A stretch of 64,000 nt of DNA, taken from assembly GCA_964612665.1 (NCBI GenBank), contig CAZTCI010000004.1:270376-334375 (forward strand). Reading direction: 5' to 3'. Numbering within the stretch: position 1 is the first letter of the stretch; each line of letters opens with the position of its first letter. Both the position numbers and the translations under genes were made by a program. Source of the stretch: an uncultured Planctomycetales bacterium (GTDB lineage: Bacteria; Omnitrophota; Gorgyraeia; Zapsychrales; JAHFFX01). The notes below the pieces were generated by a model. It worked only from the letters and a program-made list of their open reading frames with translations. It had not been told where the DNA came from and made no database searches. This document shows positions 1 through 64,000 of the stretch, piece by piece.

Positions 1-115
1 GTAATATAATTCCCTGTTATATCCCCGTCGGTAGAGACGGCCCTCTGGACCGTCTCTAGTCGAATTCTCCCCTGATTTTTCGTTATTCCTAATTTTTTGA
101 TTTGCAAAGAGCCAA

Positions 116-463
116 ATGTTCAATTTGACCAAACAAGAACGCCTCGTTTTGATTTTTTTAGCTTCCGTTTATTTGACCGGAATTTGTTTGCAAATTATTT
201 TTAAAATAAACCCGCGTTTAAAAGATTCCATCAGTTTGATCGACAGCGGTGAGGTTTATCATCAGGTTGATATTAATCGTGTCAGCATCCAGGAGCTCGA
301 ACAAATTCCTGGCATTGGATCATTGTGGGCCCAAAAGATTGTGGCGTTTAGGGATCAGACAGGGAAGATTCAGTCGCTTGAAGAATTAAAAGGTGGCACC
401 AATATGGATAAGAAAAGATTTCAAACGGTTCAAAAGTTCTTAAAGATTGCCAGAGAAGAATGA
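116..463 (+). CDS. comEA: ComEA-like competence protein with helix-hairpin-helix DNA-binding domain
   Basis: N-terminal TM anchor plus C-terminal HhH motif (DINRVSIQELEQIPGIGSLWAQKIVAFRDQTG..SLEEL). Its stop overlaps the start of a ComEC-like gene. Confidence 0.6.
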   Translation: MFNLTKQERLVLIFLASVYLTGICLQIIFKINPRLKDSISLIDSGEVYHQVDINRVSIQELEQIPGIGSLWAQKIVAFRDQTGKIQSLEELKGGTNMDKKRFQTVQKFLKIAREE

Positions 464-2115
464 TTCAAACGCATCGTCCGATAGGCCAAGTCGTTTTGTT
501 TTTCATCGGCGGCATTGTGATTGGAATACAGATTCCATCGAGCTTGGCATTTTTAATAGCTGCCGGCATTTTGATTTTACTTTTCTCGGCGTTGAGCTTG
601 TTGTTTTTGCGCCGGCAGGAATTTTCGTGTGTGTTTTTGTTAATAGCTTTTAGTTTTTTAGGAATGCTGGCCGTTGGCAATGCCCGCATGTTGAGCGTGG
701 ATGATATTGCGCACAACATTGAGCACCCGGTTTATGCGTCGGTTATAGTTGAAGGCGTTATTGTTTCGGATGTTCGGCATAGTTTTTTCCGGAATACGCG
801 GAAAACTAGTTTTACGCTGGTGGTGATGGGCGAAAGAGAGCCGGGCGGCCCTGTACCGAGTTCTGGTACAGGGCCGCCCGCGCCGGAATCAGCTCTCTTC
901 GCAAAACGCTCCGGCAAAATTATCGTAGACATCTTCCGCGACGTGAATCTCAACTACGGCGATCGTATTCAAGTGGAAGGACGCCTGCACCGGCCGTTTC
1001 GTTTCTCAAATGATTCCAGATTTTCCTACGAAAATTATTTGCGCCAGCGCGGCATCTGGCTCATTTTAAGCGTTAAAAAGATAACACCGGTTACAGTATT
1101 AAATTCAAATCAAGCTAACTTTTTACAAACTGTTGCCTTAAAATTAAGACAGCGCGCCCAGAAAATTCTCACAGAATATCTTTCAGTGAATGCGGCAGGC
1201 ATTGTCAACGCTCTTATTCTGGGTGAACGTTATGACATCGCCAAAGAGATTAAGAATTTATTTGTTCAAACCGGTACCGCGCATATCCTGGCGATCAGCG
1301 GTTTTAATGTCGGCATCGCTGCTTTCTTGATTTTTTTGATGCTGAAAATTATGCGCTTTTCTCGCCGCTGGCAATATATTCTAACGATGATGGTCTTAAT
1401 TGCTTATGCTTTCTTGACGGGAGGTCAGCCGCCGGTTGTGCGCGCGACCATTATGGCGGTTGTCTTTTTGTTAGGATTTTTACTTGAGAAAGAAAGCGAA
1501 CCTTTAAACGCGTTGGCTTTGGCGGCGATGGTACTTTTGCTGGGGAATCCTTTTAATCTCTTTGATGTTGGATTCCAGCTTTCTTTTATCAGTGTCTTTT
1601 TTATTATACGGTTTTACTCACGCGTATGGGCCAAAATAGCGCGGACGATTCACGACAATACGCCTAAAATTTTGATTTACATTCTACAATCACTCATTGT
1701 TTCAATTATTGCGTATGGTGGAGTGGCGGGATTGATTGCTTATTATTTTAATATCGTAACACCCATTACCATCTTAGCTAATGTGATTATCATTCCTTTA
1801 ACTTCTTTGATCACAGTTTTAGGGATTGGATTACTAGTGATTGGGATGATGTTTCCTTATGGTGCTGGCTTCTTTGCGATTTGTCTGAAAGCCAGTTTAA
1901 GCGGGCTTATTGGTGTCGCATGGCTGTTTAGCCAAGTGCCGGGCGCTTATTTTTATATTCGGCTAATAACTTTGTGGCAGGTTTTAGCTTACTATTTAAG
2001 TATAGGAATTGGTATTGGGATTTATTCTTGTTTAAAAATTTACTACACGCATACGAATCAATTATGGCCGCAAATTTTGCAAAAAAGCCCGTTACATCCT
2101 CGGAGCGGCGATTGA
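460..2115 (+). CDS. comEC: ComEC/Rec2-family DNA internalization channel (short form with no metallo-beta-lactamase domain)
   Basis: Polytopic membrane protein with the competence-domain motif ILAISGFNVGIAAFLIF. Only 551 aa, so the C-terminal MBL nuclease domain seems absent. Sits in a comEA-comEC operon arrangement. Confidence 0.7.
   Translation: MIQTHRPIGQVVLFFIGGIVIGIQIPSSLAFLIAAGILILLFSALSLLFLRRQEFSCVFLLIAFSFLGMLAVGNARMLSVDDIAHNIEHPVYASVIVEGVIVSDVRHSFFRNTRKTSFTLVVMGEREPGGPVPSSGTGPPAPESALFAKRSGKIIVDIFRDVNLNYGDRIQVEGRLHRPFRFSNDSRFSYENYLRQRGIWLILSVKKITPVTVLNSNQANFLQTVALKLRQRAQKILTEYLSVNAAGIVNALILGERYDIAKEIKNLFVQTGTAHILAISGFNVGIAAFLIFLMLKIMRFSRRWQYILTMMVLIAYAFLTGGQPPVVRATIMAVVFLLGFLLEKESEPLNALALAAMVLLLGNPFNLFDVGFQLSFISVFFIIRFYSRVWAKIARTIHDNTPKILIYILQSLIVSIIAYGGVAGLIAYYFNIVTPITILANVIIIPLTSLITVLGIGLLVIGMMFPYGAGFFAICLKASLSGLIGVAWLFSQVPGAYFYIRLITLWQVLAYYLSIGIGIGIYSCLKIYYTHTNQLWPQILQKSPLHPRSGD
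843..879. repeat. Perfect 15-bp GC-rich inverted repeat (GGGCGGCCCTGTACC-gagttct-GGTACAGGGCCGCCC) embedded in-frame in comEC
   Basis: Read directly from sequence. The arms are exact reverse complements. The element is about 80% GC in an AT-rich gene and encodes a Pro/Gly-rich insert (EPGGPVPSSGTGPPAPE). Confidence 0.8.
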
Positions 2116-2149
2116 CAAAGGAAATCAACTATGCTAGAGTTAACCCCAT

Positions 2150-3118
2150 ATGTTAAAGAGAAAATTTTTTTTATTATCCTTCCTTATATTAAGCTTTGGC
2201 TTGGGATTTTTTGTGACGAACGTTTCGGCGTTTTGGATGTGGACACCCGAAACCAACAAATGGGTCAACCCCAAATATGCTGTCAAAGACACGCCTAAAG
2301 CCCAACTGCAATACGCCAAAACCTTTTACAACTCCAAAAATTATAAAAAGGCAATCGATGAGTTTAACAAACTCCTCAATACTTATCCACGGGCTCGTGA
2401 AGCACCCGAAGCTCAGTTTTACATTGGAATGAGTTTAGAGAATCAGGATAAATTGTACGAAGCCTTTAAAGCCTACCAAAAGGTCGTTGAACGCTATCCG
2501 TTCAGCGAACGTTCACCGGAAATTGTTGAAAAACAATATCACATTGGCGAAAAATTATTAGAAGGTTCCACTAAGCATAAAACTATATTACAAACCGTCT
2601 CCGGCGGCGATTATGATGTCGTTGATATCTTCCGTAATGTCATTAAAAATGCTCCTTATGGACAATACGCCGCGCCGTCCCAATACAAAATCGGTTTGTA
2701 TCTTCAAGAAAAAGAGATGTACCAAGAATCCCGTGATGAATTCGAAAAAGTTGTGAATGATTATCCGGATAGCGAATGGGCCAAGGCCGCGCAATTCCAA
2801 ATTGCTCAAGTGGACGCTAGACGTTCTTCCAGCTCACAGTATGATCAAAAAGTAACCAAGGCGGCGGTTGATGAATTTTCCGATTTCGTCAAAGAGAATC
2901 CCGACGCTGAGTTATCGCATAAAGCGCAGAATCAAATCCATGATTTGCGGGAAAAGGAAGCGCACAACAGTTTCCTCATTGCTAATTTTTATGAAAAACA
3001 AAAAAATTTTAAGGCGGCTAAGATATACTATGCAGCTGTCGTTGATAAATACAAAAATACAAAATGGGCGGTCAAGGCCTTGACCAAAATACAACAATTG
3101 GAAGGTAAAATGAAATGA
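2150..3118 (+). CDS. Periplasmic TPR-repeat protein (BamD/YbgF-like)
   Basis: Signal peptide ending VSA, then several TPR-like repeats (YNSKNYKKAIDEFNKLL, FYIGMSLENQDKLYEAFKAYQKVV). Upstream of lptE. Confidence 0.4.
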   Translation: MLKRKFFLLSFLILSFGLGFFVTNVSAFWMWTPETNKWVNPKYAVKDTPKAQLQYAKTFYNSKNYKKAIDEFNKLLNTYPRAREAPEAQFYIGMSLENQDKLYEAFKAYQKVVERYPFSERSPEIVEKQYHIGEKLLEGSTKHKTILQTVSGGDYDVVDIFRNVIKNAPYGQYAAPSQYKIGLYLQEKEMYQESRDEFEKVVNDYPDSEWAKAAQFQIAQVDARRSSSSQYDQKVTKAAVDEFSDFVKENPDAELSHKAQNQIHDLREKEAHNSFLIANFYEKQKNFKAAKIYYAAVVDKYKNTKWAVKALTKIQQLEGKMK

Positions 3119-3648
3119 GAAGACAGTTTGTGAGTGTATTTTTAACGGTGTGTTGTGCGGCGATTGTTTTAAACGGCTGTGGATATTCGACCCGTTCGTT
3201 GCTCCCGAGAAATTTAAAAACAATTTATATCGCCCCTTTTAAAAATAACATTACCTATTCCACTGAATCCAACCATAATACTTATTTTCCTTTACTCGAA
3301 ACAAAAATTCAAAATGCGGTCGCGGACCGGTTTTTGTTCGACGGGAATTTGCGTGTGGCCGAAAGTGGTAACGCAGATTTAACGCTCAAAGGTGAGCTGA
3401 TTTCTTATCAAAGAGACGCATTGCGTTATACTGATAATAACGATGTCCAGGAATACCGTATTCAGATCGCTGTTTTGTTGAAATTGTATAATGCCAGCGG
3501 TGATATTGTTTGGCAGGAACCGAATTTTGTCGGCGATACGACCTATTTTGTAACGGGTTCTTTGGCTAAGTCAGAAGATACCGCTGTTCAAGATGCTGTT
3601 ACCGATCTTGCAAAACGGATTGTTGAAAGAACTATTGAGGATTGGTAA
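3115..3648 (+). CDS. lptE: LPS-assembly lipoprotein LptE-like
   Basis: Lipobox LNGC followed by GYSTRSLLPRNLKTIYIAPFKN, typical of the LptE N-terminus. Placed just upstream of holA as in the leuS-lptE-holA arrangement of proteobacteria. Confidence 0.5.
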   Translation: MRRQFVSVFLTVCCAAIVLNGCGYSTRSLLPRNLKTIYIAPFKNNITYSTESNHNTYFPLLETKIQNAVADRFLFDGNLRVAESGNADLTLKGELISYQRDALRYTDNNDVQEYRIQIAVLLKLYNASGDIVWQEPNFVGDTTYFVTGSLAKSEDTAVQDAVTDLAKRIVERTIEDW

Positions 3649-3697
3649 AGCCGCCGGGCGCCCCGGAGACGATGTTATGGCGGCGCCGGGGCGCCCA
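3649..3697 (+). other. GC-rich structured element at the lptE/holA junction with two interleaved complementary segment pairs (gccgcc/ggcggc and gggcgcccc/ggggcgccc)
   Basis: Read from sequence. Pair a is 3650-3655 with 3679-3684. Pair b is 3656-3664 with 3688-3696. The order a-b-a'-b' is pseudoknot-compatible. The element overlaps candidate holA start codons at 3672 and 3677. Confidence 0.4.
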
Positions 3698-4403
3698 CAT
3701 TCTATTTCGCCTCTGTTACGTTACAGGCTGTTCTTCCAAAGCTCTAACCAATATGATTTACCTTCTATTCGGCGATAACCCATCCGCCCAAGACGCCAAA
3801 ATTGAAGACCTTAAAAAAAAGATTCTGCCTCAAGCACAAGCTGCTTATTTTGATTTAGAAAGTTTTTCCGCACACAAATTAACTCCTGAAAATTTCAAAA
3901 AATCTCTTATCAGTTTACCGGCCGTCGCGCCTAAACGTTTGCTTATCCTCCGAGACGCTGACCGGCTTAGTCCAGCTAACCAGGAAATCTTAGAAGAATT
4001 TATTCATTCCTCGCCGAAACATGTAGACGTTATTTTGTCTTTTGAAGAAGCACCTAAAGAAACTTTTCTTAAAAAAATAAAAGGCCCTGGCGTTCAAATT
4101 TTTGATTTCTCATCCGGCCCTAAACTAAATGTTTTTGATATGACCCGCGCGATTGAAATGAATAAAAAAGCAGAGGCCTTAAGAATTCTCAGTGAATTAT
4201 TTGAACAAGGAATTCATCCCTTGCAAATTATGGGTGGTTTGATTTGGTTTTGGGGAAAAAGAAGAGAAAGGGTGTCACCAGGTGCTTTTGAAAAAGGCCT
4301 CCTTGCGCTTCAGGAGGCCGATTTAAATATTAAGCGGAGCCGTTTGGCGCCGGAACATGCACTGGAAATTGTTGTGGTTAAACTTTGTTCACCCTTGAAT
4401 TAG
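3672..4403 (+). CDS. holA: DNA polymerase III delta subunit (HolA-like), short form; start uncertain
   Basis: IYLLFGDNP followed by LLILRDADRLSPANQEILEEFI, a HolA-like N-domain pattern. Synteny after lptE. The ORF-track start at 3642 is a TTG inside the lptE stop. An ATG at 3672 with a GGAG Shine-Dalgarno is chosen here. An ATG at 3757 (MIYLLFG) is also possible. Confidence 0.45.
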   Translation: MLWRRRGAHILFRLCYVTGCSSKALTNMIYLLFGDNPSAQDAKIEDLKKKILPQAQAAYFDLESFSAHKLTPENFKKSLISLPAVAPKRLLILRDADRLSPANQEILEEFIHSSPKHVDVILSFEEAPKETFLKKIKGPGVQIFDFSSGPKLNVFDMTRAIEMNKKAEALRILSELFEQGIHPLQIMGGLIWFWGKRRERVSPGAFEKGLLALQEADLNIKRSRLAPEHALEIVVVKLCSPLN

Positions 4404-4420
4404 ATGAATAGGTGTTGCGG

Positions 4421-4461
4421 AAAAAATAAATGCTGCGTAATGGAGTTTACTTACGCAGCAT
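4421..4461 (-). terminator. rpsT intrinsic terminator: 11-bp perfect stem (atgctgcgtaa / ttacgcagcat) overlapping the stop codon, then a U-run on the minus strand
   Basis: Arms at 4430-4440 and 4451-4461 are exact reverse complements. The A-run at 4421-4429 on plus equals a T-run downstream on minus. Confidence 0.6.
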
Positions 4462-4714
4462 GAAGAAATTGTCGGCTGAAAACCGATTTACGTCGGGCAG
4501 CGGTATTTTTATGCAGGAGATTACGCTTGGCGGCTTTATCGATCTTTTTATAAAGAAGCTTTAGTGTTGATTGCGCTTCATTTTTATCTTTGGCTTCAAG
4601 CGCCGCCTTAAATTTCTTGATTGTCTTTTTAAGGTCGGTTTTAACATCCAAATTGTGTAAATGTTTTTTGCGATTGATACGAAGTGCTTTAATCGCGTTT
4701 CGTCTTTGCGGCAA
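4451..4714 (-). CDS. rpsT: 30S ribosomal protein S20
   Basis: MPQRRNAIKALRINRKK...KRNLLHKNTAARRKSV matches the S20 family. A TTG start at 4712-4714 is preceded by AAGGAGGTG and gives the expected 87 aa. The longer ORF-track start at 4789 is also a TTG with no Shine-Dalgarno. Confidence 0.7.
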   Translation of the reverse strand: MPQRRNAIKALRINRKKHLHNLDVKTDLKKTIKKFKAALEAKDKNEAQSTLKLLYKKIDKAAKRNLLHKNTAARRKSVFSRQFLHAA

Positions 4715-4782
4715 TGATATCACCTCCTTATGGCGCGAATTGTCGCGAAATGAGGCCATAATATACCAAAAGAGCCCCGAGA

Positions 4783-6375
4783 ATGTCAATCGATAAATCT
4801 TCCGTCCACGATTCCCACCGTTTTATCGTTAAATCTGCCTTTATCATCGCGTTAGGCACGCTGTTTTCCCGGATATTGGGATTTATCCGCGATATTATCT
4901 TGGCGAAATTTTTTGGAACAGCCTTTCGCGCTGATGCTTTCTTTGTCGCTTTTCGTCTTCCTAATCTTCTACGCGATTTAATGGGGGAAGGCGCGACCAA
5001 TTCCGCGGTGGTGCCGGTTTTTTCTGAATACATCAATAAAAAAAATCCCGAAGGCATGTGGCATTTTGTGAATGTGGTTTTGGTTTGGTTTTTTATCATT
5101 TTAACCGGTGCCTCTATTTTAGGAATTGTTTTAGCGCCGTGGATTGTTCCGCTCATTGCGCCTGGGTTTAAAGCTGACGCGCAAAAGATGCACCTTACGG
5201 TCCAATTAACTCAATTACTTTTTCCATATTTAATTTTTATTGGACTGACTGCCTACAGCATGGGCATTTTATATACGTTTCGATCGTTTGTTTGGCCGGC
5301 GCTCAGTCCGTGTCTGCTGAATATCGCGATGATTATTAGCGTTGCTTTCGCGGTTAAAAAAATGGATGAACCCGCCGTCGGGCTGGCCGTTGGTGTTTTG
5401 GTTGGAGGTTTTTTGCAGTTAGGGTTGCAGTTATGGGCTCTAAAGCGGATGGGAATGACCTTTACGATTCCCCGTGTTTTAAAACATCCTGGCGCCGAAA
5501 AAATTGGCAGACTGCTTTTGCCGCGGCTGTTCGGATCAGGTGTTTATCAGTTAAATGTTTTTATCGATACGTTGTGTGCTTCGTTGTCATCGATTGTTGG
5601 GCCCGGCGGAATTTCGGCGATTTATTATGCCAACCGGCTGATTCAATTTCCCCAAGGGATTTTTGGAATTGCTATGGTATCGGCGCTATTGCCGACTTTA
5701 TCCAGCTTTGTGGTTAAAAAAGATTATGAATCTCTTCGAAATACACTTTTGTTTTCTTTACGCAATATGTTCTTAGTGATGGTTCCAGTTTCTGTTATTA
5801 CGGGCGTCTTGGCAACGCCCATTGTCCGGGTTCTTTTTGAGCGGGGAGAATTTAATCAGGAATCAACCGCGATCACAGCCTGGGCGCTTTTTTGGTTTGC
5901 CCCTGGTCTTTTATTTTACGGTGTGACTCGGATCATGGTAAGCACCTTTCATGCCCTGCAAGATACGGTGACTCCGGTTAAAACCGCGGGAAGATGTCTT
6001 TTTATTAACGCCATTTTGAATTTTTGTTTAATGGTTCCTCTAAAAGTCGGCGGCATTGCGCTGGCCAGTTCAATTTCGGTTTTTGTAAACTTTACGATTC
6101 TATTTTGTTTAATGGATAAAAGGCTGGATGGGCTTAAAAGACCGCTTGTTGAATACGTAAAACGTTTAGGCATTGCCGGATTAATAATGGGTTTAGGCAT
6201 GTGGGCATTATGGAATCTTTTGAATTCCTCGTCGGAATCTATTAAAATAGCAATCGACTCTTTGTTTGGGTTAGCCTTATTTGTTGGCATGTGTTTAATG
6301 TTAGGCATTGAAGATATGAAAAAAATTTTAACCGAAACTTTACAGCGTTTAACGAAGATCTTTTCCAGCCTATGA
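4783..6375 (+). CDS. murJ: Lipid II flippase MurJ (MviN)
   Basis: N-terminus FIIALGTLFSRILGFIRDIILAKFFG...DAFFVAFRLPNLLR is the MurJ signature. About 14 TM segments. Adjacent to rpsT, as in many bacteria. Confidence 0.85.
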   Translation: MSIDKSSVHDSHRFIVKSAFIIALGTLFSRILGFIRDIILAKFFGTAFRADAFFVAFRLPNLLRDLMGEGATNSAVVPVFSEYINKKNPEGMWHFVNVVLVWFFIILTGASILGIVLAPWIVPLIAPGFKADAQKMHLTVQLTQLLFPYLIFIGLTAYSMGILYTFRSFVWPALSPCLLNIAMIISVAFAVKKMDEPAVGLAVGVLVGGFLQLGLQLWALKRMGMTFTIPRVLKHPGAEKIGRLLLPRLFGSGVYQLNVFIDTLCASLSSIVGPGGISAIYYANRLIQFPQGIFGIAMVSALLPTLSSFVVKKDYESLRNTLLFSLRNMFLVMVPVSVITGVLATPIVRVLFERGEFNQESTAITAWALFWFAPGLLFYGVTRIMVSTFHALQDTVTPVKTAGRCLFINAILNFCLMVPLKVGGIALASSISVFVNFTILFCLMDKRLDGLKRPLVEYVKRLGIAGLIMGLGMWALWNLLNSSSESIKIAIDSLFGLALFVGMCLMLGIEDMKKILTETLQRLTKIFSSL

Positions 6376-7649
6376 AAACGCAAACTTCTCTTTTAACCAA
6401 AATCGCTTTACTTCCTTTATCGAGCGGCGTTTATTTTATGAAAGACACTGAAGGGCGAGTCATTTATGTCGGCAAGGCGGTTTCAATCCGTAAACGTGTT
6501 CAATCTTATTTTAACCGCTCGGATAAGATTCTTTCCAAGACAGATCTATTGGTTTCCAACATTCAAGACGTAGATTATGTCTTGACGAGCTCTGAGGCCG
6601 AGGCGTTGATTCTAGAAGCCAGTTTGATTAAAGAATATCAGCCAAAGTTTAATATTGATTTGAGAGATGATAAAAGTTATCCGTACATTCAAATCACGAA
6701 CGACAAGTATCCACGCATCGCGGTTGTCCGCCCGGCGGTTAAACCAACAGCGCAGATCAATAAAAAAGATCCCAAACATACATACTATGGCCCATATGTG
6801 AACGCCCAGTTAATCCGCGAAGCCCTTGGAATTATTCGCAAAATTTTTCATTTTCGTACTTGTGAGCCTTTGCCCAAAAAAGCTTGTCTCGATTTTCATA
6901 TCGGGCTGTGCGATGCGCCGTGCATTGGGAACATTAATCAAGAAGAGTACCAAAAGATTATCAACCATGTCTGCTTAATTCTCGAGGGGAAGAAGGATGA
7001 GCTGTATCAGAACCTGCGCGCTGAAATGGAAGCCCACGCCAACGCGAACCGTTTCGAAGAAGCGGCCAAGGTGCGCGACCAGATTCGCGCAATTGGCGCG
7101 TTATATTCCGGAACGAAGGACATTAATTATTATAAGGAAGCCGAACAACTTCAGCGTCTTTTAAATCTACCTCGCCGCCCAGAACGCATTGAGGCGTTTG
7201 ACATTTCCAATATATTCGGGAATCAAGCGGTCGGTTCCATGGTTTCATTCTTAAATGGAAAGCCTGATAAAAATAATTACCGTCGTTTCCGCATCCGTGA
7301 AGTGGAAGGCATTGATGATTTTAAAATGATCGCAGAAGTGGTCCGCCGACGCTACCGGCGGTTGAAAGAGGAGCACCTGATTTTTCCAGATTTAATTTTA
7401 ATCGACGGGGGAAAAGGTCAATTGTCCGCGGCCGTTGAGCAATTAAATGCACTCGAAGTTAAAATTCCAATTATTTCATTGGCAAAACAAGAAGAAGAAA
7501 TTTTTGTCCCGTATAAACGCAATTCAATCCGGTTAGCGCATGATTCCCTAGGACTTCAATTATTGCAGCGTGTCCGCGATGAGGCGCATCGATTTGCCTT
7601 GAGTTATCACCGGAAATTGCGCAGCAAAAAAGTTTTTGAGCATAAATGA
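6372..7649 (+). CDS. uvrC: Excinuclease ABC subunit C (UvrC), short form with no C-terminal (HhH)2 domain
   Basis: GIY-YIG motif GVYFMKDTEGRVIYVGKA..KRVQSYF. Cys-rich region and UVR domain (FEEAAKVRDQIRAI). C-terminal endonuclease domain (ILIDGGKGQL, RDEAHRFA). Only 425 aa. Confidence 0.75.
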   Translation: MKTQTSLLTKIALLPLSSGVYFMKDTEGRVIYVGKAVSIRKRVQSYFNRSDKILSKTDLLVSNIQDVDYVLTSSEAEALILEASLIKEYQPKFNIDLRDDKSYPYIQITNDKYPRIAVVRPAVKPTAQINKKDPKHTYYGPYVNAQLIREALGIIRKIFHFRTCEPLPKKACLDFHIGLCDAPCIGNINQEEYQKIINHVCLILEGKKDELYQNLRAEMEAHANANRFEEAAKVRDQIRAIGALYSGTKDINYYKEAEQLQRLLNLPRRPERIEAFDISNIFGNQAVGSMVSFLNGKPDKNNYRRFRIREVEGIDDFKMIAEVVRRRYRRLKEEHLIFPDLILIDGGKGQLSAAVEQLNALEVKIPIISLAKQEEEIFVPYKRNSIRLAHDSLGLQLLQRVRDEAHRFALSYHRKLRSKKVFEHK

Positions 7650-7666
7650 TTTCTTTCTGCTGCATA

Positions 7667-7703
7667 CCTCAAGTTGTAGTTTGTGGCCTGTAGCTTGCAG
7701 GCC
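7667..7703. repeat. REP-like intergenic palindromic element, copy 1 (contains ttgtagtttg and the hairpin ggcctg-tagcttg-caggcc)
   Basis: Read from sequence. Related copies lie at 10741-10810 and 32569-32608. Confidence 0.45.
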
Positions 7704-7769
7704 AATCGCTCTTAAAAAATATCGATTTACTTTATGCGTTTCAAAAAATTTCGGTAGAATATTAACACT

Positions 7770-8849
7770 ATGCGTATCACTCATTTGTTCATGCAAATGG
7801 TCGCTCACGGGGCGTCGGATTTATTCCTGCGTATCAATTCCATGCCTAAGGCCCGTATCCACGGGAGGGTACGAATTATAGACACCCAACCGGTAACGCC
7901 TGAAGAAATGACCGCGATTACTAATTTTCTTTTAAGTACCGAAGAACGCAAGAAATTTTTTGCGAACAATATGGATATTGATTTTCTTTACAATGAGCCA
8001 GAGGTTGGACGTTTTCGCATTAATATTTTTCGCCAGCGCGGTACCCCCGCGATTGTGGCGAGGCATATTTATAGTCAAATCCGTTCTTTTGAACAATTGA
8101 ATCTGCCGTTGGATTTTCTAAAGAAGGTCTGTGAAGAATCGAGCGGCTTATTTTTAGTGTGCGGCCCGGCGGGCAGCGGTAAATCCACGGCAATCGCCAG
8201 TATGCTTGAATATATTAACCTGACCAGCGAAAAACATATCGTGACCATTGAAGATCCAATTGAATTTTTGTTTCAGGATAAAAAAAGTATTATTAATCAA
8301 AGAGAAATGGGATTGGATGTCCATTCGTATCCTGTTGCTTTAAGACAAGTAACCCAGCAAAGTCCGGACATTATTTTTATTGGCAACACGCGTGATAAAG
8401 AAACGATGGAAGCGGTTATAAACGCGACTGAATTGGGCGCTTTTACCGTGACGACGTTTCATACCGTTAACGCCGTGCAGTCGCTCCATCGGATTATTAA
8501 TTTTTTCCCGCCGCATCTGCATGATGAAATCCGGATTCAACTGTCTTTGCTTTTGAAAGGTATCATTTCGCTTCGATTAGTTCCGCTTAAAGACGGTTCT
8601 GGCCGTATTCCTGCCTATGAAACCGTTTATATCACACCCACCATCGCCCGTCTGATCCGTGAGGGGACGACCAAAGAAATCCAAGCCTATATTGATGAAG
8701 GTGAGCTTTTCGGCATGCGCTCTTTTAAACAATCGCTCGTGCGTCTGGTTAACGAAGGATGGGTTGATGAAGAAGATGCGCGCAAAGTTTCCGACAGCAA
8801 AGACGAATTCAATTTGGAACTTAAAGGCATCAGACGGTTTAACAAATAA
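7770..8849 (+). CDS. pilT: Type IV pilus retraction ATPase PilT
   Basis: Walker A GPAGSGKST. Motifs IVTIEDPIEF and the PilT/PilU-family C-terminus. About 360 aa. Confidence 0.8.
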   Translation: MRITHLFMQMVAHGASDLFLRINSMPKARIHGRVRIIDTQPVTPEEMTAITNFLLSTEERKKFFANNMDIDFLYNEPEVGRFRINIFRQRGTPAIVARHIYSQIRSFEQLNLPLDFLKKVCEESSGLFLVCGPAGSGKSTAIASMLEYINLTSEKHIVTIEDPIEFLFQDKKSIINQREMGLDVHSYPVALRQVTQQSPDIIFIGNTRDKETMEAVINATELGAFTVTTFHTVNAVQSLHRIINFFPPHLHDEIRIQLSLLLKGIISLRLVPLKDGSGRIPAYETVYITPTIARLIREGTTKEIQAYIDEGELFGMRSFKQSLVRLVNEGWVDEEDARKVSDSKDEFNLELKGIRRFNK

Positions 8850-8880
8850 ATCCTGCCCAGATTTTTTTCCTAAATAATTT

Positions 8881-9567
8881 ATGAATAAAAATGCGCAGAA
8901 AATTGTCATTGCGGGTCTTTTGATTGGATCGACTTTGATTTTTTATATGACAGCGATTCATTTTAAAAAGAAGTCAGCAAAATTAATTCCTGAAAACACT
9001 CGGGCTCTTTTGAAGTCGGCCCTTGTGAATTTGCATAATCAAAATAAACAGCAGGCTTTGAGGGACTTGGAGCAGGCTTTAAAAATAAGTCCTGACAGCG
9101 ATGAGATAAACCATTTTTTAGGAATGATTTATTATCAGGAAGGAAATTTTGCGCAGAGCTATCCATTTTTTCAGACCGCTTATGCGCATAACCCAGATGA
9201 CATCGACAATCTTCTCTATTTGGCGCTGACAACTTTTTTGGCCAAAAGCCAAGCGGAAGGTGAAAAACTTTTTGATAAGGCGATTGCTGAATCACCTAAT
9301 GACAGTTTTGCAGTCCGATTCATCGCTGCCGAATTATATGGACATGGCCATCCTAACGAAGCGCTCAGCTACTTAAATCCAGGCGCACAGTTTTTTGACA
9401 AAGATGCTGAGACCTGGATTCTTTTAGGGAAGATGTACGCGAATCTAGGTCAATATACCAAAGCCATACAATGCTGGCATTACGTGCTGACTTTTGCACC
9501 AGATCAAAAAGAAGTGCATCAATTACTCGCAGAAAATAAAGACCGTCCTGTTGTCCTAAATTATTAA
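8881..9567 (+). CDS. Membrane-anchored TPR-repeat protein
   Basis: N-terminal TM helix, then TPR-like repeats (ALRDLEQALKISPDSDEINHFLGMIYYQEGNF...). Confidence 0.4.
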   Translation: MNKNAQKIVIAGLLIGSTLIFYMTAIHFKKKSAKLIPENTRALLKSALVNLHNQNKQQALRDLEQALKISPDSDEINHFLGMIYYQEGNFAQSYPFFQTAYAHNPDDIDNLLYLALTTFLAKSQAEGEKLFDKAIAESPNDSFAVRFIAAELYGHGHPNEALSYLNPGAQFFDKDAETWILLGKMYANLGQYTKAIQCWHYVLTFAPDQKEVHQLLAENKDRPVVLNY

Positions 9568-9644
9568 ACGTATTTTTACGGCTTATGTTATAATGTCCCT
9601 CCATCAGTTTTGTTCTCGAGGGAAAAAGGCACGCACAGAAAATT

Positions 9645-10737
9645 ATGATAGACACAATTAAGAAGCAAATTGATCTTTTAGAGGCGAAGTTAGAGCACCT
9701 CAGGGGGTTTCTTTGACCTGCCCAAGAAAATAGAAACTATCGCGGTCATTCAGGCTAAAATGAATGAATCTTCTTTTTGGGATGACTCAGCGAAAGCCAA
9801 TAAAGCCATGCAGGACTTGAAGGCGCTTAAATCTTTAGTTGAACCTTTTGAAAGCAACACCAAGAAAGTTTTAGAATTAAAAGAACTCATTGATCTTTCT
9901 GATATTGAGCCTGAATTTGTTTCGCAAATCGAAGAAGAAGTAAAGATTTTAGAAAAAGAAATCGGCCAGCTCGAAATCCAAACGATTTTAGCTGGACCGT
10001 TTGACCGCAACCACGCGCTGTTGAGCATAAATGCCGGCGCTGGCGGGACCGAATCCTGCGACTGGGCGCAAATGCTCTTGCGAATGTATACGCGTTTTGC
10101 GGAGCAGAAAAACTTTAAAGTGAAAGCGCTCGACGTACTGCAAGGCGAAGAAGCCGGCATCAAAAACGCCACGATCCGTATTGAAGGCCCGATGGCGTAC
10201 GGTTTATTGAAAAGCGAAAAAGGTGTTCACCGTTTGGTGCGCATCTCGCCGTTTGACGCGAATAAAAGACGGCACACGTCGTTTGCTTCCGTCGATGTCA
10301 TTCCGGAAATTGAAGATGATATCGAAGTTGAAATCAAACCGGATGATTTGCGCATTGATGTCTATCGTTCTTCCGGGCCGGGCGGTCAGAGTGTTAATAC
10401 GACTGATTCAGCCGTACGCATTACGCATATTCCAACGGGAATCGTTGTTCAATGTCAAAACGAACGTTCTCAATTACAAAACCGCCAAACCGCGATGAAA
10501 GTTTTGCGCGCCAAACTCTATGAGCTTAAAACCAAAGAGCAAGAAGAGCGGATGCAAAGCGAGTATGGTGCGAAACAAAAAATTGAGTGGGGCAGCCAAA
10601 TCCGCTCTTATGTTCTTTTTCCTTATCAATTAGTCAAAGATCACCGCACCTACGTTGAAACCTCGCAGGTTGAAAGTGTGTTGGACGGTGATCTGGATTT
10701 GTTTATTGAGGCGTTTCTTAAAAGAAAACCTGCATAA
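9645..10737 (+). CDS. prfB: Peptide chain release factor 2, with programmed +1 ribosomal frameshift at CTT TGA C (9711-9717)
   Basis: A frame-0 ORF from the ATG at 9645 encodes MIDTIKKQIDLLEAKLEHLRGFL, then an in-frame TGA at 9714. This is preceded by a Shine-Dalgarno-like AGGGGG and followed by C, the classic RF2 shift cassette. The +1 frame continues into the 9760 ORF, which carries SPFDANKRRHTSFA and the GGQ motif. Confidence 0.85.
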
Positions 10738-10740
10738 GCC

Positions 10741-10810
10741 ACAGGCTACAAGCTTCAGGCCGCATTCGGAAAGTAGTCTATTGTAGTTTGAAGCCTGAGA
10801 CACTGAAGCC
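10741..10810. repeat. REP-like intergenic palindromic element, copy 2 (ggctacaagcttcaggcc ... ttgtagtttgaagcctgag)
   Basis: Shares ttgtagtttg and ggcctg(t/a)agcttg(c/t)ag(g)cc with the element at 7667-7703. Confidence 0.45.
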
Positions 10811-10834
10811 ATAAAGGAATTTCAAAAAGGAACC

Positions 10835-13834
10835 ATGATCGACTTCATCATTCGAAAACCAATCGTTCAAAGTGCCCAGGGATTTGTTAACGGATTAAAT
10901 CCCAAGGTTAAAATTCATATCCCGCCAGATTTACCTTTACCATCGGTAGGTATCATCAAACGCATGGCCGCGGTTGTTTCGCGCATTAACGCGTTAGAAC
11001 CTACAATTAGCGCGATGACCGACGAGCAATTGCGCGCCAAGACTCCTGAATTCAAAATAAAAATCAAACAAACGCTTGATCCTTTACGTGAAGAAATTTC
11101 CCGCGTCGAAAAATCGCTCAACGAAGCCGCGACCAATGAGGAACGCGATCCACTTTTAAACGAACTCACCAGCCTCAAAGAAAATTTTAAGAAAACCCGC
11201 CAGGCTGTTCTTGATGAAACTCTTCCTGAAGCTTTCGCGGTTGTCCGCGAAGTCGGCAAACGGATTTTAAACATGCGGCATTTCGATGTTCAAATGGTTG
11301 GCGGCATGGTGCTTCATGAAGGGAAAATCGCCGAAATGACGACAGGTGAAGGTAAGACGTTGGTCGCAACCCTTCCTGCCTATCTTAACGCTTTAACCGG
11401 AAGCGGCGTGCATGTTGTTACGGTCAACGATTATTTGGCCAAACGCGACCGCCAATGGATGGGGCCGGTTTACGAATTTTTGGGACTTTCCGTCGGTGTC
11501 ATTCAACATGACATGAATGCCGAAGCCCGTCAGCAGGCTTATGGTTGTGATATCACTTACGGGACGAACAATGAGTTCGGGTTTGATTATCTGCGCGACA
11601 ACATGGTGAACTTTAGAGAAGAAATGGTCCAGCGGGGACATCATTTCGCGATTGTGGATGAGGTCGACAGTATTTTGATTGATGAAGCCCGGACGCCGCT
11701 CATTATTTCCGGTCCGGCGGAAGAATCCACCGATAAATATTACCGAGCCAATGATATTGTCCGGCAGCTTAAAGGCCGTCGGGTCACGGACAAAGAAGAG
11801 ATCGACGCCAAATACCGCAATGAAGATCTGGGCAAAGGTTTTGATTATGTTGCGGATGAAAAAGCGAAGTCCGTTTCTTTAACGGAAGACGGCGAGCATA
11901 AAGCCGCCCGGCTTTTTGGCATCGATAATCTTCATGAAATGGAAACGGTTGAATACCGTCATCACGTTTTGCAGGCGCTGCGCGCCAAAGAATTTTTTAA
12001 ATTGGATGTCGATTACGTGATCCGCGACGGGCATGTGATTATCGTCGATGAGTTTACCGGCCGCATGATGCCAGGCCGCCGCTGGTCCGATGGTTTACAT
12101 CAAGCGGTCGAAGCCAAAGAAGGCATAAAAATTGAACGCGAAAATCAAACGCTCGCCACGATCACCTTTCAAAATTATTTTAGAATGTATGAAAAACTCG
12201 CCGGGATGACCGGTACCGCTTACACTGAAGCGAATGAGTTTAAACAAATTTATAATTTAGACTGCGTTGTGATTCCCACCAACCGCCCGCTTAGCCGCAT
12301 CAACAATTCCGATTGCGTTTATAAAAGCGTGCGCGAAAAATTTAACGCGGTCGTTGAAGAGATTTCTCAGCTCAATCAAAAAGGTCAGCCTGTTCTCGTC
12401 GGTACAATCTCGATTGAGAAATCCGAACTGCTTTCCCGACTTTTGAAAGCCAAAGGCATTCCTCACCAAGTATTAAACGCCAAATATCATGACCTCGAAG
12501 CCCATATCATCGCCCAAGCTGGACGACACAAAGCGGTCACCATCGCCACCAACATGGCCGGCCGCGGTACAGATATTATGCTGGGCGGTAATGCCGAACA
12601 TCTGGCCAAGAATCTGGTTGAACAAAAAGCCAAAGAGTCTTCCGACTCGCCTAACGTTTCTTCACCCGACGAGCAAATCGCTAAATTTATTCAACAATTT
12701 AAAGTCCAGGTGGATGAAGAACACAAAAAAGTAGTTCAAGTCGGTGGGTTGCATGTCTTGGGTACGGAACGTCACGAATCTCGTCGGATCGACAACCAGT
12801 TGCGTGGGCGTTCGGGCCGTCAGGGCGATCCCGGCTCATCGCGTTTTTATGTTTCACTGGAAGATGATTTGATGCGGTTATTTGCTTCTGACCGGATTGT
12901 CAGCATCATGGATAAACTTGGTATGGAAGAAGGCCAGGTCATTGAACATCCGCTCGTCACGCGGGCGATTGAAGTTGCGCAAAAGCGCGTCGAGGCGCAC
13001 AACTTTGAAATCCGTAAACAGCTTTTGGAATACGATAATGTCATGAACAAACAGCGCGAGGCCATTTATAGTCTGCGCAAAAATGTTTTGGAATCGGATA
13101 ACGTCAAGCCGCGGATTTTGGAAGCGTTTGAAGAAACCATCGTCCAAAATGTTCAGCTGTTTATGAATACAACCGTCGAGGAAGGCGGGTGGGACGCGCC
13201 CGGGCTGATTGAATTCTTGAAAACCAAATTTAATTTAGATTTGCAGTTGAATCCAGATCAACTTCGGGAAGCCAAACAAGAAGAGCTGGTTGAAATTATT
13301 TTAAAAGCACTCAACGAACTTTATGATCAAAAAGAAAAAGAGATGGATCCCAAAGAATTGCGGTTCCTGGAGCGCATGATTCTTTTGCATACGATTGATT
13401 CCAAATGGAAAGATCATCTGTACGCGATGGATCAATTGAAAGACGGCATCAGCCTGCGGGCGTTTGCGCAGCGTGATCCGTTGATCGAATATAAACGCGA
13501 AGGGTTTTCGATGTTTACTTTGATGTATGAATCGATTTCGCAGGAAGTCGCTGAAACGATCTTCCGAGTGCAAGGAACGAAGAAACCAGAAATGATGAAA
13601 GGCGTTTTTAGTTCTTTGCCGCAGCAGTTGGTCCATAATGAATTTACCAGCCTTCCCGCTGGCGGCGCACCGGTTGCTCCCGCTTCCGTTGGAGAAATGA
13701 TCCGCCCGCGTCCTCAAGAACCTGCAGAAACCCCTGCCGCTAAACCCTATCAAAAAGAAGGCCCCAAAGTCGGACGAAACGATCCGTGCCCTTGCGGCAG
13801 CGGCAAAAAATATAAAAAATGTTGCGGTCAGTAA
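10835..13834 (+). CDS. secA: Preprotein translocase ATPase SecA
   Basis: INALEPTISAMTDEQLRAKT. DEAD-like motor motifs. C-terminal zinc-binding tail CPCGSGKKYKKCCG. The N-terminus is about 20 aa longer than usual, so the true start may be internal. Confidence 0.9.
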   Translation: MIDFIIRKPIVQSAQGFVNGLNPKVKIHIPPDLPLPSVGIIKRMAAVVSRINALEPTISAMTDEQLRAKTPEFKIKIKQTLDPLREEISRVEKSLNEAATNEERDPLLNELTSLKENFKKTRQAVLDETLPEAFAVVREVGKRILNMRHFDVQMVGGMVLHEGKIAEMTTGEGKTLVATLPAYLNALTGSGVHVVTVNDYLAKRDRQWMGPVYEFLGLSVGVIQHDMNAEARQQAYGCDITYGTNNEFGFDYLRDNMVNFREEMVQRGHHFAIVDEVDSILIDEARTPLIISGPAEESTDKYYRANDIVRQLKGRRVTDKEEIDAKYRNEDLGKGFDYVADEKAKSVSLTEDGEHKAARLFGIDNLHEMETVEYRHHVLQALRAKEFFKLDVDYVIRDGHVIIVDEFTGRMMPGRRWSDGLHQAVEAKEGIKIERENQTLATITFQNYFRMYEKLAGMTGTAYTEANEFKQIYNLDCVVIPTNRPLSRINNSDCVYKSVREKFNAVVEEISQLNQKGQPVLVGTISIEKSELLSRLLKAKGIPHQVLNAKYHDLEAHIIAQAGRHKAVTIATNMAGRGTDIMLGGNAEHLAKNLVEQKAKESSDSPNVSSPDEQIAKFIQQFKVQVDEEHKKVVQVGGLHVLGTERHESRRIDNQLRGRSGRQGDPGSSRFYVSLEDDLMRLFASDRIVSIMDKLGMEEGQVIEHPLVTRAIEVAQKRVEAHNFEIRKQLLEYDNVMNKQREAIYSLRKNVLESDNVKPRILEAFEETIVQNVQLFMNTTVEEGGWDAPGLIEFLKTKFNLDLQLNPDQLREAKQEELVEIILKALNELYDQKEKEMDPKELRFLERMILLHTIDSKWKDHLYAMDQLKDGISLRAFAQRDPLIEYKREGFSMFTLMYESISQEVAETIFRVQGTKKPEMMKGVFSSLPQQLVHNEFTSLPAGGAPVAPASVGEMIRPRPQEPAETPAAKPYQKEGPKVGRNDPCPCGSGKKYKKCCGQ

Positions 13835-15354
13835 AAACAGCTGGGCTGTGTTTCCTAACGCCCCTGCTTTTAATTCTTTCTTTTCCGTTGTGGGACTGGT
13901 GGCTGTGCGTATGGATAGCCTTGGTCCCACTTTTTTTTGTGCTCGACGGAAAATCAGGCCGTGCCGCTTTTGGCTGGGGTTATTTATGCGGGCTTATTTT
14001 TTTTGGCGGAACACTTTGGTGGTTTGTCCATGTTACGCTGCCGGGCGCCGTTCTTTTAATCATGTATCTGGCCGTTTATTTTGGATTATTCGGCTGGGGC
14101 TATGCGCTGTTTTCTCGTCATAAATTGCTTTTAAAATTATTTTTGCTGCCGTGTCTTTGGGTTGTGTTGGAATATACTAGGGCAAATTTTTTGACAGGTT
14201 TTGGCTGGGTCTGCTTGGGGCATTCGCAGTATAAAAATCTCGCCATGATTCAAATCGCTGATATCACGGGTGTCTATGGCGTTTCGTTTTTAATTGTACT
14301 GGTGAACTTTTTTATAAAGAAGGCCGTTGAAATTTTTTGGCTTAAGCGCGAGCAAATTTCGCGTGAATTTATGTTTGCGAGTCTGTGGGTTTTTAAAATA
14401 ACGGCTTTATGTTTTTTGTATGGTTTGATTTGTTTGTTTTTTACGAAGACAGAGCCGGGACTTACCGTCGCTGTTATTCAAGCGAATATCGCCCAGTCCG
14501 ATAAATGGGAACCCAGCCAGTGGCCCGCCATCATGGAAAAATATATGCGGTTAACGAGAGAGGCCGCCCGTCAAAAGCCTGATGTGATCATTTGGCCTGA
14601 GACCGCTTTCCCGGGATTTGAGTGGCAGGCGCCGGAGCTTTTTTCCAACTTAAAAGATATGGTGCGTGACATTAAGATCCCGCTCATCTTTGGGCTGGTA
14701 ACGACGGGAGAAGGGCAATATTACAATTCCGCGCTTTTAATGTCTAAAGAAGGCGAGAAGGTACAGCAATACGATAAATTGCATTTGGTTCCTTTTGGTG
14801 AATATGTCCCTTTGCGCAAAGTTTTTCCTTTTTTATCTGACATCGTTCCAATTGGTGACTTCAACGAAGGGAAGGAACATACTATTTTTAATGTAACTCC
14901 GGCGAATGAAACTCAAGCTTACCGTTTGGCGCTTTTAATTTGTTTTGAAGACACGTTGCCTTATATCGCCAGGGATTTTGTTAGGCTCGGTACCAATATT
15001 TTGGTTAATATTACAAACGACGCCTGGTTTTTGGATACGGCGGCGCCGTTTATGCATTTGCAGGCGGCGGTTTTTCGTACGATTGAAAACCGGCGCAGTT
15101 TGGTGCGCGCCGCTAACACCGGCGTGAGCGCTTTTATTGATCCTTTAGGAAAAATTCGGCAGACATTTCATAATACAGCTGGGAAAATGACTTTCATTGA
15201 AGGCTCAGCAATCGGACGTCTTCAAATCAGCCAACAAAATACCGTCTACACAAAATTGGGAGATATTTTTACATATCTTTGTTTTGGAGGTATACTAGTC
15301 GCGCTGTTATTCACGGCGAATAAGAAATTTTTCGTGGGTAAACGTTTGCATTAG
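13819..15354 (+). CDS. lnt: Apolipoprotein N-acyltransferase (Lnt)
   Basis: N-terminal polytopic membrane region plus C-terminal CN-hydrolase domain (IWPETAFP, YDKLHLVPFGEYVP). Confidence 0.75.
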   Translation: MLRSVKTAGLCFLTPLLLILSFPLWDWWLCVWIALVPLFFVLDGKSGRAAFGWGYLCGLIFFGGTLWWFVHVTLPGAVLLIMYLAVYFGLFGWGYALFSRHKLLLKLFLLPCLWVVLEYTRANFLTGFGWVCLGHSQYKNLAMIQIADITGVYGVSFLIVLVNFFIKKAVEIFWLKREQISREFMFASLWVFKITALCFLYGLICLFFTKTEPGLTVAVIQANIAQSDKWEPSQWPAIMEKYMRLTREAARQKPDVIIWPETAFPGFEWQAPELFSNLKDMVRDIKIPLIFGLVTTGEGQYYNSALLMSKEGEKVQQYDKLHLVPFGEYVPLRKVFPFLSDIVPIGDFNEGKEHTIFNVTPANETQAYRLALLICFEDTLPYIARDFVRLGTNILVNITNDAWFLDTAAPFMHLQAAVFRTIENRRSLVRAANTGVSAFIDPLGKIRQTFHNTAGKMTFIEGSAIGRLQISQQNTVYTKLGDIFTYLCFGGILVALLFTANKKFFVGKRLH

Positions 15355-15390
15355 GGCTTGAGAATTAAATGCTTTTCTTAATAATTATTA

Positions 15391-15873
15391 ATGAAGGAAA
15401 TAGCTATGCCCCAAAAATCCAAACGCACATCGCACAAAAAGACATCAACTTCAAAGACTAAGCTGAATAAATGGAACAGGAGGTTAACGATGCACAATTC
15501 CCTCGGCAAAAAAATTTTAATTGTCGACGATGATAAAACACTTTTGAAAATGGTCAGATCCGGTCTCATGTTTAACGGGTTTGATGTGGTGACGGCAGAG
15601 ACAGGTGAAGAAGGTATCAAGTTAGCCGCCGCCGAAGACCCGGATTTAATCATCCTTGATGTCATCTTGCCGGGATTAAAAGGCCGGGAAGTCTGCGCGC
15701 AGCTTAAAGAAGAAGCGAAAACCAAGACGATCCCAGTGATTTTTTTGACCTCCAAGAATTCTCCAGATGATGTTCAAGCCGAAATGGCTGCCGGAGGTAT
15801 TATGCATATCACCAAACCGGTTAATATGCCAAAGCTGGTCGAGGAAGTTAAGAAAATATTAAAGGTATCATAA
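15391..15873 (+). CDS. Single-domain response regulator (CheY-like receiver) with Lys-rich N-terminal extension
   Basis: KKILIVDDDKTLLKMV...DLIILDVILPGLKGREV. Conserved receiver Asp and Lys positions are present. No output domain. Confidence 0.65.
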   Translation: MKEIAMPQKSKRTSHKKTSTSKTKLNKWNRRLTMHNSLGKKILIVDDDKTLLKMVRSGLMFNGFDVVTAETGEEGIKLAAAEDPDLIILDVILPGLKGREVCAQLKEEAKTKTIPVIFLTSKNSPDDVQAEMAAGGIMHITKPVNMPKLVEEVKKILKVS

Positions 15874-16019
15874 AGAAAACCTCATGAAAGCATTTACCTG
15901 TTTTAAATTCTAAGCGCTAAATTCAAAACAAATCTAAATTGCAAATCCCAATGTTCGAACCAACCGTTTGAAATTAAATATCCATTTAAAATTTAGGATG
16001 TCGTTCCTTAAAGGCCTAA

Positions 16020-16970
16020 TTGACTATGACCAATGAAGAAAGAATCAAAATATTTAAACGTTCACTCGCCCGCCGGGGTTTATATACTTCATCGTGGGTA
16101 CTAGACCGTTTGCCGTACGGCGCAATGCGTACTTTTTCTAATATTCTGCTCAACATAGGATTTCGTTTCACAATTAAACAAAAGCGACTCGCTCAAGAAA
16201 GTCTCCACATCGCTTTTGGGCAGGAGAAGTCCCCGAAAGAAATCGACGAAATTATCCGCCGTTGTTTTGATAATCTGGGCCGCGGCATGATAGAGCTTCT
16301 TTATTTTATGTCCCGGCCGAAGCTTGTGGCGCAAAAGGTTTCTTTTGAAGGCCGCCATCATTTGGACGCCGCCATTAAAAAAGGAAATGGGGTGATCGCT
16401 GTCACCGCGCATTTCGGTAATTTTCCTTTAATGATGCTTGTCTGTGCGCGGGAAGGTTATAAAACTAACGCCATTATTCGTCCGACGAGAGATCAGGACT
16501 TGGAAAAATTTTTGCTTCAAAAAAGAACAGTAGCCGGATTAAAAACCATTTATGCTATTCCCCGTAAACAATGCGTTGCTCAATCCTTGAAAGTTTTGCG
16601 CAACAAAGAACTTCTTTTTATTCCTTTGGATCAAAACTTCGGCAGTGACGGTGGCGTTTTTGTAGATTTTTTTGGTCAGCAGGCCGCGACCGCGACCGGT
16701 CCAATTGTCATGGCTCGACGGACTCAGTCGGTTATTTTACCAATGTTTATTATCCGTGATAAAGACGATCATCACACAATTATCATTGAGCCGCCTTTTG
16801 AAATTGAGGAAAAGTCTTCAGAAGACGAAACTATTCAATTTAATATTGCTAAAATTACCAAGCTAATCGAAAATTATATCCGCCGTCATCCGCACGAATG
16901 GGGATGGATGCATCGTCGCTGGAAAAGCCGCCCGGCCGGAGACACCCAAACTCAAATCGTCCATGCCTAA
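16020..16970 (+). CDS. Lipid A biosynthesis lauroyl/myristoyl acyltransferase (LpxL/HtrB family)
   Basis: Family length about 310 aa. C-terminal HPHEWGWMHRRWK resembles the LpxL PEQYLWxHRRFK motif. Has the acyltransferase HX4D context. Confidence 0.65.
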   Translation: MTMTNEERIKIFKRSLARRGLYTSSWVLDRLPYGAMRTFSNILLNIGFRFTIKQKRLAQESLHIAFGQEKSPKEIDEIIRRCFDNLGRGMIELLYFMSRPKLVAQKVSFEGRHHLDAAIKKGNGVIAVTAHFGNFPLMMLVCAREGYKTNAIIRPTRDQDLEKFLLQKRTVAGLKTIYAIPRKQCVAQSLKVLRNKELLFIPLDQNFGSDGGVFVDFFGQQAATATGPIVMARRTQSVILPMFIIRDKDDHHTIIIEPPFEIEEKSSEDETIQFNIAKITKLIENYIRRHPHEWGWMHRRWKSRPAGDTQTQIVHA

Positions 16971-17130
16971 AAAATTAATTTTATTTATCACGGGAACATT
17001 TTTGCTCATCACAGGGATTACTCTTGTTTTAAAGGAATGGGAATATGTGGTTGGGTTTTTTAAAGGCGTCGGGGGGATGGCGCTGGCGGTTGTGGGGCTG
17101 GTTGTTTTGATGTTTATTAAAAGTGATTAA
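16963..17130 (+). CDS. Small hypothetical two-TM membrane protein (55 aa), not in the ORF track
   Basis: ATG overlaps the lpxL stop. Encodes MPKKLILFITGTFLLITGITLVLKEWEYVVGFFKGVGGMALAVVGLVVLMFIKSD. Speculative call. Confidence 0.3.
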   Translation: MPKKLILFITGTFLLITGITLVLKEWEYVVGFFKGVGGMALAVVGLVVLMFIKSD

Positions 17131-17225
17131 TCGTTGTTCGTCGTTCGTTTTTCGTGGGATTCGTATTTTAATTTTTCTAAAAACGTAAAGAACGAATTCC
17201 ACGAAAAACGAACGACGAACGACAA
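17131..17225. repeat. Long near-perfect hairpin (about 28-bp stem, core ttcgtcgttcgtttttcgtgg / ccacgaaaaacgaacgacgaa, about 24-nt AT loop)
   Basis: Read from sequence. The left arm (17137-17157) is the exact reverse complement of 17199-17219. Additional flanking pairs exist. A related hairpin lies at 25008-25048. Confidence 0.75.
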
Positions 17226-17236
17226 TAAAGTTACCT

Positions 17237-17830
17237 ATGCTAGCTAAATTACGACGCTATTTCATCTCAGGGCTGATTGTCTTTCTGCCGTTGGCCTTAA
17301 CAATTAATCTTTTTATCTTAACAATCCAATTTGCCGACGGAATTTTGGGCCGGTATATTCAGCCTTATTTTTCACGTGAGTTTGGTTTTTATTTCCGCGG
17401 GTTAAGTATTCTTATCGCGGTTTTTATCATTTTGATAATGGGTGTGATTGTGACCAATTTTGGTCAGTCATTTTTCGCCCGCCTTGAACGATTTCTGCTC
17501 ACACTTCCCTTTTTTAAACAGGTTTATCCGGCCATCAAAGAGATGGCGGTTTTTCTGTTCAGCCGTGAAAAAATTACTTTTCAAAAAGTGGTTTTGATTG
17601 AATATCCTCGCAAAGGCGCTTACTCGATTGGGTTTTTAACCAATGATTCTCCGGCCAAGATAAATGCAAAGTTAAACCAAGAATTATGTAATGTATTTGT
17701 GCCCAGCACCCCGAGCCCGGTCACGGGATTTTTGGTTTTAGTTAATAAGAGTGAACTGATTTTCCCTGAGATCACTATTGAAGAAGCCCTGAAAATGGTT
17801 GTCTCCGGCGGAGTTATTGCACCGGCGTAA
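17237..17830 (+). CDS. DUF502-family membrane protein
   Basis: N-terminus FISGLIVFLPLALTINLFILTIQFADGIL is typical of the DUF502 (COG2928) family. Confidence 0.55.
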   Translation: MLAKLRRYFISGLIVFLPLALTINLFILTIQFADGILGRYIQPYFSREFGFYFRGLSILIAVFIILIMGVIVTNFGQSFFARLERFLLTLPFFKQVYPAIKEMAVFLFSREKITFQKVVLIEYPRKGAYSIGFLTNDSPAKINAKLNQELCNVFVPSTPSPVTGFLVLVNKSELIFPEITIEEALKMVVSGGVIAPA

Positions 17831-17859
17831 CAGTTCTTCGAGAGAAGAAAATTTTTTCA

Positions 17860-18525
17860 ATGAAATTGAAGCCTGCTTATCACCCCAAATTGCAATTGAT
17901 TATCTTTGATTTAGACGGAACTTTGGTCGATGCTTATCCAGCGGTCGCAAGCAGTGTGAATTTTACATTACAGGCGCTGGGTTTTGTGAAGAAAGATAAA
18001 GAGACAATCCGCCGCGCGGTAGGCTGGGGCGACCGGCAGCTGCTGACCACGTTTGTCGGTGAAAAGCTTGTCGACAAAGCTTTGAAAATTTACCGGCGCC
18101 ATCACGCGCAGGCGCTTAAAACCGGTACGCATTTTTTGCCCGGGGCTTTAAAAGTTTTAAAGACGCTTAAAAAACAGAAGTACAAACTCGCGATTGCCAG
18201 CAACCGTCCGACGCGATACACGCTGATTATTTTAAAGATTTTAGAAATCCGAGATTATTTTAATTACGTATTGTGTGCGGATAAATTAAAAAAAGGTAAA
18301 CCTGACCCGCAAATCCTTCTGAAAATTTTAGAACGAATGAAGGTGCCGGCTGACGAGGCCTTGTATGCAGGTGATATGACAATCGATGTCCAGACGGGAA
18401 AAAGGGCTAAGGTTAAGACAGTGGCAGTCACGACGGGTTCGAGTGAGTTCCAGGAACTAAATGCATTAAAACCGCTTTGTATTATTCCGCGCATCGATGA
18501 TTTAATAAAGGTCATCAAAAAGTAA
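17860..18525 (+). CDS. HAD-superfamily hydrolase (phosphoglycolate phosphatase-like)
   Basis: Motif I IIFDLDGTLVD. Motif IV at the C-terminus GDMTIDVQTGKRA. Confidence 0.65.
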   Translation: MKLKPAYHPKLQLIIFDLDGTLVDAYPAVASSVNFTLQALGFVKKDKETIRRAVGWGDRQLLTTFVGEKLVDKALKIYRRHHAQALKTGTHFLPGALKVLKTLKKQKYKLAIASNRPTRYTLIILKILEIRDYFNYVLCADKLKKGKPDPQILLKILERMKVPADEALYAGDMTIDVQTGKRAKVKTVAVTTGSSEFQELNALKPLCIIPRIDDLIKVIKK

Positions 18526-18567
18526 ACCTGTTAAGTTATAATTTGATTTCAAAAAAAGGAGACGACG

Positions 18568-18648
18568 ATGAGTAAAAGAAAAAGAAGAGGAAAATTAAAC
18601 TGGCGTTCGAAAAAAGCCAACCATGGCAAAGCGCCGGCACGAGGTTAG
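18568..18648 (+). CDS. 26-aa highly basic peptide, possible ribosomal protein bTHX-like
   Basis: Strong Shine-Dalgarno AAAGGAG 7 nt upstream. Peptide MSKRKRRGKLNWRSKKANHGKAPARG resembles Thx (..[20 protein letters not shown]). Too short to be in the ORF track. Confidence 0.3.
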   Translation: MSKRKRRGKLNWRSKKANHGKAPARG

Positions 18649-18750
18649 TGAGCGCATTCTTTCCTCCGTAAAGGAATAAGACGGGGTAAAGAGAAGCGCG
18701 AATTAAGGTTAAATTTCCCTAACTCGCTCGTAGGGTTAAGCATTCTAATT

Positions 18751-19149
18751 ATGTATCCACTGATTAAATCAAAGAAAATTCATGCGGTTATCTTAGCGCT
18801 TTCGCTGTCATTAAGCGGTTGTGTTTTTTTGGTCGCGGGCGGCATCGGCGCACTGGGCGGGTTGGCGATCAGTTCTGATACCGTTCAAGGGACCATTCAA
18901 AAGAATTATGATGACGTTTGGGAAGAAGCCATTTCAGTTGTCACAATCATGGGCCGGATCACAAAACAATCTCAAAACCAAGGGCGGCTGGAGGCGATCG
19001 TGAATAACACGCGCGTGACAGTAACCGTCGCGCAATTCACGCCGAAAATTGTGCGCCTGACCGTTAAAGCGCGTAAATCATTTTTTCCAAGCATTTCGAC
19101 CGCGCAGGATGTTTACATTAAGATTGTGAGTCATTTTAAAGATGAGTAA
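18751..19149 (+). CDS. Hypothetical lipoprotein
   Basis: Signal peptide with lipobox LSGC and a Gly-zipper segment. No family recognized. Confidence 0.4.
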   Translation: MYPLIKSKKIHAVILALSLSLSGCVFLVAGGIGALGGLAISSDTVQGTIQKNYDDVWEEAISVVTIMGRITKQSQNQGRLEAIVNNTRVTVTVAQFTPKIVRLTVKARKSFFPSISTAQDVYIKIVSHFKDE

Positions 19150-19326
19150 TCGAGCCTTTTACCAGGGAAGAATCTGTTGACTTTTCAAATGGTATTCAAT
19201 AAAATGGCTCCCTGAATTTTCCACACCTGAAAAAATTTGCTTTGAATGAGATCCCTCGCTGAAAAAAATAATATGAAGCTCGGGATATCAGCATTAACCT
19301 TTCTAAAAGGTATTAAGGTAGTTAAT

Positions 19327-19399
19327 GCCGAGATAGCTCAGGTAGTAGAGCGCAGGCCTGAAAAGCCTGGCGTCGCCAGTGCAAGTCTGGCTCTCGGCA
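19327..19399 (+). tRNA. tRNA-Phe (GAA), with an unusual T-loop (G instead of the near-universal U at position 55)
   Basis: Cloverleaf folded by hand. Acceptor gccgaga/tctcggc. D-arm gctc-aggtagta-gagc. Anticodon stem caggc/gcctg with loop ctGAAaa. T-stem gccag/ctggc with loop tgcaagt. Confidence 0.8.
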
Positions 19400-19496
19400 C
19401 TCTACTTCGCTCTAATACTTTCGTGTTGGAGCTTCGTAGCAGTAAACTCTTAAGAACTCTACTTCGCACCCAAGCAAATCTCATTCTATCCAAGAT

Positions 19497-19569
19497 GCCG
19501 ACGTAGCTCAGTTGGTAGAGCAGCGCATTCGTAATGCGCGGGTCGTAGGTTCAATTCCTATCGTCGGCT
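19497..19569 (+). tRNA. tRNA-Thr (CGT)
   Basis: Acceptor gccgacg/cgtcggc. D-arm gctc-agttggta-gagc. Anticodon stem gcgca/tgcgc with loop ttCGTaa. T-arm gtagg-ttcaatt-cctat. Discriminator t. Confidence 0.9.
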
Positions 19570-19607
19570 TTTATTTAGTGTTGAGAAATCTTTAGCTTAA
19601 CGAAGAA

Positions 19608-20144
19608 TTGGGGTACATGACCATATTCGTACTTTTGTTGTTTATATGCTTAATAGCATTAGCGACGGTCGCCTACCTATTAGTTGTCGACAGAAAATCC
19701 CAAACTCAGCAGCATACCGTTAATCCCCACTATATCCCAGAGACAAAAGCCCAAGTAGAAGAAGGCTATCACTCCCAAGAATCCTGGACACTCTCGTCTA
19801 TCCAAGAAGAATTTAACGACGTTAAGAATCAAATTCATCACTTTGATGAAATTCAACAAAAACCATCAAAGGGAGAGGCTTTAAAAGGATTTTTCTCTTA
19901 TGTTTGGTATTCTTTAAGACTTATGTTTAGAGAGAAAGCAATATTTACATTCGCTTTATTGCAATGGGCGGCGATAGGTACAGGATATTATTTGTGGGTT
20001 CAGATTATTGGGTGGATTCCTCGGGAAGTTTGGGAGAGCACGGAACATTCCCATAGTGGCTCAATTGCAGATATTTTTTTATTGTTGTGGTCTTTTGTTT
20101 GCGTAGGGATTGTAGCCTTTCCCTTAAGTATATTTTCTGCTTGA
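19608..20144 (+). CDS. Hypothetical membrane protein (3 predicted TM segments) in the tRNA-Thr-linked islet
   Basis: ORF with an N-terminal TM, a hydrophilic region of about 70 aa, then two C-terminal TMs. No recognizable family. Confidence 0.4.
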   Translation: MGYMTIFVLLLFICLIALATVAYLLVVDRKSQTQQHTVNPHYIPETKAQVEEGYHSQESWTLSSIQEEFNDVKNQIHHFDEIQQKPSKGEALKGFFSYVWYSLRLMFREKAIFTFALLQWAAIGTGYYLWVQIIGWIPREVWESTEHSHSGSIADIFLLLWSFVCVGIVAFPLSIFSA

Positions 20145-20248
20145 ACCCAGAATTAGAACAAGAGATTACAGCCCGCAAGCGCTCAATATTAAGGAGGTAA
20201 TCTACGTTTCTTTCTATCTTTGCTATTATTGTTTCAGTAGCTATTCCA

Positions 20249-20719
20249 TTGTGTTTTCAAGCTATTAGAGTATATGAAGTGCTCGATGTACGGAGCCCTA
20301 TTATTTATTCGCTATGGTGCAGTCTTCCCGTATTCATAATTTTTGCCATTGTACTGATTCAAAATTTTAGATCAAAGCCATTTCCCCATCGTCAATTAAT
20401 AGCAGGACTGATATTAGGTCTTATAAGCATTTCCGTGTTGACGTATACTGCCATTGCAACTTACAATGCAAAATGTGATAAGGGTATTATTAGTGAACAT
20501 GAGGCTTTAGTTGTTGATAAAACAATAGAGACGAGTAGCAAAGGCAATCGCAGCTACTATATTCACGTACCATCGTGGGGAAAGAGAAAGAAGTTTGAAG
20601 AATTTGAAGTTTCAAACGATGGTTACTCTACAATTACGGTTGGTTCGACAATGATGCGCATTCTAACCAAACCTGGAAAATTTGGATTTGAATGGCTGGT
20701 AAGAATAGAAAAAATCTAA
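20249..20719 (+). CDS. Hypothetical membrane protein (2 TM segments plus a soluble C-terminal domain of about 85 aa) in the islet; start codon uncertain
   Basis: The ORF-track start is a TTG. An AAGGAGG Shine-Dalgarno lies upstream at about 20193 with no in-frame ATG. No recognizable family. Confidence 0.35.
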   Translation: MCFQAIRVYEVLDVRSPIIYSLWCSLPVFIIFAIVLIQNFRSKPFPHRQLIAGLILGLISISVLTYTAIATYNAKCDKGIISEHEALVVDKTIETSSKGNRSYYIHVPSWGKRKKFEEFEVSNDGYSTITVGSTMMRILTKPGKFGFEWLVRIEKI

Positions 20720-20855
20720 CGGCAAACGACTTTCTGAAGGAGCACCGGATTTTTACACCGCTGCCCAGGTTTTTAAATCAATTTTTGGGAACTTTTACGC
20801 CAATTTAGTGCCTTGCACACGTCCCCAGGTTATTTTTTGAGTACGTTATAAAATG

Positions 20856-20906
20856 GAGCAGCGCATTCGTAATGCGCAGGTCGGGGTTCAATTCCCTTCG
20901 CCAGCT
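20856..20906 (+). repeat. Degenerate direct repeat of the 3' half of tRNA-Thr (putative att remnant)
   Basis: gagcagcgcattcgtaatgcgcaggtcggggttcaattcccttcgccagct matches tRNA-Thr 19517-19569 at about 43 of 51 positions. The anticodon arm is identical and the T-arm and acceptor diverge. The 5' acceptor and D-arm are missing. Confidence 0.6.
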
Positions 20907-21008
20907 TTCTATCATTCTTCAGGAATTCCTTTTTTTTACTTCCTTTCCAGGTAAAATAAACTTCAAAAGATTTATATCCTTGCAATCTTCCCTAAAAAGG
21001 ATTATTAC

Positions 21009-22859
21009 TTGGAAATGTCATTACATAATCAAACCATATCATCCCAATCCTCAAGCTTCCTGAAATCTTCTTTGTGTCAAATCCTCATTATCATCACCCT
21101 CACCTTCAGCGCTTATTCGTTTATGGTCAGCGATTCGTTTAAGACGATGGATGATTATTATTCTATTATTGACGATCCTGATATCAGAAGTTTTGATAAT
21201 TTAGAAAAGGTTTTTCACCGGGGATTTTTTCGTGATCAATCATATTATCGTCCGCTGGTGATCACGAGTTTTATGCTTGAGTATCATTGTTTCGGTTTGA
21301 ATCCTTTTTTTTATTACCTAACGAATATTTTTCTACATATCTCAAGCGCGGTCGTGGTTCTTTACATCGCGCGGATGCTTTTGAATAATTCTTGGCAGAG
21401 TTTTAATGCCGCGCTTTTGTTCGGCATTCATCCGGTTCAAACTGAAGCGGTCGCTAACATTGCCGGGCGGTCGATTCTTTTGTGCGGTCTTTTTTCTTTG
21501 TTTGCGTTTTGGTTTTTCTTACTTTTTTTAAAACAGCGTCGGAAGATTCTCTATTTAAGTTCTTTGGGATTTTTTATCCTGGCGCTTTTATCCAAGGAGG
21601 CGGCCGTGATGCTGCCGGTTCTGATCTTCAGCTATTTGTTAATTATTTCTTCAACACAACAAAAACGGAATCGAGTGTTTGAAGCCTGTCTGCCGCTCTG
21701 GCCGTTTGCCGTTGTTTTGGGCGGTTATTTTTTTGTCCGTCATCACTTGGGAATTACCCATCTTTTTTATTGGCCGTCGCTGTCGGATTGGACCTTGGGC
21801 GTGCTAACGTTTGCTCGAGGAGTCATAACCTACTTGCGGCTTTTTATTTTTCCCGTTGATCTTCACTTTGACCGTTCACGCGTTGTCTTCCAAAGTTTTT
21901 ATAATATTGAAATTGGGGGAACCTTGCTTTTTTGGCTGCTTATTTTTATTTTGATAAGGCGGAAAAAATTGTCCCGGGAGATTTTATTTTCATTGAGCTG
22001 GTTTTTTATCGGGCTCTTTCCTGTTTCGCAGATAATAAGCTCCATTGGCGTTCAACCCGGGTCCATTTCGCTGGCCGAACATTTTCTTTATTTACCGTCG
22101 GTGGGCATCTTTATTTTAATGAGTGTGGTTTTTAAAGATGTTGATGCGTCTTGTTTGCGAAGACAGGTGATCCCACGGATTTCTTTATGGATTGTTGCCA
22201 TAAGTTTCGGCCTGTTTTTATTTTTAACAACCGTTCAAAACAATATCGCGATGCGGGATGAGAAAACAATGGTCGCCAGATCACTTGCGTTTGATCCGAA
22301 TAACAGCCGTCTGCTTTATGCGTTAGGCATGCTTGAGGTGAAAGACGCCCATTTTAATAAGGCGCAGAATATTTTCGCTAAAATTTTAACCTTGGATCCG
22401 GACAACGTTCGGGCGCGCATCGCGTTGGGCAAGAGTCTTTGTGATCAAGGAAAGTATTGGGAAGGTTTGCAGGAATATGACAAAGTTGGGCCAACGGATC
22501 CGCATTTACAAAAATTGTTGGATGATAACCGCTCGCGGACTTACGCGCTTTTAATTAAAAGATATGAAGACATCGTGAAGAACGATCCGCAAAATGCAAA
22601 AGCATATTACAGTTTGGGCGTCATCTATACTAAAATGAATCAATTGCCAGAGGCGATCGCTTATTATGAGAAGGCGGCCAATATCGACGCGCATTTCACA
22701 AACGCTTTATTTAATTTAGCTTCAACCTTGGAAGGCGTTGGCCGGCGGGAAGAGGCTAAGGTTTATTATGAACAGATTATGAATCAGCCTGACGTTGATC
22801 AATTTCAGAAGAATTATGCGACCGCTCATTTGCAAGCGTTAAACAAGCAAGGCCAGTAA
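21009..22859 (+). CDS. PMT/ArnT-like (TMTC-type) polytopic membrane glycosyltransferase with C-terminal TPR repeats
   Basis: About 11 N-terminal TM helices, then at least 4 TPR repeats in the last 200 aa (YALGMLEVKDAHFNKAQNIFAKILTLDPDN ..., AYYSLGVIYTKMNQLPEAIAYYEKA). This is the domain architecture of PMT_2/TMTC-like protein O-glycosyltransferases. Confidence 0.5.
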   Translation: MEMSLHNQTISSQSSSFLKSSLCQILIIITLTFSAYSFMVSDSFKTMDDYYSIIDDPDIRSFDNLEKVFHRGFFRDQSYYRPLVITSFMLEYHCFGLNPFFYYLTNIFLHISSAVVVLYIARMLLNNSWQSFNAALLFGIHPVQTEAVANIAGRSILLCGLFSLFAFWFFLLFLKQRRKILYLSSLGFFILALLSKEAAVMLPVLIFSYLLIISSTQQKRNRVFEACLPLWPFAVVLGGYFFVRHHLGITHLFYWPSLSDWTLGVLTFARGVITYLRLFIFPVDLHFDRSRVVFQSFYNIEIGGTLLFWLLIFILIRRKKLSREILFSLSWFFIGLFPVSQIISSIGVQPGSISLAEHFLYLPSVGIFILMSVVFKDVDASCLRRQVIPRISLWIVAISFGLFLFLTTVQNNIAMRDEKTMVARSLAFDPNNSRLLYALGMLEVKDAHFNKAQNIFAKILTLDPDNVRARIALGKSLCDQGKYWEGLQEYDKVGPTDPHLQKLLDDNRSRTYALLIKRYEDIVKNDPQNAKAYYSLGVIYTKMNQLPEAIAYYEKAANIDAHFTNALFNLASTLEGVGRREEAKVYYEQIMNQPDVDQFQKNYATAHLQALNKQGQ

Positions 22860-22959
22860 TTAATGCCAGCGAGCGGATCACCGCGGTAGGACCCGCTGCT
22901 TTCGACTAATTTATGAGATAAGTTCTAGATTTATGAATGTTGAAAAAATAAAATAATTT

Positions 22960-24210
22960 ATGCCACGCTTTCTTGAAAGTTTCAAAAATAAAGACTTCAG
23001 CTGTCTATGGCTCGCGCAAATCATTTCGCAGTTCGGCGACCGTATAAACCAAATGGCTTTAATTGGTCTGATTGCCAGCCGCACGCCCGGATCTGCTTTT
23101 GATTTAGCTAAGGTGATGAGCTTTACAATTATTCCGGTTTTTGTCATCGGGCCGATCGCCGGAGTTTATGTGGACCGGTGGGACAGGCGGCGGACGCTTT
23201 TTGTCTGTGATTTTTTACGCGGGATTTTGATATTGCTAATCCCCTTTGTTTTTATTCCCAAGAATTCCATGATCTTGATTTATCTCGCTGTGTTTCTGGC
23301 CTTTTGTTTAAGCCGTTTTTATGTCCCGGCTAAAATGTCGATCATTCCTGATATCGTTAAAGAAGAAGATCTTTTAATCGCGAATTCGCTTGTGTCAGTG
23401 ACCGGGATGATTGCTTTTGTCTTGGGATGCGCTTTAGGCGGTTATATCGTCGAGAAATTTGGGGCGCGAGGTGGATTTATTTGGGATGCGGTCACGTTTT
23501 TTATCTCAGGATTGCTTGTTTTTAATATCCGGCCGAAGTTTTCATGGCGGTTTAACCGGAAAAGATTTTTAGTCACCGGGCGGGTTCTTATAAAAAAGAT
23601 CCGTCATTCGGTCATTGGTGAAGTGAAAGAAGGCATCAGTTATTTAGGTAAGCATCCGGATATTCGGTTTATTATGAATATGCTTTTTATTTTGTTTGCC
23701 GCGGCCGGCGCTGTTTATGTTGTGATTATTGTTTTTGTGCAAGAAGCTTTTAATAGTGTCGTGCGGGATTTAGCGGTGTTGGCTGTTGTTCTTGGACTTG
23801 GATTGTTTAGCGGCGCGATTTTATATGGGCGTTTCGGTGAGAAGGCTTCAAAATTTCAGACGATCTTTGTGTGTTTGGTTATCGGCGGGCTTATGCTGGC
23901 TAGTTTTGCCGTGATCATTCAGCACACGCACAATATTCTGACGGCGATTGGAATGTCGTTTTTATTAGGATTGATCGTCGGGCCGATTGTGATTGCGGCG
24001 AACACGGTCATTCATGAAGTCAGTCATAGCGAAATGCGCGGAAAAGTTTTTAGCAGTATCGAAATCGTCATCCATTTCGCGTTTTTGGTCGCGATGCTTT
24101 TAAGTTCGTTTCTTTCTAAATTTGTTCCGCCCTTCACAATCTTGGTTAGCGTTGGGGGAATCTTTGCGGTCGTGGGATTGGTGGGATTGGTGCGGTTTAA
24201 TTCGAAATAA
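22960..24210 (+). CDS. MFS transporter
   Basis: 12 TM-like segments. MFS motif region GPIAGVYVDRWDRRRTLF. Confidence 0.75.
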   Translation: MPRFLESFKNKDFSCLWLAQIISQFGDRINQMALIGLIASRTPGSAFDLAKVMSFTIIPVFVIGPIAGVYVDRWDRRRTLFVCDFLRGILILLIPFVFIPKNSMILIYLAVFLAFCLSRFYVPAKMSIIPDIVKEEDLLIANSLVSVTGMIAFVLGCALGGYIVEKFGARGGFIWDAVTFFISGLLVFNIRPKFSWRFNRKRFLVTGRVLIKKIRHSVIGEVKEGISYLGKHPDIRFIMNMLFILFAAAGAVYVVIIVFVQEAFNSVVRDLAVLAVVLGLGLFSGAILYGRFGEKASKFQTIFVCLVIGGLMLASFAVIIQHTHNILTAIGMSFLLGLIVGPIVIAANTVIHEVSHSEMRGKVFSSIEIVIHFAFLVAMLLSSFLSKFVPPFTILVSVGGIFAVVGLVGLVRFNSK

Positions 24211-24324
24211 AGTATATGATGGATATACCATAAGCAAATTTCCCGACGAAAGGCCAATGTTTGACAATCTTACTCATGAATGTTATTCTTCAGTTATTTC
24301 AACTTGAAACGAGAGGAACTAATT

Positions 24325-24606
24325 ATGATTAAAATACATGACGATGTGACCATGGTTGGCATTTCTGAATTACAAATGCATCCTGAAAAAATTCTTCAAG
24401 AAATCAAGAAGCATAAAGTTATTATCGGAAAACGTAATAAACCGGTTGCTGTTTTGTTGAATATGAAAAAGTATCGTCAAATGGAGACTACCTTGGACCT
24501 CTTGGAGAATTTTGCCCTAGGTTATTTGGCGAAGGACAGAGAAGTCCGTACGAAGAAATCTTATGTTGACATCAAAGACGCTTTGAAAAAAATTAAACAT
24601 CAGTAA
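24325..24606 (+). CDS. Type II antitoxin, Phd/YefM family
   Basis: MIKIHDDVTMVGISELQMHPEKILQEI..KPVAVLLNMKKYRQMETTLDLLEN fits the Phd/YefM fold pattern. An ATG at 24325 with a GAGAGGA Shine-Dalgarno is preferred over the longer ORF-track start. Confidence 0.6.
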   Translation: MIKIHDDVTMVGISELQMHPEKILQEIKKHKVIIGKRNKPVAVLLNMKKYRQMETTLDLLENFALGYLAKDREVRTKKSYVDIKDALKKIKHQ

Positions 24607-24612
24607 CCATTC

Positions 24613-24915
24613 ATGTGGCAAATCAAAATAAACCCGCTAGTTCTTCTTGAAGATTTTAAAAATATCGATTTACCTCAACAAAGAAACATTCTTAGGACCA
24701 TCCACAAAAAATTATCTGTTAATCCTAAAGCTTATGGCAAGCCGCTGACCGGTGAATTTTCAGGTTACTGGCGTCTTCGTATTGGCGATTACAGAGTTGT
24801 TTACCGTATCCTCAATGACCAAGTTGTTGTGCTTGTTATTAAGGTTGGTATCCGCAAAGATGACAGAGTTTATCGGGAATTATTTTCTAGATTGCGTCGA
24901 TTGAGCCGTCCTTAA
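24613..24915 (+). CDS. Type II toxin, RelE/ParE family mRNA interferase
   Basis: WRLRIGDYRVVYRILNDQVVVLVIKVGIRKDDRVY is the RelE/ParE signature. Sits 6 nt downstream of the antitoxin. Confidence 0.7.
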   Translation: MWQIKINPLVLLEDFKNIDLPQQRNILRTIHKKLSVNPKAYGKPLTGEFSGYWRLRIGDYRVVYRILNDQVVVLVIKVGIRKDDRVYRELFSRLRRLSRP

Positions 24916-24936
24916 TCGTAGACTAAGGGACTCAAA

Positions 24937-25005
24937 ATGAATTTTGCAGTTTTAGCGTTGGGCGTTCTTTCAGTCGTGGGATTGGTGCGGTTTAATTCGA
25001 AGTAA
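24937..25005 (+). other. Chimeric junction scar: 22-codon mini-ORF fusing the purN 5' end (MNFAVLA) to the MFS gene 3' end (..SVVGLVRFNSK*)
   Basis: atgaattttgcagttttagcg mimics the purN start at 25064 (atgaatttcgcagtgctcgca). cagtcgtgggattggtgcggtttaattcgaagtaa duplicates the MFS 3' end at 24168-24210, minus one 9-bp tandem unit. Confidence 0.6.
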
Positions 25006-25007
25006 TT

Positions 25008-25048
25008 TCGTCGTTCGTGCTTCGTCGAAAAACGAACAACGAACGACG
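25008..25048. repeat. Hairpin of the cgtcgttcgt family (ttcgtcgttcgtgcttcg-tcgaaaaa-cgaacaacgaacgacg), between the junction scar and purN
   Basis: Imperfect 16-bp stem. Shares the 12-mer ttcgtcgttcgt with the long hairpin at 17131-17225. Confidence 0.55.
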
Positions 25049-25063
25049 CTAAAGGAGAACCCA

Positions 25064-25666
25064 ATGAATTTCGCAGTGCTCGCATCCGGATATGGATCGA
25101 ACCTTCAGGCCATTATTACGGCAGTTAAACAAAAGAAGATTAGAGCGGATTTAAAATTAGTTTTATCAGATAAGAAGGAAGCGGTCGCGTTAGAACGGGC
25201 CCGCAAAGTCAAAATCAGAGCGGTTTTTGTGGATCCGTCGATGTTTACGGATCGGGAAAGTTTTGACCGCGAACTCATTCAACATTTGACGGCTGAGAAG
25301 ATTGATTTTATTGTGCTCGCCGGATTTATGCGGATTTTGAGCGCGCATTTTATCCAGCAATATCCTGATAAAATTCTCAATATCCATCCGTCACTGCTTC
25401 CAGCTTTTAAAGGCGCGAAAGCGATCAAAGACGCTTATGAATCTGGAGGAAGGCTGACCGGTGTAACGGTCCATTTTGTCGAGGAGAAAGTGGATGGCGG
25501 GCCCATTATTATTCAGGAAGCGGTTGCGATTAAACCGAATGATACGTTATTGTCATTAGAAGCACGGATTCACAATGTAGAGCACAGACTTTACCCGAAG
25601 GCGATCGATGCGTTTGCGCGGGGGAAGTTGAAGATTGTTGGGAGGAAAGTGATCGTTGGTTCGTAG
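25064..25666 (+). CDS. purN: Phosphoribosylglycinamide formyltransferase
   Basis: NIHPSLLPAFKG and the folate-binding region. About 200 aa. Confidence 0.85.
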   Translation: MNFAVLASGYGSNLQAIITAVKQKKIRADLKLVLSDKKEAVALERARKVKIRAVFVDPSMFTDRESFDRELIQHLTAEKIDFIVLAGFMRILSAHFIQQYPDKILNIHPSLLPAFKGAKAIKDAYESGGRLTGVTVHFVEEKVDGGPIIIQEAVAIKPNDTLLSLEARIHNVEHRLYPKAIDAFARGKLKIVGRKVIVGS

Positions 25667-25688
25667 TCGACGGGCTAAATAAAAACAC

Positions 25689-25740
25689 GGGCGGCTGCGC
25701 TGGAAATTTTACGGTCCGGCGCAGCCGCCCGGCGTTTTTA
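25689..25740. terminator. Convergent-gene terminator: perfect 12-bp GC stem (gggcggctgcgc / gcgcagccgccc) with flanking T/A runs
   Basis: Arms at 25689-25700 and 25719-25730 are exact reverse complements. A T-run follows on the plus strand and an A-run precedes it. Confidence 0.7.
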
Positions 25741-25774
25741 GTTTCATTCTAACCCCTAAAACCTGACCCCTGCC

Positions 25775-26770
25775 TTATTCCACCATCCGCTGAATTTGTT
25801 CCTTATCAAAAAGATATTCTTTCCCCGTCGCCAAATTATGCAGCCGCACACCGGCGAAATTGTTAATGACTTCCTGGGGGGGCGCAGACTGCGGCGCGGC
25901 AGGGACTTGAAAATGTTTAGGCGCGGCATTTTGAAAATTCTCCGGCTGATACCCTTTCACGGTGTCGTTGACAGTTTTGAGAATTTCGATTTCCGGATCG
26001 TCGGCAGGCTTAAAATCGCTTTGCTGGTATTTAAAGCGAATGCGGTTTAAAATTTGTTTCGTTAAGAATTCCATCCAGGTCACATCGTGATAATCCACAT
26101 GCTGGCCCAGTTTATCGCCAATCATTTTTTCTTCACCCGTAAATTCTGAAATGCTCCGCTGTGCTAATTCTTCAAGAGGAAACGCCCCCAGCGCCGAATA
26201 TTTGAAATCCTGAAAAGCCATATAATTCCGAACCACGACGCCGGTTTTAACATTTGCCACCACCAGCACGATAAAGTCCGGCGGCGCCTCGGCTGTTTTT
26301 TTGCCATACTTTTCGCCTAAATCCGTATAGGAACGGTACAGCGTCGTTGCGATATCATTTTGCTTTTTGCGAAAGCTTTCCGTATAAGTTGGATTGAGTC
26401 CTTTATCATCCAGGTATTTGGCTTCTTTACGGATGTCGTATTCGATGTCGAACAAAGTTTTATCCGGGCGCCCGTCTAAGTAACGGATATTTAAACTGTC
26501 CGTCGGCGTACTGGAACGCCGCGGCCCGTCGGGCGTAGATTTATAATCCAGAATCGGTTCTTCAACCGGTAAATAAATCCACAACGTATGCCCGACAACT
26601 CGAATTAAAGGATTGAGCTTGTATTCTTCCCGAATGGTTTTAAGAAACTTTTTGTTGGCTTCGTTAAGCGTTTGGACAGGTGGAGTTGGTTTGACACAGC
26701 CCGCGTTCCCAAAAGAAAGGAAGGCGAGAAGGAGAATGATTCTTAAAGAAATTTTTTGGGTGAGTTCCAT
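25775..26770 (-). CDS. Hypothetical lipoprotein co-transcribed downstream of ftsH
   Basis: Signal peptide with Cys (FGNAGC). Its start codon overlaps the ftsH stop in an ATGA arrangement. No family recognized. Confidence 0.4.
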   Translation of the reverse strand: MELTQKISLRIILLLAFLSFGNAGCVKPTPPVQTLNEANKKFLKTIREEYKLNPLIRVVGHTLWIYLPVEEPILDYKSTPDGPRRSSTPTDSLNIRYLDGRPDKTLFDIEYDIRKEAKYLDDKGLNPTYTESFRKKQNDIATTLYRSYTDLGEKYGKKTAEAPPDFIVLVVANVKTGVVVRNYMAFQDFKYSALGAFPLEELAQRSISEFTGEEKMIGDKLGQHVDYHDVTWMEFLTKQILNRIRFKYQQSDFKPADDPEIEILKTVNDTVKGYQPENFQNAAPKHFQVPAAPQSAPPQEVINNFAGVRLHNLATGKEYLFDKEQIQRMVE

Positions 26771-28452
26771 TAGACATTGAGTGAAGGCCGGCCAGAGATA
26801 GGTTTGACATTAAATTGGTCAAAGATGGCCTGGATTTCATCGTATTCCAATTCTTCTTTTCTAAGAAGTTCTTGAGAAAAGTATTCTAGTAAGTCTTTAT
26901 GCTGTATCAAAATATCAGTTACTTCTTTCAAACAGGTTTGTAAAATATCTTGAACATCTTGATCCAAAATTTCTCGTGTCTTCATTGACACTAAATGTCC
27001 GTCGTTTTCATTATTTAATGAGCCATAATCCCCAAGTAGTCCGGATTTTCCCATGCCGTAACTCCATACCATTCCTTGAGCAATGCTCAAAGCCGTCGAG
27101 AAATCACTACCCGGTCCGCCGCCAACGCCGCTGGTCGTCGACCCGAATTTAATTCTTTCCGCCGCATAACTGGCGACTGAAATTTTAATTTGCGCCAGAA
27201 AGAATTCTTTATTACGAGAATAAAATTCTTCCTGCGGCCGGTGTGACACAAAACCCAACATACCTTTGCGGGGAACAATCGTTGCTTTTACAACGTCATC
27301 TTTAGGATGAATCAAATAAGCCAAAATCGCGTGGCCAGCTTCATGATAGGCCGTCCAGGTTTTGTCTTCCTGCGTCATGATGATGTTGGATTTATCTCCA
27401 AAGGTCACGCGGTCGTAGGCTTCAGAAAGATCTTTCATACTAATGACGGCGCGTTTGTCTCGAAGAGCAATCAATCCAGCTTCTCTAACCATGGCATCAA
27501 TTTCAGAAGGAGTAAACCAAAGTGATCGACGAGCAAGAATATTGGATTTGACATTAAGATCAGTTTTTACGCGGCCTAAGTAAAAATCAAAAAGTTCTTT
27601 GCGTTCTTTGAGATTGGGACGGGTGATATAAATTTTTCGGTCGAAACGTCCGGCGCGGGTGATAGCTTGATCAAGTAAATATTCGGAAACGTTCGTTGCG
27701 GCGAGCACGACAATATTATTTTCATGTTGTCTTAAGCCATCCATCTCCGTCAGGAATTGATTGATTGTGGCGTTATGACTAATGCCGCCGCCAAATCCAG
27801 TGTCCGCCATACGCGGCCGCGCGAACGAATCAATTTCATCAATAAAAATAATGCAGCCGCCTTCCATTTTCGCAAGTGCCCTGGCTTGGCGGAAAAGCGA
27901 CTTCATTTGAGAAGCGCCTTGCCCGACAAAAATCCCGACGAAGTCGCTACCCACCGCTGATAATAAAGGAAGCCCGCATTCGGTGGCGATCGCTTTGGCC
28001 AAATAAGTTTTCCCGCAGCCCGGCGGGCCGATCATCAAAGTTCCTTTGATAATTTTGCCGCCGATTGTTTTTAGAAGATGCCGGTCTTTAAGAAGTTTTA
28101 CAATTTCCCAAGCTTCTTTCTTGGCGCTTTCCATGCCAATGACTTCATCCCATTTAACATTGGTCTTCGCTTTGGTCATTTTTTCGTTGCCGAACCGACC
28201 GAAGCTTCCATACATCAAATAATATTGAGTAATAAAAATAAAAGGAAGAGATAGGAGTTGAACTAATAGAAACATTGGCAGCAGAAGTGCCATCTGCCCG
28301 GAGACTTGTTTGCGGGTATAGGCTTCGAGGTTGTAATAATTATCAACGCAGTAATAAACAAAAAAAGCACTGCCGATAACAGCAATGGTAAGGACAACAA
28401 TGGTAAGAATTTTGACCCAATGAACGCGCAAAAAAATAAAGAATTTTTTCAT
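26770..28452 (-). CDS. ftsH: ATP-dependent zinc metalloprotease FtsH
   Basis: Two N-terminal TMs. AAA Walker A GPPGCGKT and the SRH region. Zinc motif HEAGHA. Confidence 0.85.
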   Translation of the reverse strand: MKKFFIFLRVHWVKILTIVVLTIAVIGSAFFVYYCVDNYYNLEAYTRKQVSGQMALLLPMFLLVQLLSLPFIFITQYYLMYGSFGRFGNEKMTKAKTNVKWDEVIGMESAKKEAWEIVKLLKDRHLLKTIGGKIIKGTLMIGPPGCGKTYLAKAIATECGLPLLSAVGSDFVGIFVGQGASQMKSLFRQARALAKMEGGCIIFIDEIDSFARPRMADTGFGGGISHNATINQFLTEMDGLRQHENNIVVLAATNVSEYLLDQAITRAGRFDRKIYITRPNLKERKELFDFYLGRVKTDLNVKSNILARRSLWFTPSEIDAMVREAGLIALRDKRAVISMKDLSEAYDRVTFGDKSNIIMTQEDKTWTAYHEAGHAILAYLIHPKDDVVKATIVPRKGMLGFVSHRPQEEFYSRNKEFFLAQIKISVASYAAERIKFGSTTSGVGGGPGSDFSTALSIAQGMVWSYGMGKSGLLGDYGSLNNENDGHLVSMKTREILDQDVQDILQTCLKEVTDILIQHKDLLEYFSQELLRKEELEYDEIQAIFDQFNVKPISGRPSLNV

Positions 28453-28649
28453 AAAGGAATGATTTAGTTGTCTGTTTCTAGTCGAGAAATGATGTTAAAG
28501 TGTTGGCGGAAGCGGCGAAGAATAATGCTTAAAGGCTAGCATAATCATTTTTAGAAGTAAACTATAATTTAAGTGTCTTGAAAAACTCTTGGAACGCGAA
28601 TGCCCGCAAATTACACGCGAATTTTCGCGTTAAGTATAATTAATTCAAG

Positions 28650-29111
28650 CTACTCAGTACAATTCGGCGTCTGGTTCTTTTTGTAAACCAGCTGTGTCGT
28701 CACCGTTAAAGATTTATATTCTTTTTTTAAGGCATGGGGAAAAGGAGGAAAAGGCGCGGCTCTTTTGACTGCAAGGATGGTTTGATCAATAAGGGCTTGG
28801 GTGGCTTGAGTGCGTTCATAATCAATGTCAACTTTTTTTAACCGGCCATTCGATTTTACTTCGAGGGTGACTAAGACAGTACCGGTTTGATCAGCGTGGG
28901 AATATCTAAGCGCACTTTTATTGATTTTATTACGGATTGTTTTTAAATAGTCTTGATAGTCCGCGCTTCCTTTATCGACGGTGGGTTCGGGACCGCAGTT
29001 CTGCACAGGCAAAATAGGAGTTAGGACTTTTCGAACAAAATTGCAGCCGCCCATTACAAAGCAAAGGACAATAATCAATAAAGTTCGCCATCTCATTTTT
29101 ATTTTTTCCAT
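28650..29111 (-). CDS. Small membrane-anchored protein with a TonB/TolA C-terminal-like domain
   Basis: N-terminal TM/signal segment. C-terminal GTVLVTLEVKSNGRLKKVDIDYE...ILAVKRAAPFPPFP resembles the TonB_C fold pattern. Confidence 0.4.
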   Translation of the reverse strand: MEKIKMRWRTLLIIVLCFVMGGCNFVRKVLTPILPVQNCGPEPTVDKGSADYQDYLKTIRNKINKSALRYSHADQTGTVLVTLEVKSNGRLKKVDIDYERTQATQALIDQTILAVKRAAPFPPFPHALKKEYKSLTVTTQLVYKKNQTPNCTE

Positions 29112-29272
29112 AGAAGCCCTCCCAAGAAGTTTTTTTGATCAATAAATATCCTAGCATACAAACATAATCGGTCAATGGGACAAACCTGGACTGATCTCAA
29201 ATGAACGGTTGACTTTAAAAATCTTCTATGTTATTTTGATGCACCATTGGGACAAACCACACCCAATACTTC

Positions 29273-29304
29273 AATCCCTAAAATCCGGATGGATTTTAGG
29301 GATT
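29273..29304 (+). promoter_or_regulatory. Perfect 14-bp stem / 4-nt loop hairpin (aatccctaaaatcc-ggat-ggattttagggatt) in the eno leader, 47 nt upstream of the ATG
   Basis: Read from sequence. The arms are exact reverse complements. No U-run follows, so it is not a canonical terminator. Possibly an operator, a processing site or a stabilizing hairpin. Confidence 0.6.
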
Positions 29305-29311
29305 TGTTTAG

Positions 29312-30622
<1,311 letters not shown>

Positions 30623-30691
30623 GTGTTAGGTGTTTGGTCTTAGGGGTTAGAAGTGCCTAAAACCTAACACCCAAAACCTAAGACCTAAGAG

Positions 30692-31075
30692 ATGATAAAA
30701 AACGCCCTAGGTTTATTTATTGTCGCGATTATTGTGCTCGTCATTTTCTTGCCGTCTTATACGAAGCTTCAAGATTTGAAACAAAAAAATTTGGATTACC
30801 AGAACCAGATTGAGCAGTTGACGAAGAAAAATGAGGAGCTGCGGGAAGAAAAACGTCGTCTAGAAGAAGACCCTGTATATCTAGAGAAAGTGGCCCGCGA
30901 AAAAATGGGCTTGATTCGGCAGGGGGAAGTGATGTATAAGATAACTCCAGAGGCAACTTCGGGCCCGGCCGTTGTAACATCTCAGCCGGTTAAAGCTCAA
31001 ACAACACCGACCGTAGCGCCGAAAAAAGTCTCAACAGTAACATCAACAAAAAGCTCGACTAAGAAAACGCAATAA
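30692..31075 (+). CDS. ftsB: Cell division protein FtsB/DivIC family
   Basis: N-terminal TM then a coiled-coil (KLQDLKQKNLDYQNQIEQLTKKNEELREE) and PVYLEKVAREKMGL. eno-ftsB synteny as in E. coli. Ser/Thr-rich tail. Confidence 0.6.
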   Translation: MIKNALGLFIVAIIVLVIFLPSYTKLQDLKQKNLDYQNQIEQLTKKNEELREEKRRLEEDPVYLEKVAREKMGLIRQGEVMYKITPEATSGPAVVTSQPVKAQTTPTVAPKKVSTVTSTKSSTKKTQ

Positions 31076-31110
31076 TAGTGCAACAATGATACGGCAACTT
31101 GGAAAGTTTA

Positions 31111-31339
31111 ATGTTTTTCGTTTATCTTTTGTTAAGCCAAAAGGACAAAAAATTTTATATTGGATATAGTGAAGATGTGAGCCGTAGAGTTGAGGATCAT
31201 AACGCAGGTAAAGTAAACTCAACTGCTCATCGAAGACCACTGGATTTAATACGAAGCCTATACTAATCAGCGTGATGCCCAAGGGCGTGAGAAGTTTTTA
31301 AAGAGTGGGTCTGGCATAGATATATTAAGCATCAACTGA
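31111..31339 (+). pseudogene. GIY-YIG (COG2827/UPF0213) small nuclease gene, disrupted by a frameshift
   Basis: MFFVYLLLSQKDKKFYIGYSEDVSRRVEDHNAGKVNSTAHRRPLDLI then a premature stop at 31264. The family C-terminus (..QGREKFLKSGSG..) continues in the +1 frame from 31268 to a TGA at 31337. Confidence 0.45.
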
Positions 31340-31509
31340 AATATTTTTTATCCGAAAATTGCGCGGTTCCCGTAGAGCCCGGTTAATGACATAAAGGCAT
31401 ACTCCCGGGCCACGGGTCTTCCGCGTAAAATGAAATTCTTACTACAAAGTGTACATAAGCGCGGCAAAGCCGCGTGATGAAATTTTTATGAAATAAAAAT
31501 TTCATTTTA

Positions 31510-31583
31510 CGCGGGGTGGAGCAGGCTGGTAGCTCGTCAGGCTCATAACCTGAAGGCCGCAGGTTCAAATCCTGCCCCCGCAA
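31510..31583 (+). tRNA. tRNA-Met (CAT), initiator-like (C1-A72 mismatch; near-identical to E. coli tRNA-fMet)
   Basis: cgcggggtggagcaggctggtagctcgtcaggctcataacctgaaggccgcaggttcaaatcctgcccccgcaa. An inverted-repeat-rich promoter region lies upstream (ccgcgtaaaatgaaat ... atttcattttacgcgg). Confidence 0.85.
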
Positions 31584-31596
31584 CTCTAACAAACGA

Positions 31597-31639
31597 AAGC
31601 CAGTCAGTGAGTTACATCATTGGCTGGCTTTTTTGTTTT
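31597..31639 (+). terminator. Intrinsic terminator after tRNA-Met (agccagtcagtga...tcattggctggc followed by ttttttgtttt)
   Basis: Stem-loop plus U-run. A closely related motif recurs at 38111-38148. Confidence 0.6.
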
Positions 31640-31686
31640 GTACTAAAATGGCTGCATGCTAATGCGGTGCTAATGTTCGCGTCAGA

Positions 31687-32357
31687 TTATTTTAAGTTTT
31701 CCCAAAAAAGTCCATAACGGGAAAGCAATTTTTTTAACCGGTTCGCATCATTGATGTTTGTTCTGCGTTGTCTTGAAGCTGAGTAGAGAATCCGTCCGGC
31801 CTCGGATAGGCTTCTTGATTTGCGGCATATTTTAATCACTTCTGCTAATTCAACCTTTTCTATATGGTCCATTGCCTCAATTGAGGCAGTGCTTAAGATT
31901 TCTTCTAATAAACTTGAGTCGTTACTTTCTTGAGATTTTTTTCATAGATTAAGAAGTCGTTGGATTTCTTGTTCGACGATATCGACGTCAATTCTTCCAC
32001 CGGCGGCTAATGTTGCCATTCGCGTAATGGCAGCATTCAGGTCTCGGAAGTTCGCGGTCCACGCTACTTTTTCTGATTTGGCGAATTTTAAGAATTTTTC
32101 CTTTGCTTCTTTGTTAAAAGTAATATTGAGTCCGTGATCTTTGGCGAATTTGTCTAATTCATATTGTAAATTAGCCTCGATGTCTTCCCATCTTTCTTTA
32201 AGGGCCGGCAAATAAAACGTCCATAAATTTATTCTGGTATACAGGTCCTCTCTAAAATTACCTTTCTGAACTTCTAACCCAAGATCGCGATTAGTTCCCG
32301 CAATCAGTTGAAAATCACTTTTAATTTCTTTATCAGCTTCGATTAGAGCATTTAATC
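31687..32357 (-). pseudogene. Remnant of a sigma54-dependent (NtrC/RtcR-like) transcriptional activator: C-terminal AAA+ half and Fis-type HTH, frame-disrupted and N-terminally truncated
   Basis: Manual translation gives ..IAGTNRDLGLEVQKGNFREDLYTRINLWTFYLPALKERWEDI.. (the sigma54 activator AAA+ signature), bounded upstream by an in-frame TAA. A separate ORF at 31687-31872 carries the HTH tail (SEAGRILYSASRQRRTNINDANRLKKLLSRYGL). No Walker A or N-terminal domain was found. Confidence 0.5.
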
Positions 32358-32568
32358 GCTTCAGATTTCCGTGTTAACACTCCTGCTGACACCTGCCTGC
32401 CGACGGGCAGGAGGTAAGCTTAAGTAGGGCACAAGCGATAATAGCAAATGGGTTTATTCTTCGGAGAGAGACAGCAAAAAGTTAGCTGGTTATTTGAGTC
32501 AGAATTAAGTAGAATAAAAGAAGTTTTTATTTTATTAAAAATTACAATTGCTGAGTAACTTATAAGGA

Positions 32569-32608
32569 ATCCGTTAGGCTTCAAGTTGTGTCGGCTAGCG
32601 GATTTTTA
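32569..32608 (+). repeat. REP-like element, copy 3 / terminator-like hairpin (atccgttag...ctagcggat followed by tttttattttt), containing aggcttcaagttgtg
   Basis: Read from sequence. Shares aggcttcaa and caagttgt with the elements at 7667 and 10741. Confidence 0.4.
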
Positions 32609-32638
32609 TTTTTAGGTTATAAAATGGGGCCGATTTAA

Positions 32639-32965
32639 ATGCACGAAATGGCTTATAAAGTGAAAGCGGATTTTTTGAGAGTTTTGAGTCATCCTGTTCG
32701 TTTGAAATTAATTGAAGAACTTAAAACAGGCGAAAAAAGTGTGGGGCATCTTGTCGCCAAATTAAAGATGGGGCAATCGAATATTTCCCGTCATCTTTTG
32801 GCTTTACGCAATGCCGGAATATTATCGTCCCGCCAGGAAAAGACAGTTGTTTACTACGATATCGCTGACCACGATATTTTTCATGTTTTACGTCCTATCG
32901 CCGTCATGCTTCGCAAAAAGTTTAAAGAATCAGAAAAGGTGTTTAGGACTTTAGGCAAAGACTAA
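32639..32965 (+). CDS. ArsR/SmtB-family transcriptional regulator
   Basis: Winged-helix motif LSHPVRLKLIEELKTGEKSVGHLVAKLKMGQSNISRHLLALRNAGIL. Confidence 0.7.
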   Translation: MHEMAYKVKADFLRVLSHPVRLKLIEELKTGEKSVGHLVAKLKMGQSNISRHLLALRNAGILSSRQEKTVVYYDIADHDIFHVLRPIAVMLRKKFKESEKVFRTLGKD

Positions 32966-33101
32966 TCTTTTCATTCCCGCCACAGGATCCTCTTGTCTCT
33001 ATTTTGATCCCCAATATTTTTAGTGTTTATTCTTGACATGAGAATAATGTATATACTAATATGCAAATATTAGAATATTTAAATAAAATAAAGGAATATC
33101 T

Positions 33102-34445
33102 TTGCGGAATCTATTTTGCAATCCGGGGACCTATTTAGCTCTTTTTCTTTTAACTCCCACCACTTCATTTGCCGAGATTAACCACAAAGAATTTCTCTCC
33201 ACCGACTTCATCCAATCTTTTCAGAAACAAGAATACGAAAAAGCTATACAAGAAAGCGATGCACTTCTTAAAAAGTATCCCAATGATCCTCTTGTCCTGC
33301 GTTATCGGGCGCTTACTTTAGAAAAACTTCATCATCCTGATCAAGCCATAAATCTCTACCATGAAATTTTAGCGGCTCATCCTAACGATGAGCCGACACG
33401 TTTATTCTTAGGGTTGACTTATATAAGGGAAGGGGAAAATCACAAAGCCGCTGAAGAACTGCATCAGGTCGTTGAGCATAGCCACTTGCCAGAATACCGG
33501 CATTGGGCGCAGGAGCAATTAGACCGTTTGCATTCATACGAAATTTCCGTCGGCAAGTCTATCCATAAGAAAGCTTATTTTGTTGGGAAAACAGGAATTA
33601 TTTATGACAGCAATCCTTTGCTTATTCCCGATAATCAAAGTTTGTCGTCGACAGAAAAGAATCCTGCGGCGCTGTATGAATTTGAATTGAGCGCCGGATA
33701 TCCGTTGCGGTTGGAAAAAGATTTTCGTTTGGATGCTTTGTATATCGGCGAAACATATCAGCATAGTCATGGCGCTCAGAGTGTTGATTTCACATCTCAG
33801 GGCTTTGCTTTGGATGCTAAAAAACGAACCTTTGCTGGCAGGCGTCCATTTTTGTTGAGTGGCCGATATGATTTTCGCGCGAACTTTTTAAGAAGTGACC
33901 TGTTTTCGATCGTTAATCGGTTTTATGTCAGCGCGGACACATCTTTCTGGCACAAAACGCTCACCAATTTCTTTGCGCGTTTTGCTGTTTCCAATTACGG
34001 TCCCGATGGCGCTAATCCCGATCAATCCTCGCGTGATGGCATTCGCGAAGGCATTGGTGTAACGCAATATTTTTATACCAAAAATCGTAAAAGCTTTTTC
34101 TTCATCAAGGGCGAAGGTGATTTCAATCAAACCCGCGGAGAGAATTTTAATCGTGAAGGTGCGCTCGCCACTATCGGTCTTCATACACCATTTTTTTATA
34201 AAACTGATTTGGATGTGTCTAGTTCATTTAATTGGGGCGTTTATCCGGACTTTACATCGTTATCGTCATTGGATCCGAGCGAACGGCGTGATAAAGGCTG
34301 GGATGCTTACGTCGGCGTGACGCATCATTGGAAGCCAAGTCTTGCGACACGGGTTTTTTATCGTTTTATCAATTCGGATAATAGCAATAATTTATTGGAC
34401 AGTAGCCGGCATCTGGCTGGTTGGGAAGTCATCTTCTTATTTTAA
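33102..34445 (+). CDS. Outer-membrane protein with N-terminal TPR domain and C-terminal beta-barrel (Slam/DUF560-like or PgaA/BcsC-like architecture)
   Basis: Signal peptide ending SFA. TPR repeats over about 120 aa. C-terminal half has alternating-hydrophobic strands and the canonical beta-signal ...GWEVIFLF (terminal Phe, hydrophobics at -1, -3, -5, -7). Confidence 0.45.
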   Translation: MRNLFCNPGTYLALFLLTPTTSFAEINHKEFLSTDFIQSFQKQEYEKAIQESDALLKKYPNDPLVLRYRALTLEKLHHPDQAINLYHEILAAHPNDEPTRLFLGLTYIREGENHKAAEELHQVVEHSHLPEYRHWAQEQLDRLHSYEISVGKSIHKKAYFVGKTGIIYDSNPLLIPDNQSLSSTEKNPAALYEFELSAGYPLRLEKDFRLDALYIGETYQHSHGAQSVDFTSQGFALDAKKRTFAGRRPFLLSGRYDFRANFLRSDLFSIVNRFYVSADTSFWHKTLTNFFARFAVSNYGPDGANPDQSSRDGIREGIGVTQYFYTKNRKSFFFIKGEGDFNQTRGENFNREGALATIGLHTPFFYKTDLDVSSSFNWGVYPDFTSLSSLDPSERRDKGWDAYVGVTHHWKPSLATRVFYRFINSDNSNNLLDSSRHLAGWEVIFLF

Positions 34446-34446
34446 T

Positions 34447-37275
34447 ATGCCTAACAAAATAAAAAATATAGAAGCGATCATCTTTTGCGGGATTTTATTG
34501 TGTATGTTTCTTTCTGTTTCTTCGGTATCGGCTGAGGACAGGAATGTTGCGGTCGACCAGAAGATAGGCGGCATGGAACAAGGACGGCGGATTCAATCGC
34601 CAGGGAATTACAATAATAAGGGGATAACCTCTGGTGAACCAGGAAGTACAACAACACCGGCGCATGATATCCATACGCTTTCGCAAGAATCCCAAAAAGC
34701 GGAAAGCTCTCAAGGAAGGAATATTTCCAATGGTGGGAATCATGGATTTCTTTATGTTCAGGGGCAAGCGAGCAATTCTGCGGACAATCAAAATGGGACT
34801 AATCAAGCCAGCCGCGAACAAACAAATGGCCTGCCTGCCGGACAGGCAGGTTCAACAAGTGCCAATACAAGCCAATCCCCGACGGGACAAGAAAATAGTT
34901 CTCCCAATGTAGGGAGCAGTCAGTCTGGGACTGGGCAATCCAACGGATCGGCAACTGTTAATACTGGTGAAACGCCGACGGGACAAACTGGCTCAGCGCA
35001 TGTGAGTACGGGTGAAACGTCGAGTGGGCAGACAGGTGGATCGGTCAACGTAAATGCGGGACAAACGGGCGGATCATCTGAAGTCAATGTCCCCTCGACG
35101 GGAACTGAACAAACCAGTGGCTCTGTTGGAACTGGAACAGTCCAAACAACAACCGGGCAGATTACGAATCCTGTCAATACAGGATCTCCTGGTACTACAG
35201 CTCCGACAGAAACATCTCCGACGGGACAAATTGAGACCGGAGAAACTCAAACGGGAAGCGGGAATTCAGGAACGAACACGGAATCGTCGGGAACTTCGAA
35301 TAATCCGATCGTTAGTGTTGATGCCAATGTCAATCCGAATTCGGGAGCAGCTGATACGAGTGTTCATACCGATACCAGCGGCCAGTTGGAAGATCGACAA
35401 ATCATTGATGCTGGTGCGACAACCGGACAAACATCGACTCAAACAGAAACAGGCAGTGCGAGTGGAATTACTGGATCCGAAATGGTTCACCAAACTGATA
35501 TAACGATACAACCAGTTGCCCAAACTACACAACAATTTGGAACAACAACTCCCAACACAACGGAAACAAATGTAGGAGCCGGCAATGGTGGAATTATCGT
35601 CGGAGGAGAAACGTCTCCGACCGGCCAAGTCGGAATAGGAGAAACTCAAACGGGAAGCGGCACTTCGCCGACAACAACAGAATCATCGGAAAGTTCAAGT
35701 AATCCGATTGTAGGCGTTGATGTGAATGCCAATCCGAATACAGGAGAAGTTAGTACCGGCATTCGCACAGATACCAGCGGCCAACTGGAAGATCGACAGA
35801 TTATTGATGCAGGCGTTGCTACCGGGCAAACAGAATCAACAGGAACTCAAACAGGCAGTGCGTCACAAATTACCGGGTCGGAAACGATCCATCAAGCGGA
35901 TGTAACAACACAACCAGTTGCCGACGCTGCCGGTCAAACGGGAGACACGACAACAAATGTTGGAACGGGCAACGGCGGAGTTTTGGTTGGCGGAGAGACA
36001 TCGCCGACGGGACAAGTTGAAGCTGGAGAAACTCAAACAGGAAACGGCCCTTCGCAGACAACCACAGAGTCATCCGGAACTTCAAATAATCCCATTGTGG
36101 CTGTCGATGTAAATGCAAATCCGAATTCGGGAGCAGTTGATACTGGCGTTCATACGGATACGAGTGGTCAGTTGGAAGACAGGCAAATCATCGACGCTGG
36201 TGCAACGGGAGAACATACGGGGTCGACTGGAGTTCAAACCGGCAGTGCATCACAGATAACCGGATCCGAAACGGTTCACCAAACTGATCTAACGACACAA
36301 CCTGTTACCGAAGCCACTGGACAAACAGGAACAGGGGAAGTGACAACGAGTACCGGCAATGGTGGAATTCTCATCGGTGGAGAAACATCACCGACGGGAC
36401 AAGTGGGCACGCAAGAAAATATCGGAGGCAGTTCAAGGACAACGCAAGAATCTTCGTCGGGAACTTCTAACCCAATTGTTGATGTTGAAGCTGGTGTCGA
36501 TCAAAATTCAGGAATGCCTCATGCCGAAGTCACTCTTGACACCAGCGGTGAGCTTGAAGAAAGACAAATTCTTGACGCAGACTTAACAGGAGAAACGACG
36601 GGTTCGACGGGCGCGGAAATAGGCGGCGCGACCGATATTACAGATGCAGATCTCGTTGAAGAAGCAGATATAACAACAGAAGTAGTGGGTGGCACAATAG
36701 GTCAAACTGTCCCAGATCAGATCAGCGGTTCAACAAATGGCGGAACTAGTTCTGGTTCTCAAACGCATACCGAAGAATCTTCCAGTACTTCAAGTAATCC
36801 TATCGTTGATATTGGAACAAATATCAATCCCGAATCCGGCACAGCTGATGTCAACGTCGGTGTAGATACAAGCGGTGAACTTGAAGACAGACAAATTTTA
36901 CAATTGGATTTAGCCGCAGACGGCGTTGGTTCCGGAGTAGAAACAGGCAGCGCCTCAGGTATGACGGGATCAGAGACTGTTCATGATGCCAATGTCACAA
37001 CAACACATGTCGCGACGACAGAACAAACGGTTAGCAGAACTTCAGAAACTCAAACGGGAACGAGTGGGATTTCCTCCGAAACACAAACGAGTGGCACCGT
37101 CGAAAGTATAATTTCGGCTCCCGCGGATTTCGGTGCAGAAATCGACACGACCGGTCAGACGGCCGGTGGAGAAGCCGATGTCGGAATAGCGGCTGAGGTT
37201 GATGGTGTTGGTGAAGGTGCTGATGTTGCGAGCGATCCTGCCGACGGACTTTCTACAGGTGGTCCCGGTCTTTAG
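34447..37275 (+). CDS. Large secreted Ser/Thr/Gly/Gln-rich repetitive protein (about 942 aa) with about 5 tandem 125-130-aa modules
   Basis: Signal peptide MPNKIKNIEAIIFCGILLCMFLSVSSVSA (start at 34447 preferred over the ORF-track 34342, which overlaps the upstream gene). Repeat module: GETSPTGQ..GETQTGSG..SNNPIV.VD.N.NPNSG..DT.VHTDTSGQLEDRQIIDAGAT..QTGSASQITGSETVHQTD.TTQPV. Confidence 0.6.
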   Translation: MPNKIKNIEAIIFCGILLCMFLSVSSVSAEDRNVAVDQKIGGMEQGRRIQSPGNYNNKGITSGEPGSTTTPAHDIHTLSQESQKAESSQGRNISNGGNHGFLYVQGQASNSADNQNGTNQASREQTNGLPAGQAGSTSANTSQSPTGQENSSPNVGSSQSGTGQSNGSATVNTGETPTGQTGSAHVSTGETSSGQTGGSVNVNAGQTGGSSEVNVPSTGTEQTSGSVGTGTVQTTTGQITNPVNTGSPGTTAPTETSPTGQIETGETQTGSGNSGTNTESSGTSNNPIVSVDANVNPNSGAADTSVHTDTSGQLEDRQIIDAGATTGQTSTQTETGSASGITGSEMVHQTDITIQPVAQTTQQFGTTTPNTTETNVGAGNGGIIVGGETSPTGQVGIGETQTGSGTSPTTTESSESSSNPIVGVDVNANPNTGEVSTGIRTDTSGQLEDRQIIDAGVATGQTESTGTQTGSASQITGSETIHQADVTTQPVADAAGQTGDTTTNVGTGNGGVLVGGETSPTGQVEAGETQTGNGPSQTTTESSGTSNNPIVAVDVNANPNSGAVDTGVHTDTSGQLEDRQIIDAGATGEHTGSTGVQTGSASQITGSETVHQTDLTTQPVTEATGQTGTGEVTTSTGNGGILIGGETSPTGQVGTQENIGGSSRTTQESSSGTSNPIVDVEAGVDQNSGMPHAEVTLDTSGELEERQILDADLTGETTGSTGAEIGGATDITDADLVEEADITTEVVGGTIGQTVPDQISGSTNGGTSSGSQTHTEESSSTSSNPIVDIGTNINPESGTADVNVGVDTSGELEDRQILQLDLAADGVGSGVETGSASGMTGSETVHDANVTTTHVATTEQTVSRTSETQTGTSGISSETQTSGTVESIISAPADFGAEIDTTGQTAGGEADVGIAAEVDGVGEGADVASDPADGLSTGGPGL
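35200..36950 (+). repeat. Coding tandem repeat array (period about 330-390 bp, about 5 units) inside the Ser/Thr-rich protein gene
   Basis: DTSGQLEDRQIIDAG-encoding segments recur at about 35371, 35772, 36153, 36539 and 36867. Confidence 0.7.
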
Positions 37276-37362
37276 GAAATATCACCAATAGAATAAATTT
37301 TCGTGCTAGCACTGTGCTAGCAAAATAAGCCGCAACTAGGGTAAAAACGGTAAACCACCAAC

Positions 37363-37405
37363 GCTCATAACCTGAAGGCCGTTGGTTCAAATCCCACCCC
37401 CGCAA
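37363..37405 (+). repeat. Direct repeat of the 3' half of tRNA-Met (putative att remnant of a 5.8-kb island)
   Basis: gctcataacctgaaggccgttggttcaaatcccacccccgcaa versus tRNA-Met 31541-31583. The anticodon loop through the variable region is 19/19 identical, the T-loop 9/9 and the acceptor 3' end 7/7. The 5' half of the tRNA is absent. Confidence 0.65.
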
Positions 37406-37631
37406 CCTTAATAAAGCTGCCGATAGGCAGCCATCCAAGAAAAGTCCCGTATACCTCTTAAGAATATTTTAGAAAGTGCGGGGGGCAACCAATATAAAAC
37501 CCGATTTCTCGACGAGTAATCGGGTTTTATAGTCTGTTTCGATGAGGTATGTAATTGAATACCTGTCCCAGAAAATTCAGACCATTTCCTTGGGCAGTAT
37601 TGAGAATGAGACAACCTAAGAGGAGGCATCC

Positions 37632-38022
37632 ATGAAGAATTACTTATTCTTGATTATGTTATTGTTAGTTTTCTTGCCGATAAGAGCAGAAGCGGATTCC
37701 AGCATTGATGTTGATTAACAGGAAATGAAGTCGTCCTCGCTCATGATTTTCCCTATTTGAATACTAATGTTTATCAAGGACTTGGATTAGGACAATCGAT
37801 GGTCAGAACAGTCGAAATTATTCAGGTTTTGAGATTCCGTTTGAAACGGAATTAACACCTGGGAAGAAATATTGGATATGGGCAGAAGATCCGCAGTTCA
37901 GCGGCGTGACGTTTAATTACAATACCGCGTTTGTTGGTCATGTTGTCCCCGAACCTGCCACGTTGTTGCTTTTAGGTCCAGCTATCCTGGGGATGGCTGG
38001 GTTGAGAAGAAATAGGGGATGA
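37632..38022 (+). pseudogene. Decayed PEP-CTERM sorting-signal protein gene (signal peptide, body and PEP-CTERM tail in three different frames)
   Basis: Strong Shine-Dalgarno (AGGAGG) then an ATG at 37632 encoding the signal peptide MKNYLFLIMLLLVFLPIRAEA, then a stop at 37716. The 3' end in another frame encodes ..VGHVVPEPATLLLLGPAILGMAGLRRNRG*, the classic PEP-CTERM motif. Multiple stops lie between. Confidence 0.45.
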
Positions 38023-38110
38023 CGGGACCAGAAGCGGGGAGCTCTTGTGTGTTGTTTAGAATTTTAAAAGTTGAGAAATTGGAATGCCTAGACAATGCGG
38101 GCAACTATTT

Positions 38111-38148
38111 AGCCAGTCAGTGACTTTCGTCGTTGGCTGGTTTTTTTG
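38111..38148 (+). terminator. Terminator-like hairpin plus T-run (agccagtcagtga...ttggctgg then tttttttgtttt), paralog of the motif at 31597
   Basis: Read from sequence. Confidence 0.5.
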
Positions 38149-38192
38149 TTTTACTTTCCCTTTTACTTTTCTGAAATGATTTTATTGCATTA

Positions 38193-38597
38193 TTACTTCT
38201 TCAGACTAATCTTCCCATCCGCGCTGGAACTCAATTCAATCTCCTTATTCTGATTCGTGTGCACATTCAACAGCACAACGGAGTTCTCTTTAATTTCTAA
38301 AAGTTTATAATCTCCGAACGCTGCTCCGATTTCATAAATCATTCCATTAATCAACGCCAAAGCCTTGTTGTCTTGGTGCGTAATGCCTTGGAGCTTGACT
38401 GAGGCGTCGGCATTTGGGTTGGCTTTCATTTTTGCAACCATTTCTTTTTCCTTTTGGACTCTTTTCAAGGTCGCCATTTGGTTCTGTTTATAATTAAAGA
38501 GAAGGAAAACGGTAGTAAGCAGAAGCAATAAAATAACCGCTTGAATCTGAAATCTTCCGTCGGACAATAAAAAGGATAAATATTTTGAGTTTTTCAT
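38193..38597 (-). CDS. PilP/GspC-like pilus/secretion assembly protein (N-terminal TM plus HR-like beta domain)
   Basis: C-terminal SVKLQGITHQDNKALALINGMIYEIGAAFGDYKLLEIKENSVVLL fits the PilP/GspC HR-domain pattern. Last gene of the pilus operon. Confidence 0.4.
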   Translation of the reverse strand: MKNSKYLSFLLSDGRFQIQAVILLLLLTTVFLLFNYKQNQMATLKRVQKEKEMVAKMKANPNADASVKLQGITHQDNKALALINGMIYEIGAAFGDYKLLEIKENSVVLLNVHTNQNKEIELSSSADGKISLKK

Positions 38598-39532
38598 TTT
38601 TGGCCTTTCGTTAAACGTTTTGCGTATTCGTAATCCGATTTTGTATAAGAGTTCGCGATTTTCTGGGTTTGGGCTTTAAGTTGGGCGATATTGGCTGTCA
38701 GATAAATGCAAGTTAACATGACGATCAATAAGAGGCCTTGCATTGCTAACATAATTTTTTGCCGTTCTTGAGCTGAGATAGAGTGCCCTCGCATAAAATC
38801 GAGATTCAAAAAAGCTGGCAACGATTCCTGTGCCGGCGCATCGGGCATGGTTGTCAGGTCGCCGCCATTTTTCTTGATGTCTTCTTTCAACTGCTCAATC
38901 AGATCTCCTTTGATATTCCCCGTCGTGAAAAACTGTCCCCAATTTTTATCCGCGCTTTTGGCGGTCACGCTTCGTAAGGATTGAATGACCTCATCGCGGG
39001 CTTCTTTAAATCCTTCATAGCGGATCTCCCGCAAAAGTTCGCATTCACCGCCGCAGAAAATCGCCACATGCAGACGGTTATCTGAATCAAAATAAATCAC
39101 ACACCAACGTCCGGTTTGTTTTTCTTGCTGCTGTATAAATGTATCTATTTTCATCAATATCGCAGAAGTGACACGGGCTGGGGTGATTCCGGATTTGTGA
39201 GCCGCTTTAAGATATTCCTGTAAAACTGATTTTGGTATGCACATAAAAATCCCTTTAAGCTCGTCTTTGTCGTTTACCAAAACTTGATAATCTAACTCAA
39301 TCTCACTGGATGGTAAAGATAAAAGCCCTACCGCTTCAAACATTAACCTGGCCCGCAAATCTTTCAAACCAATCGTGCTTACATTAAAAGGATAGACCAG
39401 GCATTTTGGATCAGATAATGCCAGCGCAATCGGGTTTTTCGACGATAAATCGGCCAATGTGATTTCGTGTAATGACTGGCCTAAATCTAAAGGAGATGAT
39501 GCGGTTAGCGTTGATAAAGATGCGATAGTCAT
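38594..39532 (-). CDS. PilM/GspL-like assembly protein (cytoplasmic actin-like domain plus C-terminal TM)
   Basis: Position in the operon. A cytoplasmic domain of about 250 aa followed by the TM helix LLLIVMLTCIYLTANIA. Confidence 0.4.
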   Translation of the reverse strand: MTIASLSTLTASSPLDLGQSLHEITLADLSSKNPIALALSDPKCLVYPFNVSTIGLKDLRARLMFEAVGLLSLPSSEIELDYQVLVNDKDELKGIFMCIPKSVLQEYLKAAHKSGITPARVTSAILMKIDTFIQQQEKQTGRWCVIYFDSDNRLHVAIFCGGECELLREIRYEGFKEARDEVIQSLRSVTAKSADKNWGQFFTTGNIKGDLIEQLKEDIKKNGGDLTTMPDAPAQESLPAFLNLDFMRGHSISAQERQKIMLAMQGLLLIVMLTCIYLTANIAQLKAQTQKIANSYTKSDYEYAKRLTKGQK

Positions 39533-39536
39533 ATTT

Positions 39537-40763
39537 TTAAAGCTCCTGCCACTTGCGTGTGTTTGAATTGATTGTCCCTCCTAAAACCTGGTCATAATGG
39601 ATTTGACCATTTTGAAGAAGGGTTACAGTTTTTCCGACGACAGCGCCGTAATATCCATTGTTGTTACTAATTGTGACGCCCGTGCCAGGAGCGTAAACCG
39701 CGCCGTAAAAACTGCCGTTGTTGGTGATTTGAACGCCGTTGTTACCGGTATAGGTGCTGAAAATTTGAAACTTGGATGGGGTCCCGCCGTTATTGACGCT
39801 TCCGTTGTTACTTAAATTGATGGGCCCGTCGGTATAGATCGTTACACTGGCGCCGGCATTTAAAACAAATAAAAAATTATTCCCCGTTGAGACCGCTGAT
39901 GTTGTGCTGGTTAAATAAAGATTAACAGTGCCATTGAACGTAACGGTTTTGTTATTACTCAAACTAATGGCCGTATATTTGTAATTTCCGGCGGCGAGTG
40001 TTGTATTATTGGTAATGCTGCCGCTGTTTGAAAGACTGGTTAAATTTGATGGAACACTGACCGAGGGTAAAGTAATGTTGTTCGTATTGGTCGTTGATCC
40101 ATTGACTGGTGTATTCCCGACGCTGACGGTGCCTCCCGCGCCGGTGCTGACATCACCATTAACATGAGCATTGTTATCAATTGTAATGGCGTTCGCCGTT
40201 GTTCCGTCTGTACCGACGTCGCCGTTCGTTTGAATATTGGCGCCGCCGTAGGCACCGCTGTTTGAATCATAACTATTGATGAGCGTATTGTTGTTTAAGG
40301 TAATTGAATTTTGAGCAAAGGCTGCATACTTAAAAAGTGAACCGCTGTCCAATTGGATCGTGCGCGAAACTTTGTTCGCTGCCGTGCGGCTTGGGTACCA
40401 GCCTTTGGCCACGACGATCATGTTGCCGTCATCAAATGAAATATCGTAATCGCCATAGACGGTTGAAGCATCGAACTTTAATTGAGTGTTGAGAACTTTG
40501 TTCCCGCCGCCGCAATTAAGACAGCTGGTGCAATGCGTTGTTGTTCCTTCTTGAAATAAAGCCGCGCAGCTATTGTGATTGTATTCCCATAATGTTTTTT
40601 GAATGCCAGCCTCGGCGAGCCAAAAAGCCCTGTTATAAAGGACCTCTTTTTCGGCGCGTTCCTTTTGTACCATCGACAAGTACATCGATCCCAATCCTAA
40701 GAGCGTGAAGGTCAAGATAAACATTAATGTGATGACGAGAATAGATCCGCGTTCATTTCTCAT
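39537..40763 (-). CDS. Large minor pseudopilin (GspK/PilX-like) with Asn/Thr/Ser-rich beta-rich C-terminal region
   Basis: N-terminal hydrophobic prepilin-like segment MRNERGSILVITLMFILTFTLLGLG. 408 aa. Operon context. Confidence 0.45.
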   Translation of the reverse strand: MRNERGSILVITLMFILTFTLLGLGSMYLSMVQKERAEKEVLYNRAFWLAEAGIQKTLWEYNHNSCAALFQEGTTTHCTSCLNCGGGNKVLNTQLKFDASTVYGDYDISFDDGNMIVVAKGWYPSRTAANKVSRTIQLDSGSLFKYAAFAQNSITLNNNTLINSYDSNSGAYGGANIQTNGDVGTDGTTANAITIDNNAHVNGDVSTGAGGTVSVGNTPVNGSTTNTNNITLPSVSVPSNLTSLSNSGSITNNTTLAAGNYKYTAISLSNNKTVTFNGTVNLYLTSTTSAVSTGNNFLFVLNAGASVTIYTDGPINLSNNGSVNNGGTPSKFQIFSTYTGNNGVQITNNGSFYGAVYAPGTGVTISNNNGYYGAVVGKTVTLLQNGQIHYDQVLGGTINSNTRKWQEL

Positions 40764-41239
40764 GGATTTCTCCTGCGTACGGTTGTGCCTTCCACAAAAT
40801 TAATATTGTCTTTTGTCCCGGATATTTCAATCTTGACGGAATTGCTGGTTACTCCCGGAGAGGGGAATGTTAACGTAATCGTGCCAGGCTGCGGCACCGA
40901 TAAAATGGTTTGGCGTTGAACACCGTTGTCATACACTAAATCGACTGTTGAGGCGTTCGTTTGGTAAAGGCCGAAAATAGCGGCATCAATCAAAAAGTGT
41001 TTGCCGCTGATCCAAGGCGAAGGCTGATTGGTCAAAGTCAGAGTCTTCGCGACGCGGACCTTGTTTTGTAATAATTTAAATGCGTAAGAAAGATCATTAT
41101 AAATTTGCTGTTGGCTGTTTAATTTTTTATATGAACTGTTGCCGATCGTCGAGAGTGTTCCTATCGTCAAAATCAAAATAGACGCGATCATGATCGCGAG
41201 CAGAAATTCAATTAATGAGTGGCCATGCGTATTTTTCAT
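40760..41239 (-). CDS. Minor pseudopilin (prepilin-type N-terminal methylation domain)
   Basis: GHSLIEFLLAIMIASILIL class III signal-like N-terminus. Confidence 0.55.
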   Translation of the reverse strand: MKNTHGHSLIEFLLAIMIASILILTIGTLSTIGNSSYKKLNSQQQIYNDLSYAFKLLQNKVRVAKTLTLTNQPSPWISGKHFLIDAAIFGLYQTNASTVDLVYDNGVQRQTILSVPQPGTITLTFPSPGVTSNSVKIEISGTKDNINFVEGTTVRRRNP

Positions 41240-41631
41240 GGGGCTATAAAGGTTGCTAAATCAATTTCCTGATTTTGTTTGCCGGGTTCGGCCCAAGTAA
41301 ATTTCATTTCTACTAATTTTAGGGAGCCCGCTCCCGATTGATCGGTTACCCGTCGCTGTTTTTGAACAATAAAGTCAGAGCTTCCGAAGTAAATATTCTG
41401 GGCCGTTTCCCAGCTTCCCGAGGCCGGGTTCGGCAAACTGGCATAGCCATCGACTCTCATTTGTTCTATTTGCTGTGTCCCTAATTCCATGGCGATTTTT
41501 TTATGCATGTTTAACGCCATGACCTCTTGAGGATGACAATAAAATCCAATACTTCCCGCCAGGACCATAGTCAAAAGGACAATTGAAACCAAAACTTCAA
41601 CTAAGGTATAACCTTTGAAATTTTTTCTCAT
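41236..41631 (-). CDS. Minor pseudopilin (prepilin-type N-terminal methylation domain)
   Basis: KGYTLVEVLVSIVLLTMVLAG N-terminus. Confidence 0.55.
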   Translation of the reverse strand: MRKNFKGYTLVEVLVSIVLLTMVLAGSIGFYCHPQEVMALNMHKKIAMELGTQQIEQMRVDGYASLPNPASGSWETAQNIYFGSSDFIVQKQRRVTDQSGAGSLKLVEMKFTWAEPGKQNQEIDLATFIAP

Positions 41632-41654
41632 GATGAATACCCGAGATATGCAAA

Positions 41655-41739
41655 TTGTGTCATTGCGAGGAGTGCTTTTTGCGGCGAAGCCATCGAAGAG
41701 ATCGCTTCGCTAAAAAAGCGCACGCTCGCAATGACACAA
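41655..41739 (-). promoter_or_regulatory. Long imperfect hairpin just downstream of the major pilin gene (outer 15-bp perfect arms ttgtgtcattgcgag / ctcgcaatgacacaa, inner gcgaagc/gcttcgc); probable attenuating terminator
   Basis: Read from sequence. An internal U-run (gcgcttttttagcg) appears on the transcribed strand. Confidence 0.55.
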
Positions 41740-41756
41740 AATTGCACGAGCGTTTA

Positions 41757-42353
41757 TTAGTAAGCGCTCCAGTTCGTAGCCGTTCCGCAGTTTGCGTAGC
41801 AAACAAAAATACGGCCGCTGTTATCCATTTCTAATTCATAACCAGCAATTTCATCTGCATGGACTGCGCAGCTGGTATCTGTATTCGCAGCGCATTTGTA
41901 GCTGTTATCACCCTTCATACTGATTAAAAATCCGACAGGAGCTGGATTCGTGAACAGCTGTGAGCGGGTGTTGGCGTTGGTTGGCGCCGGAGCTTCGACA
42001 TAAAATGAAGCGTTGGAGAAATATTGAGACACGCCGACATTGACATCGACACCGGACGGATCAGGTGTTGGAACACCCGTCGCTGCCACAACACTTGAGG
42101 GTAATGGTTTTTGGATATTTCCGGCGGTATTTGAGAGGTTTGTGTCCTGAGCAACATCAAAGAACGTGTTGTGATTCACGTTATAGTCACGTTCGGCCTG
42201 GCGGACTAAACCGGCCGTGGCCACTGCTTCTGACATTTTTGATTTCTTGGTGTTGGCCAAATAGATCGGTGTGGCGACCGCTGCCAAAATGGCGACGATG
42301 ATCAACACGACCAATAATTCGACCATGGTAAAACCTTGCTTGTTGTTTAACAT
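41757..42353 (-). CDS. Major type IV pilin / pseudopilin
   Basis: Class III prepilin leader MLNNKQGFTMVELLVVLIIVAILAAVATP (G-F/T-MVE cleavage/methylation motif). 198 aa. Strong AAGGAGA Shine-Dalgarno. Followed by the long hairpin. Confidence 0.65.
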   Translation of the reverse strand: MLNNKQGFTMVELLVVLIIVAILAAVATPIYLANTKKSKMSEAVATAGLVRQAERDYNVNHNTFFDVAQDTNLSNTAGNIQKPLPSSVVAATGVPTPDPSGVDVNVGVSQYFSNASFYVEAPAPTNANTRSQLFTNPAPVGFLISMKGDNSYKCAANTDTSCAVHADEIAGYELEMDNSGRIFVCYANCGTATNWSAY

Positions 42354-42518
42354 TGCTGTTTCTCCTTGTTGTTTGTTTTTCTTGTTGCTTGCTGTTTATT
42401 TATACTGATGTCCATCAAATGATGTGATTTCAGTGCTTATTATTAACGGCGCTTTTTTTTCAGTGAAGTGTTCAACTCAAAGAATTAAAAAGACTAGCTC
42501 CCCCAAAGGAGCGTCACT

Positions 42519-43727
42519 TCACCTCAAAGCTCCGGAAATTTTAAAAATTGGCAGATACAACGCCAAAACTACAACCAATACAATCCCGCCGATAAAAATA
42601 ATCAGCGCGGGTTCCAACAAAACTGTTAAGCGGCTTAATGTATTATCAAGTTCATCATCATAATAGTCGGCGGTGCGTTTGAGCATCTCAGAGACCTTGC
42701 CGGTTTTTTCTCCGACGGCAACCATTTTTTTAACCATGCCTGAGAAAATTTTCTGCCCACGGATTTCTGAGGTCAAATCTGAACCGGCCACGACCCGTTG
42801 GCGTACATTCATAATTGCTTCGGCAAGAGGGCGATGATTGACGACCTGGGCGGTAATTTCGAGCGACGTGGATAAACCTACGCTCCCTTCGATTAGGACA
42901 CTCAATGTCCGGCAGAAACTTGAAATGCAACCTTTATAAATGACATTTTTACCGACGATGGGAATTTTGAATTTGGCATAGTCAACAGCATGGCGGAATT
43001 TAGGATTCTTTAGCGCAATCCAAAATGCGAAGAAAGCCGCCACGATTCCTAAAAGAACAATAGGGAACGCATGGATCATTGTTTCGCTTATACCGACCAC
43101 AATCCTTGTTAAAAGCGGTAATTGTCCTCCAGCGCTTTCAAACATGCTTTTAAATTTCGGAATCAAAAATAGAACAATGATAAGCACCACAGCAATGGCA
43201 AAACCAATGACGAATAACGGATAACGAAGGGCAGTGACAACTTTTTCTTTCATCCGTTCGGAATTTTCTATATATCTAGCCAGCTCGTTTGTTGTCCTGT
43301 CCAGGCGGCCGGTCGCTTCTCCCGATTTGATGATTGCGGTGTAGGTTTTTGGAAAAATCCTTGGGTATTTTAGAAGTGTCGTCGAGAAATCAGCCCCGCC
43401 GCGGATGTCTTTGGCGATTGAGAGGATGACCGTTTGAAAATATTTATTTTCCACATCTTCGGCAATTGTTTCCAAAGCATCTGTCAAAAGTAATCCCGAA
43501 GCCAAGGTTGCTGCCAGCTGGCGCGTGAAAACAACCAACTCCTTGCTTTTAACGCGGCCTGCCGTCAAAAAGCCTTTAGGCAATTGTTCTTTGTTTTGAA
43601 TGGCTTTGATTTTGATGGGCAGTAGCCCTTCTTTACTTAGACGAAAGACAACACTACTGACGTCATCAGCGTGGATTGTTCCAGTTATGTTGCGTCCATC
43701 TTTTTGGGCCGTGTATTTGAATATCAT
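42519..43727 (-). CDS. Type IV pilus / T2SS platform protein (GspF/PilC family)
   Basis: Two T2SSF domains and 3 TM segments. About 400 aa. Confidence 0.85.
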   Translation of the reverse strand: MIFKYTAQKDGRNITGTIHADDVSSVVFRLSKEGLLPIKIKAIQNKEQLPKGFLTAGRVKSKELVVFTRQLAATLASGLLLTDALETIAEDVENKYFQTVILSIAKDIRGGADFSTTLLKYPRIFPKTYTAIIKSGEATGRLDRTTNELARYIENSERMKEKVVTALRYPLFVIGFAIAVVLIIVLFLIPKFKSMFESAGGQLPLLTRIVVGISETMIHAFPIVLLGIVAAFFAFWIALKNPKFRHAVDYAKFKIPIVGKNVIYKGCISSFCRTLSVLIEGSVGLSTSLEITAQVVNHRPLAEAIMNVRQRVVAGSDLTSEIRGQKIFSGMVKKMVAVGEKTGKVSEMLKRTADYYDDELDNTLSRLTVLLEPALIIFIGGIVLVVVLALYLPIFKISGALR

Positions 43728-43736
43728 AGGCGTTCC

Positions 43737-45425
43737 TTAAAATTCTATGGTTTGTTGAGTCACTCTTAAAAGTTCTTCGGCTGTTGTGATGCCTTCTTTA
43801 AGTTTTTCAATTCCGGCTTCACGCAGGGTTTTCATCCCGCCTTTTTTGGCGAGAGCTAAGACTTCGTCAGCTGAGCTTCGTTGTAAAATTAATTGGCGGA
43901 TGGAATCATCTGGAATTAAAAGCTCATAAATAGCGACGCGGCCTTTATAACCACTGTTGAAACATTTTGAACATCCTGAACCGCGGGAAAAAGTTTTGAT
44001 TTGTCCGTCGAGCGCTAATTTTTCGAGGACATCGCGCGAAGGACGATAAGTTTGCTGGCAGTCGGGACAAATCGTGCGGATTAAACGCTGGGCCACGACG
44101 CACAAAAGTGAAGAAGTGATTAAATAGGGTTCGACTCCCATATTGGCCAAACGTACAGCGGCGCCGCAGGCATCGTTCGTATGAAGTGTTGTAAAAACCA
44201 AGTGGCCGGTTAAGGCGGCGTGAGTGGCGATTTCGGCGGTTTCGCGGTCACGGATTTCACCGACCATGATGACATCGGGATCTTGCCGGAGAATCGAACG
44301 TAATCCGCGGGCGAAATCAAAACCAATTTGAGTGTTCACTTGAGATTGTTGAATGAAAGGCAATCGATATTCGACGGGATCTTCTAAGGTAATAATATTT
44401 TTTTCATCGGATTTGATGGCGTTAAGCGCTGTATACAAAGTGGTCGTCTTTCCGCTTCCCGTCGGGCCAGTGACCAAGATCATGCCGTAAGAAGAAAGAA
44501 TGAGGCTGTTAATTTTCTGTAAGTCGCAAGCCGAAAAACCCAAAGCATCTAAGCCAAGCAAAGGATGCGACGTGTCCAAAAGGCGCATGACAATGCTTTC
44601 GCCATAGATCGTCGGAAAACAAGAGGTCCGGATGTCAATTTCTTTGCGGCCGATATTTATTTTGAAACGGCCGTCCTGGGGCAATCGCCGTTCAGCAATG
44701 TCGAGTCCGGCCATGATCTTAATGCGGGCCGTGATGGCCGAGAGCATCTCTTTGGGCGGTGGATCGATTGGATGTAAAACGCCGTCGATCCGCAGCCGCA
44801 ATTCGACGCGTTCTTGTTTAGGCTGGATATGAATGTCGCTCGCTGATTTCGTCATCGCCTCCACAATCAGATCGCGGACATATTGGACGACTGGCTGGTC
44901 GTCGGCTTCAAAAATCTTTTCTTCCTGGACTACAGCGGCTGGCTGTTCGGTGCGCGTCTCTGAATCGATAAAATCCTCGACGTGCTTTTTTAAACGCGGC
45001 AGGTGCTGGTAACAATATTCAATGGCTTCGATGATTTCATCTTCGTTGGCGACGACGTATTGGATTTTAAATCCAGTTCTGAGGCGAAGTGTATCGATAG
45101 CTAACAGGTCAAGCGGATCAAACATCGCGACCGTCAGCGTTTTATCTTTAAGATCAATAGGAAGAGTGCTAAACCGGTGAGCCAGTTCCCGGGGAATCGC
45201 TGCAATGACATCGTGTTTAATGTCTTTATAAATGTCTTTAAGGGGGATATAAGGAATATGAAAATATTTGGCAAGAAAGGGAGCCATCTTTTGCGGCGTA
45301 ATGTATCCCATTTTCAAAAGAATATCGCCGAGACGGTCGTGAGTCCGTTCCTGCTCGGTTAAAGCAATCTTTAATTCTTGGGCCGTAATGAGTCCTTCAC
45401 GCGTCAAAGATTCGCCGATTCTCAT
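43737..45425 (-). CDS. Type IV pilus / T2SS assembly ATPase (GspE/PilB/MshE family) with tandem MshEN-like N-terminal motifs
   Basis: Walker A GPTGSGKTT, Asp box, His box and the tetracysteine CPDC..C..C. The N-terminus has two RxGxxLxxxGxI..xxL repeats (RIGESLTREGLITAQELKIAL; RLGDILLKMGYITPQKMAPFL) resembling the c-di-GMP-binding MshEN domain. Confidence 0.85.
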   Translation of the reverse strand: MRIGESLTREGLITAQELKIALTEQERTHDRLGDILLKMGYITPQKMAPFLAKYFHIPYIPLKDIYKDIKHDVIAAIPRELAHRFSTLPIDLKDKTLTVAMFDPLDLLAIDTLRLRTGFKIQYVVANEDEIIEAIEYCYQHLPRLKKHVEDFIDSETRTEQPAAVVQEEKIFEADDQPVVQYVRDLIVEAMTKSASDIHIQPKQERVELRLRIDGVLHPIDPPPKEMLSAITARIKIMAGLDIAERRLPQDGRFKINIGRKEIDIRTSCFPTIYGESIVMRLLDTSHPLLGLDALGFSACDLQKINSLILSSYGMILVTGPTGSGKTTTLYTALNAIKSDEKNIITLEDPVEYRLPFIQQSQVNTQIGFDFARGLRSILRQDPDVIMVGEIRDRETAEIATHAALTGHLVFTTLHTNDACGAAVRLANMGVEPYLITSSLLCVVAQRLIRTICPDCQQTYRPSRDVLEKLALDGQIKTFSRGSGCSKCFNSGYKGRVAIYELLIPDDSIRQLILQRSSADEVLALAKKGGMKTLREAGIEKLKEGITTAEELLRVTQQTIEF

Positions 45426-45661
45426 GACGCACCTCTCTGAGATTTGGCCGATTTATATAGGGAAGATAATAATTCTTGTTTGTTGATCCGGTAATGACCG
45501 CCCGGTGTGCGGATGGTGGGGATTTTACCGCCGGCAATCAGTTTTTTTAAAGTGCCTAAACTGATGTGCAATAATTTTGCTGCTTCGGTTGAAGTTAAAA
45601 AAACGGAGTCCTGTTGTCTAATCACGTTGTCGGTCTTTCTTCGGAGGTCATCAATTGGCAA
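45422..45661 (-). CDS. Small HTH DNA-binding protein (excisionase/MerR-like HTH_17) at the head of the pilus operon
   Basis: LTSTEAAKLLHISLGTLKKLIAGGKIPTIRTPGGHYRINKQEL. Its stop overlaps the ATPase start. Confidence 0.5.
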   Translation of the reverse strand: MPIDDLRRKTDNVIRQQDSVFLTSTEAAKLLHISLGTLKKLIAGGKIPTIRTPGGHYRINKQELLSSLYKSAKSQRGAS

Positions 45662-45886
45662 AATCGAACAAAATCGACTAAATTCAGTCTATATGACATA
45701 AATCAGCAATAAATATGCCAAAACTGTTTCCGACGGGAACTCTTTGTACTATCAGGAGTTAAGAAATAGAATATCGACGAGGGAAGGCGAAGTTTGATTA
45801 GATTTCTAAACGAAGTTGAGTTTCATTCAAATTTCTCAACAGCGCATTAAATTACGATCAAAAGGAATCATTCGTTATATTAAATC

Positions 45887-45915
45887 TTGACAACATCCTC
45901 AGCGTCGATTATATT
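45887..45915 (+). promoter_or_regulatory. Near-consensus sigma70 promoter (TTGACA-17 nt-TATATT)
   Basis: -35 at 45887-45892 and -10 at 45910-45915. The ORF-track 'start codon' of the 45887 ORF is the TTG of this -35 box. Confidence 0.6.
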
Positions 45916-45925
45916 TGAAACGTCT

Positions 45926-46022
45926 TTACTGACTTTTGCACTGCAAAAGTCTAGTACTAGGCCTTTTCTCTTCGATAACGAAAAGAACGGCTTATCTTGG
46001 GAAAGGAAAAGGCCAGTAAACG
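45926..46022 (+). promoter_or_regulatory. Conserved leader/operator element, copy A. A 21-bp perfect palindrome (GACTTTTGCA-c-TGCAAAAGTC) starts 8 nt after the predicted TSS. A second helix follows (ggccttttctc...g(g/a)gaaaaggcc)
   Basis: Read from sequence. Copy B at 60676-60777 shares the first 45 bp almost identically and the closing aaaaggcca(g/a)taaa. Confidence 0.6.
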
Positions 46023-46059
46023 GTGGCGCTGAAGCCGCCAAAATTTTATCAGGCAAAGA

Positions 46060-46096
46060 GGCCCTGAACCGAAAACGGTTCGGGGTTTTTTATTTT
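46060..46096 (+). terminator. Intrinsic terminator-like hairpin (ccctgaaccg-aaaa-cggttcgggg followed by ttttttatttt) abutting the ATG of the PAS-LuxR gene
   Basis: 9/10-bp stem and an 11-nt U-rich tract. Lies between the promoter/leader and the CDS, suggesting attenuation control. Confidence 0.55.
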
Positions 46097-46990
46097 ATGG
46101 TGAATAAAAATCCCATGGCCAGCAAATTACCTTCCCAAAATTACCAACACGATCTACTTTTATCCGACGAAGAATTCTTAAGGGATTTTTTTGAAAACTC
46201 GCCCATTGGTTTCCATGTTTTCGGACCTGATAAAATTATTCAGGCCATTAATCAAGCCGAATTGAATATGCTGGGCTATCTTCGCGAGGAAATTATTGGG
46301 CGTAAAAAATGGTCAGATCTAATCATTCCACAACAGCGCGCTCAATTTGAACAGCATTGGAAAGATATTTTAAAGGTGGGGCGGGTCATTGACCTGCGTT
46401 ATACATTGCGTACAAAAACCGGTGGGTCGATCGACGTCATGTTAAACGCCTCGGCGCGGTTTAGCCCGTCGGGAAATCTTCTGAACACCCGCGGCACGGT
46501 TTTGGAAATCAGTCATTTTAATAAAGCTTATCAGGCCTTGCAGAATTCTGTCATTTCTTTAAAACAGCAAAAACAATTGCTGGAACAGCAGAACCAAGCG
46601 CTTAATGTTCTGCTCGCCAATCTTGAGATTGAAAAACAGACGCTTAAAAACAATGTGAATGCGAATTTAGAAAAATTGATCCTGCCGCTTTTAAAGAAAC
46701 TCAAACACCGCTCCAACACGTCGGATGAACAGTATCTAGAACTTTTAGAAAAGAATTTTTTAGGGCTCACATCCGGTTTCGGCCATAAGCTGCTTAATCC
46801 GCGCTGGAAACTCAGCCCGCGGGAAATTGAAATCTGTAATATGATCAAAAGCGGACTGTCAACCAAGGCGATCGCCGATACACTATGCGTCTCGGAACGG
46901 ACGATCGAGCATCACCGTAATCATATCCGTAAAAAACTGGCGTTAACGAAAAATCGGATGAACTTGGTTAGTTATTTGCAATCTTTATAG
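46097..46990 (+). CDS. PAS-domain transcriptional regulator with C-terminal LuxR/FixJ-type HTH
   Basis: PAS-like N-terminal region (FFENSPIGFHVFGPD..). C-terminal LSPREIEICNMIKSGLSTKAIADTLCVSERTIEHHRNHIRKKL. The 5' extension to 45887 is rejected. Confidence 0.6.
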   Translation: MVNKNPMASKLPSQNYQHDLLLSDEEFLRDFFENSPIGFHVFGPDKIIQAINQAELNMLGYLREEIIGRKKWSDLIIPQQRAQFEQHWKDILKVGRVIDLRYTLRTKTGGSIDVMLNASARFSPSGNLLNTRGTVLEISHFNKAYQALQNSVISLKQQKQLLEQQNQALNVLLANLEIEKQTLKNNVNANLEKLILPLLKKLKHRSNTSDEQYLELLEKNFLGLTSGFGHKLLNPRWKLSPREIEICNMIKSGLSTKAIADTLCVSERTIEHHRNHIRKKLALTKNRMNLVSYLQSL

Positions 46991-47179
46991 AGAATAAAAT
47001 ACCTAGTGATATAGGTGTTTTGTAGGCGATTGAAGTTTTTAAGCTAACCGGTGCTCTTGTCTTTCCGTCGGAGATCTAAAAATGTGTGTGGTCTTTTACA
47101 ATTTAAAAAGCAGCCAGGTCGTCTTGAGGTTAACTTTCCCGACGAGATTAATCTCAAATAGATTTTAGAAGAATGGGTA

Positions 47180-47375
47180 TTGACGACAAACGCGGATGAA
47201 ATATACTTAGACCGCTAATAGATTTTAAGGTAAGCGCAGACGGTTACCTTAAGTAAGTTTCGGTGAAGAAACATTTTGGACAATGAAGCCCAATATCCCT
47301 CGAGGGGGAAATTGGGGTTTTTGTTTATGGGCAATGAAGCCTTGAACCACGTTTGGTTCAGGGCTTTTTGTTTTT
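47180..47375 (+). promoter_or_regulatory. nirB leader: sigma70-like promoter (TTGACG-16-TATACT, 47180-47207), a 9-bp perfect hairpin (47225-47252), then an intrinsic terminator (47338-47375) about 125 nt before nirB
   Basis: Read from sequence. The terminator stem is agccttgaacc/ggttcagggct plus ttttgttttt. A GC-rich nested-palindrome tract (47420-47460) follows. Confidence 0.45.
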
Positions 47376-47498
47376 ACATCACCCCGCTACTCCGCTGCTT
47401 CCTTGCTAACTACAAGAGCGTGATACCCGCGGGGGGATTGATCCACCCCCGGCGGGTGGGGTGATTTTAGGAAAATGACATTTGAATTGGGAGTGAGA

Positions 47499-49991
47499 AT
47501 GAAAAAATTAGTTGTCATCGGAAACGGCATGGCGGGGGCGCGCGTGGTTGAAGAAATTTTGGGACGGGCGCCGGATAAGTTTGAAATCGTTATGTTCGGC
47601 GCTGAACCTTACGGCAATTATAACCGTATCCTGCTCAGTAACGTGTTGAATCAAACTCAAGAGCCCGACGACATTTTTATTAATCCTTTAAGCTGGTATA
47701 AAGAAAACCGCATTACCCTGCACGCGGGCGTGAAAGCGGTCAAGATTGATACCGAACGCCGTGTGGTTATTGGTCGTCCACTTCAGCCGCGCGCCGCGGC
47801 CTATGCGGTACATGATGACAATGCTTTTGTCTTTGAGAAGATTGAGGAACCTTATGACTATCTTATTATCGCGACGGGTTCCCGGCCTTTTGTTCCGCCG
47901 ATGGAAGGATTTTCCGGACAAGGAACATTTTTGTTTAGGACAATTGACGATTGTGAACGCATCGCCTCTTACGCGAAAAATTGCCGCAAAGCGGTTGTGA
48001 TCGGCGGCGGATTGTTGGGGCTGGAAGCTGCCCGGGGGTTAATGACCCATCATGTGGACGTAGCAATTGTGGAAGCTGCCGCGCAGTTAATGCCGGCTCA
48101 GTTAGATGTCGAATCCGCGCAGATTTTAAGACGCACTATGGAGGGTATGGGATTAACGATCTTGACCGACCGTAAGACGGCGCGCATTCATAAAGTGGAT
48201 AGTAAGATTCATTCATTGATTTTTGCCGACGGATCAACGCTGCCTGCCGATATGGTCGTGGTCAGCGCTGGCATCCGTCCGATTACTGAGGTGGCTCAAG
48301 ATTCAGGCTTAAAAATCAACAAAGGCATTGTGTGCAACGATCAAATGCAGACGAGTGATCCAAACATTTTTGCGGTCGGCGAATGCGTTGAACACCGCGG
48401 CAAATTATACGGATTGGTTGAACCGATTTGGGAGCAGGCGCGGATGATTGCGGATATCTTAAGTGACTTTAATCCTAAAGCAGCTTATCAGGGTTCGAAG
48501 ACCGGGACCAAATTAAAAGTGATGGGCGTTGATTTAATTTCTTTAGGTGAAAAAGAACCGGGAATGGATAGCGACGAGGTTGTGGTGTATCGCGAACCCA
48601 ATCGTGGCATTTATAAAAAGTTAATCATCCGCGACAATAAATTGTACGGCGCGATTCTGCTTGGTGATGCCGCCGCGTCGGATGCATTAATACAGATGTT
48701 TCTTAATGAACAAGTTGTTCCAGAAAATCGTTCCAATCTCTTGTTCGGCGAAGTTAAAGGAACCGCGTTTGTTGAAGCGGCGGATTTGCCGGACCACGCG
48801 CAGATCTGCAATTGTAACGGTGTTTCAAAAAGTAAAATTCTAAACGCGATCGACAGCGGCTGCGAGACTGTCGCCAGCGTCGGGGCCAGGACCAAGGCTG
48901 GTAAAGGCTGCGGATCATGCCGTGATTTAATCGCCCAGATCATTGAATCAAAATTAGGCAAGGTAGCTTACGATCCAAGCGAGCATTATTACGCGCCTGG
49001 AATTCCTTTGGAAAAATCACAATTGGTCGCGGAAATAAAAGCGAAAAATTTGAAATCGGTCAGCGCTGTTTTTCAAGCTTTGGCCGATGGAAAAGAAGAC
49101 CCGGACAGCAAAACTGGACTGGCGTCTTTATTAAAAACGATTTGGCCGAAAGATTATGAAGACGAACGCGACGCGCGTTTTATTAACGACCGCGTGCATG
49201 CGAATATTCAAAAAGACGGGACGTATTCGGTTGTGCCCCGGATCTACGGCGGTGTCACAACGCCCGATGAGTTAATGCGCATCGCCCAGGCCGCGGTCAA
49301 ATACAAAGTCAAGATGGTCAAAATCACCGGCGGGCAGCGGATTGATTTGCTCGGTATCAAAAAAGCGGATTTACCTTCCATTTGGAAAGAACTCGGGATG
49401 CCAAGCGGCCACGCGTACACAAAAGCGTTTCGCACCTGCAAAAGTTGCGTGGGCACAGATTTTTGCCGCTATGGTTTGGGCGATTCAATCAGCCTCGCCC
49501 AGAAAATCGAATACCGTTTTCAAGGGATTGAATCCCCGCACAAAATGAAATTAGCGACGGCCGGTTGTCCGCGCAATTGTTCAGAAGCTTATGTCAAGGA
49601 CATCGGGGCGGTCGCGATCGGCGATGATAAATGGGAAATTTATATTGGCGGTGCCGCAGGTAGTTCGGTGCGCAAAGGCGATCTTCTTTACACGGCGACC
49701 GGTCATGACGAAACATTGAAGATCGTCGGGCGGTTCATTCAATACTACCGTGAACATGGAAAATATTTGGAGCGCACTTACGCGTTTGCGGAACGGATCG
49801 GGATCAATGTTTTAAAAAGTATTCTGATCGAGGATTCTTTAGGAATCTGCGGTCAATTGGATGAACGCATTCAAGAAGCGGTTGATGCTTATAAAGATCC
49901 ATGGAAAGAAGCCGAGCTGCCGTTTTATCCGTCTCAGTTTGAAGGGCCGCAATTAGTCGAAGTTCTTAAGGAAGCTGAAAATAATGGTTAA
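47499..49991 (+). CDS. nirB: Assimilatory NAD(P)H nitrite reductase large subunit
   Basis: N-terminal FAD/NAD fold (KKLVVIGNGMAG). Central BFD-like [2Fe-2S] Cys pairs. C-terminal siroheme/[4Fe-4S] motifs (TCKSCVGTDFC...AGCPRNC). The ATG at 47499 with a GGAG Shine-Dalgarno is preferred. The ORF-track start is 47475. Confidence 0.85.
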   Translation: MKKLVVIGNGMAGARVVEEILGRAPDKFEIVMFGAEPYGNYNRILLSNVLNQTQEPDDIFINPLSWYKENRITLHAGVKAVKIDTERRVVIGRPLQPRAAAYAVHDDNAFVFEKIEEPYDYLIIATGSRPFVPPMEGFSGQGTFLFRTIDDCERIASYAKNCRKAVVIGGGLLGLEAARGLMTHHVDVAIVEAAAQLMPAQLDVESAQILRRTMEGMGLTILTDRKTARIHKVDSKIHSLIFADGSTLPADMVVVSAGIRPITEVAQDSGLKINKGIVCNDQMQTSDPNIFAVGECVEHRGKLYGLVEPIWEQARMIADILSDFNPKAAYQGSKTGTKLKVMGVDLISLGEKEPGMDSDEVVVYREPNRGIYKKLIIRDNKLYGAILLGDAAASDALIQMFLNEQVVPENRSNLLFGEVKGTAFVEAADLPDHAQICNCNGVSKSKILNAIDSGCETVASVGARTKAGKGCGSCRDLIAQIIESKLGKVAYDPSEHYYAPGIPLEKSQLVAEIKAKNLKSVSAVFQALADGKEDPDSKTGLASLLKTIWPKDYEDERDARFINDRVHANIQKDGTYSVVPRIYGGVTTPDELMRIAQAAVKYKVKMVKITGGQRIDLLGIKKADLPSIWKELGMPSGHAYTKAFRTCKSCVGTDFCRYGLGDSISLAQKIEYRFQGIESPHKMKLATAGCPRNCSEAYVKDIGAVAIGDDKWEIYIGGAAGSSVRKGDLLYTATGHDETLKIVGRFIQYYREHGKYLERTYAFAERIGINVLKSILIEDSLGICGQLDERIQEAVDAYKDPWKEAELPFYPSQFEGPQLVEVLKEAENNG

Positions 49992-50013
49992 CTTCTTTCA
50001 AAAGGGATGAGCC

Positions 50014-50391
50014 ATGGAAAAAATTTTACAAATCAATTTGGGCGCGGTGGGACAAATTCCTCTTGGCCAAGGACGTTGTTATGTGGTCAACGGCCATGAT
50101 ATCGCGGTATTCTGCAGCCGTAACCGTAAATTTTTTGCCGTTGAGAATCGTTGTCCGCACCGCGGCGGCCCTTTATCCGACGGAGTAATAGGTGAAGACC
50201 GGGTGGTCTGTCCATTGCATGGCCATAAATTTGATTTAACAACTGGTAAAGGCAGTGAACCGCATGAATGTATTCAAGTATTTCGCGTGCGTGAAGAAAA
50301 TGGTGATCTTTGGATCGAGTACCCAATGTCGCTTTTAAATTTTTCATCTCAGTCTAAAGCTGATATTACAGATTTGATGAAAGAAAATTAA
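50014..50391 (+). CDS. nirD: Nitrite reductase small subunit (Rieske-type)
   Basis: CPHRGGPLSDG...CPLHGHKFDLTTG Rieske motifs. 125 aa. Confidence 0.8.
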   Translation: MEKILQINLGAVGQIPLGQGRCYVVNGHDIAVFCSRNRKFFAVENRCPHRGGPLSDGVIGEDRVVCPLHGHKFDLTTGKGSEPHECIQVFRVREENGDLWIEYPMSLLNFSSQSKADITDLMKEN

Positions 50392-50423
50392 TTCCAAGAA
50401 CAAGCCCTGGGTTATCCAGCGAA

Positions 50424-51815
50424 TTGAACTACAGGCAAAAACGAAGGGGGTTGGTCATGCGCAGATTGTTGACAAGATGTTTGATACCGACGAAATTTTG
50501 GTTTTATGTGATGGTGGTTGGAAGTTTGCTGTGCGGGTCTATCATTCAAAGCCATGCAGCGAATTTGGAAAAGGATGAACTGACCATAGGGTTCATCAAG
50601 CTCGCTGATTGTGTCCCGTTAGTGGTGGCTAAGGAAAAAGGTTTTTTTGAAGAAGAAGGCCTTTTTGTCACGCTTCAACCCCAGGCGAATTGGAAAGTTT
50701 TGATGGACCGGGTCATTGACGGCCAGCTCGACGGAGCGCACATGTTAGCTGCCGCGCCGTTGGGCCACACGATCGGTCTTTTAACTAAAGCTCATATCAT
50801 TATTCCCTATGTGTTAAGTGTCAACGGCGCTGGTATCACGGTTTCGAATGAGGTCTGGCAAAAAATGAAACCGCATGTGAAACAAGAAGACGGCAAGCCC
50901 GTTCATCCGATTAGTGCTGAAGCTTTGAAACCAGTCGTCGATGAATTTAAAGGAGAAGGAAAAAGTTTTAAGATGGCGATCACTTATCCCATCGGAACGC
51001 ACAATTATGTGGAAAGGTATTGGCTGGCCGCCGGCGGTATTAATCCGGGTATGTATACGGCAACAGATAGTTCGGGGATGACGGATGCCGATGTTCAACT
51101 TTCCGTAACGCCGCCGCCGCAGATGGCGGCGACCCTTGAGTCGGGCACGATTCATGGTTTTTGCGTCGGAGAGCCATGGAACCAGCAATGCGTTTTTAAA
51201 GGAATTGGTGTCCCGGTCACCTCAAGTTATTTTGTGAACCGGGGAATCCCGGATAAAGCTTTTGGTGTCACTAAACAATGGGCGGATGAACACCCGAACA
51301 CGCTTAAAGCTTTAGTAAAAGCGCTCATTCGCGCCGGTCAATGGCTCGACGAAGATAACGGCAAAAACCGTGATGAAGCCGCGAACCTTTTGTCCAAACC
51401 CGAATACGTCGGCGCTGATTATAAAGTCATTCGGCAAATGATGACGGGTAATTTCGAATATGAAAAAGGTGATAAACGCTCTGAACCGGATTGGGATTTG
51501 TTTTTCCGGGACAATGCTTCCTATCCTTTTTACAGCGGTGCGATTTGGTATTTAACTCAAATGCGTCGCTGGGGGCAAATCGCGGAGCCCAAGCCGGATA
51601 AATGGTACGACGACACGGCAAAAAAAGTTTACCGGCCCGACATTTGGCTGGCCGCGGCCCAAGAATTGGTGAAGGAAAAAAAGTTAAGCGAAGCCGATAT
51701 TCCTCAAACCGAAGGCTACAAAGCCCCGGCTTCAGAATTTATCGACGGGTTTACTTATGACGGGCGTAAACCTAATGAATATCTTAAGAATTTTAAAATC
51801 GGTAATAACAATTAA
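50424..51815 (+). CDS. nrtA: Nitrate ABC transporter substrate-binding protein (NrtA/CmpA family)
   Basis: Signal peptide plus an NMT1/NrtA-like periplasmic domain. Operon with the permease and two ATPases. Confidence 0.75.
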   Translation: MNYRQKRRGLVMRRLLTRCLIPTKFWFYVMVVGSLLCGSIIQSHAANLEKDELTIGFIKLADCVPLVVAKEKGFFEEEGLFVTLQPQANWKVLMDRVIDGQLDGAHMLAAAPLGHTIGLLTKAHIIIPYVLSVNGAGITVSNEVWQKMKPHVKQEDGKPVHPISAEALKPVVDEFKGEGKSFKMAITYPIGTHNYVERYWLAAGGINPGMYTATDSSGMTDADVQLSVTPPPQMAATLESGTIHGFCVGEPWNQQCVFKGIGVPVTSSYFVNRGIPDKAFGVTKQWADEHPNTLKALVKALIRAGQWLDEDNGKNRDEAANLLSKPEYVGADYKVIRQMMTGNFEYEKGDKRSEPDWDLFFRDNASYPFYSGAIWYLTQMRRWGQIAEPKPDKWYDDTAKKVYRPDIWLAAAQELVKEKKLSEADIPQTEGYKAPASEFIDGFTYDGRKPNEYLKNFKIGNNN

Positions 51816-51837
51816 ACAAGCTAATTAAGGAAACACA

Positions 51838-52851
51838 ATGTTATTAAAAAAGCAAATTTTAAAAAATTCCAAAGGGCAGGTATCCATAAGTTCAGCCCAG
51901 GCTTTTTCCGGAGGAATAAATAAAGATCTGCGTTTCTTTTTAAAATCTTTATGGCTAACGCTGGGCATTCCTTTTATAGCGATTGCTATTTTTTTAATGA
52001 TCTGGTCGGCGACCGCGCAGAACATTCATACAAGTTTAGGGAGCCTGCCTGGTCCGCGTGATGTTTTTGCTCAGGCCAAAACATTGTGGCAGGAACACTG
52101 GCAGGAACAGGAGAAGCAGAAAGAATTTTATCAAAAACAAAAAGACGCGAACGCCAAAAAATTAGCGGAAGACCCGACGGCAAAAGTCAAAATCCGCAAG
52201 TATACAGGCAAGCCGACATACTTTGATCAAATCTTAAGAAGCTTGCTCACTGTTTTCACCGGATTTTTGATCGCCTCGGCCGTTGCTATTCCGCTGGGCA
52301 TTGTCTGCGGACTTAACCGCACAATACTGGCGGCGTTGAATCCTTTTATTCAGATCTTTCGTCCAATCTCACCGCTGGCGTGGCTGCCTTTGGTGACCAT
52401 GGTTGTGAGCGCGGTCTATACAACCTCGAACGGACCGGTTGAAAAATGTTTTATTATTTCGGCAGTTACAGTTTCATTGTGTTCATTGTGGCCGACGCTG
52501 ATTAATACGGCGCAAGGTGTCGCGTCGGTAGATAAGGATATCGTGAATGTCTCACGCGTTCTTCGCTTGGGGCCGATGACGCATGTTTTAAAAATTATTT
52601 TGCCCGCTTCACTGCCTTTGGTCTTTACGGGTTTACGCATTTCACTTGGCGTCGGATGGATGGTTTTGATCGCTTCCGAAATGCTCGCGCAAAATCCAGG
52701 TTTGGGAAAATTTGTTTGGGATGAATTTCAAAACGGCAGCAGTGAATCGCTGGCGCGGATAATGGTCGCGGTTTTAACGATCGGGCTCATCGGTTTTGTT
52801 TTGGACCGCGTTATGGTCCTTCTGCAGAAGACGGCAAGCTTTAATAGATAA
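51838..52851 (+). CDS. nrtB: Nitrate ABC transporter permease
   Basis: BPD-transport permease with the EAA-like loop ([16 protein letters not shown]). Confidence 0.8.
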
Positions 52852-52861
52852 GGAGAGAGCG

Positions 52862-53725
52862 TTGGCTTTTTTAGAGTTAATTGAGGTCGATAAAGGATAC
52901 GGCGAAGGCAACAGCCGCAGTGAGGTTTTAAAAGGCATCAATCTTACCGTCGAGAAAGGCGAGTTTGTCGCGATTATCGGTTTTTCCGGAAGCGGAAAAA
53001 CGACTTTGATTAATTTGATCGGCGGGCTTTTGAAAGCGGATGACGGCATTGTTTTATTGCGGGGGAAACATATCGAAAAACCCGGCCCAGACCGCGGGAT
53101 GGTTTTTCAAAATTATTCTTTATTGCCGTGGCTCAGTGTTTACGGCAACATCGCGCTCGCCGTGAATAATCTGTTCCCGCAGTGGTCGAAGGAAAAACGC
53201 GACGAACATATCCGCCGTTACATTGACATGGTGCATTTGACGCCGGCGTTAGATAAAAAACCGATGGAACTTTCCGGCGGGATGCGCCAGCGCGTTTCGG
53301 TCGCCCGGGCACTCGCCATGGACCCGGAGATTCTTCTTTTAGATGAACCGTTAAGCGCGCTGGATGCTTTAACCCGCGGCACACTTCAAAAAGAAATTGA
53401 AACGATTTATCGCACCGAGAAAAAAACTGTTGTCTTGATTACCAATGATGTGGATGAAGGGTTGATATTAGCGGACCGGATTATCCCGCTTAATCCCGGT
53501 CCTCGCGCGACGTTAGGCCCTATCTTTTCAATTGATCTGCCACGTCCTCGAGATAAAGCGGCCATGAATCACAATCCTCAATATAAAAAATTACGTAACG
53601 CGATCATTGAATATCTTCTCGACGTTGGATCGAAACGAAACGTCAAGAACAATGAGATAGACTCTTTGACTCTGCCGGATCTGAACCCGATCGATGTGCG
53701 CCAGAGCCGGTATGTGAATGTATAA
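52862..53725 (+). CDS. nrtD: Nitrate ABC transporter ATP-binding protein
   Basis: Walker [10 protein letters not shown], signature LSGGMRQRV and Walker B LLLDEP. A TTG at 52862 with an AAGGAGAG Shine-Dalgarno is preferred over the ORF-track start at 52796, which lies inside nrtB. Confidence 0.8.
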
Positions 53726-53736
53726 AGAAAGGAACC

Positions 53737-54603
53737 ATGAACGATTATCTGGAATTTGCGAATCTTTCCAAAGAATACACGACGGCAAAAGGCAATTTTG
53801 TCGCTGTTGAGGGATTTCATCTTAATGTGAGCAAAGGCGAATTTGTTTCCATTATTGGTCATTCCGGATGCGGCAAATCAACCGTGCTCATGATGGCTGC
53901 CGGATTAATTGAAATCACTTCCGGCTATATTTGTTTAGCCACCCGAGAAATCGACGGGCCGGGGCCGGACCGTGGGATTGTGTTTCAATCGCCAAGTTTG
54001 TTGCCGTGGATGACGGCGCTTGAGAATGTAATGTTAGGTGTTAAACAAGTTTTTCCCCATGGAACGCAAAAGCAGCGTGAAGATATTTGTAAATACTATC
54101 TGACCCGCGTCGGGCTTGGCGACGCGTTTTATAAAAAAGCCTGCGATCTTTCTAACGGCATGAGACAACGCGTCGGTATCGCCCGGGCTTTCGCGCTTAA
54201 ACCCAAGCTGCTTCTTTTGGATGAACCGTTTGGAATGCTCGATTCGTTGACAAGGGCCGAATTGCAGGAAGTATTGCTGGAAGTCTGGAGCCGCGAACAG
54301 ATAACGGCCTTGATGGTTACTCACGACGTGGATGAAGCGTTGTTTCTTTCGGACCGCATTGTGATGATGACGAGCGGTCCCCGCGCGAAAGTTGGGAAAA
54401 TTTTGAATGTCGATTTTGAAAGGCCGCGTCACCGCAAAGATGTGATTGAACATCCACGCTATTACGACTGTCGCGGATCTTTATTGAACTTTTTAGAAGG
54501 AAGGGAATCTGAGGTCACTCACAAAGGCCAGACAAAGACGTCAGAGCCGCAGGCCCTTCGGCTCAAGACAGAACCAAAGAAGGATTATGTCAACGCCTCC
54601 TGA
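53737..54603 (+). CDS. nrtC: Nitrate ABC transporter ATP-binding protein (second ATPase)
   Basis: Walker [10 protein letters not shown], signature LSNGMRQRV and Walker B LLLDEP. Confidence 0.8.
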
Positions 54604-54681
54604 GATATCCTCTCACATCGCCACACAATGGAACGACATCTAAAAATAAAGCGTGAATAATGCGAGAAATGGAATCTCTCT

Positions 54682-56019
54682 ATGACTAATCGAAAATCTT
54701 TGATGGCGGTTTTGGCTGTTTTATTGATGGGAACGGTCAGCGAAGCTGGCGACTGGATTAATAAAAAATTACCCGATGCGATTAAAGCGGATCTTCAGGT
54801 ACGTTATCGCCTGGAGTATCGCAGTGACTTTGATTTCAATGAAAGCAAGGACGACAACGACGCTTATAATCTTTATCGCACACGTTTGAATTTAAAGTTT
54901 ACACCCATCAAACAATTGTATCTGTTCACGCAAGCGCAGGACGCGCGAATCACACATTCGCAATTCATTGATAAATCCCCGTATGAAAATTTTATGGATA
55001 CCCGCCAGCTATATCTTAATTACGAAGATGAAGTGCAGTTTGAACCCTTGTCGATGAATAAAGTTTCACTTCGTGCGGGGCGTCAGGAATTTGCTTATGG
55101 TGCGGAACGGTTGATCGGCGGATTTAACTGGTCGAATGTGGCGCAAACGTTCGACGGCGGGAAAATCGGTTTTCATTTTATTCCACTGCATTTGCAAGTC
55201 GATTTTTTCGGCGGCGATAAAACTTCGATTAAATCCCCGCGGGAAGCGGACGATCTTTTTGACGGTTCATCCAAAGACAGGATGTACGCGTATTACGCGA
55301 CGGCCAAACCGTATAAAGATTTGATTGTGGAAAATTATTTAATCCGCCGTAAGACCGGCAAAAACATTTCCTTTGGTCCCAGCGGATCAGGGGCCGTCGA
55401 TGAGTTTACTTTTGGCGGGCGGCTTTTGAAGCCTGCTTCGTCGGGTCATTTTGATTATGAATTAGAAACCGCCGGGCAATGGGGCGATTTCAATGACAAG
55501 GATGTCCGCGCGGCGATGGCGGTCGGAATTATTGGCTATACGATTAAGCACCGTTTTGCGCCGCGTTTTGCTTTTGAGTATGATTACGGCACGGGTGATT
55601 CCAACCCAACGGATGGAACCCGCCGGACATTTGACAATCTTTATCCGACAAACCATCCGTTTTATGGATTCATGGATTTGTTCAGCATTCAAAACCTGAA
55701 TGATTACCGGTATCAAGCGAGTTTCAAGCCGCATAGTAAATGGAAATTGCAGTCAGATTATCATTTGTTGTTTTTAGACACGCCGAAAGATTCGTTTTAT
55801 TCCGCCGGACGGGCCGTGACCCGGACAGCGTCGGCGTCGCTTTCGGATGTCAATCCGCACGTCGGTGATGAAGTCGATTTAACGGCCGAATATAAAGCAA
55901 CGCCATGGCTCAATATGTTGTTTGGCTATTCGCATTTTTTTGCCGGTAAATATTTGCAAGAAACCGGCGCCAATGATGACGCGGACTTCTTTTATCTACA
56001 AACTCAGTTTACCTTATGA
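54682..56019 (+). CDS. Outer-membrane porin (alginate-export/OprO-P-like family often linked to anion uptake loci)
   Basis: Signal peptide (..VSEA). About 420-aa beta-rich protein with alternating patterns and an aromatic-rich C-terminus (FFYLQTQFTL). Sits inside the nitrate gene cluster. Confidence 0.5.
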   Translation: MTNRKSLMAVLAVLLMGTVSEAGDWINKKLPDAIKADLQVRYRLEYRSDFDFNESKDDNDAYNLYRTRLNLKFTPIKQLYLFTQAQDARITHSQFIDKSPYENFMDTRQLYLNYEDEVQFEPLSMNKVSLRAGRQEFAYGAERLIGGFNWSNVAQTFDGGKIGFHFIPLHLQVDFFGGDKTSIKSPREADDLFDGSSKDRMYAYYATAKPYKDLIVENYLIRRKTGKNISFGPSGSGAVDEFTFGGRLLKPASSGHFDYELETAGQWGDFNDKDVRAAMAVGIIGYTIKHRFAPRFAFEYDYGTGDSNPTDGTRRTFDNLYPTNHPFYGFMDLFSIQNLNDYRYQASFKPHSKWKLQSDYHLLFLDTPKDSFYSAGRAVTRTASASLSDVNPHVGDEVDLTAEYKATPWLNMLFGYSHFFAGKYLQETGANDDADFFYLQTQFTL

Positions 56020-56028
56020 CGCTAAGTG

Positions 56029-56066
56029 ACCCATCTACACCTACGGGGTGTAGATGGGTAAGTTTT
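56029..56066 (+). terminator. Intrinsic terminator: perfect 13-bp stem (acccatctacacc-tacgg-ggtgtagatgggt) followed by aagttttt
   Basis: Arms at 56029-56041 and 56047-56059 are exact reverse complements. Confidence 0.7.
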
Positions 56067-56076
56067 TAAATAACTT

Positions 56077-57702
56077 ATGGATAGAAAATTGAATGAACAT
56101 AATTTTCTTGAGGGAACAGATCTCACGGCGGTCGAGAAATTTTCGTTGCAGCATGACTTCCGTCAGATTTCTAAGGGCGATAGTCTTTACGAAGATCTTA
56201 TTCCTAAAACAACACCCGGCGACGGAGAACAATACGCTTTTAATGTTGATCTCGACAAATGCACCGGCTGTAAAGCGTGCGTGGCGGGCTGTCACAGTGA
56301 AAATGGTTTAGAAGACGATGAGATTTGGCGGTCGGTTGGGATCATTCACACCATCGAGGAAACGAAGCCCGTCATTCAACATATCACCAGTGCCTGCCAT
56401 CATTGTCTGGACCCGGCCTGTTTGGAAGGCTGCCCCGTTGATGCTTATGAAAAAAATCCGAAAACCGGCGTCGTCAAACATCTGGATGACCAATGTATCG
56501 GCTGTCAGTACTGCACTTTCAAATGTCCTTACGATGTTCCGAAATACAATAAGAAAAAAGGCATCGTCCATAAATGTGACATGTGCATCAGCCGTTTAGA
56601 AGTCGGCCAAGCCCCAGCCTGCGTGCGCGCGTGTCCTAACGGCGCCATCACAATCAAAATTATTAACCAAGCACAAGTGCGCGAGAATCCGACGGCGTAT
56701 GTCAATATTCCGCGGGCGCCGGATTCAAACTACACTCTTCCTACAACCCAATACCAGACCACAAAAACCTTAAGCGCCAGCATGGTCACTGGAGATTTTA
56801 ATAAAGTGCATTTGGAACATTCGCATTGGCCGCTTATTGTGATGCTCGTCTTGACCCAGCTTTCCGTCGGGACTTTGGGGTTTAGTCTTTTGGCGCAAAT
56901 GTTTTTGCCGTTTGATTGCCAGATGACTTTTTATCCATACCATGCGCTGGTGGGATTGGGCGCGGGGATTTTGGCTTTGATCGTGAGTGTTTTTCATCTC
57001 GGCCGGCCGTTGTATGCGTTTCGGGCGGTTATTGGATTGGGACATTCCTGGTTGAGCCGGGAGATTGTGACCTTCGGCGCGTTCGCTTTTTTAGCGATCG
57101 TATTGACCTTGCGTTTGTGGATTCATCATGATTTAGAAAATGTTGTGAATATTCTAGCGGCGGCAACGGTACTCGTCGGAATTTTCGGTGTTTTTTGTTC
57201 GGTTAAAGTTTATCGGGACACGCGCCGGCCGTTTTGGGACCATCCGGTTACCGACGTGAAATTCTTTCTAACGACGACCATTTTAGGCACGGCGACGGTT
57301 TTATGTTCGAGTTTGATTTATTCGGAACTATCCGCGCTTCAAATCATGAAATGGTTCGGCGTCAGATTTTGTTGGATCATTGCGACTTGTTCCTGTGCCA
57401 AAATGATTTTAGAAGCATCCTTTTTTAAATATTTATACGATCCACAACAAACCCTTTTAAAAAAATCCGCCTGGATCATGACCGAGCCTCTAAAAAATGT
57501 GACAAGGAATCGTTTTGGATGGGGAATTGTGGGTGGAATTATTTTACCCGTGGTTTGCGCCACGCAATTTATGTCTTGGAATCTTTTGGGAATCCTTTCT
57601 TGCAGTTTATTGATTTTAATCTTATCGCTCATCGCGGAATTTTGTGAACGTTATTTATTCTTCCGTTCGGTTGTGGCCTTAAAGATGCCGGGAGGGCTTT
57701 GA
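56077..57702 (+). CDS. Fusion of a 4Fe-4S ferredoxin-type subunit (DmsB/NrfC-like, 4 Cys clusters) with a polytopic NrfD/DmsC-like membrane anchor
   Basis: [41 protein letters not shown] and CDMCISRL...CVRACP. About 8 TM helices from residue 240. The stop overlaps the start of the molybdoenzyme gene. Confidence 0.65.
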
Positions 57703-59903
57703 TGAAATCTTCCAATAATATTTGGATGCAAAAAAACGGGCCGCTTTCCGACGAGCTGGCGCTGGATCTCGTTTCTGAAGATTTAGGAAAACTGCCGCGC
57801 CGGTTAATCCCGGATAAAATTATTAACAGCGTCTGCGGTTTTTGTTCAACGGGATGCAGTTTATCCGTTCATATGAAAGGAAACCAGCCGGTCAATTTAA
57901 CGCCGAACCGAAATTATCCGGTTAACTTAGGCGAGGCGTGCCCGAAGGGGTGGGAATCGTTGACGCCTTTAAAAGCATCAGACCGCGCAACAACGCCGTA
58001 TCTTCGCGATAAAAACGGTCGCTTCATCAAAGTGAATTGGGACACCGCTTTAAGTTTTTTTGTAAGCCGGTTTAAAGCAATTCAACAGAAATACGGACCA
58101 GAGAGTCTGGCTTTCTTGAGTACGGGACAAATTTGTACCGAGGAGATGGCGTTTCTGGGAGCTCTGGCTAAATTTGGGATGGGCATTCTTCATGGCGACG
58201 GGAACACCCGTCAATGTATGGCCACCTCCGTCGTGAGTTACAAAGAGGCCTTCGGATTTGACGCGCCGCCTTTTACCTATCAGGATTTTGAAGAGTCCGA
58301 CTGCGTTATTTTTATCGGCGCCAATCCCTGCATTGCGCATCCGATCATGTGGCAGCGGGTGTGCCGTAATAAAAATGAACCGCTTATTATCGTCGTCGAT
58401 CCGCGCAAAACCGAGACCGCCATGGCCGCCACCCATCATTATGCGATTCAGCCTAAAAGCGATTTAGTTTTATTATATGGGCTGGCCTATATTTTGATTA
58501 AGAAAGGTTGGGTTGATGAAACTTACATCAAGAATCATACGCAGGGATTCGAGGCCTTTCGGCAACATGTACGTGTGTTCACCCCGATGTTTGTTTCTAG
58601 ACAGACTGGTTTATCCAAAGAAGACCTCTGCGATTTTGCGGCGATGATCCATTATGGCCGTCGGGTGTCGTTTTGGTGGACGATGGGCGTTAATCAAAGT
58701 TATGAAGGCGTGCGGACCGCGCAGGCGATTATTAATTTATGTTTAATGACCGGGAACATCGGACGTCCAGGCACCGGACCCAACTCGATTACCGGCCAAT
58801 GTAATGCGATGGGGTCGAGATTGTTCAGCAACACGACGAATCTTTTGGGCGGTCATAGTTTCTTAAAAGAAGCTGATCGACGTAAGATCGCGCAGATTTT
58901 AGGCATCGATGTTAATTTGATTCCAACGCAAGAGAGCTTAGCTTATGATCAAATTATTGACCAAATAGCTGTTGGCAAAATTAAAGGGCTGTGGGTCATT
59001 GCCACCAATCCCGCGCATTCGTGGATTGATCAAAAAGAAGTGAGAGGGATCTTGGGTAATTTAGATTTTCTGGTCGTTCAGGATATGTACACGACAACGC
59101 AGACCGCGAAGATGGCGGATTTGATTCTTCCAGCGGCGGGGTGGGGTGAAAAGGAAGGCACGGTGATTAATTCCGAACGGCGGATTGGATTGTTCAGAAA
59201 GGCCGCTCGCCCGCCGGGCGATGCCTTGAGTGATTTTGAAATTTTTAAATTGATCGCCCAGTACTGGGGATGCTCAGGGCTTTTTAAAGAATGGAATACA
59301 CCCGAGGATGTTTTTCAAAGCATGAAAAAAATTTCCAGAGGCACACCTTGCGATATCACCGGAATCAAAAATTACGCAATGTTAGAAGAGTACGGCGGTA
59401 TTCAATGGCCGTTTCCTGAAGGTGAACGCTTAAAAGACAATCAGCGGCGGCTTTTCGAAGACGGAAAATTCTTTCATGACAATAAAAAGGCACGCTTCAT
59501 TTTTGAAGATCCCAAGGAAAATCCAGAAAAACCTGATCACAAATATCCATTTATTCTTTTAACCGGCCGCGGGACATCAGCTCAGTGGCACACGCAAACG
59601 CGCACGGAAAAATCTCCGGTGCTGCGGACGATGTATCCGCCGGAAGTTTATGTGGAAGTCAATCCCAACGATGCTCAGGCGCTTGCGTTACATGATCAAC
59701 AATGGATTTATGTGACTTCTCGTCGGGCACAGATTAAAGCCCGGGCTTTTGTTGTGCCGTCAGTTCAACCAGGACAAGTGTTTATCCCGATGCATTATGA
59801 AGAAACCAACCGGCTGACGTTTTCGCTGGTTGATCCTTATTCAAGACAGCCGTCGTATAAAATATGTGCGGTGCAATTGTCGGTGAAGCCGTATTATCCA
59901 TAA
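57699..59903 (+). CDS. nasA: Molybdopterin (bis-MGD) oxidoreductase, assimilatory nitrate reductase-like catalytic subunit, no Tat signal
   Basis: N-terminal [4Fe-4S] motif [11 protein letters not shown]...C. About 730 aa with typical MopB-superfamily spacing. No RR twin-arginine motif, so it is cytoplasmic. Nitrate-assimilation context. Confidence 0.75.
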
Positions 59904-59941
59904 ATTTGAAGGGTCACCAAGTCACCCGTCACAAAGTCACC

Positions 59942-60430
59942 ATGATACAGAACAATCCAGAAGTTCTTGCTGTTTGCACTTCCAATGGAGGAATTCCGAA
60001 AATTCCTCGAGCCTTCGCTTACGTCTTTAAAACCGGTTTGGCCGGTGACGGACATAATCATGATAAACACAAAACACCATTACAGGCGGTTTGTTTACAG
60101 GATGTTGAATTTTTGGAAGAGTTAATGCGAGAGGGTTTTCCTTTGACCTTGGGAACAATTGGGGAAAATGTCACGGTGCGGGATTTATTCGTCCAGAAAC
60201 TTCCGATTGGAACGGTTCTCGAATTTTCCGGCGGCGTTGTCATTGAATTAACAAAAGTTCGCAAACCGTGTTATGTGTTAGATGCCATTGACCCAAAATT
60301 AAAAGAAGTGATTATGGGACGCTGTGGTTATTATGCCAGAGTGATTCGTGAAGGTGTCATTAAGCCGGGCGACAAAATTATTTTACATAAAGAGTGTTGT
60401 TCAAATTTAAGTTATGTCCATGTAATTTAA
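59942..60430 (+). CDS. MOSC-domain protein (YiiM/YcbX-like)
   Basis: GENVTVRDL...GGVVIELTKVRKPCYVLD...GVIKPGDKIIL is the MOSC beta-barrel signature with the conserved Cys. The ATG at 59942 is preferred over the ORF-track start at 59864, which lies inside nasA. Confidence 0.6.
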   Translation: MIQNNPEVLAVCTSNGGIPKIPRAFAYVFKTGLAGDGHNHDKHKTPLQAVCLQDVEFLEELMREGFPLTLGTIGENVTVRDLFVQKLPIGTVLEFSGGVVIELTKVRKPCYVLDAIDPKLKEVIMGRCGYYARVIREGVIKPGDKIILHKECCSNLSYVHVI

Positions 60431-60675
60431 GCCGGCAAAATTACCCGCGGCGAAAATTTTAGATTTGCCTTTGCCCGCCTAATAATATTTAATCCCGCCT
60501 GCCAGCCTTTGCCTTGCTTCGCCAGCATGACAACGGAGCCGCCAAACCTGCCGCCAGTCAAACACGCGCCAATAATGTCCGGTTCCTTTGCCGATTCAAT
60601 GACGAGCCAATCGATTTCCGGAATCGAAACGGCAAAGTCGTCGCGTAAGGAATCATGTGACGCATAAAATAATTC
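60427..60675 (-). pseudogene. galK: C-terminal 85-aa remnant of a galactokinase-like GHMP kinase, truncated at the palindromic element copy B
   Basis: ..LFYASHDSLRDDFAVSIPEIDWLV..IIGACLTGGRFGGSVVML.. matches the GalK C-terminal region (SHxSxRDDxEVSxPExDxLV; GxRMTGGGFGGC). Homology starts exactly where element B ends. No N-terminal 300 aa lies upstream. Confidence 0.5.
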
Positions 60676-60777
60676 TCTTACTGACTTTTGCATTGCAAAA
60701 GTCTAGTATTAGGCCTTTTCTCCACGAGAATAATAGAACAACCTTATCTTTGGGAGAGAAAAGGCCAATAAAGCGTT
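60676..60777 (+). promoter_or_regulatory. Conserved leader/operator element, copy B. Palindrome GACTTTTGCA-t-TGCAAAAGTC at 60683-60703. Helix ggccttttctc...gagaaaaggcc. Lies 180 nt upstream of the FMN reductase gene
   Basis: Aligned by eye with copy A. Differences fall in loops or are compensatory (the palindrome centre is c in A and t in B). Confidence 0.6.
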
Positions 60778-60955
60778 GAGGTTTTCGCTTCTAAGCGCTT
60801 GAACGGTTTTAATCACCCGTTCATTCTCACCAACCCGATGAGAAAAATTTGTGAAGAAAACTAAAAACAGTTGAAGTTCATGGTCATGAAATTGTATGAT
60901 GGAAGTCCTCATTGTTATTGTTTGATTGTTTTGTAAATTGAGAAAGGAGTTTGTT

Positions 60956-61537
60956 ATGGCCGAGCCAAAAATTGTTGCGTTTGCCGGAAGCACGCGGACG
61001 GATTCTTACAATAAGAAACTCATCAGAGTAGCCGTTGAAGCGGCTAAGAACGCGGGAGCGGAAGTCACGCTTATTGATTTGCGGGATATTCCAATGCCGC
61101 TTTACGACGGAGATCTTGAAAAAGAGAAGGGACTGCCAGATAACGCCAAGAAATTTAAGAAGCTCTTGATTGAACATCCAGGTTTTCTTATTTCAACGCC
61201 GGAATACAATAGTTCCATTCCGGGTGTTTTAAAGAATGCGATTGATTGGGCATCACGGGCGGAAAAACCAGATGAACCGCCGCTGGTTTGTTTTGCCAAC
61301 AAAGTCGTTGGACTCATGTCTGCTTCTCCCGGTGGATTAGGCGGTTTGCGGAGTTTAACTCATGTCCGCGCCATTTTAGAAAACATCGGCGCACTTGTGA
61401 TCCCGCAACAGATCGCCATCTCTAAAGCCCACGAAGCTTTTGACGCTAACGGGAAGCTCAAGGATGCTAAACAGCAAAGCGCCGTCGAGAATGTTAGCAA
61501 ACGACTGGTTCAAATTTTAACTAAACTTTCACAATAA
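60956..61537 (+). CDS. NAD(P)H-dependent FMN reductase (SsuE/flavodoxin-like fold)
   Basis: KIVAFAGSTRTDSYNKKL...ISTPEYNSSIPGVLKNAIDW. ATG at 60956 with an AAGGAG Shine-Dalgarno. Confidence 0.75.
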   Translation: MAEPKIVAFAGSTRTDSYNKKLIRVAVEAAKNAGAEVTLIDLRDIPMPLYDGDLEKEKGLPDNAKKFKKLLIEHPGFLISTPEYNSSIPGVLKNAIDWASRAEKPDEPPLVCFANKVVGLMSASPGGLGGLRSLTHVRAILENIGALVIPQQIAISKAHEAFDANGKLKDAKQQSAVENVSKRLVQILTKLSQ

Positions 61538-61557
61538 ATTTTTCAAAGGAAACAAAT

Positions 61558-62190
61558 ATGATTTTAAGAAAATTATTGTCAAAATTCAGTTGGGCAGCGG
61601 TTATCCTTTTGACATTGATTGCTAGCTGGACCAGCAATGGTTTTGCCGAAGTGCCGCACTTGGAGACCGCCACATTTGCAGGTGGATGTTTTTGGTGCAT
61701 GGAGCCGTTTTTGGCACATCTTAAAGGTGTTAAAAGCGTGACCGTCGGCTATACTGGCGGTCAAAAAGCCAATCCCACGTATGAAGAAGTTTCCAGCGGC
61801 ACAACCGGCCACGCCGAATCGATTCAAGTTGTTTTTGATCCAACCATCATTTCTTATGCACGTCTTTTAAAAATTTATTGGCACAATATTGATCCAACCA
61901 TGGTTAATGGCCAATTCGCTGATCAAGGCACACAATATCGCACGGCAATTTTTTATCGTAACGACGAGCAAAAGCGTTTGGCTGAAGAATCGAAGAAAGA
62001 ACTCGCAGCCTCTGGCAAATTTGACAGAGCCATTGTGACGGAAATTGTGCCCGCTTCAACGTTTTATCCCGCGGAAGATTATCATCAGCACTATTATAAA
62101 ACGCATGCTTTACAATATAATCTGTATCACGCCGCGTCGGGACGCGATCAATTTTTAAAGCGTATTTGGGGTAATGAAAAGCCTGAATAG
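61558..62190 (+). CDS. msrA: Peptide methionine sulfoxide reductase MsrA, secreted/periplasmic form
   Basis: Signal peptide, then the active site ATFAGGCFWCME. Confidence 0.85.
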   Translation: MILRKLLSKFSWAAVILLTLIASWTSNGFAEVPHLETATFAGGCFWCMEPFLAHLKGVKSVTVGYTGGQKANPTYEEVSSGTTGHAESIQVVFDPTIISYARLLKIYWHNIDPTMVNGQFADQGTQYRTAIFYRNDEQKRLAEESKKELAASGKFDRAIVTEIVPASTFYPAEDYHQHYYKTHALQYNLYHAASGRDQFLKRIWGNEKPE

Positions 62191-62274
62191 CAATTTGCTT
62201 TTTGATGAGAAATAGATTATGTTTGTTGAGCATTAAATAAATTCTTAAATAGTTCATGGAAACAAATTATAAGC

Positions 62275-63027
62275 ATGTATCCCAAACTCGAAGCTATCCG
62301 CAAACAAAACGTCATTCTCGCGAAGCAATCGCCTTACAACCACTGTGACCGGTGGTGTGAGCGTTGTCCCGTCGATATTCAAAAAAATTGCACGCTTTAT
62401 CTTGATGAGATGGGCCGGCAGGCGTTTAACATCGCTCACGGCCGTGAACCTGATGATTTGGAAGTTTTAAAAGAAGATCTTGAAAAAATGGCCGAAGAAC
62501 TGGAAACAGCGATAGATGTCTCTGACCACGAAGAGTTTCTTGAAGATCTTGACCCTCAAGAAGAGCAATCGATGATTGATGAACTCAATTTACTCCGTCA
62601 AAAAGTTAATCAGCATCCTTTGATGAAGGCCGTGGACCAATACTCGGTTAAATCTGGAGAGTTTTTAAAAAAGGTTGGATTTCCTCAATCAAAATTTGAC
62701 GGATCAATCCTTTGCCATTTGAATACGGTCGCCTGGTATCATACGCTTCTCGTCGCTAAAATGAACCGGATGCTGATGGGATTTTATGAAATGGATAATC
62801 AACGACGACATAGTGACTTTGCTCCTTATGATACCGTAGCCCAGCTCGATGTTTGCAAAAAAGGAACAAATGAATCGTTAAAAGCATTTAAAGTCTTAGT
62901 TGATCTCTTGCCCAACATGCCCGCCGCGACTCCTTTTGTCGCGATGTTAAATAATATCAATGACCAAATTGGTATTATTGAACAAGACATCGAAGACAAA
63001 CTGCAACCCTCTTCTCCTACTTTTTAG
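62275..63027 (+). CDS. Hypothetical protein with N-terminal Cys cluster (CDRWCERC) and acidic coiled-coil region
   Basis: ORF only. No family recognized. Confidence 0.35.
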   Translation: MYPKLEAIRKQNVILAKQSPYNHCDRWCERCPVDIQKNCTLYLDEMGRQAFNIAHGREPDDLEVLKEDLEKMAEELETAIDVSDHEEFLEDLDPQEEQSMIDELNLLRQKVNQHPLMKAVDQYSVKSGEFLKKVGFPQSKFDGSILCHLNTVAWYHTLLVAKMNRMLMGFYEMDNQRRHSDFAPYDTVAQLDVCKKGTNESLKAFKVLVDLLPNMPAATPFVAMLNNINDQIGIIEQDIEDKLQPSSPTF

Positions 63028-63193
63028 TTTTACTTAATGAAAATTTTTTAATTCTTTTTTAATCCTCCAATAATCCCTGTCTTATTAAAATTACTCTTGA
63101 AAAACTTACCTACATTTAGTTCAGCGACTAAAAGTGGCGTCCATCAATCAAATAATCAAATCCAAAATTTGCTTTAAATAACAGGAGGCTATC

Positions 63194-64000
63194 ATGAAAA
63201 AGATACTCATTTTAATAATGGGGGGATCGGTTTTTCTCATTTCAAATGCGCTTTGTTACAGTTTTGATCAATTTGCTGTCGACAGCAGCCGTCTGGCCCA
63301 AGCTGCCGGCGGATCAACCGGAACTTCATCGGGAGCCACTACGGGAACTTCTACTTCTACAGGAAGTCCAACGGGCACAGGCACAACGACAGGCAGCAGT
63401 AACGGGAGTTTTGGCAACACAGGTACGGGAAAAAGTTCTTCCGATACGACGGGAATAATGAGCGGGACCGGTTCCGGCCTTGATATTTCGACGAGCGGGA
63501 CTGGGACGACAACTTCGGGCAGTACTGGAATCACGGACGGCAGTGGTATGGGAACTTCAACAGAAACAACAACTGGCACAGGTTCAACTTCTGGCATGTC
63601 TGGTTCGTTGACAAATCCTTCTGATGTAGGTGTTGGTACAATTGGGTCGTCTCCTTCAAATCGATTTGGTCCGATCGATGCGAATGGCACAGGTTCTAAC
63701 ACAAGCAGTTCGAGTGGAACCTCAGGAAACACTATGCCAGGATCAACTGATTCTACGACGAACACAGATTTTGGGAACACGAGGAGCACGGGTTCTTTTT
63801 CCGCATCTTCGACGGAATCTTCATCATCGCAAGGCGGACCGTCGAGCTCTTCAGGTATGAGAATATTTCGTGTCGGTTCGGGAACATCACTTCCTATCGG
63901 TACAAATATCCTTTCGCAAGGAACTATTACGAATATTGACCGCAGTCAACGGCAGATTTCAGTTAAGAATTCAGACACTGGCAATGTTACGACCTACAGA
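63194..64000 (+). CDS. Secreted Ser/Thr/Gly-rich low-complexity protein (partial; runs off the window end)
   Basis: AGGAGG Shine-Dalgarno then an ATG at 63194. Signal peptide MKKILILIMGGSVFLISNA, then more than 230 aa of GS/T-rich sequence (TGTSTSTGSPTGTGTTTGSS...). Confidence 0.55.
   Translation, partial: MKKILILIMGGSVFLISNALCYSFDQFAVDSSRLAQAAGGSTGTSSGATTGTSTSTGSPTGTGTTTGSSNGSFGNTGTGKSSSDTTGIMSGTGSGLDISTSGTGTTTSGSTGITDGSGMGTSTETTTGTGSTSGMSGSLTNPSDVGVGTIGSSPSNRFGPIDANGTGSNTSSSSGTSGNTMPGSTDSTTNTDFGNTRSTGSFSASSTESSSSQGGPSSSSGMRIFRVGSGTSLPIGTNILSQGTITNIDRSQRQISVKNSDTGNVTTYR

What the first reader, a model, noticed from the sequence alone, without database searches (positions are those of the whole stretch)
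32639..37275. Candidate dedicated surface-protein export pair: TPR + beta-barrel OMP (Slam/DUF560-like architecture) overlapping a giant tandem-repeat Ser/Thr/Gly-rich secreted protein, downstream of an ArsR regulator
The 447-aa protein joins an N-terminal TPR domain to a C-terminal beta-barrel ending in a textbook beta-signal (GWEVIFLF). That is the architecture of Slam/DUF560 surface-lipoprotein translocators and of PgaA/BcsC-type exporters. Its 3' end overlaps the start region of a 942-aa signal-peptide protein. That protein has about 5 tandem 125-130-aa modules rich in S/T/G/Q with conserved SNNPIV and DTSGQLEDRQIIDAG cores. The sequence composition suggests an adhesin or S-layer-like surface protein, possibly O-glycosylated. 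Translocator-cargo adjacency inside a tRNA-linked island may mark a portable surface-display module not described for this gene pair.
Basis: inference. Interest (0 to 1): 0.75.

Follow-up and report, generated by a model that had tools for sequence, protein, structure and literature searches.

The report
Slam-like outer-membrane pore with disordered acidic partner
An uncultured Omnitrophota bacterium carries a strictly conserved two-gene unit: a distant relative of the Slam/type 11 secretion outer-membrane pore, followed by a secreted, very acidic, probably unstructured protein that is most likely its cargo, which would extend this secretion system beyond Proteobacteria and to a new cargo type.

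Summary
Window 33102-34445 encodes a 447-aa outer-membrane protein. An AlphaFold2 model (pLDDT 87) shows three TPR repeats followed by a 14-strand barrel. Window 34447-37275 starts 1 nt after that gene's stop and encodes a 942-aa signal-peptide protein with five tandem modules.

The pair is obligate in both directions. All 28 genome loci found with the OMP carry the partner just downstream. All 27 informative metagenome loci found with the partner's motif alone carry the OMP just upstream.

No Pfam barrel family matches the OMP or its close relatives. A barrel-only profile does reach proteins that pass Pfam's SlipAM (DUF560/Slam) threshold. hhalign against these distant barrels gives 99.96% probability.

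The partner is not a folded adhesin or an S-layer protein. It is a polyanion (pI 4.05) that AlphaFold2 predicts to be disordered. Only a short N-terminal motif and a C-terminal motif ending in DPADGL are conserved. Most relatives are 230-300 aa, so the window copy is a lineage-specific repeat expansion.

It lacks the 8-strand barrel domain that defines known T11SS cargo. The ArsR link holds only in the closest relatives.

Best reading: a divergent, non-proteobacterial Slam/T11SS-like translocator with a new cargo class. Export itself is untested.

The parts
33102..34445 (+). Gene for a 447-aa outer-membrane protein. Layout: signal peptide (about aa 1-24), TPR domain (helices aa 28-151, nt 33183-33554), 14-strand beta-barrel (aa 159-446, nt 33576-34439), C-terminal beta-signal GWEVIFLF.
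34447..37275 (+). Gene for the 942-aa partner, the putative cargo. It is Sec-dependent, very acidic (pI 4.05; 112 D/E against 18 K/R), rich in T/G/S/Q, and predicted to be disordered.
   Evidence: It lies directly downstream of the OMP in every related locus.
34447..34533 (+). Partner signal peptide (aa 1-29, MPNKIKNIEAIIFCGILLCMFLSVSSVSA). There is no lipobox.
   Evidence: Sequence. Predicted helix at aa 4-21. It aligns with the signal peptides of 28 homologues.
34534..34611 (+). Conserved N-terminal motif of the mature partner (EDRNVAVDQKIGGMEQGRRIQSPGNY). The family consensus is D-x-R-E-x-A-V/I-D-x-A-I-G-G-M-E-E-G-S-R. The proposed role is docking or anchoring on the OMP.
   Evidence: Alignments. 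The D is invariant in 29 of 29 sequences. D, G, M and G are invariant in the 21-sequence alignment. The motif alone retrieved 28 metagenome loci, and 27 of them have the OMP upstream.
35296..37116 (+). Five tandem modules of 109-133 aa, starting at aa 284, 417, 546, 673 and 782. Each has an S-x-N-P-I-V core and a DTSG(Q/E)LE(D/E)RQI core. The typical family member has one such core. This is a lineage-specific expansion.
   Evidence: Short homologues carry a single copy of this core. The close relative L037 has two modules.
37120..37251 (+). Conserved C-terminal motif of the partner (...ADFGAEIDTTGQTAGGEADVGIAAEVDGVGEGADVASDPADGL). A possible export or specificity signal.
   Evidence: C-terminal alignment of 25 homologues. 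The analogy is to the C-terminal specificity motif of Slam substrates (PMC9090332). The role is inferred.
33033..33062 (+). Sigma-70-like promoter candidate (TTGACA, 18-nt spacer, TAATAT; 10 of 12 matches) 40 nt upstream of the OMP start. It would make OMP and partner a transcription unit separate from the ArsR gene.
   Evidence: This is only a consensus match, and the total number of such sites in the region is no higher than in shuffled sequence.
32639..32965 (+). ArsR/SmtB-family regulator gene (108 aa). It is a neighbour only in the closest relatives and is not part of the conserved unit.
   Evidence: No homologue in 28 genome loci. A truncated 74-aa copy sits upstream of the OMP in L037/L038.
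31510..31584 (+). tRNA-Met (CAT). Its 3' half (31541-31593) is the left copy of the direct repeat that brackets the cassette.
   Evidence: The same arrangement occurs in L005.
37363..37415 (+). 53-nt copy of the tRNA-Met 3' half (87% identical). This is the right-hand, att-like boundary of the 5.8-kb segment holding the ArsR, OMP and partner genes.

Best explanation
This is a two-gene outer-membrane export unit of the Slam/type 11 secretion kind, in a divergent form found outside the Proteobacteria.

Proposed sequence of events:
1. Both proteins cross the inner membrane through Sec. This is inferred from their signal peptides.
2. The 447-aa protein inserts into the outer membrane as a monomeric 14-strand barrel, with its three-TPR domain in the periplasm. 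The architecture is shown by the model. The topology is inferred.
3. The partner is a natively unfolded polyanion. One of its two conserved short motifs is captured by the OMP. These are the N-terminal motif V-D-x-x-I-G-G-M-E-x-G-S/R-R (GRR in this copy), which sits just after the signal-peptide cleavage site, and the C-terminal motif ending in DPADGL. This step is inferred.
4. The partner's chain is threaded through the barrel lumen to the cell surface. Because it is already unfolded it would need no holdase. This step is inferred.
5. The simplest end state is an acidic, hydrated, disordered filament that stays tethered to its own pore by the N-terminal motif. Its length would be set by the number of about 125-aa modules: one in most relatives, two in L037, five here.

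What this surface polyanion does is not known. Candidates are cation binding, a hydration or anti-fouling layer, or a contact or shield function in very small groundwater cells.

For: Homology.
- A barrel-only profile found 139 representatives at E <= 1e-3 among 1.84 billion proteins. Nearly all have the barrel as their C-terminal 290 residues.
- Of 85 distant representatives, 17 match Pfam SlipAM (best E 1.4e-12) and 42 match TPR_Slam.
- P0206 (27.9 bits) and P0244 (23.7 bits) pass the SlipAM cut-off of 22.
- hhalign of the window family's barrel against 40 of these distant barrels gives probability 99.96% and E 6e-39 over 284 columns.

Obligate pairing.
- From the OMP: 28 of 28 genome loci carry a signal-peptide protein with the motif directly downstream, usually 2-30 nt away.
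- From the partner motif alone: 27 of 27 informative metagenome loci carry the OMP directly upstream.
- In the window the gap is 1 nt.

Nature of the partner.
- No Pfam domain.
- AlphaFold2 pLDDT 36, with no secondary structure beyond the signal peptide.
- pI 4.05. All homologues are strongly acidic.
- Only the two ends are conserved.

Precedent in the literature.
- T11SS OMPs are DUF560 14-strand barrels with a TPR domain of about 140 aa, and cargo genes sit next to them (PMC8406197).
- Slam1 alone translocates unfolded substrate and recognises a terminal motif (PMC9090332).
- Some T11SS cargo is soluble and unlipidated, and some carries long disordered repeat regions (10.1101/2024.09.26.615229).

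Repeat number. Variation in module number among close relatives is a pattern usual for surface-exposed proteins. This last point rests on general knowledge.
Against: - There is no experimental evidence that the partner leaves the periplasm.
- The window protein and its 51 aligned relatives do not match Pfam SlipAM. The link to Slam is transitive and passes through proteins that only just clear the cut-off. The same distant set also touches other barrel families: OMP_b-brl in 11 members and BBP2_2 in 10.
- The set used for hhalign was itself retrieved with the query profile, so its high probability is not an independent test.
- The partner lacks the C-terminal 8-strand barrel domain that unifies all verified T11SS cargo.
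- The alignment behind the partner model has only 12 sequences, so the low confidence is not by itself proof of disorder.
- An MscS-like inner-membrane channel gene sits next to the pair in about half of the loci. The export model does not explain this.
Confidence: 0.5

Rival explanations
1. The partner is not cargo. It is a periplasmic subunit of a solute channel. The 14-strand barrel would be a CymA/OmpG-like diffusion pore. The acidic disordered protein would stay in the periplasm, held on the TPR domain by its N-terminal motif. There it would act as a plug or gate, or as a fixed periplasmic polyanion in the manner of osmoregulated periplasmic glucans. The unit would work together with the neighbouring MscS-like channel in osmotic or ionic homeostasis.
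For: - The best structural matches are substrate channels (CymA, OmpG), and CymA is gated by a mobile N-terminal segment (plus general knowledge).
- An MscS-like gene (PF00924) lies directly next to the pair, on either side, in 12 of 28 genome loci and 14 of 28 metagenome loci.
- In remote relatives the neighbouring small proteins are only 69-115 aa long, which is short for a surface structure.
- The organisms come from low-osmolarity groundwater, according to the record titles.
Against: - The homology points to a protein translocon family rather than to porins.
- Expansion of the partner to 400-1346 aa by module duplication is hard to explain for a plug.
- The MscS-like gene is missing from the window and from about half of the loci.
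- TPR-plus-barrel fusions are so far known from exporters (literature).
Confidence: 0.25
2. The pair is a fibre or functional-amyloid secretion unit of the curli or Fap type. The repeat-bearing protein, rich in Q, N, G, S and T, would be a fibre subunit that polymerises outside the cell after passing through the barrel.
For: - Imperfect tandem repeats rich in G, S, T, Q and N.
- A dedicated outer-membrane barrel gene next door.
- The unfolded state of the partner before export.
Against: - Most family members have a single module and no repeats.
- The proteins are extremely acidic (for example 38 D/E against 8 K/R in about 240 aa), which disfavours amyloid packing (general knowledge).
- There is no similarity to CsgA, FapC, CsgG or FapF in the Pfam scans. 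FapF is a 12-strand trimer with a coiled coil and no TPR domain (general knowledge).
- No nucleator or chaperone genes are conserved nearby.
Confidence: 0.07
3. The OMP is an exopolysaccharide export porin of the PgaA/BcsC/PelB type, and the partner is an unrelated neighbour or an accessory protein.
For: - The TPR-plus-barrel fusion, and weak TPR-level hits to PgaA and PrsT models.
Against: - The barrel has 14 strands, not 16.
- There are only about three TPRs, against long arrays in those porins.
- NCBIfam scores are far below the cut-offs: 14.6 against 366 for PgaA.
- No glycosyltransferase or synthase gene is conserved beside the pair. The only recurrent neighbours are the partner and the MscS-like gene.
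- The partner is strictly co-inherited with the OMP.
Confidence: 0.05

Closest known systems
Slam / type 11 secretion system OMPs (Pfam SlipAM, PF04575, formerly DUF560; for example N. meningitidis Slam1/2, X. nematophila NilB and HrpB)
   Same: - An N-terminal periplasmic TPR domain of about 140-150 aa, followed by a 14-strand C-terminal barrel.
- Similar size: 447 aa here against a family median of 481 aa.
- A single-OMP system with a Sec-dependent cargo gene next door.
- Some cargo is soluble and unlipidated.
- Substrate is moved in an unfolded state.
- Remote sequence homology through intermediate proteins.
   Different: - No match to the Pfam SlipAM model for this protein or for 51 close relatives.
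- The hosts are Omnitrophota and other uncultured groundwater lineages, not Proteobacteria.
- The partner lacks the 8-strand TbpBBD or lipoprotein-C type barrel domain that defines known cargo. It is instead a disordered polyanion with conserved short motifs at both ends.
- There is no link to TonB, haem or metal-uptake genes.
Synthase-dependent exopolysaccharide porins PgaA, BcsC and PelB
   Same: TPR repeats fused to an outer-membrane barrel that exports an unfolded polymer.
   Different: - Those have 16-strand barrels, long TPR arrays and polysaccharide substrates, and they sit in synthase operons.
- Here there are 14 strands, about three TPRs and a protein partner, and no synthase genes.
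Monomeric 14-strand channels CymA (4d5b) and OmpG (2f1c)
   Different: Sequence identity is 8-9%. They have no TPR domain and no partner gene, and they act in sugar uptake.
Two-partner secretion (type Vb: TpsB transporter plus TpsA passenger)
   Same: - One outer-membrane transporter gene sits next to one Sec-dependent passenger gene.
- The passenger is recognised in the periplasm through a conserved N-terminal element.
- The passenger is often long and repetitive. (General knowledge.)
   Different: - TpsB is a 16-strand Omp85 barrel with POTRA domains.
- The TPS signal is a folded domain of about 250 aa.
- Passengers fold into beta-helices.
- None of these features is present here.

Membership tests
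Slam / T11SS (SlipAM, DUF560) | Outer-membrane protein whose barrel matches Pfam PF04575 (SlipAM/DUF560) at the curated threshold | tested here: not met
   - The window protein gives no SlipAM hit at E <= 1.
- SlipAM is not among the 25 families listed for the 52 family members.
- Seven barrel-only sequences give no barrel family even at E <= 10.
- The link is indirect only. A barrel profile retrieves distant proteins, of which 17 of 85 hit SlipAM (best E 1.4e-12). P0206 and P0244 pass the 22-bit cut-off. hhalign against 40 of these distant barrels gives 99.96%.
Slam / T11SS (SlipAM, DUF560) | 14-strand C-terminal beta-barrel | tested here: met
Slam / T11SS (SlipAM, DUF560) | N-terminal periplasmic domain of about 140 aa with tetratricopeptide repeats | tested here: met
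   - TPR_14, TPR_19 and TPR_2 hits lie above their cut-offs at residues 64-132.
- TPR_Slam scores 29.3 bits, below its cut-off of 35.2. All 52 members hit TPR_Slam at sub-threshold level.
- The model has helices at residues 28-151.
Slam / T11SS (SlipAM, DUF560) | Cargo gene encoded next to the OMP gene | tested here: met
   28 of 28 loci starting from the OMP. 27 of 27 informative loci starting from the partner. That the neighbour is actually cargo is inferred.
Slam / T11SS (SlipAM, DUF560) | Cargo carries a C-terminal 8-strand beta-barrel domain (TbpBBD or lipoprotein C type) | tested here: not met
   - The partner and two short homologues have no Pfam domain.
- No strands are predicted anywhere in the partner (from a shallow alignment).
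- The conserved C-terminal region is only about 45 aa, and whole homologues are only 227-300 aa of acidic, low-complexity sequence.
Slam / T11SS (SlipAM, DUF560) | OMP-dependent appearance of the cargo on the cell surface or in the medium | not testable with these tools
   This needs co-expression with a localisation assay, or proteomics.
PgaA / BcsC / PelB exopolysaccharide porins | 16-strand barrel with a long TPR array, encoded in a polysaccharide synthase operon | tested here: not met
   - The barrel has 14 strands and there are about three TPRs.
- The PgaA model scores 14.6 bits against a cut-off of 366.
- No conserved glycosyltransferase neighbour was found.
   phmmer with the window ArsR finds no hit among the ORFs of 28 genome loci. 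It is present only in the window, in its near-identical contig L001, and as a truncated 74-aa copy in L037/L038.

The most novel reading that the evidence does not exclude
A previously unrecognised branch of outer-membrane protein translocons, widespread in Omnitrophota and other uncultured diderm lineages. It would use a different cargo logic from T11SS.
- The cargo is an intrinsically disordered polyanion.
- A short N-terminal linear motif is held by the translocon's TPR domain.
- The rest of the chain is threaded out, so each pore carries its own tethered acidic 'bristle'.
- The length of the bristle evolves quickly by module duplication.
- The two-gene unit, often with an MscS-like channel gene, moves as a small cassette that targets tRNA-Met.

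Small secreted acidic proteins, several with a similar motif, lie next to remote relatives of the OMP. This hints that the pairing is older and broader than the family studied here.
Probability: 0.2. Interest if true: 0.75.

Novelty: new variant of a known kind. Interest (0 to 1): 0.6.

Why it matters
Type 11 secretion (Slam) is described as essentially proteobacterial. All verified cargo share a C-terminal 8-strand barrel that is thought to carry the export signal.

This unit would change that picture in three ways:
- It would place the translocon fold in the Omnitrophota.
- It would show that the cargo rule is not universal.
- It would offer a minimal test system for how an outer-membrane barrel moves a polypeptide without ATP. 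The system has one pore and one naturally unfolded substrate, with short terminal motifs that are easy to mutate.

It also gives a first functional handle on a conserved gene pair of unknown function in ultra-small groundwater bacteria, whose surface biology is almost unknown.

If the rival channel-plus-polyanion reading is right instead, it would point to a protein-based counterpart of periplasmic glucans.

Tried and rejected
Searches that led nowhere.
- Pfam and NCBIfam scans of the OMP returned only generic TPR hits. Barrel-only scans of seven family members found no barrel family.
- A sequence search of the PDB with the family profile returned only TPR proteins.
- Foldseek against the AlphaFold database, which could have shown Slam models directly, was not available.
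- A homologue search seeded with the SlipAM-positive P0206 returned mostly its own candidate-phylum family and generic TPR proteins, not classical Slams.
- A further scan of ten distant relatives found no strong SlipAM hit. The member responsible for the best SlipAM score (E 1.4e-12) was therefore not identified.
- Tandem Repeats Finder found nothing in the partner gene, because the repeats are too diverged at the DNA level.
- Rfam found only the three tRNAs in the window.
- The AlphaFold2 model of the partner has no usable structure, so no fold search was run on it.

Ideas considered and rejected.
- ArsR as the regulator of the family.
- A polysaccharide porin.
- A lipoprotein cargo. There is no lipobox, and the Cys residues in the signal peptide are not conserved.
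- Foreign origin inferred from the higher G+C of the partner gene (0.48-0.49 against about 0.43). This follows from its Gly/Thr/Ser/Ala-rich composition.


Full report
**What is there.** The window comes from an uncultured Omnitrophota bacterium. Identical proteins occur on a 340-kb NCBI contig, and the nearest named homologues are 'Candidatus Omnitrophota' MAGs. Three co-directional genes occupy the flagged region.
- An ArsR/SmtB regulator gene at 32639-32965. It scores 75.9 bits against NF033788, whose cut-off is 55.
- A 447-aa protein gene at 33102-34445.
- A 942-aa protein gene at 34447-37275.

The stop codon of the second gene is at 34443-34445 and the ATG of the third is at 34447. The genes are therefore 1 nt apart, not overlapping. 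Only the mechanical longest ORF, with a TTG at 34342, overlaps. The best promoter-like site in the region, at 33033-33062, lies between the ArsR gene and the 447-aa gene. This is weak evidence.

**The outer-membrane protein.** Pfam sees only TPR repeats at residues about 38-132. One of these hits is TPR_Slam, below its threshold at 29.3 bits against 35.2. An AlphaFold2 model built on 52 homologues has mean pLDDT 87. It shows a disordered signal-peptide region, TPR-type helices at residues 28-151, and exactly 14 beta-strands at residues 159-446. The chain ends in the beta-signal GWEVIFLF.

**Relation to Slam/DUF560.** The Pfam SlipAM model (PF04575) matches neither this protein nor its close relatives. 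Barrel-only fragments of seven family members match no barrel family at all. A PDB sequence search finds only TPR proteins.

A profile of the barrel alone was searched against 1.84 billion representative proteins. It found 139 proteins at E <= 1e-3. Nearly all are 440-600 aa long with the barrel as their C-terminal 290 residues or so.
- Of 85 distant members, 17 match SlipAM (best E 1.4e-12) and 42 match TPR_Slam.
- P0206 (27.9 bits) and P0244 (23.7 bits) pass the curated 22-bit cut-off.
- The barrels of all 85 form one BLAST-connected network.
- hhalign of the window family against 40 of these distant barrels, chosen as BLAST neighbours of SlipAM-matching seeds, gives probability 99.96% and E 6e-39 over 284 columns.

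I read this as remote homology to the Slam/T11SS barrel, with three caveats. The connection is transitive. The comparison set was fished out with the query profile itself. The same set also touches other generic barrel families.

The architecture matches the published description of T11SS OMPs: a 14-strand DUF560 barrel and a periplasmic TPR domain of about 140 aa, with a median length of 481 aa.

**The partner.** The 942-aa protein has a signal peptide and no lipobox. It contains five tandem modules starting at aa 284, 417, 546, 673 and 782, each with an SxNPIV core and a DTSG(Q/E)LE(D/E)RQI core. The DNA copies are 60-80% identical.

It is 45% Thr, Gly and Ser, has 112 acidic against 18 basic residues, and has a pI of 4.05. 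It has no Pfam domain. An AlphaFold2 run gives pLDDT 36 and no secondary structure beyond the signal peptide. That alignment holds only 12 sequences, so the composition is the stronger argument for disorder.

**The pair is obligate.** A scan of 185,579 species genomes with the OMP alignment returned 28 loci. By record title these are Omnitrophota MAGs plus MAGs labelled Deltaproteobacteria, Planctomycetia or Planctomycetales.

In every locus the next gene on the same strand, usually 2-30 nt away, encodes a signal-peptide protein. Its mature N-terminus carries the motif D-x-R-E-x-A-(V/I)-D-x-A-(I/L)-G-G-M-E-E-G-S-R. The rest of the protein is acidic and of low complexity. In most homologues a conserved C-terminus follows, of the form ...G-E-A-D-V-G-x-E-A-D-V...D-P-A-D-G-L.

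Most partners are only 227-300 aa and carry a single copy of the module core. The window protein is a repeat expansion, as are its 12 detectable full-length homologues of 548-1346 aa. A close relative, L037, whose OMP is 80% identical, has two modules.

The reciprocal test used only the partner motif GGM[ERD][EQ]GSR[IPM] against metagenome contigs. It returned 28 confirmed loci. Of these, 27 have an OMP homologue ending directly upstream. The remaining locus has only 71 nt of upstream DNA.

**What is not conserved.**
- The ArsR gene has no homologue in the 28 genome loci. It appears only in the window clade, and it is truncated to 74 aa in L037/L038.
- The only other recurrent neighbour is an MscS-like channel gene of about 270 aa (PF00924). 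It lies directly downstream of the partner or upstream of the OMP in 12 of 28 genome loci and 14 of 28 metagenome loci. It is absent from the window.
- No glycosyltransferase, TonB or metal-uptake genes recur.

**Mobility.** tRNA-Met lies at 31510-31584. A 53-nt copy of its 3' half at 37363-37415 (87% identical) brackets the segment that holds the ArsR, OMP and partner genes.
- In L005 (OMP 65% identical) the synteny is the same, enolase-FtsB-tRNA-Met. There, perfect 46-nt tRNA-half repeats bracket a DUF6088 fragment, the OMP, the partner and the MscS-like gene.
- tRNA-Met halves also lie beside the cassette in L003 and L022. L003, L005 and L022 share a junction sequence of about 40 nt.
- In L037 the cassette sits between glycosyltransferase genes with an AbiE toxin-antitoxin pair on one side and SSB-PriA on the other. 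These flanks are entirely different from those in the window.

No integrase lies inside any copy. 'Portable cassette' is plausible but not shown.

**Remote relatives.** Eight more distant TPR-barrel proteins were looked up.
- Four have an adjacent small secreted protein, mostly acidic, in which I see a comparable motif near the N-terminus: L031 (105 aa, DSREVQVDSVIG), L034/L035 (115 aa, VDAEVDLALGG), L033 (93 aa, upstream, VDEKLGVTEGERP) and L040 (69 aa, upstream, EADAGLGL).
- One, L039, has an acidic 113-aa neighbour with no clear motif.
- The other three were uninformative. L041 and L042 have no obvious candidate. For P0144 no DNA was returned, although a co-directional gene of at least 251 aa follows the OMP gene.

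These motif resemblances were judged by eye and were not tested statistically.

**Mechanism.**
- Shown: two Sec-type signal peptides, the TPR-plus-14-strand-barrel architecture, remote Slam homology, a predicted-disordered polyanionic partner with two conserved terminal motifs, and strict, tightly spaced gene pairing.
- Inferred: the OMP is a Slam-like translocon, and its periplasmic TPR domain or barrel recognises one of the partner's motifs. The unfolded chain passes through the lumen. Slam1 moves unfolded substrates and recognises a terminal motif (PMC9090332). The product is a surface-tethered or released acidic filament.

I put this reading at about 0.5.

The main rival, at about 0.25, keeps the partner in the periplasm as a plug or a fixed polyanion of a solute channel that works with the MscS-like protein. 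Fibre or amyloid secretion (0.07) and polysaccharide export (0.05) fit poorly.

**Novelty.** In the literature available here, T11SS is described as predominantly proteobacterial, with cargo unified by a C-terminal 8-strand barrel. No paper in that library describes this pair. I class it as a new variant of a known kind: a divergent, non-proteobacterial Slam-like OMP with a new putative cargo class.

Noticed in passing
window 31541-31593 and 37363-37415; L005 7144-7189 and 11874-11919; L003 3282; L022 6250: Copies of the tRNA-Met 3' half flank or adjoin the OMP-partner cassette in four species. They are perfect over 46 nt in L005 and 87% identical over 53 nt in the window. L003, L005 and L022 also share a junction of about 40 nt (AAAATCATCAATCACCGTCGAGATCGTTTGAAxCC) just before the tRNA half. 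No integrase lies inside. This looks like a small integrative cassette that targets tRNA-Met.
   Followed up: partly
L005 10921-11730; L029 9406-10239; 12 of 28 genome loci and 14 of 28 metagenome loci: An MscS-like mechanosensitive channel gene of about 270 aa (PF00924) lies directly beside the pair, either downstream of the partner or upstream of the OMP, in about half of all loci. It is absent from the window. The reason for the link is unexplained.
   Followed up: partly
window 31687-32211 (- strand): Two short ORFs lie next to tRNA-Met. One (31942-32211) matches AAA_lid_14. The other (31687-31872) has no significant Pfam hit but looks like a Fis-type HTH tail. Together they appear to be the broken 3' remnant of a sigma-54 activator gene inside the bracketed segment.
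   Followed up: partly
window 37633-38020 (+ strand): A short signal-peptide ORF (MKNYLFLIMLLLVFLPIRAEADSSIDVD, then a stop) is followed about 200 nt downstream, in another frame, by a PEP-CTERM-like ending (VPEPATLLLLGPAILGMAGLRRNRG). This is probably a frame-broken PEP-CTERM protein gene, which would imply an exosortase system in this genome.
   Followed up: no
L037 5300-6948; L005 7511-7858: In the close relative L037, an AbiEi-like/AbiEii toxin-antitoxin pair and a truncated ArsR gene (74 aa, near-identical to the window's over its aligned length) lie directly upstream of the OMP. L005 has a DUF6088 (AbiEi-type) fragment in the same position. This is mobile-element baggage that travels with the cassette.
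   Followed up: partly
L031 2421-2738; L034 5364-5711; L033 72-353; L040 2292-2501; L039 2700-3041: Remote TPR-barrel relatives (profile E between 4.5e-55 and 2.7e-14) also have a small secreted, mostly acidic protein next door. Several carry a V-D-x-x-(L/I)-G-like motif just after the signal peptide. The pairing may be much older than the family studied here.
   Followed up: partly
window 37304-37321; L005 7258 and 11747: The palindrome TGCTAGCACTGTGCTAG(C) lies just before the distal tRNA-half copy in the window. In L005 it occurs near both ends of the cassette. Its function is unknown.
   Followed up: no
partner homologues in L004, L005, L006, L007, L022, L026 (C-termini): In some partners the C-terminal motif is framed by two cysteines (C-D-P-x-D-G/A-L/I-...-C). 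This suggests a small disulphide loop at the extreme C-terminus. The window copy has Ser at the first of these positions.
   Followed up: no
window 38193-45425 (- strand): Immediately after the cassette lies a type IV pilus or T2SS-like operon: a PilX_N/DUF7305 protein, N_methyl pseudopilins, a T2SSF platform protein and a T2SSE/MshEN ATPase. This is according to the precomputed Pfam hits for the identical contig L001.
   Followed up: no
window 21009-22859 (+ strand): A second TPR protein (616 aa) has TPR repeats at its C-terminal end and a sub-threshold TPR_Slam hit of 32.6 bits. Its N-terminal 400 aa have no Pfam match. It was not examined further.
   Followed up: no

Follow-up and report, generated by a model that had tools for sequence, protein, structure and literature searches.

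The operon and its surroundings

The 64-kb stretch of DNA analyzed here (the window) comes from an uncultured bacterium that probably belongs to the Omnitrophota and carries nine minus-strand genes at 38193-45661. The initial annotation had proposed a nine-gene minus-strand operon, and an ORF check finds every gene exactly where it was placed, with family matches for parts of the operon. The order is HTH protein, ATPase, platform, major pilin, two minor pilins, large minor pilin, PilM-fold protein, and small protein, and there is no room within the operon for further genes. The features of the operon, and those elsewhere in the window that bear on it, are as follows.

45422..45661, minus strand: small HTH_17/excisionase-family DNA-binding protein (Pfam HTH_17, E 1.6e-12; TIGR01764, E 3.4e-13)
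43737..45425, minus strand: PilB/GspE-family extension ATPase, 562 aa (T2SSE, E 6e-136)
45264..45422, minus strand: predicted MshEN c-di-GMP-binding module, ATPase residues 2-54 (NF053729, phmmer, motif read-out)
45000..45257, minus strand: second half of the ATPase N-domain, the GSPII/Pfam "MshEN" region, residues 57-142 (PF05157, E 1e-16)
42519..43727, minus strand: PilC/GspF inner-membrane platform protein, 402 aa (T2SSF, E 3e-58)
41757..42353, minus strand: major pilin, T4a type, 198 aa (N_methyl, E 1.4e-8)
41236..41631, minus strand: minor pilin, 131 aa, G/YTLVE (N_methyl, E 1.2e-7)
40760..41239, minus strand: minor pilin, 159 aa, G/HSLIE (N_methyl, E 8.4e-5)
39537..40763, minus strand: large PilX/GspK-like minor pilin, 408 aa (PilX_N, 29 bits; DUF7305, E 6.6e-19; pAdhesive_15, E 7.6e-6)
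38594..39532, minus strand: PilM-fold (actin-like) domain plus one transmembrane (TM) helix, 312 aa (AF2 model, Foldseek)
38193..38597, minus strand: small bitopic protein, 134 aa (hhalign; weak T2SSB, CdsD_C, and GspC_delta matches)
7770..8849, plus strand: PilT/PilU-family retraction ATPase (TIGR01420, 367 bits; cutoff, 319)
116-2115: comEA and comEC (ComEA: HHH_3, TIGR01259, E 6e-12; ComEC: Competence, E 3e-60)

The HTH protein is 79 aa long with a TTG start (gene callers give a 67-aa version on the identical metagenome contigs L001/L004), and the stop of its gene overlaps the start of the ATPase gene by 4 bases; this upstream gene is not conserved in relatives. The pilT gene lies apart at 7770, as the initial annotation had it, 29 kb away from the operon, and PilT is likely a partner acting in trans. 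The same annotation took the organism to be diderm, in keeping with the window's genes for LptE, a BamD-like YfiO protein, Lnt, a lipid A acyltransferase, TonB_C, and an alginate-export porin. A neighboring gene for a 977-aa repeat protein is transcribed convergently with the operon and may lie on a tRNA-flanked insert.

The extension ATPase and its predicted c-di-GMP-binding N terminus

The ATPase falls below the cutoff of both relevant equivalogs, with 595 bits against TIGR02538 PilB (cutoff, 676) and 586 bits against TIGR02533 GspE, and it also falls below that of the ComGA model (263 bits; cutoff, 300). Two tandem MshEN-like motifs had been read in its N terminus, and both the NCBIfam model NF053729 (61.1 bits on residues 2-53; cutoff, 38) and the motif read-out agree; by sequence, the N terminus is an MshEN c-di-GMP module. 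Its alignment to c-di-GMP-binding domains of solved structure is significant, with phmmer reaching V. cholerae MshE (5htl) at an E value of 1.6e-17 across residues 2-137. Within the PDB, the sequence closest to the N-domain is that of M. xanthus PilB (3jc8; E 5.6e-27), Thermus PilF and Geobacter PilB also align significantly, and the second half of the domain is alignable with the N-domains of PilB, PilF, and MshE.

Motif I, RIGESLTREGLITAQELKIALTEQ (residues 2-25), and motif II, RLGDILLKMGYITPQKMAPFLAKY (residues 31-54), are each 24 residues long and are separated by the 5-residue spacer ERTHD. The four diagnostic glycines are all present (G4, G11, G33, and G40; the conserved glycines of V. 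cholerae MshE are 11, 18, 40, and 47 [PMC5013675]), as is the leading Arg of both motifs (R2 and R31), the first of which is R, K, H, or Q among orthologues. Motif I ends in Gln; motif II has Tyr in place of Gln at its final position, where other family members may have His or Phe instead. In V. cholerae, the terminal Gln of each motif (Q32 and Q61) contacts ribose and phosphate, and the relaxed motif permits Tyr at this position (PMC5013675). Measured against the reference patterns of Wang et al. 2016 (PMC5013675), the two motifs depart from the strict pattern at some positions (I2 and T7 in motif I; Y11, M17, and Y24 in motif II), and the relaxed pattern of those authors is fitted by motif II and missed by motif I at position 7 only (Thr). 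Because of this Thr and the Gln-to-Tyr change in motif II, c-di-GMP binding by the N-domain is predicted, not certain.

The tandem motif is retained in all nine family members compared; the PilB paralogues of canonical Omnitrophota type IVa pilus (T4aP) clusters and three non-Omnitrophota ATPases adjoining a secretin (L016, L018, and L019) carry it in degenerate form. No GGDEF, EAL, or HD-GYP genes were found in the 64-kb window. The control of the pilus by c-di-GMP through MshEN, which the initial annotation had suggested, is upheld as a prediction from a sequence match. This part of the finding is not new, since MshEN N termini on PilB/MshE/GspE-family ATPases are a published and widespread class of c-di-GMP receptors (PMC5013675; for PilB, PMC6957770).

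Platform protein and pilins

The best NCBIfam match of the platform protein is TIGR02120 GspF (343 bits, under cutoff), followed at a distance from their own cutoffs by the PilC equivalogs (285-299 bits; cutoff, 700) and ComGB (154 bits; cutoff, 240); in the PDB, its sequence comes closest to M. xanthus PilC (E 6e-73).

Three proteins carry an N_methyl prepilin motif (G/FTMVE, G/YTLVE, and G/HSLIE, the slash marking the end of the leader), with leaders of 6-7 residues. The major pilin has the 7-residue leader MLNNKQG/FTMVE, with Gly-1, Phe+1, and Glu5, and four C-terminal Cys residues at positions 154, 162, 185, and 189. In the PDB, phmmer matches it to Neisseria PilE at an E value of 2.6e-9 over 100 residues and to GspG at only 0.045; TIGR01710 GspG gives 36 bits (cutoff, 89), at the N terminus only. 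The short leader and the T4a pilins as best PDB matches class it as a T4a-type pilin.

The positions of both smaller minor pilins are kept in relatives. The 131-aa protein has weak PilV, GspI, and ComGE matches, and the best, though weak, NCBIfam matches of the minor pilins are to ComGD, ComGE, and ComGF. The 408-aa minor pilin lacks Glu5 and has a predicted beta-helix "adhesive" domain; its counterparts in relatives range from 317 to 753 aa. We consider it the probable tip subunit and adhesin.

A PilM-fold protein and a small bitopic protein

The two genes that end the operon encode proteins without a Pfam family. The 312-aa protein consists of a cytoplasmic domain of ~230 residues, a TM helix at about residues 258-285, and a 27-residue periplasmic tail, and its family comprises 110 clusters (50% identity) at E values of <1e-30. 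Its earlier label, "PilM/GspL-like," had marginal sequence support (E 0.017) and is upheld by the AF2 model (pLDDT, 92.9; pTM, 0.84), for which the first Foldseek match in the PDB is PilM (5eou; E 1.2e-14), then FtsA, and then the cytoplasmic domain of EpsL/GspL (E ~7e-8). The resulting topology is GspL-like without the periplasmic domain.

The 134-aa protein has a conserved cytoplasmic N terminus, one TM helix, a coiled region, and a periplasmic domain of ~60 residues of the GspB/GspC-HR kind. Its earlier label, "PilP/GspC-like," stands in part: the direct sequence support is marginal (E 0.013), and to this are added the weak T2SSB/GspC matches and an hhalign match (98.3%, E 1.7e-14) to the C-domain of the GspB-position protein of secretin-bearing relatives. 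Its role is thus suggested by profile similarity. The periplasmic domain shared with the GspB-position protein argues that a secretin partner still exists. Given that PilN and PilO are lacking and that the PilM-like protein is almost without a periplasmic part, the connection across the envelope would be unusually thin.

Conserved gene order and the secretin question

At least 12 loci, most of them from Omnitrophota MAGs, share the operon order (synteny in L007-L014 and L026-L029), and the nine-gene operon, type IV pilus-like in content, is genuine and conserved. In four of the 12 (L011-L014), a secretin, an ExeA/GspA-like ATPase, and the GspB-position protein follow directly downstream of the small last gene; in the other eight, the window included, the operon ends after the small protein. 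The secretins of L011-L014 match the PilQ/GspD models at E values of about 1e-70 (232-240 bits) and score lower against MshL TIGR02519 (140-158 bits; cutoff, 250). In a neighbor-joining (NJ) tree, the ATPase orthologues form one clade with those of L007-L014, apart from the PilB paralogues of canonical Omnitrophota T4aP; in this tree, which carries no support values, the clade is nearer to three ATPases lying just downstream of a secretin (two from Desulfobacterales MAGs and one from a Chlamydiae MAG) than to those paralogues. Fuller versions, with PilM_2, PilN, and PilO, occur at other Omnitrophota loci (L030 and L032).

Within the 64-kb window, Pfam/NCBIfam scans that covered almost every ORF of ≥110 aa found no secretin and no prepilin peptidase, the relatives' secretins used as tblastn queries gave E values of >2.8, and a scan for the prepilin peptidase GxGD-K motif found nothing. 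The initial annotation was therefore right that neither gene is nearby. In L010, no secretin was found within 10 kb on either side of the operon, and among the best 120 matches to the operon-type secretin, whose identity to the query is about 45% or higher, none lies on a contig with the length of the window's (340,394 bp) or of L010's (304,738 bp). Prepilin peptidase adjoins none of the Omnitrophota pilus loci fetched. Among the candidates scored, 1,213 secretin matches had E values of <1e-10, and many of these carry an Omnitrophota label.

Type IV pilus genes are often dispersed through the genome. For this reason, and because a peptidase sits beside none of the fetched loci, absence from 64 kb is weak evidence. 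The initial annotation described the system as having "no secretin or prepilin peptidase"; for the system type, this description is not supported, given the secretin in the operons of L011-L014. Because these four orthologous operons run straight on into a secretin, the system type is secretin associated, and the window holds a version of the locus without the secretin/ExeA-like/GspB-like module. That eight of the 12 loci lack the secretin nonetheless means that the loss may be functional and not a relocation.

Likeness to known systems

The system is more T4aP-like than type II secretion system (T2SS)-like, because the major subunit fits T4a pilins far better than GspG and because PilT is present. 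With T4aP of the kind found in Myxococcus and Geobacter, in which PilB binds c-di-GMP, it shares an extension ATPase with an MshEN N terminus, a PilC-like platform, a short-leader Phe1/Glu5 T4a pilin, a PilM-fold protein, and PilT. It differs in that the window operon has no separate PilN, PilO, or PilP and fuses PilM to a TM helix, so that the PilM-PilN-PilO-PilP subcomplex is answered by just this fusion and one small bitopic protein; in having three minor pilins rather than four or five plus PilY1; in the lack of PilQ and PilD in the window; and in an ATPase and platform below the PilB/PilC equivalog cutoffs.

In MSHA pili, the MshL secretin gene lies beside the ExeA-like mshM, and MshE is the prototype of the MshEN domain. 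The tandem 24-residue c-di-GMP motifs with their 5-residue spacer are common to the V. cholerae system and ours, and the secretin followed by an ExeA-like ATPase in the relatives recalls mshL-mshM. However, the relatives' secretins fit PilQ/GspD better than MshL, gene order and content differ, and the operon proteins matched no MSHA-specific families. T2SS likeness lies in the GspF-like platform, the actin-like cytoplasmic domain anchored, like that of GspL, by a TM helix, the small bitopic protein with its GspC/GspB-type domain, the large GspK/PilX-like minor pilin without Glu5, and, in the relatives only, the ExeA/GspA-like ATPase with a GspB-position protein (compare the accessory pair GspA/GspB). 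In contrast to a T2SS, the major subunit is not GspG-like, GspM and GspH are missing, PilT is present, the window has no secretin, the GspC-like protein has no PDZ or coiled-coil part, and the GspL-like protein has no periplasmic domain. The ComG competence pilus of monoderms was rejected on the scores for ComGA (263/300) and ComGB (154/240) and on the outer-membrane biogenesis genes of the host.

Nearly all Omnitrophota genomes carry genes for most T4aP components, as scored by TXSScan, and roles in cell-cell attachment have been proposed for these pili (Seymour et al. 2023, PMC10066038). That survey of the same phylum describes neither this architecture nor the fusion of PilM to a TM helix, and it covers neither the MshEN motif nor the division into secretin-bearing and secretin-less versions; the word "secretin" is absent from its main text (PMC10066038).

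Proposed mechanism and alternatives

In total, we put at roughly 0.6 the probability that these genes specify a machine of the type IV pilus (type IV filament) kind, reduced in form and characteristic of Omnitrophota. Most likely, it is a c-di-GMP-gated adhesive pilus that uses a secretin and a peptidase encoded elsewhere. By analogy with MshE of V. cholerae and PilB of Myxococcus and Chloracidobacterium, we posit that c-di-GMP would bind the tandem N-terminal motifs of the ATPase and thereby license pilus extension. In this model, pilins matured by a prepilin peptidase encoded elsewhere would form a fiber that the three minor pilins prime, placing an adhesin-like subunit at the tip; the fiber would exit across the outer membrane by way of a secretin whose gene lies elsewhere and would be retracted by PilT (7770-8849). 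Attachment to surfaces or to host or prey cells is the likely role, and DNA uptake may be a further one, given comEA and comEC in the window.

Could DNA uptake instead be the main business of this pilus, working with the ComEA and ComEC encoded at 116-2115? The presence of PilT and the weak ComGD, ComGE, and ComGF matches of the minor pilins would fit, and an MshEN-bearing PilF powers transformation in Thermus, a point made in PMC11731258. On the other hand, comEA and comEC lie 36 kb off, the ATPase does not reach the ComGA cutoff, and the large beta-helix tip subunit suggests adhesion. The two genes are also common housekeeping competence genes. We regard a dedicated competence pilus as unlikely; a competence role is in any case compatible with the adhesive pilus and does not exclude it.

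Is it possible that the machine of the short-operon sublineage works without a secretin, its filament staying in the periplasm as a short pseudopilus ("endopilus") or leaving by another route? In favor are the eight of 12 readable loci in which the operon ends without a secretin, the lack of one in the window and around the operon of L010, the lack of an operon-type homologue on a contig of either length among the best 120 matches, and the strong reduction of the alignment subcomplex. Against this, the last gene keeps the periplasmic domain common to the relatives' GspB-position protein, which lies near the ExeA-like ATPase and secretin; Omnitrophota are rich in secretin genes; and the best-120 comparison covers matches with an identity to the query of about 45% or more. 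To our knowledge, all known diderm type IV pilus and T2SS systems use a secretin. We therefore hold a secretin-independent machine to be quite doubtful. The fuller proposition, that a widespread Omnitrophota sublineage represented by eight of the 12 loci has a diderm pilus-like machine with no dedicated secretin, a near-absent periplasmic alignment complex, and c-di-GMP control through a variant MshEN motif ending in Tyr, His, or Phe in place of Gln, is improbable; if it were true, the fiber would be periplasmic or would leave the cell by an undescribed route.

A T2SS, with a pseudopilus exporting, for example, the 977-aa repeat protein or PEP-CTERM proteins, would accord with the GspF match of the platform (343 bits), a topology like that of GspL and a domain like those of GspC/GspB, the place of the ATPase clade in the NJ tree, and the secretion or pilus loci known from the literature near large Omnitrophota proteins, but it is very unlikely in view of the T4a-like major subunit with its two Cys pairs, the presence of PilT and of only three minor pilins, the missed GspE, GspF, and GspG equivalog cutoffs, and the convergent transcription and possibly inserted position of the 977-aa gene.

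Implications

The observation is mostly ordinary, and none of the findings overturns current understanding; if the secretin and peptidase are encoded elsewhere in the genome, as expected, the adhesive pilus belongs with the ordinary members of the type IV filament superfamily, albeit as a compact one. The Omnitrophota, which are uncultured and ultra-small, are presumed to live as predators or parasites, and pili are among their few candidate contact organelles. For these organisms, a conserved reduced pilus operon is now defined, with two components without a Pfam family (the PilM-TM fusion and the small HR-like protein), and the MshEN domain supplies a specific candidate for a c-di-GMP receptor. 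The occurrence of this operon in two versions, secretin bearing and secretin-less, offers a comparative handle on the minimum machinery that a diderm needs for building a pilus.

A compact operon and its setting

The nine minus-strand open reading frames of the pilus-like operon lie exactly where the initial annotation placed them and are closely packed, neighbors overlapping by 4 bases or lying a short gap apart. Profile searches made the assignments listed here, with no family above threshold for the 312- and 134-aa proteins.

Genes of the operon
45661-45422 (-), HTH_17/excisionase-type DNA-binding protein
45425-43737 (-), T2SSE ATPase, 562 aa (E 6e-136)
43727-42519 (-), T2SSF platform protein
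42353-41757 (-), prepilin N-methylation motif protein 1 (198-aa pilin)
41631-41236 (-), prepilin N-methylation motif protein 2
41239-40760 (-), prepilin N-methylation motif protein 3
40763-39537 (-), protein with PilX_N, DUF7305, and "ice-binding-like adhesive" domains, 408 aa
39532-38594 (-), 312-aa protein
38597-38193 (-), 134-aa protein

Outside the operon, the window is unremarkable chromosomal DNA from a diderm bacterium. The diderm host, first proposed from lipopolysaccharide genes, is borne out by genes for LptE, a BamD-like protein, Lnt, and a lipid A acyltransferase, and PilT is indeed encoded in the window apart from the operon (7770-8849, +), as are SecA, MurJ, enolase, nitrite/nitrate metabolism genes, and ComEA/ComEC. 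The comEA-like (HHH_3) and comEC (Competence domain) genes, followed by those for the BamD-like protein and LptE, lie at 116-2115 (+) and are a possible partner in DNA uptake for a pilus. Proteins identical to those of the window were confined to three metagenome runs and one unannotated 340-kb NCBI contig (340,394 bp). In a genome collection at species level, the nearest ATPases share 58-67% identity and come mostly from MAGs labelled Candidatus Omnitrophota, which makes Omnitrophota the probable phylum of the host.

Promoter and terminator scans were dropped as evidence because their counts were not above those in shuffled sequence. Divergent from the operon is a PAS-LuxR regulator gene (45887-46990, +) with a listed TTG start; the region's best sigma-70-like match (45887-45915, +; TTGACA, 17 nt, TATATT; 11/12) overlies that codon, so the true start probably lies farther downstream. 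The PAS-LuxR regulator and the small HTH protein are candidates for local control, and relatives keep neither of them beside the operon.

The 3' side of the operon adjoins a stretch flanked by two tRNA-Met copies.

Features 3' of the operon
31510-31584 (+), intact tRNA-Met
33102-34445 (+), 447-aa TPR protein, weakly similar to the PEP-CTERM-system TPR protein PrsT
34342-37275 (+), 977-aa repeat protein, convergent to the operon
37368-37410 (+), 3' tRNA-Met fragment, anticodon loop to acceptor end
37632-38022 (+), decayed PEP-CTERM protein gene
38111-38142 (+), terminator-like hairpin after the decayed gene

The tRNA fragment, about 5.8 kb downstream of the intact copy, has about 41 of 46 bases in common with it, and between the two lie short gene fragments and an ArsR-type HTH gene together with the TPR and repeat protein genes. 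The stretch resembles what is left of an element that had integrated at the tRNA; no integrase was seen. The 977-aa protein is rich in Ser, Thr, and Gly, shows about six repeats, each roughly 150 aa long (…SNPIV.VD.N.NP.SG…TDTSGQLEDRQIIDAG…), and matches nothing in Pfam or NCBIfam. The decayed PEP-CTERM gene consists of a 28-aa signal-peptide ORF (MKNYLFLIMLLLVFLPIRAEA...) and a C-terminal ORF ending in VPEPATLLLLGPAILGMAGLRRNRG, in different frames with stops between them; in the comparison locus L027, an intact PEP-CTERM gene (PF07589) directly follows the operon.

The 312- and 134-aa proteins

Word-indexed homologue searches with these two proteins returned almost no matches. An exhaustive HMMER search placed the 312-aa protein in a family of 110 clusters at 50% identity (E<1e-30), nearly all of whose members are 300-330 aa long. 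The AlphaFold2 model built from an alignment of 81 of these clusters is confident (pLDDT 92.9, pTM 0.84) and comprises an actin-like domain of about 230 residues, a long helix with a single transmembrane segment, and about 27 residues past the membrane. In a Foldseek search of the PDB, PilM comes out on top (5eou, E 1.2e-14), followed by FtsA and then the cytoplasmic domain of GspL/EpsL, a result that agrees with the original "PilM/GspL-like" label. Based on this topology and ranking, the modeled protein has a PilM fold tethered to the membrane in the manner of GspL, without a periplasmic domain.

From its conserved cytoplasmic N terminus, the 134-aa protein runs through one transmembrane helix and a coiled stretch to a C-terminal domain of about 60 residues. 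That domain is homologous to the C-terminal domain of a small protein encoded 3' of an ExeA/GspA-like ATPase in related operons (hhalign 98.3%, E 1.7e-14), a place that corresponds to that of GspB beside GspA. It also gave repeated weak matches to T2SSB, CdsD_C, and GspC. The label "PilP/GspC-like" is thus upheld in part, by the homology to the domain of the GspB-position protein and the weak GspC matches, with no family reached above threshold. A profile of the protein had no match among PDB sequences, and its single-sequence structure model was poor (pLDDT 68; C-terminal domain 44-78) and was left unused. The GspC HR, PilP, and ExeB domains bind the secretin N0 domain in T2SS and T4P; by analogy, we infer that the C-terminal domain of the 134-aa protein would contact that domain.

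Two versions of one locus

Comparative genomics of the operon yields the main new result. Seven loci of comparison (L008-L014) share the order ATPase, platform, pilin, minor pilin, minor pilin, PilX-like protein, PilM-like protein, and small protein; L007 shows this order as far as the pilin, after which the locus ends. Four more loci, L026-L029, reached via the 312-aa family, have the identical order. In L011-L014, the operon runs on unbroken into three further genes. The first encodes a secretin (about 490-510 aa) that matches the PilQ and GspD models at E about 1e-70 and the Pfam families Secretin, Secretin_N, and STN; the other two encode an ExeA-like ATPase of 265 aa (TIGR03015, 288 bits) and the GspB-position protein. 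In eight loci (the window, L008, L009, L010, and L026-L029), it stops at the gene for the small protein, with unrelated genes beyond. Assemblies of secretin-less relatives have the contig prefixes JADFXT01, JAHFGL01, JAHFGJ01, and JACXTT01, and those of secretin-bearing relatives JBAXRK01 and JADFYE01. The Omnitrophota loci L030 and L032 have a more complete set, including PilM_2, PilN, PilO, and a secretin.

A neighbor-joining tree groups the ATPases of the operon family in a single clade, to which the PilB paralogues of canonical Omnitrophota T4aP clusters do not belong. Within it, the four secretin-bearing loci make up a subclade with 100% support; the branching among the remaining ATPases is not resolved, so the secretin module may have been lost or gained.

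Small accessory genes sit between conserved pilus genes in L008 (8552-9194), L011 (7722-8415), and L029 (2083-2445, 3644-4852, and 7628-9995), with the order otherwise intact. Those of L029 are annotated as MNT/HepT-like, ParE, and PIN toxin-antitoxin-type genes and a 23S_rRNA_IVP gene; L008 and L011 each have a pair of small unannotated ORFs in the identical position, similar as judged from sequence. The MAG labels "Planctomycetales" (L007, with the window's operon type; L020 and L021, with a canonical T4aP cluster) and "Patescibacteria group" (L009) are probably loose or wrong.

Where are the secretin and prepilin peptidase?

The initial annotation described a system with neither component. 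Profile scans find no secretin or A24 prepilin peptidase in the 64-kb window, tblastn with the secretins of related operons gives only E > 2.8 there, and a GxGD-K motif scan of the window for the peptidase finds nothing. The absence stands for the window, but it belongs to this version of the locus and to a limited stretch of DNA, not to the type of system. We infer that both components are encoded elsewhere in the genome and complete the machine, which is the weakest step of the mechanism posited below. In favor of a secretin elsewhere are the GspB/GspC-type domain retained in the 134-aa protein, the abundance of secretins in Omnitrophota (1213 matches in our search, many of them labelled Omnitrophota), and the presence of T4aP genes in nearly all Omnitrophota genomes surveyed (PMC10066038). 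Against it, two-thirds of the sampled loci have no secretin in the operon, and the best 120 of the 1213 matches, all with an identity to the query of about 45% or more, include no close homologue on the window's 340-kb contig or on the 305-kb contig of L010.

An ATPase predicted to bind c-di-GMP

The proposed MshEN-like N terminus of the ATPase is supported by the NCBIfam model "c-di-GMP motif, MshE-related" (residues 2-53, 61 bits versus a cutoff of 38). Residues 1-156 of the ATPase show significant alignment to several solved domains, namely those of Myxococcus xanthus PilB (E 5.6e-27), the Vibrio cholerae MshE N-domain crystallized with c-di-GMP (5htl, E 1.6e-17), Geobacter PilB, and Thermus PilF. 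The MshEN signature comprises two 24-residue motifs with 5 residues between them (PMC5013675). In the window these are motif I, RIGESLTREGLITAQELKIALTEQ, the spacer ERTHD, and motif II, RLGDILLKMGYITPQKMAPFLAKY; the four diagnostic glycines are all there, as are the two leading arginines. The deviations are Ile, not Leu, at position 2 and Thr at position 7 of motif I, and Tyr instead of Gln at the last position of motif II, which is Tyr, His, or Phe across the operon family. On this evidence, c-di-GMP binding is a good prediction, to which we assign a probability of roughly 70-75%.

The tandem motif is present in all nine members of the operon family and degenerate in the PilB paralogues of canonical Omnitrophota T4aP clusters, as it is in three non-Omnitrophota ATPases adjoining a secretin (L016, L018, and L019). 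The canonical clusters encode PilT, two PilB paralogues, PilC, and, where the locus reaches far enough, a secretin; neither of the two PilB paralogues examined in L015 and L020 has the motif. These clusters also have genes for free-standing proteins of 140-155 aa that resemble the ATPase N-domain (L015 1422-1871; L017 9971-10420; L020 3491-3922; L021 296-763 and 4211-4636), some with a partial MshEN motif (QLGELLLERGVINQAQLEKALKLQ). No reading frame of the window contains a GGDEF, EAL, or HD-GYP motif, and the one PilZ-pattern match, in a molybdopterin oxidoreductase, is spurious.

System type

The major pilin is T4a-type: its leader has 7 residues, position 1 is Phe and position 5 Glu, and two pairs of Cys lie towards the C terminus. 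Its match to Neisseria PilE (E 2.6e-9 across 100 residues) is far stronger than that to GspG (E 0.045). Together with a platform whose best solved relative is M. xanthus PilC and with PilT in the window, these sequence features lean towards a type IVa pilus-like system. T2SS likeness appears in the GspF-leaning platform score, the GspL-like topology, and the GspC/GspB-like domain, and in the ExeA/GspB pair of relatives, but T2SS membership is ruled out by the major subunit. ComG is ruled out by model scores and the diderm host, and MSHA by the model scores of the relatives' secretins. Since no equivalog cutoff was reached for PilB, GspE, GspF, PilC, GspG, ComGA, or MshL, we file the operon as a distinct reduced variant in the type IV filament superfamily rather than as a strict T4aP, T2SS, or MSHA system.

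Proposed mechanism and outlook

Building on the component inventory, the folds, their conservation, and the MshEN module, we posit a mechanism in which c-di-GMP would gate the extension ATPase, three minor pilins would prime assembly and set the beta-helix PilX-like subunit at the tip as an adhesin, PilT would retract the fibre, and the prepilin peptidase and secretin would be supplied from elsewhere. The beta-helix subunit ranges from 317 to 753 aa among relatives, a variation that fits the expectation for a contact surface. Reading the ATPase as a c-di-GMP receptor is well supported, though known in kind: MshEN on pilus ATPases is a widespread, well-described receptor class (PMC5013675; PMC6957770), and its presence here is thus not new. 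For specialists, the system will be unsurprising unless complete genomes turn out to be without secretins. The architecture of the operon is a compact variant, not described before and conserved in Omnitrophota, and is of interest for comparing minimal pilus machines.

Follow-up and report, generated by a model that had tools for sequence, protein, structure and literature searches.

Our analysis suggests that an iron-sulfur/membrane-anchor fusion protein (the FeS/DmsC fusion) and the catalytic subunit encoded directly after it (the MopB subunit) probably form a membrane-bound, two-polypeptide quinol:nitrate oxidoreductase that faces the cytoplasm, serves nitrate assimilation, and is oriented like SoeABC. 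All support for this reading is computational: gene order and its recurrence, conserved residues, a tree of catalytic subunits, and predicted structure and topology.

The gene cluster and the recurring gene pair

The window (the whole 64,000-nt stretch of DNA that was analysed) contains the ten genes of the cluster, all on the plus strand, in the order nirB, nirD, nrtA, nrtB, two NrtD-like ATPase genes, an Alginate_exp porin gene, the FeS/DmsC fusion gene, the MopB gene, and a MOSC gene, with identities assigned by Pfam and NCBIfam profile searches. These genes and the associated features are:

45887–46990, plus strand: regulator with PAS and LuxR/GerE domains (Pfam)
47180–47367, plus strand: nirB leader (promoter/hairpin scan)
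47475–49991, plus strand: nirB, NAD(P)H nitrite reductase large subunit (TIGR02374, 827 bits against a cutoff of 578; Pfam domains)
50014–50391, plus strand: nirD, Rieske-type small subunit (TIGR02378, 75.9 bits against 74.65; Rieske_2)
50424–51815, plus strand: nrtA-like nitrate ABC substrate-binding protein (NMT1_2, 292 bits; synteny with nrtB and the ATPase genes)
51838–52851, plus strand: nrtB-like permease (BPD_transp_1; best NCBIfam match TIGR01183 ntrB, 164 bits, below cutoff)
52796–53725, plus strand: nitrate ABC ATPase 1, NrtD-like (TIGR01184, 290.7 bits against a cutoff of 291.8)
53737–54603, plus strand: nitrate ABC ATPase 2, NrtD-like (TIGR01184, 311 bits, above cutoff)
54682–56019, plus strand: outer-membrane beta-barrel protein, Alginate_exp family (PF13372, 191 bits)
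56029–56059, plus strand: 14-bp stem-loop followed by AAGTTTTTAA, between the porin and FeS/DmsC genes
56077–57702, plus strand: FeS/DmsC fusion, 541 aa (Fer4_11; DmsC PF04976, 60 bits against 22)
56077–56793, plus strand: N-terminal half of the fusion, residues 1–239, DmsB-type four-cluster ferredoxin with 16 cysteines
56794–57702, plus strand: C-terminal half of the fusion, residues 240–541, DmsC/NrfD-like domain with eight transmembrane (TM) helices (PF04976)
57702–59903, plus strand: predicted Nas-type Mo-bisMGD nitrate reductase catalytic subunit, 733 aa (Molybdop_Fe4S4, Molybdopterin, Molydop_binding)
59942–60430, plus strand (ORF opens at 59864): stand-alone MOSC-domain protein (PF03473, 52.7 bits against 22.7)

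The gene order is that of the first-pass annotation, with two corrections: its start at 47499 lies 24 nt inside the nirB ORF, the identity of which stands (TIGR02374), and its label nrtD-nrtC gives way to two NrtD-like ATPases, both short and neither with the long NrtC C-terminal domain. Several starts may also need adjustment. Specifically, the annotated TTG start of ATPase 1 overlaps nrtB, and its true start may lie further downstream; conservation of the MOSC protein begins near M27 (nt 59942), which suggests that this is its real start; and the regulator probably starts at an in-frame ATG at 46097, upstream of which the promoter/hairpin scan places a promoter-like site (45887–45915) and a terminator-like hairpin (46056–46091).

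The PAS and LuxR/GerE protein, the family of which is found again in 5 of 29 related loci, is a candidate regulator of the nitrate cluster. The nirB leader comprises a promoter-like site (TTGACG-16-TATACT, 47180–47207) together with a terminator-like hairpin of 14 bp that has a T run (47336–47367); the leader matched no Rfam family, and from these elements its hairpin is a possible attenuator. The two hairpins, at 47336–47367 and 46056–46091, are similar. The Alginate_exp protein, present in 11 of 29 close loci (Kolteria included), is presumed from its context to be a nitrate/nitrite porin, and the stem-loop behind its gene is a possible partial terminator or mRNA-stabilising element.

The junction between the fusion and MopB genes reads TGATG, with the stop codon at 57700–57702 and the ATG at 57702–57704 (ORF coordinates). 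This 1-nt overlap bears out the overlapping stop and start reported earlier; translation of the reductase is coupled to that of its dedicated FeS/DmsC partner. Among related loci with enough downstream sequence, the FeS/DmsC gene is followed by the MopB gene in 26 of 26 genome loci, in Kolteria novifilia Pan216, and in 61 of 61 metagenome loci, more often than chance would explain; in all, at least 87 loci besides this one, from genomes and environmental sequence, have the pair. The context is always nitrogen assimilation, with neighbours that include nirBD or nirA, nrtABCD or an MFS transporter, amtB, PII, glutamine synthetase, and mobA. In particular, the pair is retained where a NirA-like nitrite reductase and an MFS transporter replace NirBD and NrtABCD; NirBD is missing, for instance, from the Kolteria locus and from 52 metagenome loci that carry a NirA-like enzyme. 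Although the arrangement looks unusual against the literature, Omnitrophota- and Planctomycetota-type genomes commonly have it, and so do metagenomes.

The MOSC gene is an accessory one: 16 of the 29 close loci have it, but just 5 of the 80 wider ones. Its product, by domain a MOSC protein of the YiiM/YcbX/mARC-like kind, has an invariant cysteine, C136, within R-x-P-C-Y-V-L-D (alignment) and matches the YiiM structure 5yhh at E = 3e-12.

The catalytic subunit

The MopB subunit contains PF04879, PF00384, and PF01568, all above cutoffs. Its translation shows an N-terminal FS0 motif, C-x2-C-x3-C-x27-C (C45, C48, C52, C80), a predicted Mo-ligand cysteine, C172, within R-Q-C-M-A-T, and a second motif that fits T-G-Q-x-N-A-M-G, the Nas/Nap pattern. 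The same pattern is seen in five annotated Nas sequences, and it is unlike that of four Fdh/YdeP sequences, the formate dehydrogenase motifs used for comparison being (U/C)-H and R-G-Q-N-N-V-Q-G.

Profile scores and sequence scores against PDB chains point elsewhere, toward a formate dehydrogenase or another oxidoreductase that stands beside nitrate genes by chance: the top NCBIfam and PDB scores are to cytoplasmic formate dehydrogenases (TIGR01591, 508 bits, below cutoff; 9t1s and 7qv7), and the 44 PDB chains at E <= 1e-20 include no assimilatory nitrate reductase. We consider this reading scarcely credible, given that the C-M-A and second motifs are those of Nas/Nap, that in about 90 loci the gene is accompanied by genes for nitrate transport and nitrite reduction, and that the tree of catalytic subunits places the MopB subunit with Nas. 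In this small NJ tree (a distance method; 24 sequences, 680 columns, 300 bootstraps), the MopB homologues form a clade of their own with 100% support, this clade joins annotated assimilatory nitrate reductases with moderate (85%) bootstrap support, Nas plus Nap are split from Fdh at 85%, and E. coli DmsA is a distant outgroup. Grouping with formate dehydrogenases had been named in advance as the result that would speak against a nitrate reductase; the grouping found is with Nas.

The MopB subunit is 31–34% identical to Nas, 27–30% to fdhF, and 27% to napA (tblastn), and scores only 35 bits against NCBIfam narG. At 461 bits against 1000 for NasA_Halo (NF041323) and 442 against 1100 for NasC (NF047855), it lies outside both Nas equivalogs and, by sequence, represents a separate Nas subclade. 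It shares with NasA, NasC, and NarB (Klebsiella, Bacillus, Paracoccus, cyanobacteria, haloarchaea) the cytoplasmic Mo-bisMGD subunit, FS0, the C-M-A cysteine ligand, T-G-Q-x-N-A-M-G, a link to genes for nitrite reductase and nitrate transporters, and the joint group in the tree; it differs from them in its fully supported own clade, its sub-cutoff scores, and a 44-aa N-terminal extension absent in canonical Nas. Taken together, these features argue for a Nas-type nitrate reductase catalytic subunit, with moderate support for its placement.

The FeS/DmsC fusion: clusters, topology, and predicted quinol site

The first 50 residues of the fusion form a conserved leader that lacks a signal peptide; the ferredoxin domain follows. 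All 16 cysteines, in four motifs (residues 62–72, 107–119, 140–150, and 167–186), are invariant in an alignment of 52 homologues and would be enough for four [4Fe-4S] clusters. The ferredoxin half is 35% identical to E. coli DmsB, and TIGR02951 DMSO_dmsB is the top NCBIfam match of the fusion (126 bits, below the cutoff of 214); Foldseek matched FdnH, ArrB, and PsrB to this half and PsrC and ActC to the membrane half. Hydropathy and an AF2 model (pLDDT 85, pTM 0.84) both give eight TM helices, and E. coli DmsC is 29% identical to the anchor over TM1–5. The earlier description of a 4x(4Fe-4S) ferredoxin fused to an 8-TM anchor is therefore confirmed.

A Tat-signal scan in which NapA controls were positive found no RR motif or hydrophobic region in the fusion, the MopB subunit, or their homologues, the 52 homologues of the fusion included. 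The 44-aa N-terminus of the MopB subunit likewise showed neither RR-x-F-L nor a hydrophobic stretch, in agreement with the reported lack of a Tat signal in the catalytic subunit; in the fusion, neither a Tat nor a Sec signal was found. The loops of the fusion predicted to be cytoplasmic carry a mean of 9.5 K+R, versus 0.8 for the opposite loops. The predicted topology of the anchor is N-in/C-in. Because Tat and Sec signals are absent and the positive-inside bias is strong, the FeS domain is predicted to lie in the cytoplasm, as is the signal-less catalytic subunit. The topological mismatch that the first-pass annotation had raised as a test is accordingly not predicted.

In E. coli DmsC the quinol site is listed as S62, H65, S82, and E87, with H65 and E87 mutationally required (PMC8076601). 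These residues correspond to S304, H307, S324, and E329 of the fusion (H65 and E87 are paired with their counterparts in the BLASTP alignment with E. coli DmsC), each of which is invariant or at least 90% conserved among the 52 homologues, with identity down to 47%. In the AF2 model, all four are found where TM2 and TM3 end on the cytoplasmic side, adjoining the FeS domain. The K+R bias, the missing signals, and the helix positions together predict an inverted anchor, with the peripheral subunits and the quinone site on the cytoplasmic side. The conserved residues at this face support the earlier proposal of a membrane-associated, quinol-linked cytoplasmic nitrate reductase; residue conservation is not proof of turnover, and quinol oxidation by the fusion is what we infer from it.

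The fusion could instead be a mere membrane tether or electron relay with an idle quinol site, the electrons coming from a soluble donor (NirB/NirD, ferredoxin, or flavodoxin). The characterised Nas enzymes all take their electrons either from NADH, by way of NasC/NasB/NasG-type partners, or from ferredoxin/flavodoxin (PMC7816997), whereas the partner here is a four-cluster FeS/DmsC-type fusion; nirB and nirD are part of this operon, and quinol oxidation is beyond proof by sequence alone. We nevertheless regard an idle site as unlikely: the near-invariance of four quinol-site residues across 52 homologues is hard to explain in a passive anchor, an 8-TM domain would be a costly tether, and the pair persists in the loci without NirBD. 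A second or alternative donor may still act, beside quinol or in its place. In Paracoccus denitrificans, one operon likewise encodes a Nas catalytic subunit along with proteins of the NirB and NirD/Rieske types; there, NasB and NasG (NirB and NirD homologues) pass NADH electrons to NasC, with no membrane subunit, and by analogy NirB/NirD of the same operon may do so here, although here the reductase has a dedicated, coupled FeS/DmsC partner.

The proposed quinol:nitrate oxidoreductase would be arranged in the membrane like SoeABC (Allochromatium vinosum, Aquifex aeolicus), to which we liken it from the description in a 2021 NrfD review, where SoeABC is the sole NrfD/DmsC-type complex held to be N-side-facing, with an inverted anchor and a His65/Glu87 quinone site (PMC8076601). 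Unlike the proposed enzyme, Soe oxidises sulfite and reduces quinone (the opposite direction), has separate B and C subunits, and has a SoeA from another MopB family. A plasmid tblastn search for SoeABC-type anchors returned classical DmsC proteins only. With E. coli DmsABC the proposed enzyme shares the DmsB-type protein, the DmsC-type 8-TM anchor, the four quinol-site residues, and an equal proposed flow, from quinol through FeS to Mo; however, DmsAB is Tat-exported and periplasm-facing, whereas here the complex would be inverted to the cytoplasm, B and C are fused, and the catalytic subunit falls within the Nas clade instead of being of DmsA/Psr/Ttr/Arr type.

Proposed electron flow and physiological role

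In the proposed mechanism, the DmsC/NrfD-like domain would take electrons from menaquinol or ubiquinol at a site that faces the cytoplasm (N side), and these would pass through the four [4Fe-4S] clusters of the DmsB-like domain to FS0 and Mo-bisMGD of the Nas-type subunit, where imported nitrate would be reduced to nitrite; NirBD would then reduce nitrite to ammonium for assimilation. Quinol protons would be released and nitrate-reduction protons consumed on one side of the membrane, and therefore the step should be electroneutral. Complex formation, quinol as the donor, the direction of electron flow, electroneutrality, and the physiological role are all parts that we infer. Redox potentials speak for the proposed flow. 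The quinol couples lie near −74 mV (MK) and +100 mV (UQ). The NO3−/NO2− couple lies at about +433 mV (PMC10100899).

The comparison with NarGHI, which is assimilatory too in Mycobacterium tuberculosis, concerns the same points. NarGHI is likewise quinol-dependent, its active site is cytoplasmic, and its FeS subunit NarH, which has four clusters, was a weak match in the fold search. In contrast to the proposed enzyme, which has no haem subunit and a quinol site predicted on the cytoplasmic side, NarGHI has the di-haem cytochrome b NarI and is electrogenic because the NarI quinol site is on the periplasmic side; its NarG, with an Asp ligand, is from a distant MopB family.

The same complex might serve mainly as a dissimilatory electron sink, in nitrate respiration or in fermentative nitrate/nitrite ammonification with NirBD; by oxidising quinol, nitrate would then allow complex I or other dehydrogenases to go on working without oxygen. 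Enterobacteria use NirBD for dissimilatory nitrite ammonification too; the complex is built like respiratory complex iron-sulfur molybdoenzymes (CISM), many relatives are Omnitrophota and Planctomycetota MAGs from low-oxygen habitats, and some loci have an MFS NarK-type transporter. As the main role this seems improbable to us, since the neighbours are assimilatory (ATP-driven high-affinity NrtABCD, amtB, PII, glutamine synthetase, and sirohaem NirA accompanied by a CysJ-like reductase), a quinol site on the N side, as predicted, would give no redox loop, and the catalytic subunit is Nas-type, neither NarG nor NapA. The two roles are not mutually exclusive.

No Nas/Nap/Aio/Fdh-clade member is known with canonical FCP and anchor subunits (PMC7331816), and the literature searched contains no description of a cytoplasm-facing quinol:nitrate assimilatory enzyme of the kind proposed here. 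Such an enzyme would gain reducing power via the quinone pool (for example, from complex I), without a direct cost in NADH or low-potential ferredoxin, and membrane quinol would be a donor outside the textbook list of NADH, ferredoxin, and flavodoxin for an assimilatory nitrate reductase.

The nitrate-assimilation gene cluster and its fused subunit

Between 47475 and 60430, every long ORF is on the + strand, with inter-ORF gaps of −1 to 78 nt. Assignment of gene identities by Pfam and NCBIfam yields the following order.

Genes of the nitrate-assimilation cluster
47475-49991, +, nirB (TIGR02374, 827 bits, above cutoff)
50014-50391, +, nirD (TIGR02378, narrowly above cutoff)
50424-51815, +, NrtA-like binding protein
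51838-52851, +, NrtB-like permease
52796-53725 and 53737-54603, +, two NrtD-like ATPases, both without the long NrtC C-terminal domain
54682-56019, +, Alginate_exp beta-barrel (porin)
56077-57702, +, FeS/DmsC fusion, 541 aa, 4Fe-4S dicluster region plus DmsC domain
57702-59903, +, MopB enzyme, 733 aa
59864 (opening of the ORF) to 60430, +, MOSC protein

ORF, Pfam, and NCBIfam analyses confirm the gene content, the gene order, the fused FeS/membrane subunit, and the stop/start overlap described in the first-pass annotation; in particular, the TGA of the fusion gene (57700-57702) and the ATG of the MopB gene have one A in common. The annotated nirB start requires correction, as the true ORF opens 24 nt earlier, at 47475, and the label "nrtD-nrtC" is right in placing two ATPases there and loose in that neither has the NrtC C-terminal domain.

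The fusion contains 16 Cys residues in four classical motifs (residues 62-72, 107-119, 140-150, and 167-186), and all 16 are invariant in an alignment of 52 fusion homologues with identities down to 47%. Identity to E. coli proteins is 35% for the N-terminal half (DmsB) and, over transmembrane helices (TM) 1-5, 29% for the C-terminal half (DmsC). An AlphaFold2 model built on the 52-sequence alignment is confident (pLDDT 85.4, pTM 0.84) and has eight long helices (251-274, 279-307, 325-349, 354-380, 390-415, 420-454, 473-500, and 503-530). Foldseek matches the N-terminal half to the four-cluster subunits FdnH, ArrB, and PsrB of complex iron-sulfur molybdoenzymes (PsrB TM-score 0.74); for the membrane half, the matches are ActC and PsrC. 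The fusion is a DmsB-DmsC (NrfD-like) module in a single polypeptide. With the membrane domain alone as query, 154 clusters (50% identity) were found at E < 1e-30 and 988 at E < 1e-10.

Conservation of the MOSC protein (14 homologues) starts near residue 31, and its true start is, judged from sequence, more likely Met27 (nt 59942). The resulting 162-aa protein is a stand-alone domain with an invariant Cys in R-x-P-C-Y-V-L-D, a G-D-G-H-x-H-x-K-H motif, and G-E-N; its sole PDB relative is a YiiM protein, and its top NCBIfam match is a MoaC/MOSC fusion family. The protein may serve in detoxification of N-hydroxy compounds or in cofactor maturation.

Several features lie between or beside these genes. 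The 57-nt gap between the porin and fusion genes contains a perfect stem-loop of 14 bp (56029-56059), with a weak T tract, which may set separate transcript levels for uptake and reductase genes. The leaders of a PAS-LuxR regulator gene and of nirB contain similar GC-rich terminator-like hairpins (46056-46091 and 47336-47367), with stems GCC(C/T)TGAACC... followed by T runs, each downstream of a good sigma-70-like promoter (45887-45915 and 47180-47207). An Rfam search with these hairpins returned no family (best match E = 0.027, far under gathering); the arrangement suggests common attenuation/antitermination control of the nitrate regulon. At 60926-62190, 496 nt past the MOSC gene, are genes for MsrA and for an NADPH-dependent FMN reductase family protein, from a family that includes quinone reductases; neither gene is kept beside the module in related loci.

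Elsewhere in the window, a classical programmed +1 frameshift site (9646-9717) precedes the release factor 2 ORF (9760-10737), comprising a short ORF with CTT TGA C at its end (9711-9717) and a Shine-Dalgarno-like AGGGGG ahead of it. A 977-aa ORF (34342-37275, +; also 33102-34445) adjoins a TPR protein and has no Pfam match at E ≤ 1e-5; in the stretch around it, GC is raised (0.47-0.48) and AT skew strongly positive (0.14-0.18). Type IV pilus/type II secretion-like genes (38594-45425, − strand, and 7770-8849) encode a GspE/PilB ATPase with an MshEN domain, a GspF/PilC protein, pseudopilins with N_methyl motifs, and a PilX-like protein, with a PilT-like ATPase separate from the main set. These genes, and the housekeeping genes that make up the rest of the window (ComEC, MurJ, UvrC, SecA, Lnt, a lipid A acyltransferase, an FtsH-like protein, and enolase), indicate a diderm chromosome.

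Identity of the catalytic subunit

The highest raw scores of the MopB enzyme are to cytoplasmic formate dehydrogenases (TIGR01591, under cutoff; PDB 9t1s, 7qv7, and 7bkb), followed by D. desulfuricans NapA, and its PDB sequence matches include no assimilatory nitrate reductase. The active site decides against a formate dehydrogenase. Specifically, the Mo ligand motif is R-Q-C-M-A-T, compared with R-L-C-M-A-S in NapA and U/C-H in formate dehydrogenases, and a second active-site stretch is I-T-G-Q-C-N-A-M-G, compared with L-T-G-Q-P-N-A-C-G in NapA and L-R-G-Q-N-N-V-Q-G in formate dehydrogenases. Against annotated plasmid genes, identity is highest to Nas (31-34%), followed by fdhF (27-30%) and napA (27%).

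In a neighbour-joining tree (24 sequences, 680 columns, 300 bootstraps), the enzymes linked to FeS/DmsC fusions form one clade with 100% support; a Cetobacterium protein is sister to this clade, also at 100%; the two together join five annotated Nas proteins at 85%; and Nas plus Nap are set apart from Fdh/YdeP at 85%. As the first-pass annotation had presumed in calling it a nitrate reductase, the catalytic subunit groups with Nas and not with formate dehydrogenases. On active-site motifs and tree we reject the formate dehydrogenase reading and, with gene context added, the idea that the MopB enzyme is something other than a nitrate reductase. The enzyme scores under the curated cutoffs of both NCBIfam Nas equivalogs and therefore represents a distinct Nas subclade.

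The MopB enzyme carries a conserved 44-aa N-terminal extension (nt 57702-57833) that canonical Nas proteins do not have. Across the fusion-linked nitrate reductases the extension is 35-54 aa long, with the pattern …G-x-L-T-x-E-L-x-L-E…L-G-L-G-K-L-P-x-R-L-x-P-D…, and MAFFT places it over the NapA Tat-signal region, but it has neither a hydrophobic core nor a functional RR motif. Possible roles are a docking arm for the FeS subunit or, as in NarG, a vestigial Tat or chaperone-binding peptide.

Among annotated proteins, the nearest relative of the catalytic subunit (46.7% identity) is encoded on a Cetobacterium somerae plasmid (L032, NZ_CP092520.1, 8995-12007) and has the same C-M-A and T-G-Q-C-N-A-M-G-S motifs. 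No FeS/DmsC gene neighbours it at that locus, where a gene for a 307-aa hypothetical protein lies 3′, followed by mobB and moeA on the opposite strand; members of the wider subclade thus do not all have the fusion partner, and the Cetobacterium sister lineage may be served by some different electron donor.

Predicted topology and quinol site, and conservation of the gene pair

Neither a Tat motif nor a hydrophobic signal-like stretch precedes the first cluster in any of the 52 fusion homologues, and the same test, which detected three NapA controls, found none in the linked MopB proteins. With the FeS domain inside, loops predicted as cytoplasmic contain a mean of 9.5 Lys+Arg per loop and those predicted as periplasmic 0.8. 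Because of the missing signals and this loop bias, the FeS domain is predicted to lie on the same, cytoplasmic, side as the catalytic subunit, and the topological mismatch that would have spoken against the first-pass reading is absent.

PMC8076601, a review of NrfD-like subunits, gives Ser62, His65, Ser82, and Glu87 as the quinol site of DmsC and cites mutational work in which menaquinol oxidation required His65 and Glu87. BLASTP aligns these four residues with S304, H307, S324, and E329 of the fusion, located in the model where TM2 ends and TM3 begins; all 52 homologues keep H307, S324, and E329, and S304 is conserved at ≥90%. Given an N-in topology, the modelled quinol site would face the cytoplasm and adjoin the FeS domain. 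The relative geometry of quinol site and FeS domain is the same as in DmsABC, but the whole module is flipped. Conserved charged residues are also present in TM5-8 (K442, E446, R479, E521, and R525).

A genome scan with one genome per species identified 28 close loci, in Omnitrophota MAGs, Planctomycetales-labelled MAGs, and one Lysobacterales MAG, the closest at 47-57% identity. The MopB gene comes after the fusion gene in 26 of 26 genome loci with enough downstream sequence, and ORF clustering finds the MopB ORF in all 29 loci when the cultured planctomycete Kolteria novifilia Pan216 is included, where the order is porin, HEM4, NirA-like, fusion, MopB (4-nt overlap), MFS. Neighbours in the 29 loci are nirD (20), nirB (16), MOSC (16), an MFS transporter (14), porin (11), and a PAS-LuxR regulator (5), together with ABC components, amtB, PII, glutamine synthetases, and mobA. 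A metagenome scan with the alignment gave at least 600 candidate stretches, at least 590 of them confirmed. Of the 80 metagenome loci kept (44-56% identity), 61 have ≥700 nt downstream, and MopB follows the fusion in all 61. The pair's usual neighbours in these 80 loci include a NirA-like sirohaem reductase (52 loci), an MFS transporter (29 loci), and a CysJ-like flavoprotein (13 loci), with MOSC (5) and porin (3) rare. Since the neighbours vary and MopB follows throughout, the two-gene pair is the invariant core, and its setting is in every case nitrate assimilation. The MOSC gene, which joins the pair in Omnitrophota-like loci and rarely elsewhere, is accessory.

In the metagenome loci (L051-L130; e.g., L079:1480-3270 and L065:2064-3869), the pair usually occurs with the NirA-like reductase; the CysJ-like protein has flavodoxin, FAD, and NAD domains, and the combination hints at an NADPH-dependent nitrite reductase on the sulfite reductase plan.

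Two other roles for the complex bear on this record. It may possibly serve as a dissimilatory electron sink, a role not exclusive of assimilation, but its neighbours are assimilation genes. Alternatively, the membrane half would be a passive tether and the true donor NirB/NirD or ferredoxin; the invariance of the quinol-site residues lowers the odds of this, as does the persistence of the pair in loci lacking NirBD. Every available in silico test supports the first-pass reading of a membrane-anchored, quinol-linked cytoplasmic nitrate reductase, which is the function that we infer.

A proposed quinol-linked route for nitrate assimilation

In the mechanism we propose, nitrate would cross the outer membrane, probably via the porin, and be imported by NrtABCD; the DmsC-like domain would oxidise quinol at the cytoplasmic-face site; electrons would pass through the four [4Fe-4S] clusters to FS0, the N-terminal [4Fe-4S] cluster of the MopB subunit, and on to Mo-bisMGD of the Nas subunit, which would reduce nitrate to nitrite; and NirBD would reduce nitrite to ammonium using NAD(P)H. 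Quinol couples lie far below the NO3−/NO2− couple in potential. As the latter is at approximately +433 mV (PMC10100899), the quinol-to-nitrate step would be strongly exergonic, and it is expected to be electroneutral, in contrast to that of NarGHI, because both half-reactions would take place on the N side. The advantage could be that NADH is first oxidised via proton-pumping complex I and that low-potential ferredoxin is unneeded. More speculatively, the charged residues in TM5-8 and the large driving force raise the prospect that the NrfD-like domain may couple the reaction to proton movement; a coupled proton path has been discussed for NrfD-like subunits.

In reviews and textbooks, bacterial assimilatory nitrate reductases fall into two donor classes, NADH and flavodoxin/ferredoxin (PMC7816997), and a family-wide MopB phylogeny describes the Nas/Nap/Aio/Fdh clade as being without canonical four-cluster and anchor subunits (PMC7331816); the gene pair contradicts both statements. 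SoeABC, with SoeC inverted, is the sole complex of the NrfD-like kind thought to face the N side (PMC8076601), and provides the precedent for the orientation. A search of the plasmid collection for SoeC relatives yielded nothing but DmsABC operons of the classical type, which include TorD or DmsD chaperones. A nitrate-assimilation complex of this kind is absent from PMC8076601 and PMC10100899, and our literature search, mostly outside subscription journals, returned neither a DmsC/NrfD-linked, membrane-bound, or quinol-dependent assimilatory nitrate reductase nor a description of nitrate assimilation in Omnitrophota; an earlier report may exist. The parts are known, as is the precedent for their orientation; the combination, and the donor it implies for assimilation, are new. 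We give even odds to the full interpretation, namely, a third donor class, consisting of a quinol-dependent, membrane-bound NasA with a fused DmsBC, and, after SoeABC, the second N-side-facing NrfD/DmsC-type molybdoenzyme known.

The module is widespread, with at least 590 metagenome matches, and occurs in Omnitrophota and Planctomycetota; K. novifilia Pan216, as a cultured carrier, makes it testable. Because public annotations name the fusion "DMSO reductase anchor subunit", "Anaerobic dimethyl sulfoxide reductase chain B", or "formate dehydrogenase iron-sulfur subunit", metabolic reconstructions from Omnitrophota and Planctomycetota MAGs probably assign it wrongly to respiratory metabolism of DMSO or formate. 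A second inverted NrfD-like module would help in understanding how such modules are re-oriented in evolution. If the quinone pool feeds the enzyme, the energy cost of nitrate assimilation changes, since NADH can go through complex I first and the electrons for nitrate reduction can come from any dehydrogenase that reduces quinone.
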